Shown here: one piece after another, positions 1 through 64,000 of the stretch | Layout: every line of letters begins with the position of its first letter | How positions within the stretch are numbered: position 1 is the stretch's first letter | Source: Eukaryota sp. GEM-RC1 | Lineage: Eukaryota | DNA length: 64,000 bases | NCBI GenBank assembly: GCA_040285855.1 | Contig: JAUFOQ010000013.1 | Span: 1,178,001 to 1,242,000 of the forward strand | Direction: 5' to 3' | Program-made: the position numbers and the translations under genes | The notes under the pieces: generated by a model | The model's input: only the letters and a program-made list of their open reading frames with translations | Database searches by the model: none | What the model was told of the DNA's origin: nothing

Positions 1-2
1 TA

Positions 3-638
3 ATTGTCACTTTTATTGCTCTTCAATTCATCAAGTTACGACAAAAGCTTAAGTTGATGAAGGATATGGATTCTGTGGTCAAGTCAAAATCATCTAAATT
101 AGACGAACTCAATGATAATAGTTCACCCACAGTTTCTTTCCCCTTAAATAGTGATTCACTTGGCTTATTCCCTAATCTGTCTACTTGGTATGCTTCCAAT
201 AAGCATTCTGTGAAATCTTCTAGGTCTGGTTCCGTATCATCTCTACCTTCTTTACCATCTCTTTCTAGAAATAGACCTTCCTCGCTTACCAGTTTCTCCA
301 AGACTACTGGTCAATCTAAATTAGCCAATAACTCTAATCCAGGGTTTGTTGAAGTTCCATCAGTTCCTGTTAAGAAGTTACCCCCACTTCACAGTAACCT
401 CCCTTCAACTCGTCAGTCAGTTACTATTGGTAAAGGAAAGGCTTCCGCATTGCCTTTATCTCCTTTACCTTCCACTGTTACTGATCGAAAAACTCTTCCA
501 CCCCTGAAGAATTCACAAGCCCGCATCAAGCGTGCTTCAAGATTGGTAGGAGCTCAGAAATCATCTTTTGCTACTCCTCCTGCTGATTTTTCTAATGAAT
601 TGCCCGGAGTAGCCGATATTCTAAATAGTTTAGAATAA
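3..638 (+). CDS. 3' end (end of TM helix plus Ser/Pro-rich cytoplasmic tail) of a paralogue of the giant membrane protein; runs off the left edge
   Basis: Frame is open from position 3 (IVTFIALQFIKLRQKLKLMKDMDSVVKSKSSKLDEL...) and is nearly identical to the C-terminus of the minus-strand gene at 10966-11620. Confidence 0.9.
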   Translation: MVTFIALQFIKLRQKLKLMKDMDSVVKSKSSKLDELNDNSSPTVSFPLNSDSLGLFPNLSTWYASNKHSVKSSRSGSVSSLPSLPSLSRNRPSSLTSFSKTTGQSKLANNSNPGFVEVPSVPVKKLPPLHSNLPSTRQSVTIGKGKASALPLSPLPSTVTDRKTLPPLKNSQARIKRASRLVGAQKSSFATPPADFSNELPGVADILNSLE

Positions 639-1729
639 CTTGTACATTATTGTTTTTTCTTTCATAAAATTTGTTTTAATATTCAGTATTATGATCTCGA
701 ATCTTGCCTCGTTTGTAGATTAGGAACAAAACCAACTGTGTTCGGTACCCAAAATGTTTCCTACAAATATTTGTAAAAACAAACAAATAATAATAAGACT
801 AAACTTGTAAGGTTTATTAAACGAGAGAAATAGAAACGCATACTCTGATGCAGAATATGGTTTTCCATTGAGACATTTTAAACTTACGATTCTTCTATTA
901 ACAAAGTTCGATCACCTGCAGGTAATCGATCCAAAAAGAGGAACAGCAAAAGGTTTATTCACAAATCTAATTCTTCTACTTGAGAGTCATACTTGGAGTG
1001 TTTGAGCTTTTCAGCAGCTGTTAACGGATTTAAGAAGAATCTAATATCTTACTAACAGAAGCTTTGATACAAAGACCTACTGTGGTGAAATCCATTAACT
1101 GAATCGAATTAAGCCACAGAAACCTCTTGTTTGATCTGAGCATTCATTTTCTGAAATGTGATTCAAAAACTAGGAAAATTCATTACATACTATTGACCAA
1201 ACCGTATGTTTAAGTTTAAGTCACTTCTAAAGCATGGATAGAAGTCTACGAATTGCTAAAGGTGTTACTACAATTGGTGTAGTACAATTTTGATTTTGGT
1301 AAATCATTTAAACACTGTGAAAACACGGTGTTGTTAGCATGATAAAAATGATAGAAATTGGACGACACATCAAAATGTAGCGTCAAATTATACTTGTGTT
1401 TTATGAAGACAAAGCTTCAAAAAGGTTCGATTCGAAGGAATCTTGTTTTGATGACATTGAGTATTAGATCATCTTTTTTGTATTTTCGAATAAATGACAT
1501 AATGCAAAAAAAATTCTACTTTCGAACAAAATTGCGTTCTATAATTTCAGTTCTCGTTTGAGTGCTATTGTTTTGCTTCAAACATCAATCTATCTACGCG
1601 CTCAAATTGTCCTGAACTCGCTATTAAACCAGCTAGCAAATTGAGAACTGAGTTCTCGACTGAGTGTTGAGCTGTCAGGAATCGTACACCATCAAAGTTT
1701 GTTTATTATGGAAAAGCGATGATACAACA

Positions 1730-3720
1730 ATTTCCATTCATTAACCGTATAAGAATATTTAACACTCTATTTTGCCACTCCGTGTGTTTCCGTTTTTTTG
1801 GTATGGGTTTTGGTTTTCATCAATGCCTTTTAATTTATAAAACCAAAAGATTATCCTACTTTTTATGGTAATTCGTCTGATTTGGTCTACAACTCGGTTA
1901 ATCTTTCTTCATTAACCGGTGTTAAACAAGGCGATCCTCTTGGACTTTTTTTTCTTATGCCTTGCTATTCACCCCATCCTCAACTATCTTAAATCCAAGT
2001 ATAAGAATTTGGAAATTGTGGCTTATATGGATGACATTTTTATATTGCACCTTTTGGGACTATACAAGCAATTTCAGCAGAAGCTGCCACTTTGTATGAA
2101 GAGATTGGTTTAAATTTAAATATTCAAAAATGTTTCGTTATAGGAAAAGAACCAAAGTTATTAACAATTCGTTCAATTGAAGTCCCTTTCATTAGTTGTT
2201 CTGCTTTAAGTTTCAGATTTCTTGGTTGCTTTTTTTTGGTAAAAAGGAAGATATTGTCAAAAACCTTGATTATTTGAACTCGATTCAACAAGAGTTGGAT
2301 AAGATTAAAGTTCTTGAAATTGAAAAACATTTAAAATTCTTCATGCTCAAAATTTGTTATTCTGGTAAAATTACTCATCTTTTAAGGTCCCTTGCTCCTG
2401 AGTTATTGTATGATTTCTGTAGAGCTTTTAACAAAATTCGCACAGACTTTCTTTCATTTCTTCTTCAAGTCAACCCCAATTCTTTAAATAACCACACATT
2501 TTCCGGTCCATATCTTGGAGGTTTGGGGTTTACATCTTCTAAATGGTGGACTAAAGCACCTTTTATTGGTGGTGGAAAGAATTTTGTATTCGAGTTTTCT
2601 AATCGATATCCATCAAGAACTTCTCTTCTTGAAAGTACTAGCAGCTTTTATCTTAATCATCTCCGTGGTGAAATAGCAAATCTTTCTCCTGAGATATGGT
2701 CAACTTGCTTTCCTGTTGATATCAAAGAAATTCCATGTCGAAACATCTTGTCTTTAAAGTTTGCTTTAAAAAAGCTGCAAAATCATTTATTAAAATATTT
2801 CGAAAGTTTAGATTTTACAGTCCGTCTTAGCTCGGCTAAGGAAAAAATCCAGCTTTCGCTAATTTTTTAATTGATTTACAGGAGAGTTCTGCTGTGACAT
2901 TAATTAATCAGATTCCACAAGTATATGGTTTGTTATTGAATGATCATCAATGGACCACTACAATGAGACTTCGTTGTTATTTATGGCCATATAATTTGCC
3001 AAATGATCTTCAATGTAGCTGTGGAAAACAATTAACGTTTTCTCATCTGTTAGGTTGTAATCGCTGCACAACTTAATCGAACGTGTATGCATGATGCTGT
3101 AAGAGATCAAATACATGCTATGTGTAAGTCTTACAAAATTGAGTCATTTGTTGAACCACTTCTAAGATCTTTAAAACCAAGTAATAATTGTAATGTCGAA
3201 AAACAGAACCAGTTTTTTGGTAAACAGAGAGCAGATGTTGTTGCCCCTTCTTCTTCAGACAAATTGTTTGTTGTTGATGTAGTGTCAGTGGATGTTTGTA
3301 AAAAGACATCTTTAAAGAACGCTTCGTCTGAAACTTCTCCTTTAGACATTTCTGAACAGGCCAAACAGGATAAGTACAAGAAACCATTGATGGCTTTCAA
3401 ACATGTAAAACATGTTGAGTACGAATTATGCCCTTTTGTTGCTTCCAATTTACGGACGTTTAGGAAAAAGTGCATTGAATTTTTTAAACGACTTCGGAAA
3501 AAGCGTGAAAAATAGGATGAACAAACGTTTTGATCATTCGTTATGGTTGAATAGGATCGTTTTTACTGTTTTTAAAACAGTTCCCCTAATCATCTCCAAA
3601 GCTTTATTAGCAGTGAGTTCCTTTTATGAGGACAAAGCTGTTGTAAGGTTTGATAACGACGGGTGTTGTTTTAATGATATCAAATTTTAGTTGTTTGATC
3701 TATTACATCTATAATAAAAC
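1730..3720 (+). mobile_element. Degenerate, 5'-truncated non-LTR retrotransposon with RT and restriction-like endonuclease (CRE/R2-type RLE clade)
   Basis: GVKQGDPLG (~1917-1945), AYMDD (~2025), zinc finger CSCGKQLTFSHLLGC, HDAVRD and RADVV...VVDV...K-x-x-KY endonuclease motifs. Several frameshifts and at least one stop. Boundaries approximate. Confidence 0.85.
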
Positions 3721-4723
3721 ACTATTTGAAGAAAAAAGTTTATCCAAATATTTATGGTCCATTTATTCGAAGTTGTATAGAAAACAAATCTCGTGTTGTT
3801 GTGGAGAATTTAACTTCTTTCATTTTCTGAATTAGTATGTATTAATTTATTGTTGCAACTAAACTCTGAAAGTTTATCTCTAAATTACAAATTATCCTTT
3901 CAAAAAATGTTCGAGATACATGCTCTGACTACTGATGCATCTGTTATCTTCAATTCTTATGACTTATATTAAGGAAAATTATTGTATTACAATAGGGGTT
4001 TGCGATGATGTTCTCTTCTAATAAATATACGGGCTCTCTTAGATATGTCTTAGATGAAAAAGTAGTGTATATAATATTCCAATTGAAAGTATAAAACATC
4101 AAGTATCAAAACTGTCGTACTTGCAAATGTATTCAAGGAGTATTTATGTCTGGAAAAACCTACACTATGTCTAGTATAATTCATGCAATTGAAGATACAA
4201 AGAGAAGTACAAATCAGTTCCTCGGTTCGACCCAAGAACCGAACTCAACGGGACCAGATTGGAACTGTAACAGTAACTAAAGTTAGAAACTGAACTTGGA
4301 CGGTCTAATTTTGATGAATCCAAATTGAGTGAAAGTGATTGAAGATCAATTTTGTTCTTTTTCCACTTCTAGATCAAAAACTCCCATTTCTAACTGAAAA
4401 CAACTTGAGACTAGGGTTAGCGAATAATTGTTGGAACATAATGGCACCATGTGATTGGCTTAGCTTCATAACATTGTAACAATTTTCCAACAGAGATTGT
4501 GTACGACGTCAGGATACCTTATTCGTGGACAGAGTTGTTGAATGTCAAGGATGACATAATGTAAACACTTGTAGGGCATGTATAACGTGTTCCGAGTAAA
4601 GATGGCCTGAGGAAGTAGGGGTGAATCAGCAAATGGTCTAGTCCTCAAAACCATTATTACATCCATCCAACTTTATTCGACGGCAATTTTGACAGGGATT
4701 TTGATGGCAAAATTTTGGGAATA

Positions 4724-6812
4724 CTGTCAACCCTGGATATAGCGTCATTATATGGTCGACGCTATATCCAGTTTTGCGCTATATCCAGTTTTCATGTATG
4801 AACATAAACACATCTACGGACACATTGTATACATAACACATGACGAAAAAAGACTGTGGTGGTCATCAGCACACACTACTGGGAGACTTTAAAACCGTCA
4901 CAGGGACAAGATATTACTACCAAAAATATTTTTGTGGTTGGAAGAGGCTGAGTTCAAAGTAACATCCATCGAGTATAATTGCTAGGGCTGTCAATTTCTC
5001 CCATTTCTCCCAACTCCCACCCAACTCCCATCTCCCATGACCCTTGGGAGTGGGAGTGGGAGCTTCCGTTGGGAGGTGGGAACTCCCAAAATCTCCCATC
5101 TCCCATTTACAGACACAACTCTAACTTCAATTTAAAACAGAAACAAGCTAGCTAGACAAATACAGTTATAATTTTTCTAGAATATTAATAGGACTAGGTG
5201 TATTACATTTTTACTGTCTTTGTTTTGTTTTATTTATTTTCGTTTTATAAAGAGCGTGGTTGTTTATCTGTAAATTTCAACCAATGTCATCGCTTGATTT
5301 ATCTGAAGATCCTGAAAACTCTGGTCTGTTTAAACATCCTGATTTTATTGAATTTGTTTCCTCTCTTTCAGTTTCCAAAATTCCAAAAAGAACCACGATA
5401 AGAAATGATATGTTGAATGTTTATGAGTCATTTAAAGGATACTTGATAGATAAATTCAAAAATGTGTGTAATTCTTCTAAAGTATCTATTAGGATTGATA
5501 GATGGAGATCGAATACAAACAAGCATTTTAATGGGGTAAGAGTTCACTGTATTGAAGACTGGAATTTAAACATTTACAATGTACGTCCACGGTTTTAAGC
5601 ACCTGAAAGAAAACCACACTGCCATCAACATTGCCGATGCTGTGGAAGAAATTATTACTGAATTTGGTTTAAAATACAAAATGTGTTGTGTTTCAACAGG
5701 TATTCACGACTATCCGCATACATTGTATGCTAAGAACTTTATGACAACACAAGCCTCATCAGTTCCAAGTGAACAGTTATTTTCTCAGGCAGGGTGTGTT
5801 GTTACGAAGTTACGAGCTTCCTTGAGTAGTGATTCTATTGAAGTAGTCCTTTGTTTGAAATCATGGTTCAAAGGTCGGGAGATGAGAGAGTTGTTCATGA
5901 ATCAGAGATAGAGTTAGTGATTGTTATGTTTATAAAGTAAAGTGTCATTGTACTAGAAGATACAAAAATGGGAGTTGGGTGGGAGTTGGGAGAATTTGTT
6001 GGGAGTGGGAGTGGGAGTGGGAGTCTCACCTATGACAAGTGGGAGGTGGGAGTGGTAGTGGAAGAACACGTGTTGGGAGGTGGGAGAAACTCCCATCTCC
6101 CATTAACAGCTCCTAATAATTGCTCAACCGTTACATTCTATTGTTCGGCTGAGTGGAAGAAGTGGGGAAAAGAAGTTAGAACCTTCCTCTCACTCCTCGT
6201 TAAGATCTCTCCTCAGAAGTTCTATGTTTGAAGCCTTCCTGCTGACGAGCAAAACCATTTTCCTGACAGGTCTTCGCCTTATTCCCAAAAGTCGAGGCAC
6301 AACGCATCCAAAAAAGGCTACAAATGTACAACATCTTCACAGTTCTGTATTTACACCTTTTCCGGATATAAAACAAGTTCAAACACAACTCTAGTGATGT
6401 TAGTAATCGAAGTCTCTTCTTGAGCAACATGTATATATATGAAAACATCTTCCCTGAAACCTTCTCCCCTTCAACGACAGTCTTTCTCCTTGTACGAGGT
6501 GATTCAAGGCATGTCATTGATACCAATGACTCACTAAGAGATGAAGATCTATCCGGTTGTTTATGGTGTGAATGTTGATAATACTTCTTTGGAAAGCAGA
6601 TAAGAACATTTTCACTGCATCGGCAAGTTGTAAGTCCATGTGGTGATAGAACAATACTAATTGAACAGTTTATTGTAACTGCAAAAGACACACAAGGGAA
6701 AAGACACGAGAATCAGATTGTTGCACAACAAAAAATGTGGAGGAGAATGTCGGACAATGAAAATTCACGAATTAACGCTATATCGGATATACGGTGTATC
6801 CAGGGTTGACTG
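4724..6812. mobile_element. Tc1/mariner-pogo-like non-autonomous DNA transposon carrying a nested hAT element
   Basis: TA|CTGTCAACCCTGGATA at 4722-4739 and TATCCAGGGTTGACTG|TA at 6797-6814: 16-bp TIR with 1 mismatch and a TA duplication. CGCTATATC subterminal motifs occur near both ends. Confidence 0.75.
4983..6115 (+). mobile_element. Internally deleted hAT transposon
   Basis: Perfect 8-bp TSD ATAATTGC (4975-4982 and 6116-6123). TIRs TAGGGCTGTCAAT / ATTAACAGCTCCTA, GGGAG/CTCCC subterminal repeats. Transposase remnants SIRIDRWRS, HTAINIA and the C-terminal dimerisation motif ASSVPSEQLFSQAG...RASLSSDSIE..LCLKSW. Confidence 0.92.
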
Positions 6813-6930
6813 TACTGGTCAAACTCACCGATGTTATTTCCCGCCAGCTTTTTTCCCGCCATCCGTTATTTCCGTTATTTTTCGGAACACATTAACTGCA
6901 GGTATACTGGTATATAACTTAACGTCAGCA

Positions 6931-7004
6931 GCCGTCCTAGCTCAGATGGTTAGAGCGTACGACTGAAGATCGTAAGGTCCGTGGTTCAAATCCGCGGGAT
7001 GGCA
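6931..7004 (+). tRNA. tRNA-Phe(GAA)
   Basis: Cloverleaf: acceptor GCCGTCC/GGATGGC, D arm GCTC/GAGC, anticodon arm TACGA-CTGAAGA-TCGTA, T arm CGTGG-TTCAAAT-CCGCG. No encoded CCA; followed by TTTT. Confidence 0.97.
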
Positions 7005-7073
7005 TTTTAGGTATTGTCATTTGACAGATGTTTTAATTTGTTCTGAAGAGAATTAATATCTGTCATACTGAAT

Positions 7074-7708
7074 CAGGGATGTTAATATATATATATTTTA
7101 TTTATTTATTGTCGACAGTGGGTCATTATTATATTTGTTGTCTCAATCGGCAATATGTAATAATATTGCAATATATTTCAATATTGTGACAATATATTTT
7201 CATGCCAAATTGTCATGTTTTCATTTGCAAATATCGAACTTTCTTCAAACAACTCGAACAACGTCTCAATTTTGTAAGATATGATACAAACAGTTGATCA
7301 TACTGTTATGAAACAAAATGACTAAAGACCTTAATTGTTCGAAAGACTGGCACTCTTAGATTACGTTTGCACTCTTCAAGCCTTGATAAACAGTTACTTT
7401 TACTGTATAACTCGCAACTTTGGCATGAAGACACTATTCGACGACTTCCTCCACAGTCTTTGTCAAGATTTGTTCCATCATGATGGGGATGTAATGGACG
7501 AAGAATAAGAACTGTATTACTACATGTACATTAGAAATTTCTTTTTGATTGAGCATGAACCCCTTTTTTCTACATTATACTAGTACTAGAGTTACCGCAG
7601 AGATATTGACAATATCAATATCTTTATTGTGGTGTTGACAATATCAATATATTTATTGTAAACCCACACAATAATATATTTATTTAAATATTTTTTTTAA
7701 CATTCCTG
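7074..7708. mobile_element. hAT-type MITE
   Basis: TIR CAGGGATGTTAA / TTAACATTCCTG (1 mismatch). Perfect 8-bp TSD TACTGAAT (7066-7073 and 7709-7716). ACAATAT subterminal repeats. Confidence 0.85.
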
Positions 7709-8073
7709 TACTGAATGGTCAGTCATCGACGGTTGATCTCTTAAGGACTCTTATGGACTTTACAAAATTATTCTTGGACTCCACTTCTAGTGAACATTTT
7801 TATTGACCAAAATTTACAATTATTCGGCTCTGGAAACTGCTGTATCGAAGCTGTATTAGGTCATTAATCAATTTTGGAGATGCAATTTTATAGCAGATTA
7901 ACACTATTGTCAGCCTTCTTCAGTCTTACACAAATATTGAAGGTGTGAAAGAAGATCATGATGTTCAAGATATCATTTGTGGAGACATAACAAGACTTGA
8001 CGGCCAATGAATTGTATTTGGTTAGAAAAAAACTTATGTTAAATGTGATTATTCAAAGCTATTCTGTCGCAGA

Positions 8074-8795
8074 TAGAGATGGGAGCCGGTTAGCCGACCC
8101 AGTCGAATGATCCATAATAGAAATATTTCCAGCTGCAGACTGGAAATATATTTTATCAACGTTCGGACAATAATAGAATTAGTGAATTTAATTAATTAAT
8201 ATATTCTACTAACTGCCCTACTATGCTTGTTGGCTGGCAGATGGTACATTAAGTGTCGGAAGTGCATTATCGTCGTGACTATTTAAGTTTGCATCTTTGA
8301 CTTCAATTTACAATGGATATAACTATGTTCTCAGACATTGAAGAATCTGAAGAAGTCTCCAACGGATTAGGTTTCTTAGAACTAATTTAGATCCTTCTCA
8401 TAAGTAATGTCAATTTTTGCATTAGTCAGTCAGCCAATCCCATTAATGTTGTTCTGATTGTTTCACAGATTGGTCAGGAAATAACTACTAATTAACGTCA
8501 CTTTTATAACTGGAAAGCACAAAGATACATGTAACAAGGTAGCATCTGTGAAACATTGGACCGGACTGATCTAAGGTGTTCTATAGGTCTATCGTTGTGT
8601 TACTCAGTCTAGTTGTCATTAACGATGGGTCGGTATCATTTTACTGATATATCATATGTCTTTCAACAAGTCAATAACATATTAAAATAGTTAACCTAAA
8701 TACTCGCAACAAAATTCGGTGAGGCTGTTAGCCACAGCTGGCTGTCCAATGCATGCGGCTGAGCCGTGAACAAATTTTGAGCCGGCTCCCATCTA
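8074..8795. mobile_element. hAT-type MITE (older copy)
   Basis: TAGAGATGGGAGCCGG / CCGGCTCCCATCTA termini (2-bp indel). Flanking 8-mers GTCGCAGA / GTCTCAGA differ at one position. Confidence 0.7.
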
Positions 8796-8929
8796 GTCTC
8801 AGACTAATTTCCCCAGTTATTATTTGGTCTGAATCAGAGCAATTGTTGTGAAGATTGTAGTTGTTTGACTTCTTAAAGTAAATCATTAAAAACAATTTTC
8901 ATTTGGAATATCAATTTAGGGCCGACTAA

Positions 8930-10500
8930 GAAACAATTCATTGAATTTTCTAAACGATTTCAGAAAAATCATGTACAAACGCTTTGATCGTATGTTGTAT
9001 CTATTTTGCTGTTTTCAAAACAATTCCCCTATACATCTCCCAAGTTGTATTAGCTGTGAGTTTATTTGAAGTTAATGATGTTGTAATATTTGAAAATGAT
9101 GGGTGTTGTTTTAATGATATCAAATTGCTGTATTTTAATTTACTACATTCATAAATATATCGTCGAGGTCCCAATACAAACAACCTTAAAACATTTACAA
9201 ACATACCGTTTACTATGCTCATAATGGAACCTTGCTTGTATTGGGTTCCATTTAATCTCTCTTTGTATATATTTTTTAGAATGTCTTTTTGTTTTTAGAA
9301 AAAGATCAGGGAGATGAGAACAACACCTAGAATTCAATATCATTAAAACAACATTCATTGCAATTGTAACTCACATCAGCTTTTTCTTCATAGAAAAGAC
9401 TGAAAGCTCATAGTACTTTCGAAATCATAAAAGAATTGTTTTAAACATTGTAAAAACAATACGATTCAACCAAAACTTTTAATGAAAATTTTTGGTCATT
9501 ATTTTTGACAACTTTTTCAAATTCAGAGAGAAAACAAAGAACATCTTCACCACATCGACCAAAAATTGTTTTTTGTATAATGTAAGAATATTCATGACAA
9601 GATCACAAACAAACTGGAATGGAAAATTGATAACGTCAATCATGACAGACAGCTAGTGTTGATTAAATATCTTTATTATAGTTTAAATTTCACTTATCTC
9701 CGTCCCATAAACCTATGTTTGATATTTTCTCTGATACTAGTACCCCTTTTGACGGTATAGTTAGCACTAGATCAATTGAACCACAATCAACATCACAATA
9801 TTGCAACAAGGACTTTCAACTAAAGTTATTGGACTAACAGATTGGCATTTTCAGTTTTCAAGGCTATGCTGAAAAATAGGACTATCTTTTTCTCACCTTT
9901 TGATTTGTTACCGTTTCATTACATATAAGACTTGCATTCATGATGCAGTCAGAGATCAAATTCATGCCATGTGTAAGCATTTGCTGAGCCTTTATTGAGA
10001 TCAGTAATTTAAAAAATAGTGATTCTGATAAGACTATTGAAAAAGAAGAGCTGATGTCATCGTTCGATTAGTCAACGAGGATTTTGTCTGTTCCAATTGG
10101 TCAAGTGAGAAGATCAACACTTCAATAGGAAGTGGTTGGTTTCTGTCGAAGTGACAGTTGTTGATGTCACTACTGTGGATGTTTGTAAAAAAAGTTCATT
10201 AAAAGATGCTAAAATTGAAGTGTCTCCCCTTGATTATTCAGAACAACATACCCATATGACTTGGCTCAAGTCGTTCGGTTTACGGCTTGAGCCGAACCGT
10301 TTGACAGCTCCAGTACTGTGTGTGTATACATATACACATTTTCAAAAACTGATTTGGACTGAGTGGAGAACTCATGGTATCTGTTGAGTAAATTTACATG
10401 ATATATGTAAATCAAAAGCTCTGTTGTCAGTGCGTTGCTTCTATTGTCAAAATTATGGAGTCAAATTTGATGTCAACGCGTGTTGTTTTAATGACCTTGA
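8930..10500. mobile_element. Cluster of 3' fragments of the RLE non-LTR family (8930-9130 +, ~9328-9560 -, 9935-10245 +, ~10455-10500 +)
   Basis: Nucleotide similarity to 3087-3690, for example CATGATGCAGTCAGAGATCAAAT, GTGGATGTTTGTAAAAA and the recurring 3' motif TGTTGTTTTAATGA. Confidence 0.75.
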
Positions 10501-10965
10501 CCATTTGATGTTTAGTTGGTTTCTTTACATTGAAATTAATGACGAAATGTATTCAATAGCATTACATTCACATTGTAGAACGGCTTTCCAGCCCAGTTGA
10601 CATCGTATAACCGATTAGACTTTCTGTAATAGAGGATCAGATGTTCTTGTTCCATCAGTCTTAGACGAACTGACTGTCATTTCTGTGATTGCAGTTGATG
10701 TGTAGCATTTCAAGATGCTACCAATGAAGTTCTCAGTGATGGGTAAAAATCAGAGTTGAACCCAGTTTTCAAATGCCATGTTTAAAATTAAGTTAAGGGA
10801 GATGCTTCAAACTGGAAGCAAACGTATATTTCTCTAAATATTTTGGAATTTTATGAAGTATTTACGAAATACATACTAAAATTTATTATCGTATATTATT
10901 ATATTTACAGTGTGCTATTGTATAAAATCTAAAAGTCCGGTCATGGAAAGAAGGTTAAAAATCAA

Positions 10966-13900
10966 CTACTCTTCAAAATTCAGAAGATCGGCTACTCCAG
11001 GTAATTCAACCTGAGGAGGAGGAGCAAAAGATGATTTCTGAGCTCCTACTAATCTTGAAGCACGCTTGATCCGGGTTTGTGAATTTTTAAGGGGTGGAAG
11101 AGTTTTTCGATCAGTAACAGTTGAAGGTAAAGGAGATAAAGGCAATGCGGAAGCCTTTCCTTTACCAATAGTAACTGACTGACGAGTTGAAGGGAGGTTA
11201 CTGGGAAGTGGGGGCAACTTCTTAACAGGAACTGATGGAACTTCTACAAGTCCTAATTTAGATGAACTACTAGGTAATCTAGATTGACTAGTATTCTTCG
11301 CAAAACTTCCAGATTTGCTACCACTCTTGCCAAGAGATGAAGCTCTATTTCTAGAAAGAGATGGCAATGAAGGTAGAGATGATTGTGAGCCAGTTCGAGT
11401 AGGTCTCACTGAGTGCTTATTCGAAGCATACCAAGTGGACAAATTGGGGAATAAGCTAATAGAATCGCTATTTAAGGGGAAAGAAACTGTGGGTGAACTA
11501 TTATCATTGAGTTCGTCTAATTTAGATGATTTTGACTTGACCACAGAATCCATATCCTTCATCAACTTAAGCTTTTGTTGTAACTTGATGAATTGAAGAG
11601 CAATATAAGTGACAATTAGTACAGATGAAAGTGCAACTAAAATCACAGTTAAGAAAGCCAAGAATGATCTGGAACTGGAGGTAGCGGTAACAGGCTCGAA
11701 GATCACGGTGGCGATAGAGTGAACAGAAATATCAGAATCATCAGCTGAATTTGTGACCACAGTTTCGACATGAAGGTAATACATTGTGGGGTTATTCACA
11801 TATGGAGCTTGGAAAGACAAACCATTGACTAAAACAAATGATTCGTCATCAGAAGCACTCAAGGAAGCAACTTCAAGGTAGGAAAGTTCGTTAGTTGTTT
11901 CCAATTCTTCAACATTAAATGAAGGAGTATTTCTAAAGTCATGAATAATAGAGAAGGCGCGTTCATCGGGAGTTCCATCAGCTAAAAGACAACCGTATTT
12001 TCCTTCAACTTCATTATAAGCAATGGGTTCGTCTGATGGAGAAACACAAAGGTAAGCACCCTTAATGGATGAACGGAGAGAAACTGGTTCAGAACTGAGA
12101 GATGTCAGAATTACCAAATTCTTAGTAACTTCTACAAAAGTGCGAATAAAGACAGGGTCGTCCTTGAAGTAAGGACCAGGATAATAAGCAGACTTATCTG
12201 CAATTGCTGCATCCTCAGCATTTTCAGGTCCAGTTTTGGATACCAAGACTCCAGTTACGGAAGATGAGTCAAACGGACTTCCTAATCGGGTAAGTGTAAG
12301 CTCAATTTCAAAGAAGATATCTCGTTGGGAAGTGGAAACAAAGTAGGATCCAAGATAGTAGTAAGCAGAGTCCAGCTTAGTATCAGAGAACAATTCAAAG
12401 GAAGTTCTAGAAGCTCTTTCAATAATCATTGAGGAGTTATGAGGTGAATCAACGACTTCTAATAAATCTGCAGAAGAAACAAATCTAACAGACAGACCAG
12501 CCTTACCATTTTCAACATCCCAACTAGAAGAAACACCTCTAATAGGGAAAGATTGAGAAGAAGAGCAATCATGGGGACCAGTACATCCAGTTAACATTCT
12601 AAATTTAGCTACAACAAGTTTAAACTGGAACCAAAGTGAATTCTCAGCCACTCTAACAACTGAATCATAACCTGATCCAGTGATAGAAGGTGCAATGAGA
12701 TGAGCAAAGAAAGAACCTTGAACATCAACAATAAAAGTACCATGATAAGGAACTAAAGATAACTGGCGATCATCATTGAAAGATCTACATTCAAGTAAAT
12801 CTAGAGGATTAATGGTAGTTTCCAAGGCAATCGTTGAACACGACAAGGGATATTGCCTCCAAATGTGAGTATGAGCATAAGGTAAGTACAAAGGAGTATT
12901 CAAAGCAGAAGTTAGAAGAGCGTGGGGTGCAGAATTAGAAAATCCTGTACGATCAATAGATGTCATTACCTCAGGATCTTTGTTGGAACATGATGATACT
13001 GATCTAATAGAGTCAGCACCTACTGAGAATTTCTGGAAGTCAAGATACCATGTCATTTCCTGTCGAACATAAGGAAGCACAGCCATGAAGTGGAAACCAT
13101 TGCTACGCCATTGGATAGCAGATGTGATGCTGGAAGTGGCGATATCAGAGACCTTTTCAAAGAGCAAATTTCACAACTTCCGTGATACCAATTACTATAA
13201 GAATCATACATGGGTAAACCAGTATCATAATATGCCACATCACAGTCCTGGTGGTCACTAGACCAACCACAGTATCCAAAGGAAAGACAAGACTCGCAAG
13301 TGGAATGATTACCACAAGTATAAGCACAATCATGTCCAGCCCATCCATAGTCACAGTGACATCCTTCCCAATTACACCAACCGTTTACAATGTTAACAAT
13401 ACCTTCACCAGAAATGGATCCGTCCATATGATTGAAAGGACCAGGAAGAAGATCCAAGATTGAAGAATTAGTAACATGAATGACTGCACCAGGAGTTTCA
13501 GTGTAGATGGCAGAAGCAAAGGCATCACCCATGGATTTAACAGCACCTTTTACGATGTGAATTTCATTAACAGCAGAACCATGGGAAAGGTAAAGTCCAT
13601 AACCATCGCAATAGTCCTCCCAGAAACTATCAACACTTAGAGTGTCTTTATCAACTCCGAAATCTTCACAAGAGATATCCAGGAAGAAGTGGTAAGATGT
13701 GTTGAAATTTGATCCTAAAAGAACAGAACCAGATTCAATGGTTATTGGAGCTCCAATGACTTCATGAAGAGTAGTTCGAGCACCATCATTAAGTACATGA
13801 CCAGAGAAGTCAAAGGGAACGTGGGAAGAGACAACACCAGCTCTGAATATCAAGACATTTTGGAATTGAGTACAGGTTTCAATGATTCCAAAGTTATTCA

Positions 13901-16900
13901 TACCAAACTTGGACAATTCAAATCTAGTGGCACATAGAGAAATTTCATTATTATTAATGACGAAGGAGTCAACAAAAACGTCATCACTAGCTGTGAGATC
14001 AATCAATCCGTTATTGGTGATTGTAGCATAATGATGAGAGCGAACATTACATGAAGTACATGTAGTTTTGAAAACAGAATCAGAACGAATGATAAGATTT
14101 GTGTAGTTAGAAACAGCAAGTGATCCTGTGGAAAGAGTAAACGTGATATCAGACAGTTCAAATGTTCCGTGTCCAAAGACACTCAAGTCCTTATCAAGAA
14201 TGTGATCAGTCACTAAAAGATAACTACCATTAATTACATGAATTGAACAAGAATCAAACACTGGAGTGGAAGCAGTAATAGTGGTATGTTCGATCTTTAA
14301 GACTGAATCAGTACAAGAGAGATCTGAAGTTGAGGAAACGTCTGTAAAAACGATAGAAGATTCAGTGGCATGGAAATTGGAAAGTGAAACTGGAACTAAG
14401 AATTCGACAGTAGCAGAGTAAGCCTCGAATCGTGGGAAATCAGGCTGAATAAGGGACAAAATAGTTCCATTATTAAAAACGAGCAATCCATCTCCAGAAA
14501 CAGTGGACATAGATGAAAGTGTGGTTCGACCTGATAGAGTGACAACAGAAGGAACACTCATGGTTCCGTAAATGGTAGAGTTTCCAGTAATTCGAAGGTC
14601 ACCACTAGGAATGGAAACGAGAGCATCGTGATCAACAACAAGATTAGTGATGGTAGATTGACAAGTAGCAGTATGCAGAAGTTCACCATATATGATCACA
14701 TGAGATGAGTCATCAGAAGAAATGGTATTACAACCAGAAACTTCAAATAGACCAGTACTTTCAAGAATTAATTGAGAATCGAATAAATATACATCTCCAT
14801 CAGTCCAGGAAATCTGTGAAGAAATAGACATCAAAGAGTCTATGAGTTGTCTGAAACCAGTAGCCAGAGGTAAATCTATATCAACAGACTTGAGAGTTGA
14901 AGAAGTGACGGATGAACCAGTCCAAAGCGTGTAAGAAGCAGAGATGGTTGCTGAATCAACTTCACCACCAATGAGGAACAAATTTTCAACAATAAATTCA
15001 TTTGAAGATGTCAATTTTCCAGAAGCAATTTCAACGTTAGTGAAAACAACAGGCTCAAGTGAAGCAACATCAATGACACAGTCAGTACAAATTACTCGAG
15101 AATTTGGATTAAGGACAGCTCCAGACACCATCATATTTAGATTCTTGGAAATAGTAAAATCGTAAGCAGATGAATGTTGAACAGTACAATTCAAGTTAAC
15201 ATCAGTATTGAAGAAAATTCGTCCAGATGAAGCAATACAATTTCCAGTTGAAAAGACATCGACAGCAATATCTTCATTATTCAGCTCAAGAATACCATTA
15301 TTGTCGATGTTGATAACACCTTCAATTAATGTAGGTCCTGACAAGTCAACAGTTCCTTCAGTCACAGTTAAATCACCAGAGGGTAATACAACAAGATGAT
15401 TCAAAGTAGAAGAACATCCACTGACACATTCGAATTTACCATAAACTTCCATAATGTCACATATTGCAGCAGTAAGTATTTCACCACTACTAGAAGAGGA
15501 TAATATAGCATTTTCAAGGATAGTAAACTTGGAACAATCTTCGAGTGAGAGATTTCCTTCAACCCATTGACCAATATTAGAAAGCAACAATTGAGATGAT
15601 GATAACTTCTGTTCCAATTCAGTGTTGATTAAGAGATCATGAGTGGAAATTACAGAATTATCCATGAGACCAGATGAGAATCCAAACATGATATTAACAG
15701 TGATAAGAGAGTTGTCAGCAACAGCACCACCAGTGAGGAACAAATAGTCGACAGTAAAGTCATTTGAAGATGTCAATTTTCCAGAAGCAATTTCAATGTA
15801 AGTGAAAACAACAGGTTCAAGTGAAGCAACATCAATGACACAGTCAGTACAAATTACTCGAGAATTTGGATTAAGGACAGCTCCAGACACCATCATATTG
15901 AGATTCTTGGAAATAGTAAAATCGTAAGCAGATGAATGTTGAACAGTACAATTCAAGTTAACATCAGCATTGAAGAAAATTCGTCCAGATGAAACAATAC
16001 AATTTCCAGTTGAAAGGACATCAACATCTTCATTATTCAGCTCAAGAATACCATCAGTGTCGATATTGATAACACCTTCAATTAAGGTAGGTCCTGACAA
16101 GTCAACAGTTCCTTCAGTCACAGTCAAATCACCAGAAGGTAATACAACAAGATGATTCAAAGTAGAAGAACATCCACTGATACAATCAAACTTACCATAG
16201 ATTTCCATAATGTCACATTCTGTAACAGTAAGTATTTCACCACTACTAGAAGAGGATAATATAGCATTTTCAAGGATAGTAAACTTGGAACAATCTTCGA
16301 GTGAGAGATTTCCTTCAACCCATTGACCAGTATTAGAAAGCAACAATTGAGATGATGATAACTTCTTTTCCAATTCAGTGTTGATTAAGAGATCATGAGT
16401 GGAAATTACAGAATTATCCATGAGACCAGATGAGAATCCAAACATGATATTAACAGTGATAAGAGAGTTGTCAGCAACATCACCACCAGTGAGGAACAAA
16501 TAGTCGACAGTAAAGTCATTTGAAGATGTCAATTTTCCAGAAGCAATTTCAATGTAAGTGAAAACAACAGGTTCAAGTGAAGCAACATCAATGACACAGT
16601 CAGTACAAATTACTCGAGAATTTGGATTAAGGACAGCTCCAGACACCATCATATTGAGATTCTTGGAAATAGTAAAATCGTAAGCAGATGAATGTTGAAC
16701 AGTACAATTCAAGTTAACATCAGCATTGAAGAAAATTCGTCCAGATGAAACAATACAATTTCCAGTTGAAAGGACATCAACATCTTCATTATTCAGCTCA
16801 AGAATACCATCAGTGTCGATATTGATAACACCTTCAATTAAGGTAGGTCCTGACAAGTCAACAGTTCCTTCAGTCACAGTCAAATCACCAGAAGGTAATA

Positions 16901-19900
16901 CAACAAGATGATTCAAAGTAGAAGAACATCCACTGATACAATCAAACTTACCATAGATTTCCATAATGTCACATTCTGTAACAGTAAGTATTTCACCACT
17001 ACTAGAAGAGGATAATATAGCATTTTCAAGGATAGCAAACTTGGAACAATCTTCGAGTAAAAGATTTCCTGCAACCCATTGACCAGTATTAGAAAGCAAC
17101 AATTGGGATAATGATAATTTCTTTTCCAATTCAGTGTTGATTAAGAGATCATGAGTTGAAATTACAGAATTATCCATAAGTCCAGATGAGAATTCAAACA
17201 TGATATTAACAGTGATAAGAGAGTTGTCAGCAACATCACCACCAGTGAGGAACAAATAGTCGACAGTAAAGTCATTTGAAGATGTCAATTTTCCAGAAGC
17301 AATTTCAATGTAAGTGAAAACAACAGGTTCAAGTGAAGCAACATCAATGACACAGTCAGTACAAATTACTCGAGAATTTGGATTAAGGACAGCTCCAGAC
17401 ACCATCATATTGAGATTCTTGGAAATAGTAAAATCGTAAGCAGATGAATGTTGAACAGTACAATTCAAGTTAACATCAGCATTGAAGAAAATTCGTCCAG
17501 ATGAAACAATACAATTTCCAGTTGAAAGGACATCAACATCTTCATTATTCAGCTCAAGAATACCATCAGTGTCGATATTGATAACACCTTCAATTAAGGT
17601 AGGTCCTGACAAGTCAACAGTTCCTTCAGTCACAGTCAAATCACCAGAAGGTAATACAACAAGATGATTCAAAGTAGAAGAACATCCACTGATACAATCA
17701 AACTTACCATAGATTTCCATAATGTCACATTCTGTAACAGTAAGTATTTCACCACTACTAGAAGAGGATAATACAGCATTTTCAAGGATAGCAAACTTGG
17801 AACAATCTTCGAGTAAAAGATTTCCTGCAACCCATTGACCAGTATTAGAAAGCAACAATTGGGATAATGATAATTTCTTTTCCAATTCAGTGTTGATTAA
17901 GAGATCATGAGTGGAAATTACAGAATTATCCATGAGACCAGATGAGAATTCAAACATGGTATTAACAGTGATAAGAGAGTTGTCAGCAACATCACCACCA
18001 GTGAGGAACAAATAATCGACAGTAAAGTCATTTGAAGATGTCAATTTTCCAGAAGCAATTTCAATGTAAGTGAAAACAACAGGTTCAAGTGATGCGACAT
18101 CAATGACACAGTCAATACAAATCACTCGAGAACTTGGATTAAGGACAGCTCCAGACACCATCATATTGAGATTCTTTGAAATAGTAAAATCGTAAGCAGA
18201 TGAATGTTGAACAGTACAATTCAAGTTAACATCAGCATTGAAGAAAATTCGTCCAGATGAAACAATACAATTTCCAGTTGAAAGGACATCAACATCTTCA
18301 TTATTCAGCTCAAGAATACCATCAGTGTCGATATTGATAACACCTTCAATTAAGGTAGGTCCTGACAAGTCAACAGTTCCTTCAGTCACAGTCAAATCAC
18401 CAGAAGGTAATACAACAAGATGATTCAAAGTAGAAGAACATCCACTGATACAATCAAATTTACCATAGATTTCCATAATGTCACATTCTGTAACAGTAAG
18501 TATTTCACCACTACTAGAAGAGGATAATATAGCATTTTCAAGGATAACAAACTTGGAACAATCTTCGAGTAAAAGATTTCCTGCAACCCATTGACCAGTA
18601 TTAGAAAGCAACAATTGGGATAATGATAATTTCTTTTCCAATTCAGTGTTAATTAAGAGACCATGAGTTGAAACCACAGAATTATCCATAAGTCCAGATG
18701 AGAATTCAAACATGATATTAACAGTTATAAGAGAGTTGTCAGCAACATCACCTCCAGTGAGGAACAAATAGTCGACAGTAAAGTCATTTGAAGATGTCAA
18801 TTTTCCAGAAGCAATTTCAATGTAAGTGAAAACAACAGGTTCAAGTGATGCAACATCAATGACACAGTCAATACAAATCACTCGAGAACTTGGATTAAGG
18901 ACAGCTCCAGACACCATCATATTGAGATTCTTTGAAATAGTAAAATCGTAAGCAGATGAATGTTGAACAGTACAATTCAAGTTAACATCAGCATTGAAGA
19001 AAATTCGTCCAGATGAAACAATACAATTTCCGGTTGAAAAGACATCAACACCTTCATTATTCAGCTCAAGAATACCATTATTATCGATATTGATAACACC
19101 TTCAATTAAGGTAGGTCCTGACAAGTCAACAGTGCCTTCAGTCACAGTCAAATCACCAGAGGGTAATACAACAAGATGATTCAAAGTAGAAGAACATCCA
19201 CTGATACAATCAAATTTACCATAGATTTCCATAATGTCACATAATGCAGCAGTAAGTACCTCACCACTACTAGAAGAGGATAATATAGCATTTTCAAGGA
19301 TAACAAACTTGGAACAATCTTCGAGTAAAAGATTTCCTGCAACCCATTGACCAGTATTAGAAAGCAACAATTGGGATAATGATAATTTCTTTTCCAATTC
19401 AGTGTTAATTAAGAGACCATGAGTTGAAACCACAGAATTATCCATAAGTCCAGATGAGAATTCAAACATGATATTAACAGTTATAAGAGAGTTGTCAGCA
19501 ACATCACCTCCAGTGAGGAACAAATAGTCGACAGTAAAGTCATTTGAAGATGTCAATTTTCCAGAAGCAATTTCAATGTAAGTGAAAACAACAGGTTCAA
19601 GTGATGCAACATCAATGACACAGTCAATACAAATCACTCGAGAATTTGCATTAAGGACAGCTCCGGACGCCATCATATTGAGATTCTTTGAAATAGTAAA
19701 ATCGTAAGTAGATGAATGTTGAACAGTACAATTCAAGTTAACATCAGTATTGAAGAAAATTTGTCCAGATGAAACAAAACAATTTCCAGTTGAAAAGACA
19801 TCGACAGCAACATCTTCATTATTCAGCTCAAGAATACCATTATTATCGATATTAATAACACCTTCAATTAATGTAGGTCCTGACAAGTCAACAGTTCCTT

Positions 19901-22900
19901 CAGTCACAGTCAAATCACCAGAAGGTAATACAACAAGATGATTCAAAGTAGAAGAACATCCACTGATACAATCAAATTTACCATAGATTTCCATAATGTC
20001 ACATAATGCAGCAGTAAGTATTTCACCATTACTAGAAGAGGATAATATAGCATTTTCAAGGATAAAAAATTTGGAACAATCTTGTAGAGTAAGATTTCCT
20101 GCAACCCATTGACCAGTATTAGAAAGCAACAATTGAGATGATGATAACTTCTTTTCAAATTCAGTGTTAATTAAGAGATCATGAGTAGAAATGACAGACG
20201 TATTCAAAAACCCAGAATCAAACTGCATATTATTATCAATTGTAACATCGGAATCTGATACAACACCGCCACTAAGAACAAGTGTTGAAGAAAACACGTG
20301 TGTGGTTCCATGAACATGAGACAAATGCATAACATCAATCATGGTAACAGTCATGGAAGCCATTGAATGACTAGTAAGAGATGAATTAGACAATTGCAAG
20401 ATACTCGAAGGATTTAGAATAGAACCCTCTTCAAGTAAAACAAGTGAAGTATTGGCAACAACAATCTCATTGACTGCATTTGAATGTATTCTGAACAGGC
20501 AATTAATTGTAAGAGGAACATCAGCGAACAATGACCCGTATAGGCTAGCACATTCTGTGGAAGAATTGAGGAAGTGATGGTTAAGAGAAGTAAGTTCAAG
20601 TAAAGTGTTAGAACTGGTTGAAGTAAGAGACTGATCAAAGTGAACAGAGTTGAAAAGAGTTAACTGACCATTTAGGAGAGAAATTAAACCATAGTTGTCA
20701 ATGTAGTTGATAACGGTTTGACCAGAAGTTGAGTGACGTAGCTCACCCATCAATTGGATTGGACGATCTGAATCAGTAACAATACTGACATCATCGTTGG
20801 AATACATAACTGCAGAAGCCTCAACAACTAAGTTAGACGAATACATGTGTAAGGTAACATCTGAATCCAATTGTGCCTGTGAGGTTATGGAAACGTTATG
20901 AGTGGAGAAAGAAATGAAGTTTGACATTTGAACAGAATCCAAGATCACATGTCCATGTTCGATGAAATGTGCATCATTAAGAGTAGTTGTAATAGCGGAG
21001 ATCACACCATCATTGGTTACGGTGGAGTTAAGCACAGTCACGACAGTAGAAAAGAGGGTTGAATCTCGTTCGACAACAACATTTTCATTGTGCAGAATCG
21101 ACAATGATGCAGTATTTACAGTAACATTTTCATTGAGCAAGAAATGACCCTCATGGTTGACAGTTAAATCGACAAATGAAACAGAAGGGGCATTCTGGAA
21201 ATCAACCAGAGCAGTTCCAATAGGAACATATACTGGAGTATTACTGACAATAAGAAAATCGGGACCAAAGGTGGCCAGTGCTTCAGCAGTGTTTGTAGTT
21301 ACAGAAGGAGCTGAAATACCGAAATTCATGTGACAATTACCAGAAACCATGAAATCAACATGAGAAGTAAGGAAGAAAGAATCATAGGAGATAATAGTGG
21401 AATTAATACATGTAGCATTAAAAGTGACAACAGTAGATTGCTTTACTTCTACAAAACCATCAAAGGCCTCGAAAATATCAATTCGTGCAGCACCTCTATC
21501 AATGAAGTGTGCCTCATTAGTAGCAATAGTAATTCTACCTAGATGAATAGGACAATTATTAATAACTGTTCCGTTTTGAATTCTAATCCATCCGATTGAC
21601 ATGAAAGAATCATCACAAACTGAAAGTTCCATTACAGCTCCGTCATCAACAAGTAAAGGAGAATCAGGATTTAGAAGTCTGAATCCTGGCAACAACTCAA
21701 GTATACCCTTTTCATAAGTCATGAGAGATTCAGAAGTAATTTCCATGGCAGTACCAAGAGAGAGACGAGAGTCCTCTTCTAAGTCAAGACTAAGAGTACC
21801 ACGTAATGGTCCAGGACCGTCAATAAGACCAGAAATTAGTGAGCCGGAACAATCAATGAGGAGTGCGTCATTACTATCAATTTGGATCGTACCATTTGCA
21901 AAGTGCAATTGACAAACTGTAGTGTCTGTCTGGACATGGAATTTGCTATCACGAGTAGAAGTCATATTGACTCGATAGATATAAGAATCAGAATCACCTG
22001 AATGTTCATAGGTATTAACTAAACCATTATCGATAACCATGGCAGCTTTAGGTGCAGTGTTCATAACAGTTGCTCTATTTGAGACCAATAATATCACATC
22101 TTGCGGGACCACAATAGGAGTTGAAGTAACTAGAGTTGAATCTAGATCCAAGGTAGATGTGATGATAAAATGTCCATGATTGTTTACAGATCCAACTCCA
22201 GTAATAAGAGAATCATCCCACAAGGATTGACAAGTTGAAGGAAGAATAAGGAAACTTTCAGATGATATGTCAAATGTTGATGAAGAAGATGAAAGATTAT
22301 GAGTGACGTTAAACCTAGAGTCAATATTGATTACAGAATCAATGGAAGCAAATCTATCCACAGTAGCAGGACCATTAGCACCAGATACATGAACCACACT
22401 ATCAACTACAGTAAGAGGATTCTCCAGTTCCGCAAAGGAATTGTGCCAAAGATGTAGGATAGAATCGGTAAATAAGACTGAATGGATAGACTGAATTAAA
22501 CTGTAATGATGCAGGGTAGAAGAATCAAATGCAATTCCACCAGTTTCACAAGAGACTAGGATGTAAGAGCCGACGTCATATGTATGAGTATTTGCAGAGT
22601 ATAAGATGCTAGAAGATCCATTAATAAAGAGATCTCCTTTCAACAGAGAAGAGAATGAAACATCAACATCAGACGTCATCACCGTAGAATTTGAAGATTC
22701 CCATAAATCATATCCGAACAGTTCAAAATTGGTAGAATTCTCAATCAGAAGGGTTCCACTACTTCCAACAGCCCGTTTAGTGGAGTGTAATAGGGAACAA
22801 TCAGTACAAGAAATGTTGGTAAAACCCGTGAACTCAATGTTCCAATAACCATGATTCGAAAACATAACATTTCCACTAACAAATTTAGCTGTATGGATAA

Positions 22901-25900
22901 CATTGATTTGCCAAGTGGAAGTTCTAGAATCAGGAATATCGACAAATAAGGATCCTCGGCAATTAACAATACCAGAACCAGATACAAAATCTCCACCAAT
23001 CCACTCAAAGGTAGAATTAGAACCAGACACAATGGAGTTGGATCCAGATACCTGAGCAGTTCCGTCCAATAACAAGTAATCAGTAACAGTTAAAATACCA
23101 TTTACTATGAGGGATCCACCATCCATAATAACATGTCTAAATGATGGTGTTGAAGAAAGTGCAACTGTAACAGATCCACCATGAATGGCAGCAGGAGCCA
23201 CAAACTCGTTGTCAAAGAAAAGAGTAGATGTGAAAGTTACTGTTCCATCATTGATTGAGAAGAAACCAGTGGAATTAGATTTCACAAGACCTCTCATTGT
23301 TACTGTTCCAGAATTAATAGTGAAATCACCGAACAAATACAAAACTGACAAATCATTGAAAATGACAGTGGTTCCAAAAATATTGACAAAACTTCCATAT
23401 CGTACGACAAATTCTCTATTGAAATGATGAACACGAGTCATGAAATGAACTTCTGAGCCTTCAACTATTGATTTTCCGAAGAATCTAGTTCCAGCATTGA
23501 ATGTCAATAGCGCAGAGCTATTTAAGAAGCGGAAAAGACCTTCATTAATGAAAAGTTCATTATTAGAATTGGCTTGAATTACATAAGGATCGGCAAAGTC
23601 AATAATTGTTGTTCCGCCATGGTGAGTAATAAATCTAGCATTTTGAGTCATAATTAGGGAACCTTCAGTCCAAAGAGCTTGTCCTCTGACATTGATGAAT
23701 CGTTGTTGAAGGATTTTGTTATTAGGAGCTGAAATGTAAAATTCCTGAATAGGAGAAATAACACAGTCCTGACCTCGAAGAACACCATCCCACCAATTCC
23801 ACAAATGATCGACATAAATTGTATCTCTGAAACCATCAACCAATCCAGAATGGAAATTGAAAACAGAAATGTTGAAGATGGAAAATTCACCACCTTTGAG
23901 GAATCCATCATCAGAAATATTTAAAAATCCAGTGAGTTTAAAGTTGGCGTCATCAGTGACAAACAATTCACCACCAGTAGCAACAATTGAAGAAACAGTC
24001 ACAAGAGGTGTCGTAAAGATCTCTCTTCTTGCTTGAACCAATCCATCATAAATGTATAAAACAACATGGGGAGCCCATTCAGTTTGGAAGTGGAGATTCA
24101 ACACACCAGACTCAATAAAGATCGATCCGTGAGTATTTACAATTCCTCTCATTGTTGTAACGGCAGTGCCAGCTAAACGTACATTAACGTCACCAGTAAA
24201 CTCACTACCTGGGGCTACAAGAAACTCTCCCTGCTGGAATTCGGCCCAAGAACTTACTTGTCCAAACATATCACCTTCAAAGTTTCCACCTCCTACAAGA
24301 AGTAGAGTGGTATTCTCGAAAACAGCAGTTCTATTCATATTGACGAAATAAGCAGCGACTTCTAAATCAAACATTACATCTAAGGCGGCTCTTACAATTA
24401 ACCGAGATCGATGATCTGGTTGAGGACGTGTATCTTTAACAATATTAGCTTGGTTGACACCAAAAGTACCTCGACAATCAATTACAGCACGGTTAGTTAA
24501 ATGAATATATCCATGTGACCAAGAAGATGTGCGCAAAAAGATAAGTGTTCGTTGATCGAAAACTTGTTTGGGACAATAATCGGCAATGTCGACGTGACAG
24601 TCGAATACTGATTGACCGGCACTGTCTTGACCTCTGAAAATAGTACAATTCCACTGAGAATATCCGGAAACAAAAGTTGAACCGAAACCAAGAATTTGAC
24701 CTCCAATAAAGAGGAAAACACCATCAGCACCAGAGACAAGAGAACCCGAAATATCATAAGATCCTCCGTAAATACTAAACAAATCAAACACAGTTAATTC
24801 AAGAGCAAACGTGTGAGTAAGTGTTCCACCATGAATGTTAAAGACACAAACTTCGATTTTGTTATGAGTTTCAGATCTAGCAAAAGATACAGTACCAGCA
24901 AGCACAAGTAATTGAGATCTGCAGTTATTAATCTTGGCAGGAGCCCTGAATTGAGTAGTTCCTCCCTTAATGATGACCTCCATATCCTCAACAATTCCTA
25001 AAAAGGTGGACATTGCATTGTCAAAGATGATGGTTCCATTACCAATAAACCTTGCAGTATGATCCATATGGAAAGCCAGAGCCATAAAGATAAGTTCAGT
25101 GTTGTGGTCCAAGAAAATAGTTCCCGGAAGCATACCTCCAGCAAAGAATCTTGAAGTACCATTAAAGGCTTCAAATCGAGATCCAATAGTAGCAACCAAT
25201 CGAGAAGTGATGTTAAGAGAGTCATAAGCAAGTACTTTTCCTTTGTTATTAAAATTTCCATCCATAGAGATTGAATTTACGTCTAAGGAATGAAGAGAAC
25301 CAGATTGTTCAACAGACAGTGTACCAGCTTCAGTAGCTTCAATATAACCACCGGACCAAAAGGTTTCTCCATGAAGGAAAAAGGTACGTCGAGTCCATGT
25401 CTTAGGACAAGCTCCTTCGATATTTAAGGTACCCATAAAGGTGTTACTACCATATCCAATAAAGTTACCACCTTTAGTAGGAGTTAAGCAAGACCAGACA
25501 GAATAAACATCTTCTAACACAACAATGTCGTTCATACCACCAATCTCACCTCCTTTGAAAATGAATTGTCCTTCAGTGATGGTTAAACCACCAGCACCAT
25601 CGAGAGATACTAAACCATTATACACTTCGAGATTCAGGGAGACAGTCAAAGCAGCATCTGTATAGAGCGTACCGTTAAGTACAATTACATTGGTAACTTC
25701 ATGATTAGCACCAGAAAAGTCTACAAAAGCACCATCAATAATGAAAGGAGCAGTAGATGCGATCTTGGCAGAGTCTCTAAACCAAACAGTACCACCTCTA
25801 GCAATGATCCTAGCATCATCACCAGTCATATTAAAGATACCTCGAGCATCAATGTCTGAACCGTCAAACAATACTTCGCCTTGACCAACAAGCCAACTAT

Positions 25901-28900
25901 TTTCAGTAAAGTAAACTCTTGCGTTTTGGCCTTCTCCTCCTAAAGCAGGGAAGATGAGAGATGCATTGGCATAAGTGTAAAGATATCCTCGAAGAGTACC
26001 ACCATTCATCATGTAATTTTTACCACGAAGGAGATGAATTTCAGCATCAGCGGAATTATCAATATAGAGGTAAATGAAAGCTTCATTGGAATTGATGATG
26101 ATGTGATGATAATTCTTGAGCACAGGAGGTGGTTCCAGGGGGTTTTCATTTTCAAGAGTGAGATTGTCTCTGTTGAACATTATGGTACCATAGTTGTCAA
26201 AAACTGGACCACCATAGAGATTCCACATACCATCTTGCCAATCAAGAATAGTTCCTGGTTGTAATAAAACACTTCTATGAGACAAAGTCTTAGTATGATT
26301 TGTAGAAATGGTGACATTATTGTAAAATACAATAGAACCTCCAGAACCACGAAGAATTCCTCCATTCCAATCAAAATTATGAGTTGAAGTTAAAACACCG
26401 ACACCTTCTAGAATTCCTCCGTTTTTAATGTACTCAGTCCTAGCAGTGAGAGCACCGTCAACGACAGCGAGTCCAGCATCCTGATGAAACTTGTCAAGAA
26501 TTGTCAAGTCACCTTGAACAGTCAATAAACCAGATTTAAAGATAAGTTCCTTCAAGAAATAACAATTCTTTTGGGATCCAATGGCCTAGGTACACGAAGC
26601 TCACCACCATCGAGAATGATTCTGGGAGCTGTCAAGTCATATTCACCTTCAGGAGGACACTCAGCTGGGGGAGTCAAAGTAAGAGTACCACCTTCTTGAA
26701 GAATCAATACATTCATATCAGTTCTAATTTCGTGATCACCAGAGTCAATGACAATAGCCTGAGCAGTATCAATAACACCGGCTAAAGTAACACGTTCTCT
26801 TCCAAAGATGAAAGTACCAGTCTCTAATGCAGACAGACGCCCATCAGAGAAACCACCACCAAGAAACTCAACAGAACCGTTTTCAGCTCTAATTGTAGCT
26901 CTATTTTCGACGATCCACTCGATTCTATTTCTGGCATATCTCCAATTAACACTTCCTTCAGGAGAAATGGTTTCACAATCAGCAAGAGCAAAGAAGAGAT
27001 CTTGCGGGTCATTAAAAGTATAGAATCCAATGAGACCATGTGATACAAAACTGCTAGACATCAAATCAGCACCAGGAGATTCAAATGAATCAAGATAAAG
27101 TGCTTCATCACCAGACAGAGCACGTTCGTAGACTCGAATATTATCAATTTCAAAATCGGCCGAATAGTCACCAAACAAGAAAGTGTTGTTCTCAGTTCTG
27201 GGGAATTGTCCAGCTAATGATATGGAAGTTTGCTGAGCTCCATCACGATACAAATGGAAATTGCTCTCTTGTCGAACAACAGTGTAATGACGCCATTGAT
27301 TAGCAGTAACACCAGAAAAGGTATATGTACGGACATTATTTCCGTCAGTTGTAGAAACACGTAAAATAACACGTTCATCGTAACGATGGGTACTGGAAGC
27401 AGACAACCACACATAGCGGTGTCTAAACTCTAATTCGACATATTCTGAGTAAGATATTTTGCCCTGATAAATGTAGCCAGTGGATGTTCCCCAACCAGGA
27501 GCAGTAGTATGTACTCGTACAAAAGCAGCAAAAGAAAGACCATTTTCAAAACGAGTATCTCTAATTCCCATTACAGTGAAGATTCCATCATTAATTTCAA
27601 GGGTTAAATCATCGGTAGAGATAAAGTTTGTAGAATCAGACCAATCATTTGGAATTCCATGAAGACGGGGAGAACTACAGTAGCCGTCGTCATTGACAAA
27701 GAGCATATCGAGCTTGGTAATATTACCAAAGTTCCTTAACAGAGCAGATCCTTCAGTTCTAAGCCAGTCAACATTTCCGGAATAAATAGTAGAATTTTCC
27801 ATGTTCAAAAAATGGTACCTCTAGAACCATATACGTGACCATCAAACCAGTCAATAGTACCATAATTTTCAACAAATCTTTCATCGATATGTTTCCTTCC
27901 AGCAGTTGCCCACTCAGCGTAGTTATTGAAAATTGTTGTTCCAAGTCCAGAGAGTAAACCTTCATTCCAAAGGAAACTATCCTCCATATATATTCTACCA
28001 CTTCCCGATTGTTCTCCACCATCCATTTGATAGGTTACAAAAATAGTGGAAACACCAGAAGTAGAAAACAGACCATCTGTTTGATGAATTCCTCGTCTAA
28101 TTGTCAACTCAGCGGGTACAAAGAGCTTACCTCCATTGATTATGAACTGTGATACAGACATTTCTCCAGTACTTCCAAAGAAGGTCATGATACCGTCATT
28201 CAATTGGAATATTGAATAATCATTAGTGACGTTGAGTCCAGTGTCCCATACAGAATCACCACCTGTTTGTAATACTTTTGCATTGTCATTAAGAAAGACA
28301 TTAGACCTGGACAGTGATTCAGCAGATCCAGAAATTTCCAAGATACCAGAACCAATAATGTAGGATTCAAGAAAGAGGTTATGAATACCATCACGAAGAG
28401 AGATTTTACCATCAATTTCAGTAGAAAAAACACCAAAGTGATCAGAACCACCAGTGAACTGTAGATCACCACCAGCAGAACTAACGATACCGTAGTTTTC
28501 TAAAAATGTGTCAATATTAACAACCGAATCGTAATTAGTTTTTCTACAACACCATAGTTAATGAATTCAGATCTAACACCTCCATCATCAAGAATAGCAA
28601 CATCATTGGGATTTTCGAACACATAGGTAGCATTTTCAGTAACTATAAAAGAAGCACCATCTCTTGAAAGTAGAATGCCTTCTTCAAAACTAGCACGTTC
28701 AAGAACTTTGACAGTGGTTAGAGACATTGCTTTGTCTGCCGGGTCAATGACTGAGAGGAAACGAGTATCGATAACACCAACATCAGAGAGTAAACCACCA
28801 GATAGAATTAAGTCATTGGATACAGACATCTTGTTGGAAACTCTGATGATACCATCAGTTATAAGTATATCGAGGAAAGTAAAATGAGAACAATGGAAAT

Positions 28901-31900
28901 CAATAGTAGCACCAGCTACAGAAAGTGTATCAAGATCCACATCAGAGGGAGGAGAAAGCACATCAATGTAACCACCAGTAAAAACGACATCACCATTACC
29001 TGAAAGAATTGTTCCATCAAAGAACGAACTCATTCCATCAGCAAAATCAAGAGTTCCTGTTTCAGCAACACCAATGGTACCAAAGTTTGTCAGTCCACCA
29101 GTCAGTTTAAGAATACCAAATGCAGAGTTCAGAAGATTGTAATTAGTAACTCTGCCACTCAGATCAGTCACAGACATGGGATCAGATTGATTGATAACTC
29201 CAAAGTTATTAATAGGAACAGAGAAACTTCGTAAAGAAGCGACAGTTTCCAATAGATTATGATTGACAATGAGGGAATGAGAAGGTAGGAAAGAACCAGA
29301 AGTGTACAAAATTGTGCCATCATTAATGACTGTTACTTCACTTAGCGTACAAGAGTTTACAGAGTCGACATCAAGAGTGGCTCCGTCCATAACATAAATG
29401 TTTCCAAATGAAAAGAAGGTTCCTTGATTAATCCTAAAGTAACCAGAAATAAACACTGCGGACCCTGCAGTAATTAAACCACTAGTAAGAGTTCCCAAAC
29501 GAACAATGGGTTCTGAAATAAGGTACTCGACAGTTCCGCCAGATACATCAAAATGAGGAATGCCAGACGTGGTAGTGTTAACATACACAGTACCAGAAGA
29601 TACGAGCACAGTTCCAGTTCCAAGGATTGATTGATGTGCTCTCCAATAAACTACAGAACTTGAGCTAACTAATCGTATTCCAGCACCACCAAAAGTTTGA
29701 TTCAAAACACCATAGAACCAAGAATCGCTGCTATAACACGCTAATTGTCCATCAGTTGCTGAAATCTCAGAATCCCAGTGAAAGATGTGGGGAGAGTTAT
29801 AGAGTCGCAGAACTCCGTCTTCTAGTAAAAGTTTACCATGGAAGGGAAGAAGATGTTTGCAAAAAAGATCTCCCTGTACAATTAGAGTTCCAGTAACATG
29901 ATTAGTGAAATTACCATCTACGCGGGAACTGGACGAAACTCCATTACGGATGAACGTTCCATAGTTATGAATATCAACCTCATATCGATGTATGTTGGAT
30001 GAAAATGAATCATAGTAAGTTCCAAAATTGACAATAGTTCCCGGAATAGATGATGATTCAACAAAGACATTTGCATTTGTTCCAGTAGAAACAAATTCTC
30101 CAAAAGGACTTATTTCAAGAGAGCCTTCATGATAAATATGTAGGGTACGACGACGACCATATTCACCTGTGCCGTTTACAACTAATCTTCCCCGATGAAG
30201 ATAAAGTTGAGTAGTAGACGCAGTACCATAAATTTCTAGATGACCATTCACAATAATCGAGGAATCAACGTGATCAAAATGGATATGCCTTCGGTTCCAT
30301 GTCATATCACCTAAAACAACGAGACCTCTGGGATCACCACCAAGATGGAAAAAAGGCGTGTCACAACCAGTTCCAGGACGACCATCGGTAATTAAAGTGT
30401 TGACGTAACCACCACCATAAACGTAAAGATAATTACAATAACGAACTAGACCAAGATTACCATTAACAGGGTCCAATTGGTGAATGTAAGTTCTTGATGG
30501 AGAATCAAAAGTGTTGATCTGTCCACCTTCTTCGACATAAACATTGGCGTAAATATGAGAAACAGTGATCCTGCATGCTAATTCACCGGTACTAGATATA
30601 GTGACATTGCCTCCATACTTCTGGAACTCATTAGCGGATGTATAGTGACCACATCTATTCCAAAGAAGACCGTCGAGAAGAATGTCTGCTCCATAATCAA
30701 ATGTTCGATGATACCACACATCGATAGAGGAACCTGCAGCAACGTGATAAAGAGCAGTTGGATGAAGAACCATTGGGCCACGTCGATGAACATCACCAGT
30801 ACGCTCGTGGATGTAAGTTCCATATACAACAAAAAGAGGATAGTGATCGTTAGTAGAATGAGGGTGATATGTAGTTGTTCCTGTGGATTGAGCGGCCTTA
30901 AAAGTTCCAGTAACAGAAATTACAAACTGAGAATCTTGATGGAAATAGATATTATTTGTTCTCATATCCATAAACCCCTGGACCTCAAACTGAGATCGAT
31001 AAAGATCAAAACGAGAGTTGGTTAAAGTACCAGTACAATTCACAGCCAAAATGATATGTAGATCATAGATGTTACCATGAGAAGCGGTGAAAGAATCAAA
31101 AATGACCAAAGTACCATCAAGACCTTCCAGATTACCATCGGCAGTCATTGTCACTTGGTCAGAAGTAACTTGGCCGACATGAGCAAATCGTCCATTAGTT
31201 CCATCAACTAAAATCTCAGGAATGTGAATCTCGTGTGTGGAAAGGTTCAGTCTTGCTCTAGTAACATGTAAAAGTTGACCAAGAGTTACAACACGAGCAG
31301 TAGTGTTATGAATAGGAACATCAGGATAAGTGGCAAGGGTAGATTGAGGATAATGACCCATGAATTCAAAGTGACCATTATTGTGAGATGCATCGATCTT
31401 AGTTGATCCAGTGATATTGTAGAATCCATAGAAAAGTGAAGGATAGTATTGGACGAAAACAATGTTACCATCACCGTGAATGATACAACTTTCTTCGTAA
31501 AAAGTGATTGAAAGTTCCAGTGTAGCATCAGTTTCAACATGATAGACACCAGTTGAATAGGAAAAGTCATTATTTGCAAGAGTATATCCAAACTGTAACA
31601 GGCCAGTCTCAACATAAACATTACCATGATTGTGAGCAAATACATCAAGTACAGCTGTAGTACTGGAGCGACCGAAAATTTTGCCATAATTATAGAAATG
31701 AGATCCAGCAGTTGAAGTCCCAGAATCCAAAGAAATACCCGCTCCATTCATTACCCAATCTCCTCTATTAATATAGGTAGTTCTCAGAGAGTATATTCTA
31801 TTTGATTCAAAATTAAAAGTGCCATAATTTTCAACAATTGGTCCGTAATGGATTCCGATTGCTCCCCCAGGCTGAATGACTGTTTGGTTGAGCAAAATTA

Positions 31901-34900
31901 AATGAATATCATCCCTGATATCACAGTTAGATCCAACTTCAAACAAACCAGTAACAGTGAAAACACCGTCTGGTTTTGGTGCATACGCGGTGTTGGCTCT
32001 GATATTTCCATGAACAAAGAGGTAGGAAAGAATGATAGAAGAATTATCCATGTTCAAAACAGCAAGGGAGGATGACTCTATTTGAATGTCAACAAAAGAA
32101 TGATTGAAAAGATTGCGGACAGTTGCTTCGCTTCTAGTTCGAATATTTAAATGAGCATGTTGTATCATATCATCACCAAAAGAAACTGTAGGATAGAAGT
32201 AGAAGTGGGGAATATAACTGGTAGAAGTGTGTGGGCCAACTCTAAACTCTCCGGTAATATTGAGAAAACCACTGAAATGAGCATGACCTCGTTGACCTAT
32301 AAGAGAACCAGGACCTTCTACAGTCGAATTCTCATAAAAGTAACGATGATAAGTAGTTGCAGTGGTATCTAAAAGAAGTAGAACAGTGTCTTCATGAAGA
32401 TACTGATATCCATAACTGTGAACGTCTCTAGCTAGCTTTAGAGTTCCTTGTTCTACAATAACGTTTCCATAGTTAATGAACTGCCACCTATTGGTAGCCG
32501 TACCAGTACCACGTTTGATTAAAAGTCCATCATTTACAAAAGATGCAGTATTAGAAGCTGAACACATGGTATCCCATTGGACAAATGTGGCGTTCTCGGC
32601 ATTTACAATCTGTGACGTATGAGATGGAGACAGTTGACCTGCGACCCATTCACCAGAGAAAAGATTAACAATGGAAATAGATGAAGTCAATGTCTTGGTA
32701 CCTGTAGTAACCATTTCAAAGAACTGGTGCACGTAGAAGTATCCAGATCCTGTGATCGTACCAGCATTCCAGGTAAAAGTATTTAAAACATCAACGTGTT
32801 CAACACTTGTAATTGTCCCTGAAAACATTGTAATATTGTGACTAACAAGAGACTTTTGATTAGTGAGAGTGGAAGTAGCAGCAGCCTGGCCAGTTACACC
32901 CATGACAAGATTACAAATGTAAACGTCATCATTGAAAACAAGGGATCCTGAAGTGATAGTGAGGGTAGTTGGACAATCAAAAGACACGTCACACTGATTA
33001 TCAAATGATCCACCAGTTAAAACAAGGGAACCTGGTTGATTAAGTAAGAACTTTCCAGGACAAATGTTAGTAAATGAGGAAGACGTGGCGAATTCCAAGT
33101 CACCATAAAATACAAATCTACCATAATTGGTGCCTACGGCATGAGTAGAAGTAGCAATAACTGAGGCCAACGGATTAATGGTCAAATTCTTGTAATTTTG
33201 GTAAACTCCAATGAATGAGGTTTTACCAATCCAGAAGTCAGTAGTTGCACGATTGATAAAATCTAGAGATACAGTAATATCGGGTGAGCTGGTGAAATTA
33301 AAAACGCCAAAAACAACAATTTGTCCCTTATTTGTAGTAGAAGTTCTTGCCAATGATAGCGAAGAAGCAGCATTGAGATTGTAAACAGCAGTTTCCGCCA
33401 CATTTAGTACAAAATTAGAGTTTGTAGTCATTGTACCCAAAGTATGCAAGAACTCGTTCAATACAGTCATTTCCATTTGGGAATAAGTAGCAGCACCAGT
33501 CATATATACTTGATCAACAAAAGATGAACCAACACCAGAAATAGTACCACCTTCAACCATTAGATTATTTAAAAGAGAGTTCCTCCTACAGTTAAAGTAC
33601 CAGTAGAAATTGTAATGTTTGTAACGTTCATAGTTCTAGGTACGGAGAGAATTCCTCCTTGAATGGAGAAGATTAAATCAGTAGTTTCAGAAGGAATATT
33701 TAGAATAGCAGTACCACCAGTAATAAAAAGACTTTCCAAAGAATTGACAAGTGAGAAGATGCGAGTTGTTCCTCCAGTTACTGAGAAAGACCCATAGTAA
33801 TTAGTTTCAGAACCAGTTAGATAAGTGAAAACTGCCGCAGTGTGAACAACTGAAGAGTTAACATTACCAGTCATGTTACCTAAAGAGAATCCAGATCCTC
33901 GAATATCAATAGAACTTTGATCGATAGAAAAATCAGCAAAGTTTTCTAATACAAAACCCATTTGAACAGCAGCAGAGTTGGATAGAACGAACTCATTTCG
34001 ATTAATTAATTTACAGGAAGCGGAAGTGACAAATGTGAAAGACACGGAATCGCCAAAAGTAGAGATTAAACCAGAACTATCAATAATAGTATTAGAACAT
34101 GTGTTAATTGAGCCTGGCTTGAGGTGAATTGTACCGTTGTTATAAACATTAGTCGACATACTGAGTGCATGTACAGAATCTAGGTAAAACTCGGATGAAG
34201 AAGGAATGTGCACAGTGTTTATGTTGATAGTACCACCGTAGAAGTTGAAAACGTCAGTGATTGTGATCCTATTTGCTCCAGTTAGAATAGATGAATTAGA
34301 CTGTCTAAAATCAGTAACGACAACAGGCATAGAAACACGTAGAGTTGCTGAATTGATAAGATGAAGTTTGGTAAAGTTCAAATACTTATTGGATTGTGAT
34401 AAGGTAAGAGTTCCACCAGAAACAAGGAGTTGCTTCTCATGAATGAATAAACCACCAATTTCAATAGAGCCAGATATGATACTAATCAAATCAGTATTTG
34501 TGGTAATAAGAGTTCCCAAGAATAAATGAGTGGAAGGAGAAACAACAGATACAATAGCAGAATCAAGAGAGATATCACCATTAAAAGTACCTGAACCTGA
34601 GAAAACAATAGTACCATCACTAAAATTAAACAATCCTGTACCAGTTGTCTTCGTAGACAAGGTCACATTACTTCTGATTGAATTTAAAACACCCTCAATG
34701 TGGAATGTTGATGCTGCATCAGCCTGGGTAAAACTAAGTGACTGACTGACAAGAGAAAGAGTAGATGAAGAGTTTACAGAAAGAAAAGCATTGGAGCTTA
34801 GAGACACATCAGCAGTGGCAATTAATTGGGCTTCACAGTTGGCAAAGAACATCTTAGTGGCTGAAACAGAAACACCCTCCTTGAAAGTGACGTCATCATA

Positions 34901-37900
34901 AACGATAACATAACCAGGGCCAGTGAACGTAGCATCCGTAAAAGTAGTAGACTCATGGAGAGTCAGACTGGAGTCTGCAGGAACAGTAATTGGTGACTCA
35001 ATGAACAAGGATCTGGTAACAGAGCAAGGGGAAGTAAAGGTTACAGTGGATAACTCCACAGTTAGATCGATGATATGACAACTGGAACTATCCTTAAATT
35101 GAACGCTGGAGCTGTTGAACACTGAAACACCAGTAAAAGCCCACTTCGAATCAGACACAATCAGAGAATCTTTAACTAAAAGAGATCCAGAACCAGAGAA
35201 GTCACATTCACTCAATTCAACAACGGATGAAAATATTAATGACGAATTCGAGTCAATAACTAAATCATTGGTAAAAAGTCCATTATTCTCAATATTTAGA
35301 TGAGAATCTACAAGAGTGGTATCATGAGCTTCAATGCGACATTCCATAGTCAAAGTAGATCCATCTAGTTGTAACAAATGACGAATAGACAGCTTTTCAG
35401 TTGAATCACAGAATGCAACCAAATCCGAATCCGAAAATAGAAACTCGTGTACATCAAGATGAGCTGAGTTACTGAGAGTGAAATTTGTTGAACCTATAGG
35501 AATGAGTTGATTTACAACATAAACGTGAATTGAAGAAAATGATGCATCATCATAATAGAGATCATTTGTGTTAATGAAGTCACCCTTAACAAGACCTTGA
35601 ACGGTCAATTCAGACGCAGTTCCAGTACAGAGAGAGAAATCCAACTCCGCATGTTCAGGAACTTCCAAGAATAGTCCTTCTATAGAGATATCCTGAAGAC
35701 TGAGGGAATTGTTAACGAAAAGCTTAGAACCTGGAGTGATAGTAACTTCTTCTACAGAGAAATCAGTGGTGTCGAACCACACGGCAGTAGCGAGACTCTC
35801 AAAAACACCTTCACCAGAAATGGTACCAGTCCCTTGAATGACTGCACCATTTGCAACAATTTTACCTTGTAAATCAATCAAACAATCATCGAATGTGATC
35901 GTCAAGGAGCTAATGTCTAAAGTGACACCAACAGGAATTTTAAGAACGTCATGAGCAGAACAAACAAACTTTGATCTATTATGAATGATTACACCAGTAT
36001 GGAAAGCTACTTCATCAGATACAGTAATAACGGAATCTGCTTCAATGACAGTAGATTGGAGCAAGCTAGTAGGGGATTGGAATTCAACATCACGCAGAGT
36101 TGCCTGAGCTGAAGTTACGTCCTGTACAAAGACACTACTTTGAGCATTAAGTGTATTGAAGAACGATGTAGTGTCAATTGTGGAGTCCTCAATAGTTGCT
36201 GTCTGAGACATAAGAATTACAGCATCCAAAGTTGAATGTTTAAAAGTAAAGGCGTTAATAAAAAGACTTTCAGCTGTAACAGTGGAATGAAGAAAAGTCA
36301 TTGGAGAATAGCTGATTTCTGAAACAAACGTGACGGTAGAAGAGTTGACAATAAGTGGTGCTGAGAAAGACTGTTTGGAAAGTTTAAAGTTGGATCCTCC
36401 ATTAATGAACAGATTAGAAGAAAGAACAGCAGAGGTACTCAGGAAACCATCAAAATCAGAAAGATGAACTGAACCAGGACCATTAATTACTGTATCGAAC
36501 AATCGTGAAGTTGACTTAAAAGTCAGCTGTGAGGAAGAAAGAACAAAATTTCCTAATGGAAATAAAAGTTTCCCAATAGTTAAATCTCCATTAGCTTGCA
36601 CAAAATTAGTGATTACCTGAGTAGACAGTACAGCATCAGCATCAGAAGCAACATCAAGAGTAGAACCAAAGTAGATCAATCCTGGCTGAGAGTCAGTAAT
36701 TGAACGTCCAATAGAAGCAGATGAAACAGAAGAAGACCCTAAGATCAACAGTTCAACACCAGAGAAGGCGATGGTTCCAGATACGTAAGAGAGACTGACT
36801 GTACGGAAAACATCAGTTGATAGAGAAAAGTCCCCATTAAAGGTTAGTGATGAGGTAGATATCACTTGAACAGAAACATCTCCTCCAGTGATTGAAAAAG
36901 ATGCACCAGAACCTAGATAGACACTACCAGAACCAGACAAGGAACCACCAGTGACAGAAAGGGAATTAGTAATTTCAAGAACATTATCGACAATTAATTC
37001 ACCGTCGTGTAGCTCTACTGTCCTGACAATAGCATAGCGATCTAAAGTAAGAGTTGCAACAGCATCATTAAAGACAGCATTATCTTGACTCCTAGGAACA
37101 GAGTTAGGACTCCAGTTATTAGAGTTAAACCAAGAGCCTGTCACTGATACTGTAGAGAGTGTCTGTGTTCCTAACCATGAAGTACAGGATGAACCAAAAT
37201 AGTTACTGTTACACCAACAATTTCCCTCTACTAAAACACCTTGGTCATTACACCCAGTGGAAAGAGAGCAATCATTTCCAGTCCAGCCAGCATCACAATC
37301 ACAAACACCAGAAATGCAACCGCCATTTCCACTACATGCATTTGGACATTGGTGAGCCCGCACACGACAACCAGAGGCAATACATTCAAGATAAATGTGA
37401 TTACCATCTTTGGACGTCACTAGACCAGGAGTGTACATGTGTCCGCGAAGATTGTTACTACCAATCAAAAGAAATTGGTTTCCAGAAGAAACAGTACGAC
37501 TGAATGAAGTGACATCAAAAGTTCCACCTACATAAGCAGAAGTAGTAGTAATTCTAGGAGGAGCAGCGACATTAATTGTAACTTGCACTATGGAAGTCCG
37601 ATCTAAAAACAAATGAGTAATAGTACAATGGCTATTCACAACAAGAGTAGAGTCAAATGAGTGTAATGTTCCAGTTAAATGGCCTCCGTTAAGGTTTAAG
37701 GTAGAAGATAATAGTCTAACTGAAGGTGCTGTGAGGGTATTGGAATTTAACGTCATGGTAACTGACTTTAAAATCAGGGGTTTTTGAATAGTTAGAGTAC
37801 CACTAGACGTAAAACTGTTGGTAATAGTCAGGAACCCACTAATAGTTCGAGTGTTAGTAGTGGCGCTAGTCTGGAGATCACGAACAAAGAGCAGAACGTC

Positions 37901-40900
37901 CTCGCCAAAAGAAAATTGAGTAGACATCACAAGAGATTGTTCAGCAACAATTATACCAGTACCAGTAAAAGACCCTGTTGAGGATAGATTAATATTTGTA
38001 GTGAAAACTATTCTGATTCCGTCAAAAAGTTCAAAATGACCTATAACTGTAATTACATCCAAAACACGAAGAGTTCCCAACCCTCCAAGGTCACGTCCGT
38101 TATGGAGACGTAGAGAATTTCCAGAAAGCTCCATTTCACCGTGGATAAAAGAATCATGAACAGAATACTGACAAAAAGAATTGGGACAATTCATACGTAC
38201 ACTTCCACCACTAAAGATTCCGTCATCAGCTGAGGGAATACTGTTGAACCAGCAGTTTGAGTTGTTCAAAGCAAGACTTGGTCGATTTACAGAGAAAAAT
38301 CTGAAAGAGTTAATAACTGGTTCATTGTCGATAAATTCGACATGCGCAGAGTGGTAAACATAAAACAAGTATGTAACTTGAAAAGATCCTTCAGTGACAA
38401 AGATAGAATCTGAGTACATGAAGAACTCCCGCATACGAAATGTACCTGTGGATACGTGATATTCGGGGTTATCAGCATCTAAGATGATCCTTCTATTTGA
38501 AGATGTAACGTCAAAAGTACCATGAATGACAAGGTTGTGACGCATGAACCAATACTGTGAAGTAGAAATAGTAACAGAAGCTCCTTGTTCGACAATAAAG
38601 TTTCTACCACCCGAGATCGAATGACCAGAATAGGCAGTACTGTAATCAAAGTTTCCTCCAGCAATGATAAAATCACAAGTAGCACAAGCAGTAATTTGAC
38701 CACGAGAATACTGACCACCATTTCGTAATATGAATGTAACCTGGTATAGATTTGATGATTGAGCCGTATTAATGGTGTAACTGCCCAAAACGTCAACAGT
38801 ACCTTCACCAAGAAAGTTGAATCCACCATTGGTCCAGTCGTCAAGGACCTCTAGGACTGTCCCTTTATTGATGGTAAGTCTAGGAGTGCGATTGGCATTG
38901 AGGCCAGTGGACACTTTGACTGGTTTGTTTTCACCATGTTTAATTACATGGAAGTTTGAAGCACCATTGATTCCATCAAGTGTGTTGATGGTAGTTCCAT
39001 CAGCAACATATAGTCGAGAGTTTGTGTTACTAGAGAACTGAGTAGCACTCACATCGTCCAGGGTACATCCATAACAATACATATGACGAGATGAGGTAAC
39101 TCTCCAATTATTTGAAGTAAAAGTAGTTCCAAACAGTTCGCAATTTCCTTGGCATTGGAACCACCCACTATTGTCAATTGTTGTACTGTGGATTTCTGCA
39201 TCATCTAAGAAATAGACGTAACCTGCAGGGATGGTAAAGGTGGGACTTTCAATATAAGTATACTCAGTAAAATAAAATGGACCTCGAATAGAGAGATCTT
39301 GAGTTCCATAAATATAAACATTCCAATTTATATAAATAGTGTTGGTTGTAGTCTTCTCAACACTCCCAGTTGAGTAAAAAGTGGGTTTCGTATTACCAGA
39401 ATTCCAATATCCAACAGAGATAGTCATACTTCCAGTATTATTGAAAAGAAATGAGAGTTAGAATTAACAGTAAATGTGTTGGACACAGTAAAAGTTCCGT
39501 GATTTACAATAGAACAATCATGTACCACAGTAGAGGAAGCAGTGACACTACTAGTACAAGTATTTTCAAGAACTAGATTAATTCCAGGTCCAAGAGTACC
39601 TCCCTCCCAATCAAGTTCATTGTCAACTGATACAGTACCTCCAGTACCACGGAAAATACACCCATTGGTATTGGGGAAGGTCAAATCATGTATCGCTAAA
39701 TTGTGATCGTGGATATCAATTGCACCTGACATACATTCGATATTAAGCAAAACATCCAACTGAACAGCAGGAACAAATGAAAAACCAGAGTCATCAACAA
39801 CGTAGTCTCCAGAAAACAAATGAAGTATTCCTCCATTGGCGCCAATTTTGTCCATTTCAACAACGCCACGTAGCATTACGTCACCAGCCATTGAGTGAAG
39901 AGTAGCAGAGCCAGACTGTTTCAGAACAGAACCTTGTTCAAAAGTCAACCAATTACTAGCGATACCACATCGGAGAATTAGACCATTATTAACAGTAACG
40001 GTACCATAGATTGCTCCTCTTCCAAGAATAGAGTTAGTTACTGAAGCAGTGATATGACCATAGTTATAGATGAAACAATTGACAGTGGTGAGTAGAGATA
40101 GTAAAAGAGTACTTGAAGAATGGAAAACCATTGCACCGTCCCCTGAAAAAGTGGGAGCACTAGTAGTAACAGTAGAAGCACCGTAAAAGTTCAAATGAGT
40201 GCCAGCATTAAGAGAAAGCGTACCACCAATGAAGGTGTTAGTTCCGTTAAAGTCATAAATTCCTCTTAATCTGAAAGTTATTGTATGTCCGTTTAAACCC
40301 AAGGATGACTGAACAACAGTAGTTAAACGTCCAGCATTATTGATTGTTCCATGGCGAGCATCCAAATTATTTACATATACATCACCATAGACTTCAAGAG
40401 TTCCTGAGGTTATTGTTAGGGCACTAATCGTCACATTATGATTGGTAAGATTCAAAGTACCAGAGCTTTCAAGAGTAACAAGGGAGCCGAAAGAGACGAA
40501 GGTGGCACAAGGTTGAACCAAAGAGTCATCTATCCACTGCACGTGGTAATCAGCACCTACAAGACGAAGTTCAGTTGTGGAACCAGAGACAATAGTACTA
40601 CCGGAGGCGGAGAGGTCGTAAGTACCGTGGAAGAAGGAAGAGACGTACCATTCAACAGCACCAGGACCAGTGAGATTGCCGTAAAAGTAGAGAGTAGAAG
40701 TGTAGACTCGGAACATGCTGTTAACATCAATTTGGCCATAGATGTTTCCCCCATCACGGATTTCAAAAGTAGAAGAGGAGTGTTGTACGAGAATACGCCC
40801 GGAGGGTCCGACTTCAAGAGGGATATTGGTACGAGTGATAGAGCTGCCGGAAAGGATTAGCGTTCCATCAACACGAAGTACGGAAGCAGTTCCGCCGCCG

Positions 40901-41220
40901 TTGTGGAAATACCAGTTGGAGGTCTTCGTTACATCAAGCGTGACGTTTTCCGGGACAGTGAGAGATGAATTGGTCCCCAGATAAATGTGGCCTCCTGACC
41001 AGATGGAATCCTCAACAAGGGTTAGCCGGTAACAAATCAAGGTGAGAGTACTTTTGATATCAACAGGTCCAAGACCGCCCACTCCGCATTGTGTGGTAGA
41101 TCCTAAAGTGACACCGCTTAACTCCGTCAATCCCTTGACATGTAATCGATTAGATTCTGATCCATACGCGATGGAGACCAGAGCGAGAGTTGCAAATAGC
41201 AAAAGGTAAGCTAGACGCAT
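10966..41220 (-). CDS. Giant (~10,080 aa) single-pass cell-surface / adhesin-like protein, split by six 1-bp frameshifts
   Basis: ORFs 39424-41220, 33569-39427, 28500-33560, 27805-~28535, 26552-27808, 13053-26555 and 10966-13167 join into one frame if one base is added in a short homopolymer at each junction. Only the first ORF has a signal peptide (MRLAYLLLFATLALVSIAYG) and only the last has a TM helix (FLAFLTVILVALSSVLIVTYIAL, ~11595-11665). Tenascin-type EGF repeats ~37190-37360, LamG-like ~27080-27560, EGF+PSI ~13170-13385. Confidence 0.85.
14985..20190 (-). repeat. About 7 near-identical tandem 756-bp (252-aa) coding repeats inside the giant gene
   Basis: Anchor GTCAATTTTCCAGAAGCAATTTCAA recurs at ~15010, 15772, 16528, 17284, 18040, 18796 and 19552 (spacing 762, then 756). 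Frame stays open throughout. Confidence 0.97.
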
Positions 41221-42388
41221 TATGAGAAAAATGACATTTCCGTTCCTTTGTTAGCTTCCGAATATAGTCATTAGCGGACTTGACAGTCATCCAAAAGTGT
41301 ATTGTTTGACCATAGTCTTCCACTTCTTAGGGATGTAGTCGACGTAGCTCAGTATTATTTTCTCCAACGGATCAATTAGAAACTCGTTCTGCATCTTGAC
41401 ATGATCGATTGGTGGAAATACTATTATGATGTCCCCCTGTTCAGTGAATACACACTGTTGCAAATGTTCTTCAACCTTTTGGGTAATCGGTACCTGCAAA
41501 TCCTGACTCACCTTCCACTGTTTCAGAATTCTTTAAGAAATTTGCCATTGATGGAATTTGACAAAGGGTTAAAAAGGGATTTTGGAAGAGTGTGCCAGTA
41601 GCTTTCTCTCGATTCGAAGTATATACATGTAGTTGAATTCTGAACAGTTGACATCTACACCAATGTTACTGATTACCAAGACCTGTCCAATGCAAGAAGA
41701 GCCAATTTATGGGTAGAAAGTATCAGAAAAAGGTTGACGATGTCAGACACACCTAGCTAAACACTCCAAGATTGAAATCGTACACTACAACAGTGTGCAG
41801 AAAACGATTGGTTCAGAGCATTGTACCATTAATTTTTCATCAACCAAAAATCTAAATGATATCGAAAAAGTACTTTCGAAAACCACTTTGCTAAGGTGTA
41901 GTGATAACCACAGGTGCACAATTGGGCAGTTCAAAAAACAGTGCATTTTAATAGTCAATTTATCGTGGCTCGATAAACCCGATACAATGTATTAAGGTAA
42001 ATTTCGTCTGGTTTTAAGTTAAGACTTTTAACCTTAAAGTATTACTTACATGGGAAATACAGCTTCATGCATCTATATTAATACGAATACAACGAATTCA
42101 AGTATACCTCTTCTGACACATGAGTGTTGTTTTTCTTTGGAAGTTGATCAGATGAGTTATTTTACTAGAACACTTTAGAATTTTCAAGTGATTTATAAAA
42201 GAAATACAGTATCCAACAAGATCAAACAAATATAGTTTTTATTTCAAACAAGCAATATTCTTCCAACCAGTATATTTCCAGCACATTGTACACACAGAAT
42301 TCATAAATCCAACTGAACAACATTGTTTTACTTTTGATAAAAAAAGAGGAGGTAAAACACAAAAAATTCCGTCATATAACGGTTACAT

Positions 42389-43948
42389 CTACTTCTTCCT
42401 ATCATCCTTAAGTCTCATTGCAACAGTGAACTCCTCTAATCCTTTGATACAATCAGCCACAATCTGAGGACAAGTAGCCTTATGAGTAACACAAAGCCCT
42501 TTATGAGCAGTTCTAAAAGCATTCAGAATGTCCTTATCTCCATACTCCCCGTCGACCAGTGACATCACCTTGGCTCTTGCAAACTTAAGCACTCCAATCA
42601 AGGGAAATCTCTTAGGATAGACCAACCTAGCACTATCCAACAGTTTAGTAAACACCTTGGCTGCCTGACTCCAAGTACAAAGATTAACACAGCAGTCAGC
42701 GTAGTCAGAAAGTACCAACCTCAGTTCAAAGTGGTAGGATCCAACGACACTATCAGTATCTACTAGAGTTAGAGCTTCTTCAAACAAGACCTGGGCTTCC
42801 CCCCACTTGAACTGGGAGACACAATGTCTGCCTTTAGTTCTAAGATAGTTGAACCTATCAAAACCTGGGTGAACTAATGGTTTAGCACATGGACAATAGA
42901 ATCCGGAACGACAAAGAATTCCATATCCCTCACACGTGGCACACATTACTTGTTGCATGAGGGCTTCAACTACAACCCAAGACCTATCCACAAACTTACC
43001 CGCGTTCTTCTCAACTTCATCTTGGTATTCAATCACAGCATCGTATAGCACTTCCGGTGAAACTTCCACCTCAGAACAACGATCACATCTACAAATAAAA
43101 TTGAAATGTTTTCTAATGTTTTCCCTGCGTAATGATAGAGGTTCTATTAAGGGAACGTAATTGACTGTTACTTCTTCGCCTTCCAGAATGTCTTTAATGG
43201 CAATCAGGGCAATCTGAGTTCCTTTGAACATGAAACAAGCGTTAGGAGTGCATGAATGATTAGCATAGGAAGCTGCAGGGAACATTCCAGCTCCAAGAGG
43301 GACTAGTTCCTCGTTAGTGATTGTAAAAGCATTACATCCTATTCTTTTTAAAATTTTACGGATTTTGGAGGACGATACGTGCTCTGGTAGGGCATGGCCA
43401 ACAGAGGAAGTGATGTGGTCTATTTTCGAAGGTGATGAAGATCCCAGAAGATCAGCAGAACACAATGAGAGAACGTCTTCAAATGAACCTTCGTTAGTGA
43501 GACCCAAAGGTGGTACATCTTTGCGTAGGAGTATGCGTAAAGCGAGGACAGCGGCAGAGTCTCTGGTTCGATTAAGAAGTTTAGATAGTGAACCAGTGTT
43601 GCATTCGAGTTTATGTAGTTGATAGTCTAGTTTTTGACATGTTGTAGAGCAATAATAAGCAGATTTACAACGGGAACATCGCATAAGTAGTGTATTGCTA
43701 CGAGATCTTGTGAAGCAATACTCACACACTATACCATGAAATTCTGGGCAAACTGCTTTAGCATAGCAGTGAGATGATATAAGTACATCTCCGGGATTAC
43801 AGGGTTCTGTGGCAATGAAATGACGTCCCCTGTCCTCATTAGTCTCAAGTTTTAAAGTACCAGTATGGATTCCCATTGGTTTGGATTTTAAGACGGGGTG
43901 GGTTGGCCGAGATGAACTTGGCCTTTCAATTTGACACCTAGACCTCAA
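42389..43948 (-). CDS. SET and MYND domain lysine methyltransferase (SMYD family)
   Basis: RGRHFIA split-SET start, MYND finger CEYC...CSRCKSAYYCSTTCQKLDYQLHKLEC, ANHSCTPN, GEEVTVNY, post-SET CRCDRC and a helical C-terminus. Start codon uncertain. Confidence 0.93.
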   Translation of the reverse strand: MRSRCQIERPSSSRPTHPVLKSKPMGIHTGTLKLETNEDRGRHFIATEPCNPGDVLISSHCYAKAVCPEFHGIVCEYCFTRSRSNTLLMRCSRCKSAYYCSTTCQKLDYQLHKLECNTGSLSKLLNRTRDSAAVLALRILLRKDVPPLGLTNEGSFEDVLSLCSADLLGSSSPSKIDHITSSVGHALPEHVSSSKIRKILKRIGCNAFTITNEELVPLGAGMFPAASYANHSCTPNACFMFKGTQIALIAIKDILEGEEVTVNYVPLIEPLSLRRENIRKHFNFICRCDRCSEVEVSPEVLYDAVIEYQDEVEKNAGKFVDRSWVVVEALMQQVMCATCEGYGILCRSGFYCPCAKPLVHPGFDRFNYLRTKGRHCVSQFKWGEAQVLFEEALTLVDTDSVVGSYHFELRLVLSDYADCCVNLCTWSQAAKVFTKLLDSARLVYPKRFPLIGVLKFARAKVMSLVDGEYGDKDILNAFRTAHKGLCVTHKATCPQIVADCIKGLEEFTVAMRLKDDRKK

Positions 43949-44001
43949 ACAGTCATTTCCCAGTCATTTTTGTGTACTTAAACTGAACTACAACTCCAAT
44001 C

Positions 44002-45155
44002 ATGCCCAGAATATCTCTTATCAATGATAATCAATCACTGCTTCTTGACAAACCTACAAAGCCCACATCAAAAAACAGACTTTTGGCTCTTGATGTTTTC
44101 CGAGGAATCACCCTCTTTATGATGTGTAATGTAAATAACCAAATAGGTCCCCAGGTTTTCCCTCAGCTAGAACACGCCGATTGGAATGGACTCACACTAA
44201 CGGATCTCGTCTTTCCTTTCTTCATCTTTGCAATGGGAATGGCATTCAGACTTGTATGTGAGAAACAATCTTCTATGCCCATGACCAAAGTCCTCAAGCG
44301 TTCTTCCCTGCTCTTCTTCTGGGGGCTTGTGCCCATCTTCTACTCTCGTGTTCTCTCCCACTCAGACGACATCTTCTCTCAAATGAGAATCATGGGAGTA
44401 CTCCAACGTATTGCCCTCACCTACTTCCTCATCTCCTCTCTTTATGTTCTTCTTCCAAAGTCATGGTTTCTCCAGTCCCTTCTGGTGATTACTCTGTCTG
44501 TTATATATCTCATGTTCATGTTACTAGCTCCAGTTCCAGGATGTGGTTCTGGAGTATTAACCCCTGAGTGTAACTTTAGTGGTTATTTAGACCGATTGAT
44601 TCTAGGTAGGGATCATATCTATCGACAAGGTCATTTTGATCCGGAAGGTTTATTTGGTACGCTTTCATCTCTGTCTACTGCTTTTCTTGGGGTTATTTTG
44701 GCAGATCGGTATCTTAAATCATCTAAAAAGCTTGTTTGTTTTTCAGTTTTTTCATTTATTTGTTTAATTTCTGGGTATATTCTTCATTTATTTGTAATTC
44801 CCGTCAACAAGTCTCTTTGGACAACCTCCTATTCTCTTGTTTCAGCTGGATTTGCTGGTTTTTTCTTTCTATTTTTGTTTATTGTTATTGATATGTGGAA
44901 AGTTCAGTCTGTCTTTGCCCCGTTTAAGGCAATGGGTTCTAACAGTTTAATTATCTTTGTTGGTAGTGGAATCTTAGTCATTTCATTACTAAATTTGTAT
45001 TGGGCTCATGGGAATTGGTATGCTTTACCATATTACTATTTTTCAAAAATTCTGTGTCCAAAGTTAGCCTCCCTGTGCTCAGCACTTCTTCACTCATTCT
45101 TTTGGATGATTGTTACCGCTGCAATGTACAAAAGAAGATCTTTTTAAAAGTATAG
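44002..45155 (+). CDS. Heparan-alpha-glucosaminide N-acetyltransferase-like (HGSNAT family) multi-pass membrane acyltransferase, short form
   Basis: RLLALDVFRG, EHADWNGLTLTDLVFPFF, RIMGVLQRIA, FDPEG and PVNKSLWTTSY motifs. One extra A near the end gives KKKIFLKV* (stop 45153-45155). Confidence 0.9.
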
Positions 45156-45454
45156 AGTGAACTTTATTTGAGACGTTTTTAATTTCTTGTAATTTCTGGT
45201 TATCCTATGTATATTCTCAAGTGTTGTTATTGCTTGGAATAAAACCTCTGTTGTTCTTAATTTCTTACCAGTTCTTTTCCGGATCGCTTCTCCACAGGGT
45301 AATTATTAAGTTCGTCTTCTTCAACTGATGGTGATTTCATTGATTCCTTAAGACTGACATTATTTTCCAAACACTGGTGCAGCAATCTATTCATCGATTG
45401 TTGTCGAGTAAAACGGAAAATTGTAGTTTACCACATAAATAAATAAATTTATTA

Positions 45455-45577
45455 ACTACTACTGTGAATTTCATTCCAAATGCATAAGGGCATAACCCTT
45501 CACATTTTCATGAGATAAACCACAGTTGACAAAGTCCTCATTCGCAAAGTCTTTTAAAACGAGCTAACTTCATAGAT
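45455..45577 (-). ncRNA. Putative Fanzor omegaRNA: scaffold down to 45475, then flank-derived guide
   Basis: Directly downstream of the Fanzor stop. Stem AUGAGG..UCUCAU (45541-45510), then AAAUGUG-AAGGGU-UAU-GCCCUU-A-UGCAUUU (45507-45478), then GGA and the direct repeat. The 5' end is unknown. Confidence 0.6.
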
Positions 45578-48500
45578 TCAAGATTCCTGATCTTTCTGGT
45601 TTACGTGTGAGTCCTTGGGTACATCTTTCTTAGGCTTATTTGGACAAGTTGTTTTGTTATGTCCAGGTTGAGAACATATACGACACTTGTTAGGACCTCT
45701 GACTTTTGTTAGAGGACGTTTTGCCTTACCCTTACCCTTACTCACAGTCTTTTTCTTAGGAATCTGATCTGTATTCCCGCCATCCACGACAGGTGTTGTT
45801 TGAGATTTTGGTCTCTCGAGGATGGCAGGTCTACCTTGACCTTGAATGGTTCCATTTACAATATTGTAAATATTGATAGCAGAGTTGAAGTCTCTATTCC
45901 AGAGGACATGACATTTAGCACATTCAACTAAGCCCCATGGTGAGACTTTGTTGTTCTTCAATCTTTCTTTCGAAAATGGCAACTGGTCTGTCCATTCTTT
46001 TTCAAAGTTACGCTCCACAATATTGTCTAATTGATTGTGTTCCATAATTTCCTTTTTTAATTCTTTCTCTTCCTTCTGTAACTTCTTCTTCCAATGAGGA
46101 TCTGTGACTTTTATCCTTTCAGGATTGGAACAGATACCTTCGTCGTTTCTGGAAACACATGCAGAGCAACATTTGCTGGTCTTAAATTCATCAACTAGGA
46201 ACACTTTAAATCCAAATTTTCTTAATAATTTCCGAATTGAAGCACCTTTTACAGTAGATGCTTTACCTCTTCTTCGACGAAAAGCAGTGTCGTTCCAGTC
46301 TCCATACCCAACAACGACTTCATCTGGGTTTCCAAACTGGAGAGCAAATCTGTGAAGCATGTTTTTCTCACTTCGTTCCTTTCTTGAATACTGTGTGAGA
46401 CGATTCCTCCTAAACCACTTTTCTTCGTAAATTCCTTCAGTAGTTCTTTGATCAGTAGTGGGTGATCGTAATAAAGAACAGGTAATTTCTTTACCAAGAA
46501 CAAAATCAGAATACTGAGTCAAATCACAAGATCTACTGCCTGGCGAGTTAGAGCCCCATTGATCTAAAATTTGTTGCCCATTTATGTCAATGCGTCTGCC
46601 ATCTGGAATGTGAATAAATTGAGTAGAATATTGTTGTAACCGTTCGGATTCAGATAAACGGTGGAGATTGTATCGTCTTATTTTCTTCTCCAGCTTCCTC
46701 TTCTTTCTCTTAGCTCTTTTTCTTTCCTTCCTTGTTTTTTTCTTTTCCATGGAGACTTTTTAATATCGGCATTGCGTTCCCCAGCAGTGTATCTGAATAC
46801 TTTCCAATTGTCTCGATTTTTCAACTTGACAGTTGATGGTTTGTCAATAGTAGGTGCGTCTTTCCAATCCTTCAATTCCTTTTTTAATTTTTTCAAGCTT
46901 CCTTTTTTCTTTGACGATTTTGGACAAATCTTTCTTCTTCTGAGATTGGCTGATGTATCGAAACCTTCGATTTTCTTTTCCTCCTTAGATTTTAAAGAAG
47001 CACAATACATCAAATCATGCTGATTAGGATCAATAGCAACAATTCTTTTTGATTTCAAATTTAAGTTTTGAATTTCTGTGGAACTCAAAGAATCAATGTA
47101 CCTTTCAGTAGCTGTGTAGTCAACAGCTTTCACCTTCTTATGAGGATTTCCTCTCCCATCAAGCAGATCTTTCCGCATCATCATTAAATTACAGCTAACT
47201 CCATCTGTAGAAATAGAACTGTATTTGAAGTCATGAGACAATGACTTTGGAAGACACTTTGGTTTCAAAACTGAGTGCCAAATATCTTTTCGAACGTCAT
47301 CAAAGCTACCTTTAATTTCTGATGCATAAACTTTTTTAAACCATGTAGTATCCAATCTGATATGATTAGGAATCAATGATTTTGTCAGAGGAAAAGGATT
47401 ATTGGCAGTAACACCAGTACAAGAGTCTTCAACAAGACGTTTCAAATACACTGCATGACTTAAGAATTTCAAAGGATCTACTTTTTCAGCATTATAGATT
47501 GTTTTCTCCATTTTACCTTCAAAAAAAGTAAACAAATAATTAAAAAATAGTAAACTCAGTCTAGAATTGGGATCAGGAAACATTTCAACATCTTGAAAAT
47601 TAATTTTTGAAATTTCCCCATTAATGATCAACTGTCTGACTTCATTAAGCTTTGTACACAACTCTTGTCGTTGATTCTTATCAGTAAGCTTGTTAAGTCT
47701 ATCTTTTTCAGGGTAACCAAATTAAATACTTGAAAAACATATTCGTGAAAGTGTTCACTCATGTTATTCTTGTAATTTGTAATAATTTCTGTAGCCATGT
47801 AATGCAATATAGGAGATAAACGATGGCTACTGGGAAACACAATCCTATCAAGTCCAACGGAATCAGCAGCTAGTTCTAAACGAGGAATGTAATGAAACAA
47901 TAAGTGTTGAGCAAACTGATTTTGAGTTGAGCCATCATTTGTGTTAGAAATTATGTTTGTTAACGATTCTTGTACAGTCTCAATATGATTCTGATTGTTT
48001 ACAAGTCTTTCGTCCCTAATCGTCATCATAGACAACACTTGTTCCATTGATTGCAACGTAAAAAATTCTTCCAGTCTGGCAATTCAATTTTGGCAGTTTG
48101 AATTTTAGTCCAAAGGTCAGGTTCAGGTTTAGGTTCATCACTCGCATCTTCAATATTTTCTAATTTAATAGGAGGAGTAGCAGCATGGATAGACTCTGAA
48201 TGTACATCTGTTTCTTCTTCAGTTGACTCATCTGTATCAGAATTCATTTCTTCCTTAACAGTTACATTTGGAACAGTAGCAGGCAGTAACTTCTGAATGT
48301 AACCTAAAATACCAGAATGTTGAAAATTATGAACAAAAAAATGTTTTAAAAAGAGAGTACTACGGACTCGTACTTGATGAGCTCTCTTAACACGAGATTC
48401 AATAAATTTAACCTTCACTTTGGATACAACATTGTCTAGTCGTTTCTTAACCACTTTCATTGGTGACTTTGAACGTAATGTTTGTTTTTTGCGATCCAAT

Positions 48501-51019
48501 AGGTCAGCCAACAAGTACTCAATCAGAGGCAATTGTTGAATTGAGTTGATCAACAATAGCGGTTTTGTCGATTCCTTGGCCCAAAGTTCATTTACTTTCT
48601 CCAAATTTCTTACAAATTTCTTTTTAATCTTATCGACCTTCACTTTGGGATTGTCTGGAACTAAAACATTAATACTGTCAATTATGCCATGCAAGTTTTG
48701 GACATTATTGACCAATTGAACTTCATCAGGATCAGAGTCATGATTAAGATCTTCCAAGCGTTTGACAGTTTCATTTTTAGAAAAATTATTCATTTCAAGA
48801 AAAATTTGAACAACATTTTCCAAAAAACGGCCACCAGTAAAGACATAAAAATTCTTCAGTACAGCATTCAAATCGAGACTAAAAAACGGACCAAAAGTTG
48901 TTTCCTTACACCATTTGTTTAACCAAAAGGGAATATAGGGTTTAAATTCTGGAAAAGTAAACGTTGTATTGATTTTGAGGACTTGACAACGTGATACAAG
49001 AAAGGGAAATGTATCTAAGTGAAAGTCATAACTCACAAACAATCGTGGACAATGTTGAGTAATGAAGGAAATGAAGTTTTTAAGCATACTGGATTCACTA
49101 TCTGAAATATGTAAAGTACACAAATCCAAGTTTGAAGTATCAAAATTGCCATGAGAAAATAAATGCCTTTCATTTAGCTCATTGTGATCAATGATCTGGA
49201 TGGAAATTGATACAATAGGATCAACAGAAGAATCACGTTTAACTTCTAATTGATCTTCAGCTTCACCTTCAACAGTTTCAATGTCATCATCATCTTCTTG
49301 AACAAGTTGAACATTTCTGCCATTAATTCTTTCTTTTTTGGCAAAATCACTTTGAACATGAATTAAACAAAAAGTTGGTAGATTGTTCCAAAGTAGAGGG
49401 GATTTAAGAAAGTCTTGAATTTGTATTTCTTCTTCTATAGGCTCAGTGTGTAGATTTACTTCCATTTTATGAATTTCTTCTTGAATTGGCGATGGATACG
49501 ACATAATGGAGGCCTGTGATTTTGGTGGTAGTTCAGATGGTGGTAGTTCAGATGGTGATGGAGGCAATTCAGATGGTGGTACTTCAGATGATTCCAATGT
49601 GGACATACGGCGGTGAGTCTTTCGTATTGGAGTGTCACCAGTTGAAACAAGGGAGCTGGTAGTTCTAAATTTATTTCGTTTAATTAAAGGTGAACCTCGT
49701 GGTGATGGAACATCTGAAATTTTGGCTTTCCTTTTTTTAGTGCTTAAACCAGTAGATGTTTTAGTGCTAGCAAGACGTGAACCTGTGAGAGGAATTGAAG
49801 TGGTTGGATGTTCTTTACCGGCAGGAGGTTGAATGGGTAACGATGGTACAATAGGAGCTACTGTGGTTTGACGTTGTTGTAGATAAAGTGTCCTTTGTTG
49901 AGACAATACATCCAGAATTTTTTCACGAAATATGTCTGCTTGAAGTTCATTGTTCACTTGGACCAAATAAGTTTCCAAATACATCAGAGACGGAACATAC
50001 GTGAGTCTTTTAAAAAGTTCAACATATTTTTGAATATACGCAATGACATAAACTCCACAGTCGTTAGCAGACTGTGTTTTAGTCACAGGCACATAACGGA
50101 AAACATACCCCCATGGCACAAGTACTTCGGATAATATGTCTAAAGCTGATTTTACCATAGACTTACTCATATCTTCGCTAGTTAACATTGGATCAATGAA
50201 GATCCAAGAATTTTCACAACAGTCTATAATGGCTAAACCCCAATGAGAACCAGTGACACCTTCTCTGGAATAATTAGCATTTCTAGTCATGGTATCACTA
50301 AGGGGAACAAAGAGGTATTTGGAGTTTATGATTTGATTTTTCTCAATTTTCGTCAACAACCATTGATCTAGCGGGGCATCTGGTGAAACAATATATTGAA
50401 GCAATGTGGTCGGATGGATAAACATGCTTTCAAAGTCTAACTCTGCTTCTTGAAATATCACTTTACAGTACTCCACTATCGCTTCGTCATCAACCCATTG
50501 ATGAGGATAAACTGAGTTTATGGCTTCTTGAGTTACGGGTCCTGGATTGGATTCAATATCACCATCAGCGGTGAGGTCTTTTGGGAACGGAGGATGGGAA
50601 GGGATAACACATGGATAGAAGTAGAGTACATACAACAGCAGAGATGGAAGTGTTTTCACAACATAGAAAAAGCTATCCATATATCGACTCAACGGAGATA
50701 GAATCCAAGCAGGGGATTCCGCCTCATATTGGGTCAAATACAAACAACAAGGTGGCAGCATGACATCAACGGGAGAGGAGAAAAAGCTATCCATATATCG
50801 ACTCAACGGAGATAGAATCCAAGCAGGGGATTCCGCCTCATATTGGGTCAAATACAAACAACAAGGTGGCAGCATGACATCAACGGGAGAGGAGAAAAAG
50901 CTATCCATATATCGACTCAACGGAGATAGAATCCAAGCAGGGGATTCCGCCTCATATTGGGTCAAAAGAGGAGCCTTGTACGGAACAGAGTGTCTGTTAG
51001 AATGTAAAACAACCAACAT
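45578..51019 (-). CDS. Polyprotein: leader + 2A peptide + Ulp1/C48 protease + PolB 3'-5' exonuclease-like domain + Fanzor1 (TnpB-like RuvC nuclease) + CCHC zinc knuckle, ~1700-1810 aa; three 1-bp frameshifts
   Basis: ORFs 48026-51019, 47628-48056, 46678-47661 and 45578-46750 join by one added base each. Fanzor1 motifs YMATEIITNYKNNMSEHF, PFPLTKSLIPNHIRLDT, ISTDGVS, RuvC-I VAIDPN, GYGDW, VDEFKTSKCCSAC, CAKC..WNRDFNSAINI. Start may be the ATG at 50680. Confidence 0.88.
50537..50578 (-). other. 2A-like ribosomal skipping (StopGo) peptide DLTADGDIESNPG|P
   Basis: Exact match to the D(V/I)ExNPGP consensus, immediately before the protease domain. Confidence 0.85.
50665..50966. repeat. 114-bp tandem repeat, ~2.6 identical copies, at the 5' end of the Fanzor polyprotein ORF
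   Basis: AGAAAAAGCTATCCATATATCG... starts at 50665, 50779 and 50893. The 38-codon unit preserves frame. Confidence 0.95.
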
Positions 51020-51055
51020 TTGTGGAGAGAGGAAAATGAAATGTTTCAGTCATCC

Positions 51056-51073
51056 CTGTAGTCTAGACTACAG
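51056..51073. promoter_or_regulatory. Perfect 18-bp palindrome in the divergent intergenic region
   Basis: CTGTAGTCT|AGACTACAG is its own reverse complement. Function is not shown by the sequence. Confidence 0.45.
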
Positions 51074-51314
51074 TACAATTCTACTATCACTTGTAGTCAG
51101 TAGAGTGTCAAAACATCAAAACAACTCTTATGTTATACCATCATCCGTTACCATTAGTGATTACTTAAGACGTCTTTAAGACTGTCAATCGTATAACCAA
51201 ACTCATTGACTTAGTTCTCTTCTGAATTCATTTGCTATAAAGCCATGTATAGTCGTAGACGAGAAGAAAATGAATTAATTCCAATAAGTAATGAAGTAAT
51301 GAATGTAAATTCAC

Positions 51315-52836
51315 ATGTCTGGAACGAAATCTGTAATAAAGTCTATACCAGAATTTCCCATGTCCTACTCAATCTTCAAACTCAGAAATACTTCTGAACA
51401 AGAAAGTCGTTCCCGTACCATCAAAACATATATGAAACTTGTTGTAAAGCTTGCTGATAAACATGCAGTTAATTTGTCACTTGTTCTTCTTCCTTATGGA
51501 ACATACAATTCATGGAGAACTAAATCCATCCACATAACGGAAGTGTCAACATCTGACTTACCAGATGATCTTAAAAGGGTACCATGGATTTTTGCCTCAG
51601 CTACAAATCAGCCGTTGCCATTGTGCTAGATGTTGATCTAGAAACTGTTCATCTCTTTCCTTTTGATGGTTCTTATGAGAAGCGTGACATATCTCTTCCA
51701 CTTCCTTCAACAACTTCAACTCTAAATCATCTTAAGGATCTACTCAAAGACGTTAAAGGAGATACAATTGCTCTTTCCCCTCCTCCTCCTCAGCCTCAAT
51801 CTCCTGCTCTTTTACATGATTGTGACATTACTCGCATTGACGATATTCCATCTCAAGTCGTTTTTCCTTCACCAAAACGTCGTATTGATAACTTCGCAAT
51901 TAATCATATTCATTCTATTTTCTCTGAACCATCTGAAATAGTTCCTGTTCCAGTCAGTGATAATGCTAATTTATCTAAACCTATGAAACGCAAAAAACAA
52001 CGTAACCCGTTGATTCTTTCTGTAGATTTAATCAGTGATCGGTTTTACATAAATTCAAAATTAAAATTTGAATTTAGTGATATTGAGAAAATGTTGACAA
52101 AGGATGATAGGGAAGGTAAAACACAACTCTTGTTGAGTTCTGAACTTGATTTCATTGTGATGCTTGCATTCCAAAAATTTAAATCAAGTAGGTACAAGTT
52201 CCTGCAATCTCAAGAAACTCAACAGTTGGTTGGTGATCCAATATGCTACGCCTTACATTCTGGTAAGGCTATTGTCGATACACTAAAATCAGGAAAAGAA
52301 TTCTTGCCCCATTATGTTTGGTGAAAGAACATGTTCCTGGTGATGCAGGATCTGGTCATTGGATTCTTATTGAATTGTTTCTAAATGAAGCAAATGTTTT
52401 ATTATTCAATATTTATGATTCTTTGGATTATTCATTAACCACTGAATTAATCGTTAATCCTTTTAGAACTGTTTATGGATGTGGGGAAACAAATCTGTTT
52501 GCAAGATTACCAGAGTATAAGGTGGACTACTATATACCTTTTGCACAGTCAACATCGTCTCTTATCTGTGGATGGATTGTCTGTTTGAATGTTACTTTAA
52601 TTTTACAAGGATTAATGGTTGATGCACGTCAGGAACAAAATCAGACAAAATTAAACACTAACAGATCAAGAAAAAATCTATGTCTTGTTATGTATGATCT
52701 ACTTCAGAGTGTACAACCTGACTTGGTGACAGAACAAAATGTAATTGATTGTTCAAGAACAAAATTTGAAAACAAATCGTTAAAGACAAAAGACGAAAAT
52801 GAAGTTTTAGGGAAAAAACAGGAAAACGAAGAATGA
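51315..52836 (+). CDS. Second Ulp1/C48-like cysteine protease (~505 aa, catalytic domain C-terminal); two 1-bp frameshifts
   Basis: ORFs 51315-51629, 51584-52324 and 52318-52836 join by one added T each. Motifs GHWILI, IYDSL and AQSTSSLICG give the His-Asp-Gln-Cys order of clan CE proteases. Confidence 0.72.
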
Positions 52837-53304
52837 AAACAACTGCAAGTGCTTTTGGAATCAAAAAGACTTTAAAAAAAATGAATTGATAGTGATAGAG
52901 AATAAATAGTACAATATAGATGTATTTATAATTTTGTATAACATATAAGAATAACACATCAAATAAACAATATTTGTACAATATTACAATGTTCAATGAA
53001 ATGTGTCAGACGTAGTCTAAATATCAATGTTTTGTTACATAGTTATTACATACAGAACAATCCGTGAATTTCATCCACCTGAAATCTGACAGAAATTTGT
53101 TACAGATTTAGTATGTCAGAAAATGTGACATATAAAACCAGACCAATTTGTTACATATTCAGTGTAGATGTGGTAGCATAGTTTATGTGAAAAATCATGG
53201 TATAAATTATAAATTTAGACCAGAAAAGATAAATAAAGATAAATTGTAATAAAGTATATTGTTCTACATAATAAAAAACATCAATGAAGTATTAAAAGAC
53301 TACA

Positions 53305-56300
53305 TCAATTCAGGTGTTGGCAATCCTGAGGGTCCAAAGAAGTTTTTTGCAAATTTTGCTTTTTGTCTTTATCACTGATAGAATCGTAAAAGATTACGAT
53401 TTTTTGATTTTGTTCATACAATTTGGCAACAAGTTTGGCATCACTTGGTAGATCAAAGATTATACAAAGATCAGCCTGAACAGAATGGTTAACCGCTAAT
53501 TGAGTAGTACTAATCATTATAACAGACTTATCATCCTTCTTGAATTGACTGAGACTGTAATCCTTGGAACGTTTACTTTGTTTCCCGGTCAGTTCAACCA
53601 CGGTAAAAGGAACTGACTGATCACGTCTGAGATTTTGATATAATTTCGGTGAATTTACATCAGTTGTAATTAGCACCTTTTGCAGAGACTTGACAGAGAC
53701 TTGACTTAACAAATGCTTGACATAGCTGATATTCTCATCCACAGTTGAGACACAAATGATGAATTGCAGTTTTGGTGATGTATCAACGAGGACAAAAGCT
53801 TTGTCTTCATTCTCAGAAATCTCAACGACTGATTCAGAAATAGATTGAGACGGTTCTTGAGTCAACTGTGTATGAAAAGCACGTAGTTCAAGACATCGTT
53901 GTTCAAAAATTTGATTAATTTCTTTTGCATCACAGTGACGAACATCACGAACTTCTAAAAATGCACCAGAAATACACAGCACAGATAAAGCTGAAAGAAT
54001 AAAAAGTGTGTCATCATTTTTCAGAATGATAAAAGAATCCAAATCATTACAAAACTCAATTTTTTGTAATTGAACAGCTAAATCACCAAATGAACAGTCA
54101 ATTATAAACTGTACTTGTTTCTGTGGCAGTTTCAAACCGAAACCAATACAAAACCCTAATTCAGTTATGTACATTATTGTGTCATAACGTTGTACATAGA
54201 CTGCATCTATAATTCTGTCATCGTGATGACATGTACAAAGATCCATTACTTTTGTATCAAGCCGCTACTTTTCATACAAATCTAGCTTTCGGATGGTTAA
54301 TGTACCAACAATTAATATCAAATTGTCATAACGTCTTAATTTTTTAAACTGTTCTCCGCGTTCAATTGTTAAATCATCTAAATCTAACAATATTGAAAGA
54401 GAATCCCATTCTAAGTCTTTTTTGTCAGTTTCTGTAACTGAAATAACCGACAATATACAATTCGATATACAAATGAAAGAATTGGTTGTACCAACCATGT
54501 CAATAACATTGGGGTCACTGCGATTTGGTGCACATGGCAATGCTTTTCGACCAACTTTTCCAGATGGCTTCTTGTAATGTAGAAAAAATTTGGGACCTTC
54601 AGAAGCTACCAGTACAGCATATCCACCCAATTGGCCATGAAGAGCAAACATTGTTAATTGATGTTCAAAGGGTTTGCAGAATTCTTCAACTCTTCCCGAG
54701 CTACGTTTAAAAAATTTGAGGACTTTACCATTGTTGTAGAAAACAAAATTTTTGCCAACAAACAACACGACAGGAGTAGGATCGAACTCCGTCACAGCCT
54801 CAACCTCCGTCACATGCTCAACGACACTGTTGTTGTCTGCCAAATCTAATGTTCCAATGTGGATTTTGAACTCTTGTTCAAATACAACATAGAACAAAGA
54901 ACCTGAATTATGTACAAAATTCAGAATTTTACAACTTTGTCCCAAATATGTCGCAGAATAAGTATTGACCTTACAATTGGTATTAGTCCAAGACAATAAA
55001 TCACTAACACATGGTTCTTCAGTAGCTTCAACAATCATTTGTTCAGTACCTTCAGCAATTTCAGTACCTTCAGCAATCATTTGTTCAGTACCTTCAGCAA
55101 TTTCAGTAGCTTCCATCATTTCTTCAGTACCTTCAGCAATTTCAGTAGCTTCAGCAATCATTTGTTCAGTACGAACTGTAATTTCAGAATTCAAAATAGA
55201 ATTTAGATCAACAGATAGTATCCCACAGATTGGACACGAAGGATTAAAACACATCAACATGTTGCTTTCATCTCTCAATTGAAATTTCAAAAGCTGAAAA
55301 TGATGATGTCTTCTTTCGACAAAATCCACAGCAACTGATTGATCCTCAAATCTACTCAAATCAATACCAGCAATTCTTTGATAAAAAGCGGATAAATCAA
55401 CTGAAGAAACAATTCCTTGTTCAGTCAAATATACCAGAATGCGTAATCTGTTGATACATCCAAAAGTTGATTCAATAAATGATTCTTGATAAGACCAGAA
55501 CACATTCCAGAGACGTTTAACTTGAAATATTCCATTAAGATCTAGCTCGTGACTTAATAAATATAATTGAAGATAATTGTTGTCAGAACAGTGATCTGGT
55601 CTACCGATCTTGACAACTGGTTTTTCAAATTCTAATTCTGATTCTGAATTAATATTGAAGTTCATTAACCATATGATGAACAAATTAGTTGTGCACGGGA
55701 TAAATGATAATAATTGGGGCAGCTTGTCTCCAACAAAAATTCCATTGTGGTAACTTGCAGTATCACTAGTAGGAGCTAGAACAGTAGGAAGAGGAAACAG
55801 TGTCTTGTTACAGTTGACTGAATAAAATTTCTCATAGTCAAGACGATTGTACTGAATTAAATCAGTACATGGTTTTACAGCAACTTCAAATTGTAGCATA
55901 ATAGTTTTTTTCTCACAACATTCAATGTGATCCCAATGATACAATTGACTATACATTTCCCAAAAAGATTTGTCTTTAATAAATTCTGTTGCCTTATTCC
56001 ATACAATCGTACGACCACTAAAGAATCTATTGTGGTCAAAGTACAATTTGATTTTGAACTTCTTAATTGAACTTACATTTCCACTACACTTGTGAATGAA
56101 CAATTGATCTTGATACTCATCAGAAAATTGTGATGTAAATATTGCAGTGGAACTTTCATTGTCTTGTAAGTAGATACCAAAATTCGGAGTCTTACCCTGT
56201 TTTAACAACCCTTGAACAACAAACTGTTTACCAAACAACGTTTCAATAAATTTGTCAAAAGATTCTTTGTCTTTAACTCTGCCATACAGTTTCAATTGGA

Positions 56301-57973
56301 TTTGAGAAGATGAATTGTTTACCACAGTTGTGTGGAAGGCCTTATTGGGATACGAGGCCACAACTGCTTGGTAGAGGGTCATTGCTGAATTTGAAGAGTC
56401 ACAAAAAGTACAACAAAAATCGATGATTGTTGAAGAAATTCAACGAGAGTAGATTCGGAAGGATTGGTAACAAAATTTAACAGCATCAAGGCAGTGGACT
56501 TAAGATTAACTAATTTTTTTACAAGAGTAAATGGGGAGTCTTCCATATACTGGAACCGTGAAACAAGAGATCTTAGTTCATTCAAATATCTCTCTAGTTT
56601 TTTTAAATGTACATATCTAGATAGATTATCAATAGCGCCTTTATACCTTGGTTCTGTTGAATCGTATTTTTCAACCGGAAGTTTAGTAAATTTTGCACGA
56701 AAAATATAATCAACCAGTGATAATTTTAAAAACATATCTGAACAAACAAATTCAGAAATTTCCTCATCATTACCCAAAGTTGATAGAGATTTTAATACAT
56801 CAATTGATTCTGAAAATTTGAATAAATCATAAAATGAATCAAAAGTACGATGACAGCGAATAAACGACATAGAGTTGATACCAGCTAACATAATCAACCC
56901 TTGAGAGAGATAATCATTTTTAACACAATAAAACAAGAATTTAAAATTGAAGAACGAAATATTCGCCTTACTGCACAACTTCCCCAAACAAGTCAACTCA
57001 GAATCGAGGTTGTTTTGTGTGAGAACATTGTTGCGGAAGAGCACATCAACTGTAGATAGGATATTCTCTGATGAAGGAATATCTGGCAATTCGTTGATGA
57101 AAGATGTAGGGTCAGTAGCAATTTGTTTCATCGTCAACAATGGTTCAATTAATGAGCATGTCAATATTTCAGGTTTGTCGTAGTCTAGTCGTGGAAAACG
57201 GTTTGGAAGGAATTTTGTACTTACAAGACGTAACGCAAATCCAGCTGAATTTCTACCAGCACGACCAGAGCGCTGGTCCAAAGAAGCAATGGAGCAATGG
57301 TGAGTTTCCAGAAGATCATCAACATCCGTTTGTTTCGACAAACCACAGTCAATGACAAATTTTACACCGTCAATTGTCAGTGAAGATTCTGCTATATTTG
57401 TAGCAAGAACAATTTTGAATTGATTCTCCATTGGTTTCGCCACTGCCGTGTCTTGTTGATTCGAATCCAGGCTTGAATATAAAGGATGAACATTTGGTTT
57501 AACTGTACGTGATACATCAAGATCAGGTTTTTTCTGTTTAAGGAGAAATGTATACTCATTCTCAATGTACTGAGTAAGCGTAGTAATTTCTGGACTACCA
57601 GGAAGAAACACAAGCAACGTAAATCCTTCACAGTGAGAAAACCGCTTGAATATTGACTGTGCAAGCGAGTAATAACAGAGACAAACTTGAGCCAATGCTT
57701 TGAAGTTTATACTCTTGTGTGAAATTGGGTTCAAATTTTTGACGAAATGAGAGTAGTAACGACAGACACTGCTAGTAAAATATTGATATATTTTACAAAA
57801 GTGGTACTTAAAATGGCGTAGAACCTCACGATCTTCGAAAAGTCTGATTTGGACAAGTTGACTACCAACGGTGTCTGGGAAAAAGTATTGACACTAATGC
57901 AGTCATAGTCAACAACAACAAGTGGGTTGGTTCTGCCAGTAGCATGGATGGTATAATTGTTTTCACAATTCAA
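53305..57973 (-). pseudogene. DEAH/RHA helicase-derived gene lacking the N-terminal RecA1 domain, with a long unknown middle and a degenerate DEAD-box-like RecA2 at the C-terminus
   Basis: GRTNPL, LVFLPGSPEI, IVLATNIAESSLTIDGVKFVIDCG, QRSGRAGR and an HA2-like region are present; no Walker A or DEAH box seen upstream. Two 1-bp shifts and an in-frame TAG at 54265-54267. The last ORF resembles helicase C domains (VIMISTTQLA...IIFDLP). Confidence 0.65.
55020..55170 (-). repeat. Coding minisatellite (EATEIAEGTEQMI-type units)
   Basis: Repeated TTCAGTACCTTCAGCAAT blocks, in frame in ORF 54265-56382. Confidence 0.85.
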
Positions 57974-58435
57974 ATAAAATGACTGGTTCCTACAATCCTG
58001 AGTTAAATATCTGAAACAAGGATTTGGAGTGTCTGATATTCCAAATATGAAATTGAAACTTCAGTTGTTAAAAGATTTAAATTTATTGATGGCGGAAATT
58101 TTGAGTTTTCATTTGAATGATAGGGACAAGTACTTTAATGTGTTGTCGTTGACCAATACTTTTGTTATGTCGATATTAGATTTAAATGATGAAGTGATGT
58201 GTGATGAACATTGTTTGGGAATATTGGATGAATTTCGTGAAGTGATGTGTGAGTATTGTTGTGGGATTGGATATAAGGAGTCGTTTTCGTTGGCTGTGAT
58301 GTTTGCGAGGGTGATGGGGGGATATAGTAGTGTTAGTTAAGTTTGATAAACTGAGGTTGTATATTTTATTGGTTGTGTTTAAAAAAAATATCAATGTCTA
58401 GGTCAACAATTCATTACACATACGACACTTTCATT

Positions 58436-58897
58436 ACAAATGTTGTATCACCAAATGTTGTAGTTACAAATGTTGTATCACCAAATGTTGTATCACCAAA
58501 TGTTGTATCACCAAATGTTGTATCACCAAATGTTGTATCACCAAATGTTGTAGTTACAAATGTTGTAGTTACAAATGTTGTATCACCAAATGTTGTATCA
58601 CCAAATGTTGTATCACCAAATGTTGTATCACCAAATGTTGTATCACCAAATGTTGTATCACCAAATGTTGTAGTTACAAATGTTGTAGTTACAAATGTTG
58701 TATCACCAAATGTTGTATCACCAAATGTTGTATCACCAAATGTTGTATCACCAAATGTTGTATCACCAAATGTGGTATCACCAAATGTTGTTTCACCAAA
58801 TGTTGTAGTTACAAATGTTGTTTCACCAAATGTTGTAGTTACAAATGTTGTATCACCAAATGTTGTATCACCAAATGTTGTCATTACAAATGTTGTA
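58436..58897. repeat. 15-bp minisatellite, ~31 units with two main variants
   Basis: CCAAATGTTGTATCA and ACAAATGTTGTAGTT units; translates as (SPNVV/VTNVV)n on + and (TTFGD)n on -. Confidence 0.97.
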
Positions 58898-59292
58898 CAT
58901 GTAGTTATAACTTGGTGTCTTTGTGTCTTCTGATGAATGAAGCTTCATGGACTTGATGTCGTTGACCTTAGTCTCATTCCAGATAGCATCTGATAGAATT
59001 GAAAAATGCAGTCAAAAATGACTGAAGACACAGCAGTGTATTACACGATCAGAGTTGTAGCAAACCTTAGTGTTTTCCTTTGGAGGATAAGATGTCAATG
59101 TGATGTACGTGTAGTAGGATGGTTGTACAACGTTGAGTTTATTCATGACATGGTTGAACACGGTTCACAAGTCTAAGAACGAACACCTGCAAACACGTCT
59201 CTATCTTGAAAGAAGCTCAACACTGGATATCAAACGATGTATGGAATCCATCAAAGAAGGTATAAGTGAATCAGTTTGGGGATATGTGGTTA

Positions 59293-60220
59293 TGGGGTGA
59301 AGAGTTTTTGGGGTAAAATGATTTGGGACAACTGCAAAAATAGACACCTGATTTCCACACCGCCAAAAATAGACACCACACGTTCAATGTTACACAATTA
59401 TAGACATACTTTTTTAAGAGAGGGTTCAGAAATAGACACTGTGAAGATCAAGTCTTCTGCTGCATTTGTTCTGTTGTTATCTTTCTTTGTATTTCCTGCT
59501 GTTTTCGATATCAAGATGTCTCTATTTACATCACAATAAACCAGATTTATACATATCTGAACATCTAAAGACTATAGTACAACAATATCAACATCAATAA
59601 CACATTCATCTTCCTCCTAGCCCTCTTCGCCGATTCACTTGTCTGCGTCCTCTTCCGGACTGTCTATTGCCTGTAGGAGGTTGAAGTTCTGGCAATACGG
59701 GTTCATCAAGATTTTCCGGAACCCATTCCTGACGAGAAGCTACTGGCATCAAACCAATTTCATAGGTTTTGCAGTATTGTTCTGTGGTATAAAATTCTTC
59801 ACAAAACTCACTATAATCCAGTCTTTGAGCTAACAGCACCGCAAGCACATGAACACAAACAATCCCTATTCTTTTCCATTCTCCACAGCTGCAGAATCTT
59901 CATCACGACGTGAAGATGCATGTAGATGGTAGTTGCAATCGCTGTCGGTCTTGCATTTAACACTCCAGCGTTTTTTGCTGCTGTTCACTACACGAGTTCT
60001 TCTTTTTGTCCAGCTGTATAAAGATTGTGTTGATAGACCAAGTCTTCTTTGTTTGCAAAGCTGCTTCCCTGGGCAATTGTAGTATGTTGTCTTTGGTTGC
60101 TATCCATGTTGTAAAGTGTATGTGAGAAGAAATTTGTTAAGTGTCTATTTTTGAACATACTCCATTTTATGTGTCTAGAAATGAATTTGATTCAAATGAT
60201 TTTGGGGAGTATGCACCCCA
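59293..60220 (-). mobile_element. Internally deleted MULE/MuDR element
   Basis: From ATG 60107: GSSFANKEDL...SSKKRWSVKCKTDSDCNYHLHAS (MuDR N-terminal DNA-binding domain), joined directly to SWIM finger FCSCGEWKRIGIVCVHVLAV and FYTTEQY..TY...PV...EW...QPP..R..GR.R. Inverted CAAAAATAGACAC motifs at both ends. Boundaries approximate, no TSD found. Confidence 0.8.
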
Positions 60221-60469
60221 AATGAATTTAACTACTAGTATACTTTTTTTCCAAAAATCATATTGAATTCGAGCAACACGTCTAGGTGTACATGTAAAAA
60301 CTAAAACAACCGTTCTAATAGTTAGTTTCCTCAAATTCCATATTTTCTATTTGGAAATTCTCATCTACCTTATCTTAATAATGCCTGCCAAGAGATAATA
60401 AAGCGTTGGAAACAGAAGTCGTTATACATTTAATTTAAAATGATTTAAAGATAGAGAACAAAATTCAAT

Positions 60470-61230
60470 TTTTCGATTTCGGAAAAATCGTAAACAATAA
60501 GATGAACAAACGCTTTGATCGTATGGTTGAATCGTATCGTTTTACTATTTTTAATTCAATTCTCCTAATCATATCCAAAGCTTTATTAGCTGTGAGTTCC
60601 TTTTATGAGGACAAAGCTGTTGTAAGATTTGACAGTGACGGGTGTTGTTTTAATGATCTCAAATTTTAGGTTTTTCAGTATAATACATTTTTAAACAAAC
60701 GAGAACAAAAATTGTATTTTTCCAAAATCATAGAAGTACAAGGTACTTTCATTTACAATTTTTATAAACTTCTCAAGTAATGATGTTGCTGATTCACGTA
60801 CAGAACCATACAACGACGATACAAATGGGTACAACAAATAATTCTAGTGTGAAATCGAGTTCAAGAATTCCAATTTTGCACAGGATTTTCCGCTTTGAAT
60901 TCATCAGCATTTAAGAGGAGGATTTTTTAGTATTAGATTTGGCAAGGTTTTTGTTGGAATCATTATATACATCGATAGACATAACATCTGCGATAATGAA
61001 CGAACCATCAGGACCAGGGAATATCACATCACCAAGACTATTTCCAAACGATTTGACAACATCCGTATCATCAAACAAACCAGCCAAAACTGGTTCCAAA
61101 CACAAAACTTATCCATAAACAAAAGATTTGCACGTACAAAATCGATACCTTACTAGATCATGAACTTTAGAAACGGTTATATTTGAATAAATTTTAGGGG
61201 TCACAGACTATCCTCACTGGCATTTCACAA
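60470..61230. mobile_element. Two RLE non-LTR 3' fragments (60470-60670 +, ~60780-61230 -)
   Basis: The first closely matches 3490-3690. The second encodes LEPVL...GDVIFPGPDGSFIIADVMSIDV, an RLE-like motif of a related family. Confidence 0.7.
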
Positions 61231-61440
61231 TTATGAGGATTGTCAGGCCAAATACACGACCGCAAATGCATATTTAAGGACAATCAATTATTATCCAGAA
61301 AGCAAGGTTTTGTTTCCGTTTTGTTTCGGTTTTGTTTCAGAACCAAGAACAAGTGTCACAGGCTGGACACCTTGATTGTTGAACTGTGTCATAAAATTCC
61401 TCACATTATCTGCATTTATATGTCAATGTATAGATATGTT

Positions 61441-61793
61441 TAGTGTTACGAGAAACGTTTCTACGTTTCAGCGTTTCCGAAACCTTTCCAATAAACATAT
61501 CAGTACGGAATCGACATGGAAACGTTAAATACGTTTCGGAAACGTAAATTACGGGTCTGGTTTTAAATTGTACTTGTACAACAGAAACTCACCAAATACT
61601 ACAGATTGAGTCAGTTTGAGTGAGATAATTCTCTAACCAAAAAGGATATTTGCAATTTGATCTTGTTCTTGAGCTAAATCATTCGAAACTTCTCCGTGCC
61701 TTCAACTTATACGACTACTGATAAATCCTAGAAATTTTTTTAAATTCGTCTATCAAGGACGATTCACCTTTTGGTACGTTTCTCGTAACACTA
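61441..61793. mobile_element. hAT-type MITE, 353 bp
   Basis: Perfect 18-bp TIR TAGTGTTACGAGAAACGT. Perfect 8-bp TSD GATATGTT (61433-61440 and 61794-61801). GAAACGT subterminal repeats. Confidence 0.93.
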
Positions 61794-62092
61794 GATATGT
61801 TGATTCCATTTTGGCCAAGTTGTTTAGTGCTAACTACTTTACGAATTGGGTAGTTCGTTTTATAGATTGTGTTAATAGTCTTTATTGATTTTTTAAAATC
61901 ACAGAAAATTGAACTTGATATCAACCTCGATAGATGAAGAAGCTCACGCAAAGGATGTCCCATTTCACAACGGAGATGATTGAGATAGAAACTGAAGAAC
62001 AGATGTTCTAGATGGATATTGTTATACCATACAAAACGGACTCTCTGTGCAGATCAGTTCAGGTCTATGATCTGCACTGAGGTAAAATAGTT

Positions 62093-62164
62093 CTCACTCG
62101 GTGGGACTCGAACCCACAACCGATTGGTTCGAAGCCAATCGCGCTGCCATTACGCCACGAGTGA
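62093..62164 (-). tRNA. tRNA-Arg(TCG)
   Basis: Minus strand: acceptor TCACTCG/CGAGTGA, anticodon arm ATTGG-CTTCGAA-CCAAT, T arm GTGGG-TTCGAGT-CCCAC. TTTT a few nt downstream. Confidence 0.95.
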
Positions 62165-62447
62165 TATATTTAGATAAACTTCTATGACACTCCTAGGCCC
62201 TGCATCATGTGAAATTTAACCTAACTTGGAAGTTCCTAAGTCTTTCCGGCACATCCGATGACGATAGACCAGAACTTGCAACATTCATACTCCAATATGC
62301 CATAACAAACATCTTTCGCATCAAAATGTCAATATGTGTGCTAGGTCCTTAGAATTCTGACCTTCGTCCTTAATTGAGCAGAAATCTCTACTTTGGAACA
62401 TCCTCTTCATTCACTGCTCTTGTCTGAAAGCTTGTTCTTAAACAGAA

Positions 62448-63577
62448 ATGATTATCGGAGTTCCTAAAGAAATCAAAAACAATGAAAACAGAGTTGGGTT
62501 GACTCCTGCTGGAGTTCGCGAACTTACTAAACGAGGCCATACCGTCTATGTCCAACATACTGCTGGAGAAAACTCCGGGTTTCCTGATTCTGACTATGAA
62601 GAAGCCGGTGCTCATATTCTCCCTACCATTGAGGACACATATGCCGCTGTTGACATGATTGTCAAGGTCAAGGAGCCTATTGAGCCCGAATATGAGCTCA
62701 TCAAGGAGGATCAGCTCCTCTTCACATTCTTCCACTTCGCTTCTCATCTACCATTAACAGAGGCAATGATCAAATCTAAGTCTATCTGTGTTGCCTACGA
62801 GACTGTTGAAAAGTCTGATAAATCTCTCCCTCTTTTGGCTCCAATGTCAGAAATTGCTGGTCGCCTTGCTTCTCAAAAGGGTGCCAACTACTTGGAAAAG
62901 CCTTTGGGTGGAAGGGAATTTTACTTGCAGGAACCCCTGGTGTTTTGCCTGCACGTGTTGTTGTTATTGGTGGAGGAAGTGTTGGTTACAACGCTGCTTT
63001 AATGGCTGCTGGTCTTGGTGCTGACGTCATCATTATGGATGTCTCACTTCCCAGGCTTAGATACTTGGCTGAAGTTATGCCTAAGAATGTTAAAACTATG
63101 ATGTCTAATGATTATAACATTAGAAAAGTCATTAAAGACGCTGACCTTGTTATTGGAGCTGTCCTTATTCCTGGTGCCAAAGCTCCTCATCTCATTACCA
63201 GAGATATGCTTAAATTGATGCAAAAGGGAACCGTTGTTGTTGATGTGGCTGTTGACCAAGGTGGATGTATTGAGACATGTAAACCAACCACTCATGCTGA
63301 TCCTGTCTATGTCATTGATGATATTCTCCATTATTGTGTTGCCAACATGCCTGGATGTGTCCCTTTCACTTCAACTCTAGCTTTGACCAATGCTACTCTT
63401 CCTTATGTTATTCAGCTTGCTGATAAGGGCTGGAGACAGGCTGCACTTGAAAACTCTGAATTTGTTCCTGGCTTGAATGTTGTTCATGGTGATGTTGTAT
63501 ATAGAGCTGTTGCTGATGCTTTTGATATTCCGTGGGTTCCAGTAGAGAAGTATCTTTCTGCTGAAACTAACGAATAG
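62448..63577 (+). CDS. ald: Alanine dehydrogenase (~376 aa); one 1-bp frameshift near 62915
   Basis: MIIGVPKEIKNNENRVGLTP, VKVKEP, LPLLAPMSEIAGR, IGGGSVG, DVAVDQGGC, HYCVANMPG. One added G restores GGRGILLAGTPGV. Confidence 0.96.
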
Positions 63578-64000
63578 TTAGTGTTTTGTTTATTATAGTA
63601 CCTTGTTTATTGTTGGTAAATCTGTTTATTGAGCTATGTTTATTACAGTATTTGGTATAGATGTGAACAGTTTAAATGTTTTGTATTCTGATTCTCATGG
63701 TGGTACAGTCGCTCTTTTCCTAGATTCCTCTACAGTTGTGGTTGATCCATATGCAAAGTCTTATGAGGACTCCGTTTCGAATGATTCTATTGATCACGTT
63801 GAAAAGATTGAACAACCGAAGCAAACATTCTATTGGATGTTCTGAATAAACTAAAAATATTAATTCAAAAGTTTCATTTGTTCCATTTGTTTACATAATC
63901 TTGGTCCAACAGGGGCAAAAATATTAAATGATTTTGATCGTTTCTACCGATATACTAATAGAAAGGCTGTGACTGGTTCAAGAGAGAACAATAGTGAGAA

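Follow-up and report, generated by a model that had tools for sequence, protein, structure and literature searches.

The window analysed here, a stretch of 64,000 nucleotides from Eukaryota sp. GEM-RC1, contains a putative mobile element (45475-53063, minus strand) in which a Fanzor1 nuclease forms the C-terminal part of a predicted polyprotein. The element lies between two 11-bp direct repeats, with no terminal inverted repeats (TIRs) and no transposase. We give about an even chance to the explanation that it is a Skoliomonas-type transposase-less Fanzor1 element that encodes one polyprotein, is moved in trans by a DNA transposase and is kept by RNA-guided cutting of emptied sites. The domain order proposed in a first-pass annotation (leader, DIESNPGP, C48 protease, linker, exonuclease-like domain, Fanzor1 and CCHC knuckle) is borne out by motifs and Pfam matches, the CCHC match being weak. 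The conserved core is 2A-exonuclease-Fanzor, common to two species.

The polyprotein gene (45578-51019, minus strand) would encode about 1,815 aa after read-through of three homopolymer runs. The open reading frame list of the window contains four overlapping minus-strand frames (48026-51049, 47628-48083, 46678-47721 and 45578-46759), which join, as first annotated, through three runs, each lacking one base: T6 at 48060-48065 (break 1), A5 at 47704-47708 (break 2) and A7 at 46735-46741 (break 3). Break 1 is read through in five of the six other family-1 gene calls that span it, and also in P0001 and P0005; break 3 is read through in all four gene calls with the upstream motif, and break 2 in all four of the sister family (family 2). 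Read-through of break 2 is seen in none of the four other family-1 gene calls (P0221, P0223, P0227 and P0230), which are the closest copies. P0227 runs in a single frame from leader, 2A, C48 and exonuclease into the Fanzor REC domain. No GEM-RC1 gene call covers the whole protein (the longest has 1,098 aa), and a protein search, weak by its own account, returned no protein of at least 1,477 aa with the protease-exonuclease part. One protein of about 1,815 aa is likely from the reading frames, given that breaks 1 and 3 are passed in frame in named Skoliomonas copies and break 2 in the sister family, but less surely so at break 2, where all four closest copies have the short run. Shared breaks also recur at other runs for which intact copies exist (7 of 13 gene calls at two sites, 4 of 14 at a third), the pattern expected of systematic homopolymer errors. 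The neighboring giant host gene has six breaks, by eye of the same one-base-short type, and the relatives' assemblies, built from nanopore reads, are 28-55% repetitive (PMC11316075). Could the junction near 48060 be a real gene boundary? The profile of 59 stand-alone Fanzors begins upstream of it, at about 48472, so that the break sits within the Fanzor fold and is not a gene boundary. An AT-rich stretch of 39 nt (about 47515-47555) was considered as an intron and rejected, being coding and conserved in family 2.

The variable leader (50579-51019, minus strand) carries 2.6 copies of a 114-bp (38-codon) tandem repeat at 50665-50966. It is one of four interchangeable leader types, and the 5' repeats differ in type and number among copies. 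A 2A/StopGo-like motif, DLTADGDIESNPG|P (50537-50578, minus strand), follows; its DIESNPGP ends at 50537 and conforms to the D[IV]ExNPG|P pattern of 2A/StopGo peptides. The exact D[IV]ExNPGP motif is present in 25 of 252 collected proteins, all from Skoliomonas, together with one variant, and in none of 138 other Fanzor matches or 33 metagenome loci. The motif by itself is insufficient for skipping, as upstream context matters (PMC3708506), and cellular 2A motifs are found mainly at the N-terminus of non-LTR ORFs (PMC3708506; bioRxiv 2026.06.17.732966).

The C48 (Ulp1/SENP8-like) cysteine protease domain (49901-50539, minus strand) has a Peptidase_C48 Pfam match above the cut-off (E 6.9e-6) and a His-Asp-Cys triad with an oxyanion Gln (H 50245, D 50194, Q 50074, C 50059). 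Its best PDB match is SENP8 (E 0.0026), and the triad is kept in 15 of the 16 other family-1 gene calls. GEM-RC1 copies carry one or two C48 domains. The relative in TZLM3-RCL, a second Skoliomonas species, has 2A, exonuclease and Fanzor1 with no C48, so that, on the sequences compared, the protease is neither part of the conserved core nor a defining module. A Ser/Pro/Thr-rich linker with short 15-bp repeats (49376-49900, minus strand) leads to the next domain.

This domain (48509-49375, minus strand) is a predicted PolB-type proofreading 3'-5' exonuclease, matching DNA_pol_B_exo1 in Pfam above the cut-off (E 1.1e-7), with its catalytic acids lost in the window copy. Motif alignment did not recover the four catalytic acids of ExoI, II and III in the window family: the ExoI D/E align with H/Q, the ExoII D aligns with T (a D lies one residue before), and ExoIII is lost. 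A DIET motif at an acidic loop was rejected as ExoI, as the alignment places ExoI upstream. In TZLM3-RCL, P0026 gives a Pfam match of E 5.1e-13 and matches Pol delta in the PDB (E 4e-4), and motifs I-III are intact in all three gene calls spanning them. By its motifs, the exonuclease looks active in TZLM3-RCL and dead in the window family. In both species the domain directly adjoins the first strand of Fanzor. It resembles the exonuclease of Pol delta and T4/RB69 gp43 in its Pfam family and, in TZLM3-RCL, in its intact ExoI-III motifs; unlike in family B polymerases, it is detached from any polymerase domain and fused to Fanzor, and in the window family it is degenerate. Structure models give low values here, with pLDDT 37 for a single-sequence model of the window region, too poor for use, and below 50 for the exonuclease part (residues 1-249) of an aligned model of the TZLM3-RCL relative, too low to read domain packing from it.

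Fanzor1 (WED-REC-RuvC-TNB; 45767-48472, minus strand) comes directly after the exonuclease. The three RuvC acidic residues and both CxxC pairs noted in the first-pass annotation were located: D 47031, E 46189 (in DEFKTSKCCSAC, six residues upstream of the C4 zinc finger) and D 45892, with the CxxC pairs at 46168 and 45922. Profile searches agree on a Fanzor/TnpB identity. Pfam gives a Cas12f1-like TNB match (E 3.8e-7), PDB sequence matches of the Fanzor frames are SpuFz1, PpFz1 and GtFz1, with SpuFz1 best for both frames (E 5.4e-7 and 4.1e-8), and the profile of stand-alone Fanzors is covered from 4 to 650 of 664. With the relative's model, the top seven Foldseek matches are all Fanzor1, with a TM score of 0.77 over SpuFz1, and its fold also agrees with those of PpFz1 and GtFz1. 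As judged from these sequence and model comparisons, the nuclease is closer to Fanzor1 than to Fanzor2 or TnpB and has an enlarged REC. A candidate C-terminal CCHC zinc knuckle (45644-45687, minus strand) has its motif positions and a weak Pfam match (E 0.015); the knuckle is absent from the TZLM3-RCL protein.

The ends of the element are less clear. The direct repeat ATGAAATTCAC occurs at 45464-45474 (3' or right end, candidate target-site duplication, TSD) and at 53064-53074 (5' or left end, candidate TSD and TAM region), both given on the minus strand. The first-pass annotation placed both genes between 11-bp direct repeats, and the exact repeat was indeed recovered as the sole 11-mer common to the two intergenic stretches; however, 269 of 2,000 simulated pairs (about 13%) share an 11-mer and a third exact copy lies at 13557, so the repeat alone is not beyond chance. 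No inverted match of at least 11 nt connects the first and last 200 nt of the element, whose ends read GGATT...TTGGA with a subterminal hairpin. The candidate omegaRNA region (45464-45577, minus strand), placed by position, includes this right-end hairpin. Folding gives z -1.84 (6 of 200 shuffles) at 45440-45600, z -1.97 (8 of 200) at 45464-45530 and z -0.64 for the stop-to-end stretch alone, a weak predicted omegaRNA fold, and Rfam returned no credible match.

The view that the element is transposase-less holds in profile searches of both genes, which found no DDE, HUH, recombinase or RT family. A weak PHROG "transposase" match (E 0.003) falls on the Fanzor C-terminus of P0026. With regard to particular classes, MURA DDE transposase is absent from both genes; there is no RT domain, and the right end has neither a 3' poly(A) nor a repeat tail; and there is no RepHel, nor the TC...CTRR ends or asymmetric TIRs of Helitrons. 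A SWIM fragment neighbors the element at 59606-59899, and hAT-type DNA-transposon remains also lie within the window.

The second gene (51360-52888, plus strand), a candidate member of the element, is divergent and multi-copy, with an N-terminal part of no assigned family and a divergent C48-like protease. It starts at ATG 51360, further upstream than first noted; intact copies have 504-507 aa, and the window copy contains three one-base-short runs. Its C48-like label is based on the motif residues H 52357, D 52417, Q 52546 and C 52567 and on an Atlas feature match (score 0.94, C48 in 23 of 30 matches, recognition below the strong threshold). The earlier assignment thus stands on triad-like motifs and Atlas neighbors, but no significant C48 match was obtained in Pfam, in the PDB or in a profile comparison with the polyprotein protease.

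The family is multi-copy: pieces of it occur at no fewer than 67 places in the genome of one relative, mostly at 85-99% identity, and leaders and protease cassettes are shuffled among copies. In TZLM3-RCL, leader, 2A, exonuclease and Fanzor1 are read in one intact frame of 1,473 aa with no protease; P0026 and P0190 each combine 2A and exonuclease with a complete Fanzor1 in a single frame. Across the two species, other copies retain the exonuclease; the C48 domain is carried by GEM-RC1 copies and is missing from the TZLM3-RCL relative. Skoliomonas Fanzors form one clade (FastTree support 0.993), and six Skoliomonas rows group together in an interim IQ-TREE tree (37 of 75 rows, no bootstrap values). 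Metagenome contigs yielded 33 stand-alone Fanzor loci, none with exonuclease, C48 or 2A, and searches of viral contigs with the Fanzor alignment, the exonuclease alignment and the divergent gene gave no relative. Six searched supplementary files of PMC11316075 contain none of four named locus tags and no Fanzor/TnpB.

How does the element compare with known systems? It is like Fanzor1 (SpuFz1, PpFz1, GtFz1; Saito 2023, PMC10432273; Xu 2024, PMC11423790) in sequence, fold, RuvC D-E-D residues, TNB CxxC pairs and right-end position. These Fanzor1 proteins are stand-alone, with about 600-730 resolved residues. In the proteins described here (1,470-1,815 aa), Fanzor occupies the C-terminal half, and 2A, exonuclease and, optionally, C48 domains are its fusion partners. 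Spu-1 has 30-nt inverted repeats, which the window element lacks. The section on MCi-2 from Mucor circinelloides (Bao and Jurka, 2013; PMC3627910) describes 11-12-bp TSDs, no TIRs, an unexplained mechanism and a conserved 3' portion that carries Fanzor and is joined to interchangeable 5' regions. That section mentions no 2A, protease or exonuclease fusion; unlike the window element, MCi-2A carries a partial Crypton recombinase, and the MCi-2 TSD pattern ATAATTNNNN(N) is unmatched here. MCi-2, as described there, is a transposase-less Fanzor1 element with such TSDs, no TIRs and variable 5' regions, and a "distinct element class", as initially proposed, is thus too strong. A nuclease fused to further modules is upheld as a polyprotein, but the protease is not defining and the exonuclease is of a degenerate PolB type. 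The architecture itself was not found in the published articles consulted. Non-TIR MULEs (Kaonashi/VANDAL; PMC13317346, PMC6446971) share the C48 cargo, the absence of TIRs and, for the candidate TSD, a length within 8-11 bp, but encode MURA transposase and no Fanzor, whereas the window element has no transposase. The D[IV]ExNPGP near the main-ORF N-terminus recalls 2A-bearing non-LTR retrotransposons (L1Tc, Ingi, CR1/L2/Crack/Rex1; PMC3708506); unlike these, the element has no RT/APE domain and no 3' tail, and the downstream product is Fanzor.

The explanation we favor starts from the observed domain order, intact RuvC triad, many copies and 2A-exonuclease-Fanzor core in a second species. From 2A biology, StopGo at NPG|P would free the variable repeat leader, so that any of the four 5' leader modules gives the same N-terminus, and may also damp output. 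From Fanzor1 biology, an omegaRNA made from the right end and containing the TSD, guided by about 15 nt of flanking sequence, would target the empty allele for cutting, and the filled sister would then restore the element through recombination; TnpB cut-and-copy retention is a precedent (bioRxiv 2023.03.14.532601). A new element of this proposal is that the cut may be made some bases beyond the insertion point, in DNA of the right flank. The invading 3' end would then bear a short unmatched tail, which the fused proofreading exonuclease would trim; the T4 polymerase 3'-5' exonuclease affects intron homing efficiency (PMC2988022). As the exonuclease is degenerate in the window family, this step cannot be catalytic here: the dead domain would do no more than bind the 3' end or serve as a scaffold, and host enzymes would trim. 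The SENP8-like protease may be a later cargo that would take NEDD8 or SUMO off host factors of silencing or degradation. Weakest is the last step, in which a non-TIR MULE-type transposase from another part of the genome would make new insertions. Ulp1 is carried by non-TIR MULEs (PMC13317346), MULE TSDs are 8-11 bp (PMC6446971) and the SWIM fragment lies nearby, but only as a neighbor, and no TIR or terminal motif links the element to a MULE.

Among the alternatives, the polyprotein element and the divergent gene could be separate adjoining repeats flanked by a chance 11-bp repeat, and/or break 2 could be a programmed -1 frameshift, full-length Fanzor being a minor product in family 1. This is unlikely, if not negligibly so. 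None of 14 divergent-gene locus tags lies within five of the 70 polyprotein tags, but the tag lists sample part of the copies, and with 500 copies zero overlap has a probability of 0.28. The chance level of the repeat speaks for adjoining repeats, and break 2 in all four family-1 gene calls and a U-UUU-UUA heptamer underlying break 1 would suit frameshifting; against this, shared breaks also affect runs with intact copies, sister families read through break 2, and stable structures are absent downstream of all three runs (folding z -1.4, +0.3 and -0.6). Rather doubtful is RNA-mediated mobilization in trans by a non-LTR retrotransposon, with a retroelement-derived 5' module (tandem-repeat promoter, 2A, protease) and the 11-bp repeat as a TPRT duplication. 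The variable 5' repeats and absent TIRs would fit, as would fragments at 2035-3690, which by their motifs look CRE-type RT/endonuclease-like and which have no Pfam match. The usual place of cellular 2A in non-LTR ORFs also favors this route, as do Chlamydomonas CRe Fanzor elements with 7-19-bp TSDs and 5' truncations (PMC3627910). However, the element has no right-end tail and no RT, a divergent second gene at the 5' end fits one RNA intermediate poorly, and a 2026 review sees no evidence for Fanzor-encoding retrotransposons (PMC13565253).

Could the element move with no transposase at all? Fanzor would cut new sites, exonuclease and host repair would shape the ends, and copy-in would leave a short duplication. 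An end-processing nuclease fused to the cutter, the missing transposase, the many similar pieces and module shuffling of the kind that break-driven gene conversion would cause all point this way, as does the same unexplained end structure in MCi-2 (PMC3627910). We nevertheless regard it as improbable, as a flank-derived guide targets only its own empty site and homing requires flanking homology, the exonuclease is dead in the high-copy family, and SWIM and hAT DNA-transposon remains share the window. Equally improbable is its extension to a transposase- and RT-free class of mobile elements, in which a self-processing Fanzor polyprotein cuts, the exonuclease prepares ends, host repair copies the element in and C48 proteases disarm NEDD8/SUMO silencing; if true, MCi-2 of Mucor would be a second example.

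To our knowledge, the role that Fanzor naturally plays in eukaryotes is still inferred from TnpB in bacteria. Fanzor and a 3'-5' proofreading exonuclease in one chain in two species point to cut-end processing, and hence to homing as that role; families with intact and with lost exonuclease motifs form a natural pair for testing. The 2A motif, in cells known mostly from retrotransposons, here occurs in an element that lacks RT. Of interest for genome editing is P0026, a nuclease-exonuclease fusion from nature, which may give repair outcomes other than those of stand-alone Fanzors. The element family may also explain some of the reported 48% repeat content of the relative's genome.

On the minus strand, window positions 45578-51049 hold four overlapping frames of 1,007, 151, 347 and 393 codons, and the coordinates of the first-pass annotation proved accurate to 1-2 bases. 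Pfam, PDB matches and motifs bear out its order of leader, 2A motif, C48 protease, exonuclease-type domain and Fanzor1. The first frame carries a tandem repeat leader with a 38-codon unit, the StopGo-like 2A motif DLTADGDIESNPGP (50537-50578), a C48 protease whose nearest solved structure is SENP8 (E 0.0026; Pfam C48 E 6.9e-6) and a DNA_pol_B_exo1 domain (Pfam E 1.1e-7). SpuFz1 is the top match of the last two frames among solved structures, and the Fanzor frames of the same strand contain, as claimed, the two CxxC pairs together with the RuvC acidic triad (D 47031, E 46189, D 45892). The sequence tests for Fanzor1 came out positive, and the element would work like a Fanzor1 element.

Is this one protein or several? 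The three frame breaks fall in homopolymer runs (break 1, 48060-48065, T6; break 2, 47704-47708, A5; break 3, 46735-46741, A7), each short by one base, and six breaks of the same type, judged by eye, occur in a giant host gene (10966-41250). A Fanzor profile of length 664 was built from 59 stand-alone Fanzor matches (590-800 aa each); its alignment begins with position 4 at ~48472 and crosses all three breaks to reach position 650. The junction at ~48060 is therefore internal to the Fanzor fold, rather than the gene boundary that the first-pass annotation had allowed for. The breaks were compared with named relatives, most of them 85-99% identical, in Eukaryota sp. GEM-RC1 (Skoliomonas sp. GEMRC). 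In the window copy's own family (family 1), five of the six other predicted proteins that span break 1 read through it. So do P0001 and P0005, both from a sister family; a third protein of that family, P0200, is broken slightly ahead of this break. All four proteins holding the upstream motif read through break 3; two further ones begin close to or at this break and are possibly interrupted by it. At break 2, 4/4 sister-family proteins read through, versus 0/4 of family 1. Shared breaks at other runs having intact copies affect 7/13, 7/13 and 4/14 proteins; the relatives' assemblies are nanopore-based (PMC11316075), and no stable RNA structure was found 3' of the three runs. No GEM-RC1 protein spans the whole polyprotein, and P0227 (1,040 aa) covers leader through REC. 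We consider it quite probable that the polyprotein is one continuous chain of ~1,815 aa.

Among the best 150 of 1,046 matches to the last frame, the 1,473-aa P0026 (in a cluster of 4; Eukaryota sp. TZLM3-RCL) is a single intact frame. It encodes a leader, then LVLDGDVEANPGP, a Ser/Pro linker, a PolB-type exonuclease (E 5.1e-13; PDB match Pol delta, E 4e-4) and a complete Fanzor1, with C48 absent; P0190 has the same architecture. In both species the exonuclease passes directly into the first Fanzor strand. The P0026 model (residues ~261-1442, mean pLDDT 70.6) is mostly high in the Fanzor part and <50 in the exonuclease part, and its top seven structure matches are all Fanzor1. All three TZLM3-RCL proteins that span the exonuclease motifs retain ExoI D/E, ExoII D and ExoIII Y/D. 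At the equivalent positions of the alignment the window family has H/Q for ExoI, T for ExoII and a lost ExoIII motif, so that the exonuclease domain of the window copy is likely inactive. In a FastTree phylogeny of 75 rows, Skoliomonas Fanzors group as a single clade (support 0.993) that takes in the S. litria-type P9112 fragment. Of 252 proteins compared, 25 carry the exact 2A motif, every one from Skoliomonas, against none of 138 other Fanzor matches; exonuclease and C48 profiles found no match outside Skoliomonas among the 150 listed of 1,046 matches, nor in 33 metagenome Fanzor loci. P0193, P0025, P0024, P0027 and P0029 fall in the same clade and represent further divergent Fanzor families, three or more in GEM-RC1 and one in TZLM1-RC.

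Copies of the polyprotein were found in the GEM-RC1 genome: its pieces carry 70 locus tags, taken from listed cluster members, at no fewer than 67 separate places. Only 2 of 27 Fanzor-part tags adjoin an N-part tag, so either copies number hundreds or many are partial. In the 23 predicted proteins for which leader and protease could both be assigned a type, four leader types, a single or double C48 cassette (the second domain with Ser at the catalytic Cys position) and two exonuclease lineages give six complete combinations. This mixing indicates that the leader is exchangeable, which fits a 2A motif resetting the N-terminus. The divergent gene starts at 51360 rather than 51584 and is intact (504-507 aa) in 4 of 15 listed cluster members. 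It had been read as a second C48-like gene; its H/D/Q/C motifs and an Atlas feature match of modest strength agree, but Pfam, PDB and profile comparison give no support. None of its 14 other copies adjoins a known polyprotein tag, and linkage to the polyprotein would then require a high copy number or carriage by some subfamilies only.

The element lies between the 3' ends of HGSNAT-like and helicase-like genes, and ATGAAATTCAC borders 45475-53063 exactly on both sides, standing 5 nt past a hairpin and 103 nt past the stop codon at the polyprotein end. These 11-bp direct repeats exist as proposed, but they are within the range of chance: 269 of 2,000 simulated pairs of the two intergenic stretches share an 11-mer, so a target-site duplication (TSD) is no more than plausible. 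The element ends have no terminal inverted repeats (TIRs), and the predicted fold of the right end is barely more stable than that of shuffled sequences. The long DEAH-like helicase gene (53305-57893, minus strand) is unusual in architecture: it has Helicase_C near each end, and its frame is broken once and interrupted by a TAG near 54265.

Elsewhere in the window, the giant gene (10966-41250, minus strand; ~10,000 codons, repeat-rich, with a C-terminal membrane segment and the six homopolymer-run breaks) probably encodes a surface or secreted protein, and a second copy of its 3' end lies at 1-626 (86% identity). Decayed hAT transposase fragments occupy 5251-5911 (plus strand; Dimer_Tnp_hAT E 5.5e-7). 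Fragments at 2035-3690 (plus strand), without a Pfam match, resemble in their motifs a CRE-type non-LTR RT with restriction-like endonuclease; related pieces recur near 8912-9977 and 60463-62019. A short-unit tandem array, open in several frames, lies at 58434-58897, a presumably alanine-dehydrogenase-like gene with one frame break at 62442-63577 (plus strand), and tRNA-Phe and tRNA-Arg genes at 6931-7004 (plus strand) and 62093-62164 (minus strand).

Upon the established domain order, catalytic residues, copy number and cross-species conservation, a mechanism can be proposed. Fanzor1 omegaRNAs are described as including the 3' TSD, with a guide of ~15 nt taken from the flank (PMC10711439; PMC13565253), and TnpB cutting of empty sites as restoring elements (bioRxiv 2023.03.14.532601). 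The element would be retained likewise, an omegaRNA with 3' TSD and ~15-nt flank guide directing an empty-site cut from which the element is restored. Such nucleases cleave at the distal edge of the guide-matched DNA, so the left broken end would keep short right-flank DNA, unpartnered at the left junction of the filled template. A 3'-5' exonuclease would trim it. In T4, the polymerase's proofreading exonuclease influences intron homing efficiency (PMC2988022), a precedent for this PolB domain type. The protease resembles the Ulp1 cargo reported for non-TIR MULEs (PMC13317346), and no conserved Gly-Gly hinting at self-cleavage was found between domains by eye.

The element was rightly called transposase-less, since no transposase or RT family was found in it. 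Movement to a new site, the weakest step, may use a MULE-type transposase in trans, which we favour because MULE TSDs are given as 8-11 bp, with non-TIR families on record (PMC6446971), Fanzor elements of MuDR type that lack a transposase have been described (PMC3627910), and a SWIM zinc-finger fragment (59606-59899, minus strand; Pfam E 1.9e-7) lies 6.5 kb off. This fragment, similar to the C-terminal portion of MULE transposases, is a candidate relic of a mobilising family. That the element spreads without any transposase seems improbable.

As an autonomous element it belongs to none of the MULE, Helitron or non-LTR classes, and in its putative end structure and exchangeable 5' regions it agrees with MCi-2 as reported (PMC3627910). 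The architecture was not known to the first-pass annotation as described, and we found no published account of Fanzor1 fused to a protease or exonuclease in the literature searched, a scope that stops short of Repbase, subscription journals and the Fanzor surveys' supplementary tables. Literature on Fanzor with Ulp1, judged by its listing, held nothing related to the fusion, and none of 30 listed matches out of 180 named Skoliomonas together with Fanzor. The available text of PMC3627910, PMC10711439, PMC10530073, PMC10432273, PMC11423790 and PMC13565253 reports no natural protease or exonuclease fusion, that of PMC6338049, like the other literature searched, no account of this fusion, and that of PMC3708506 on 2A no such fusion; the main text of two 2A surveys (PMC12338488; bioRxiv 2026.06.17.732966) does not mention Fanzor. 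The architecture is real, multi-copy, conserved in the lineage and new for Fanzor1.
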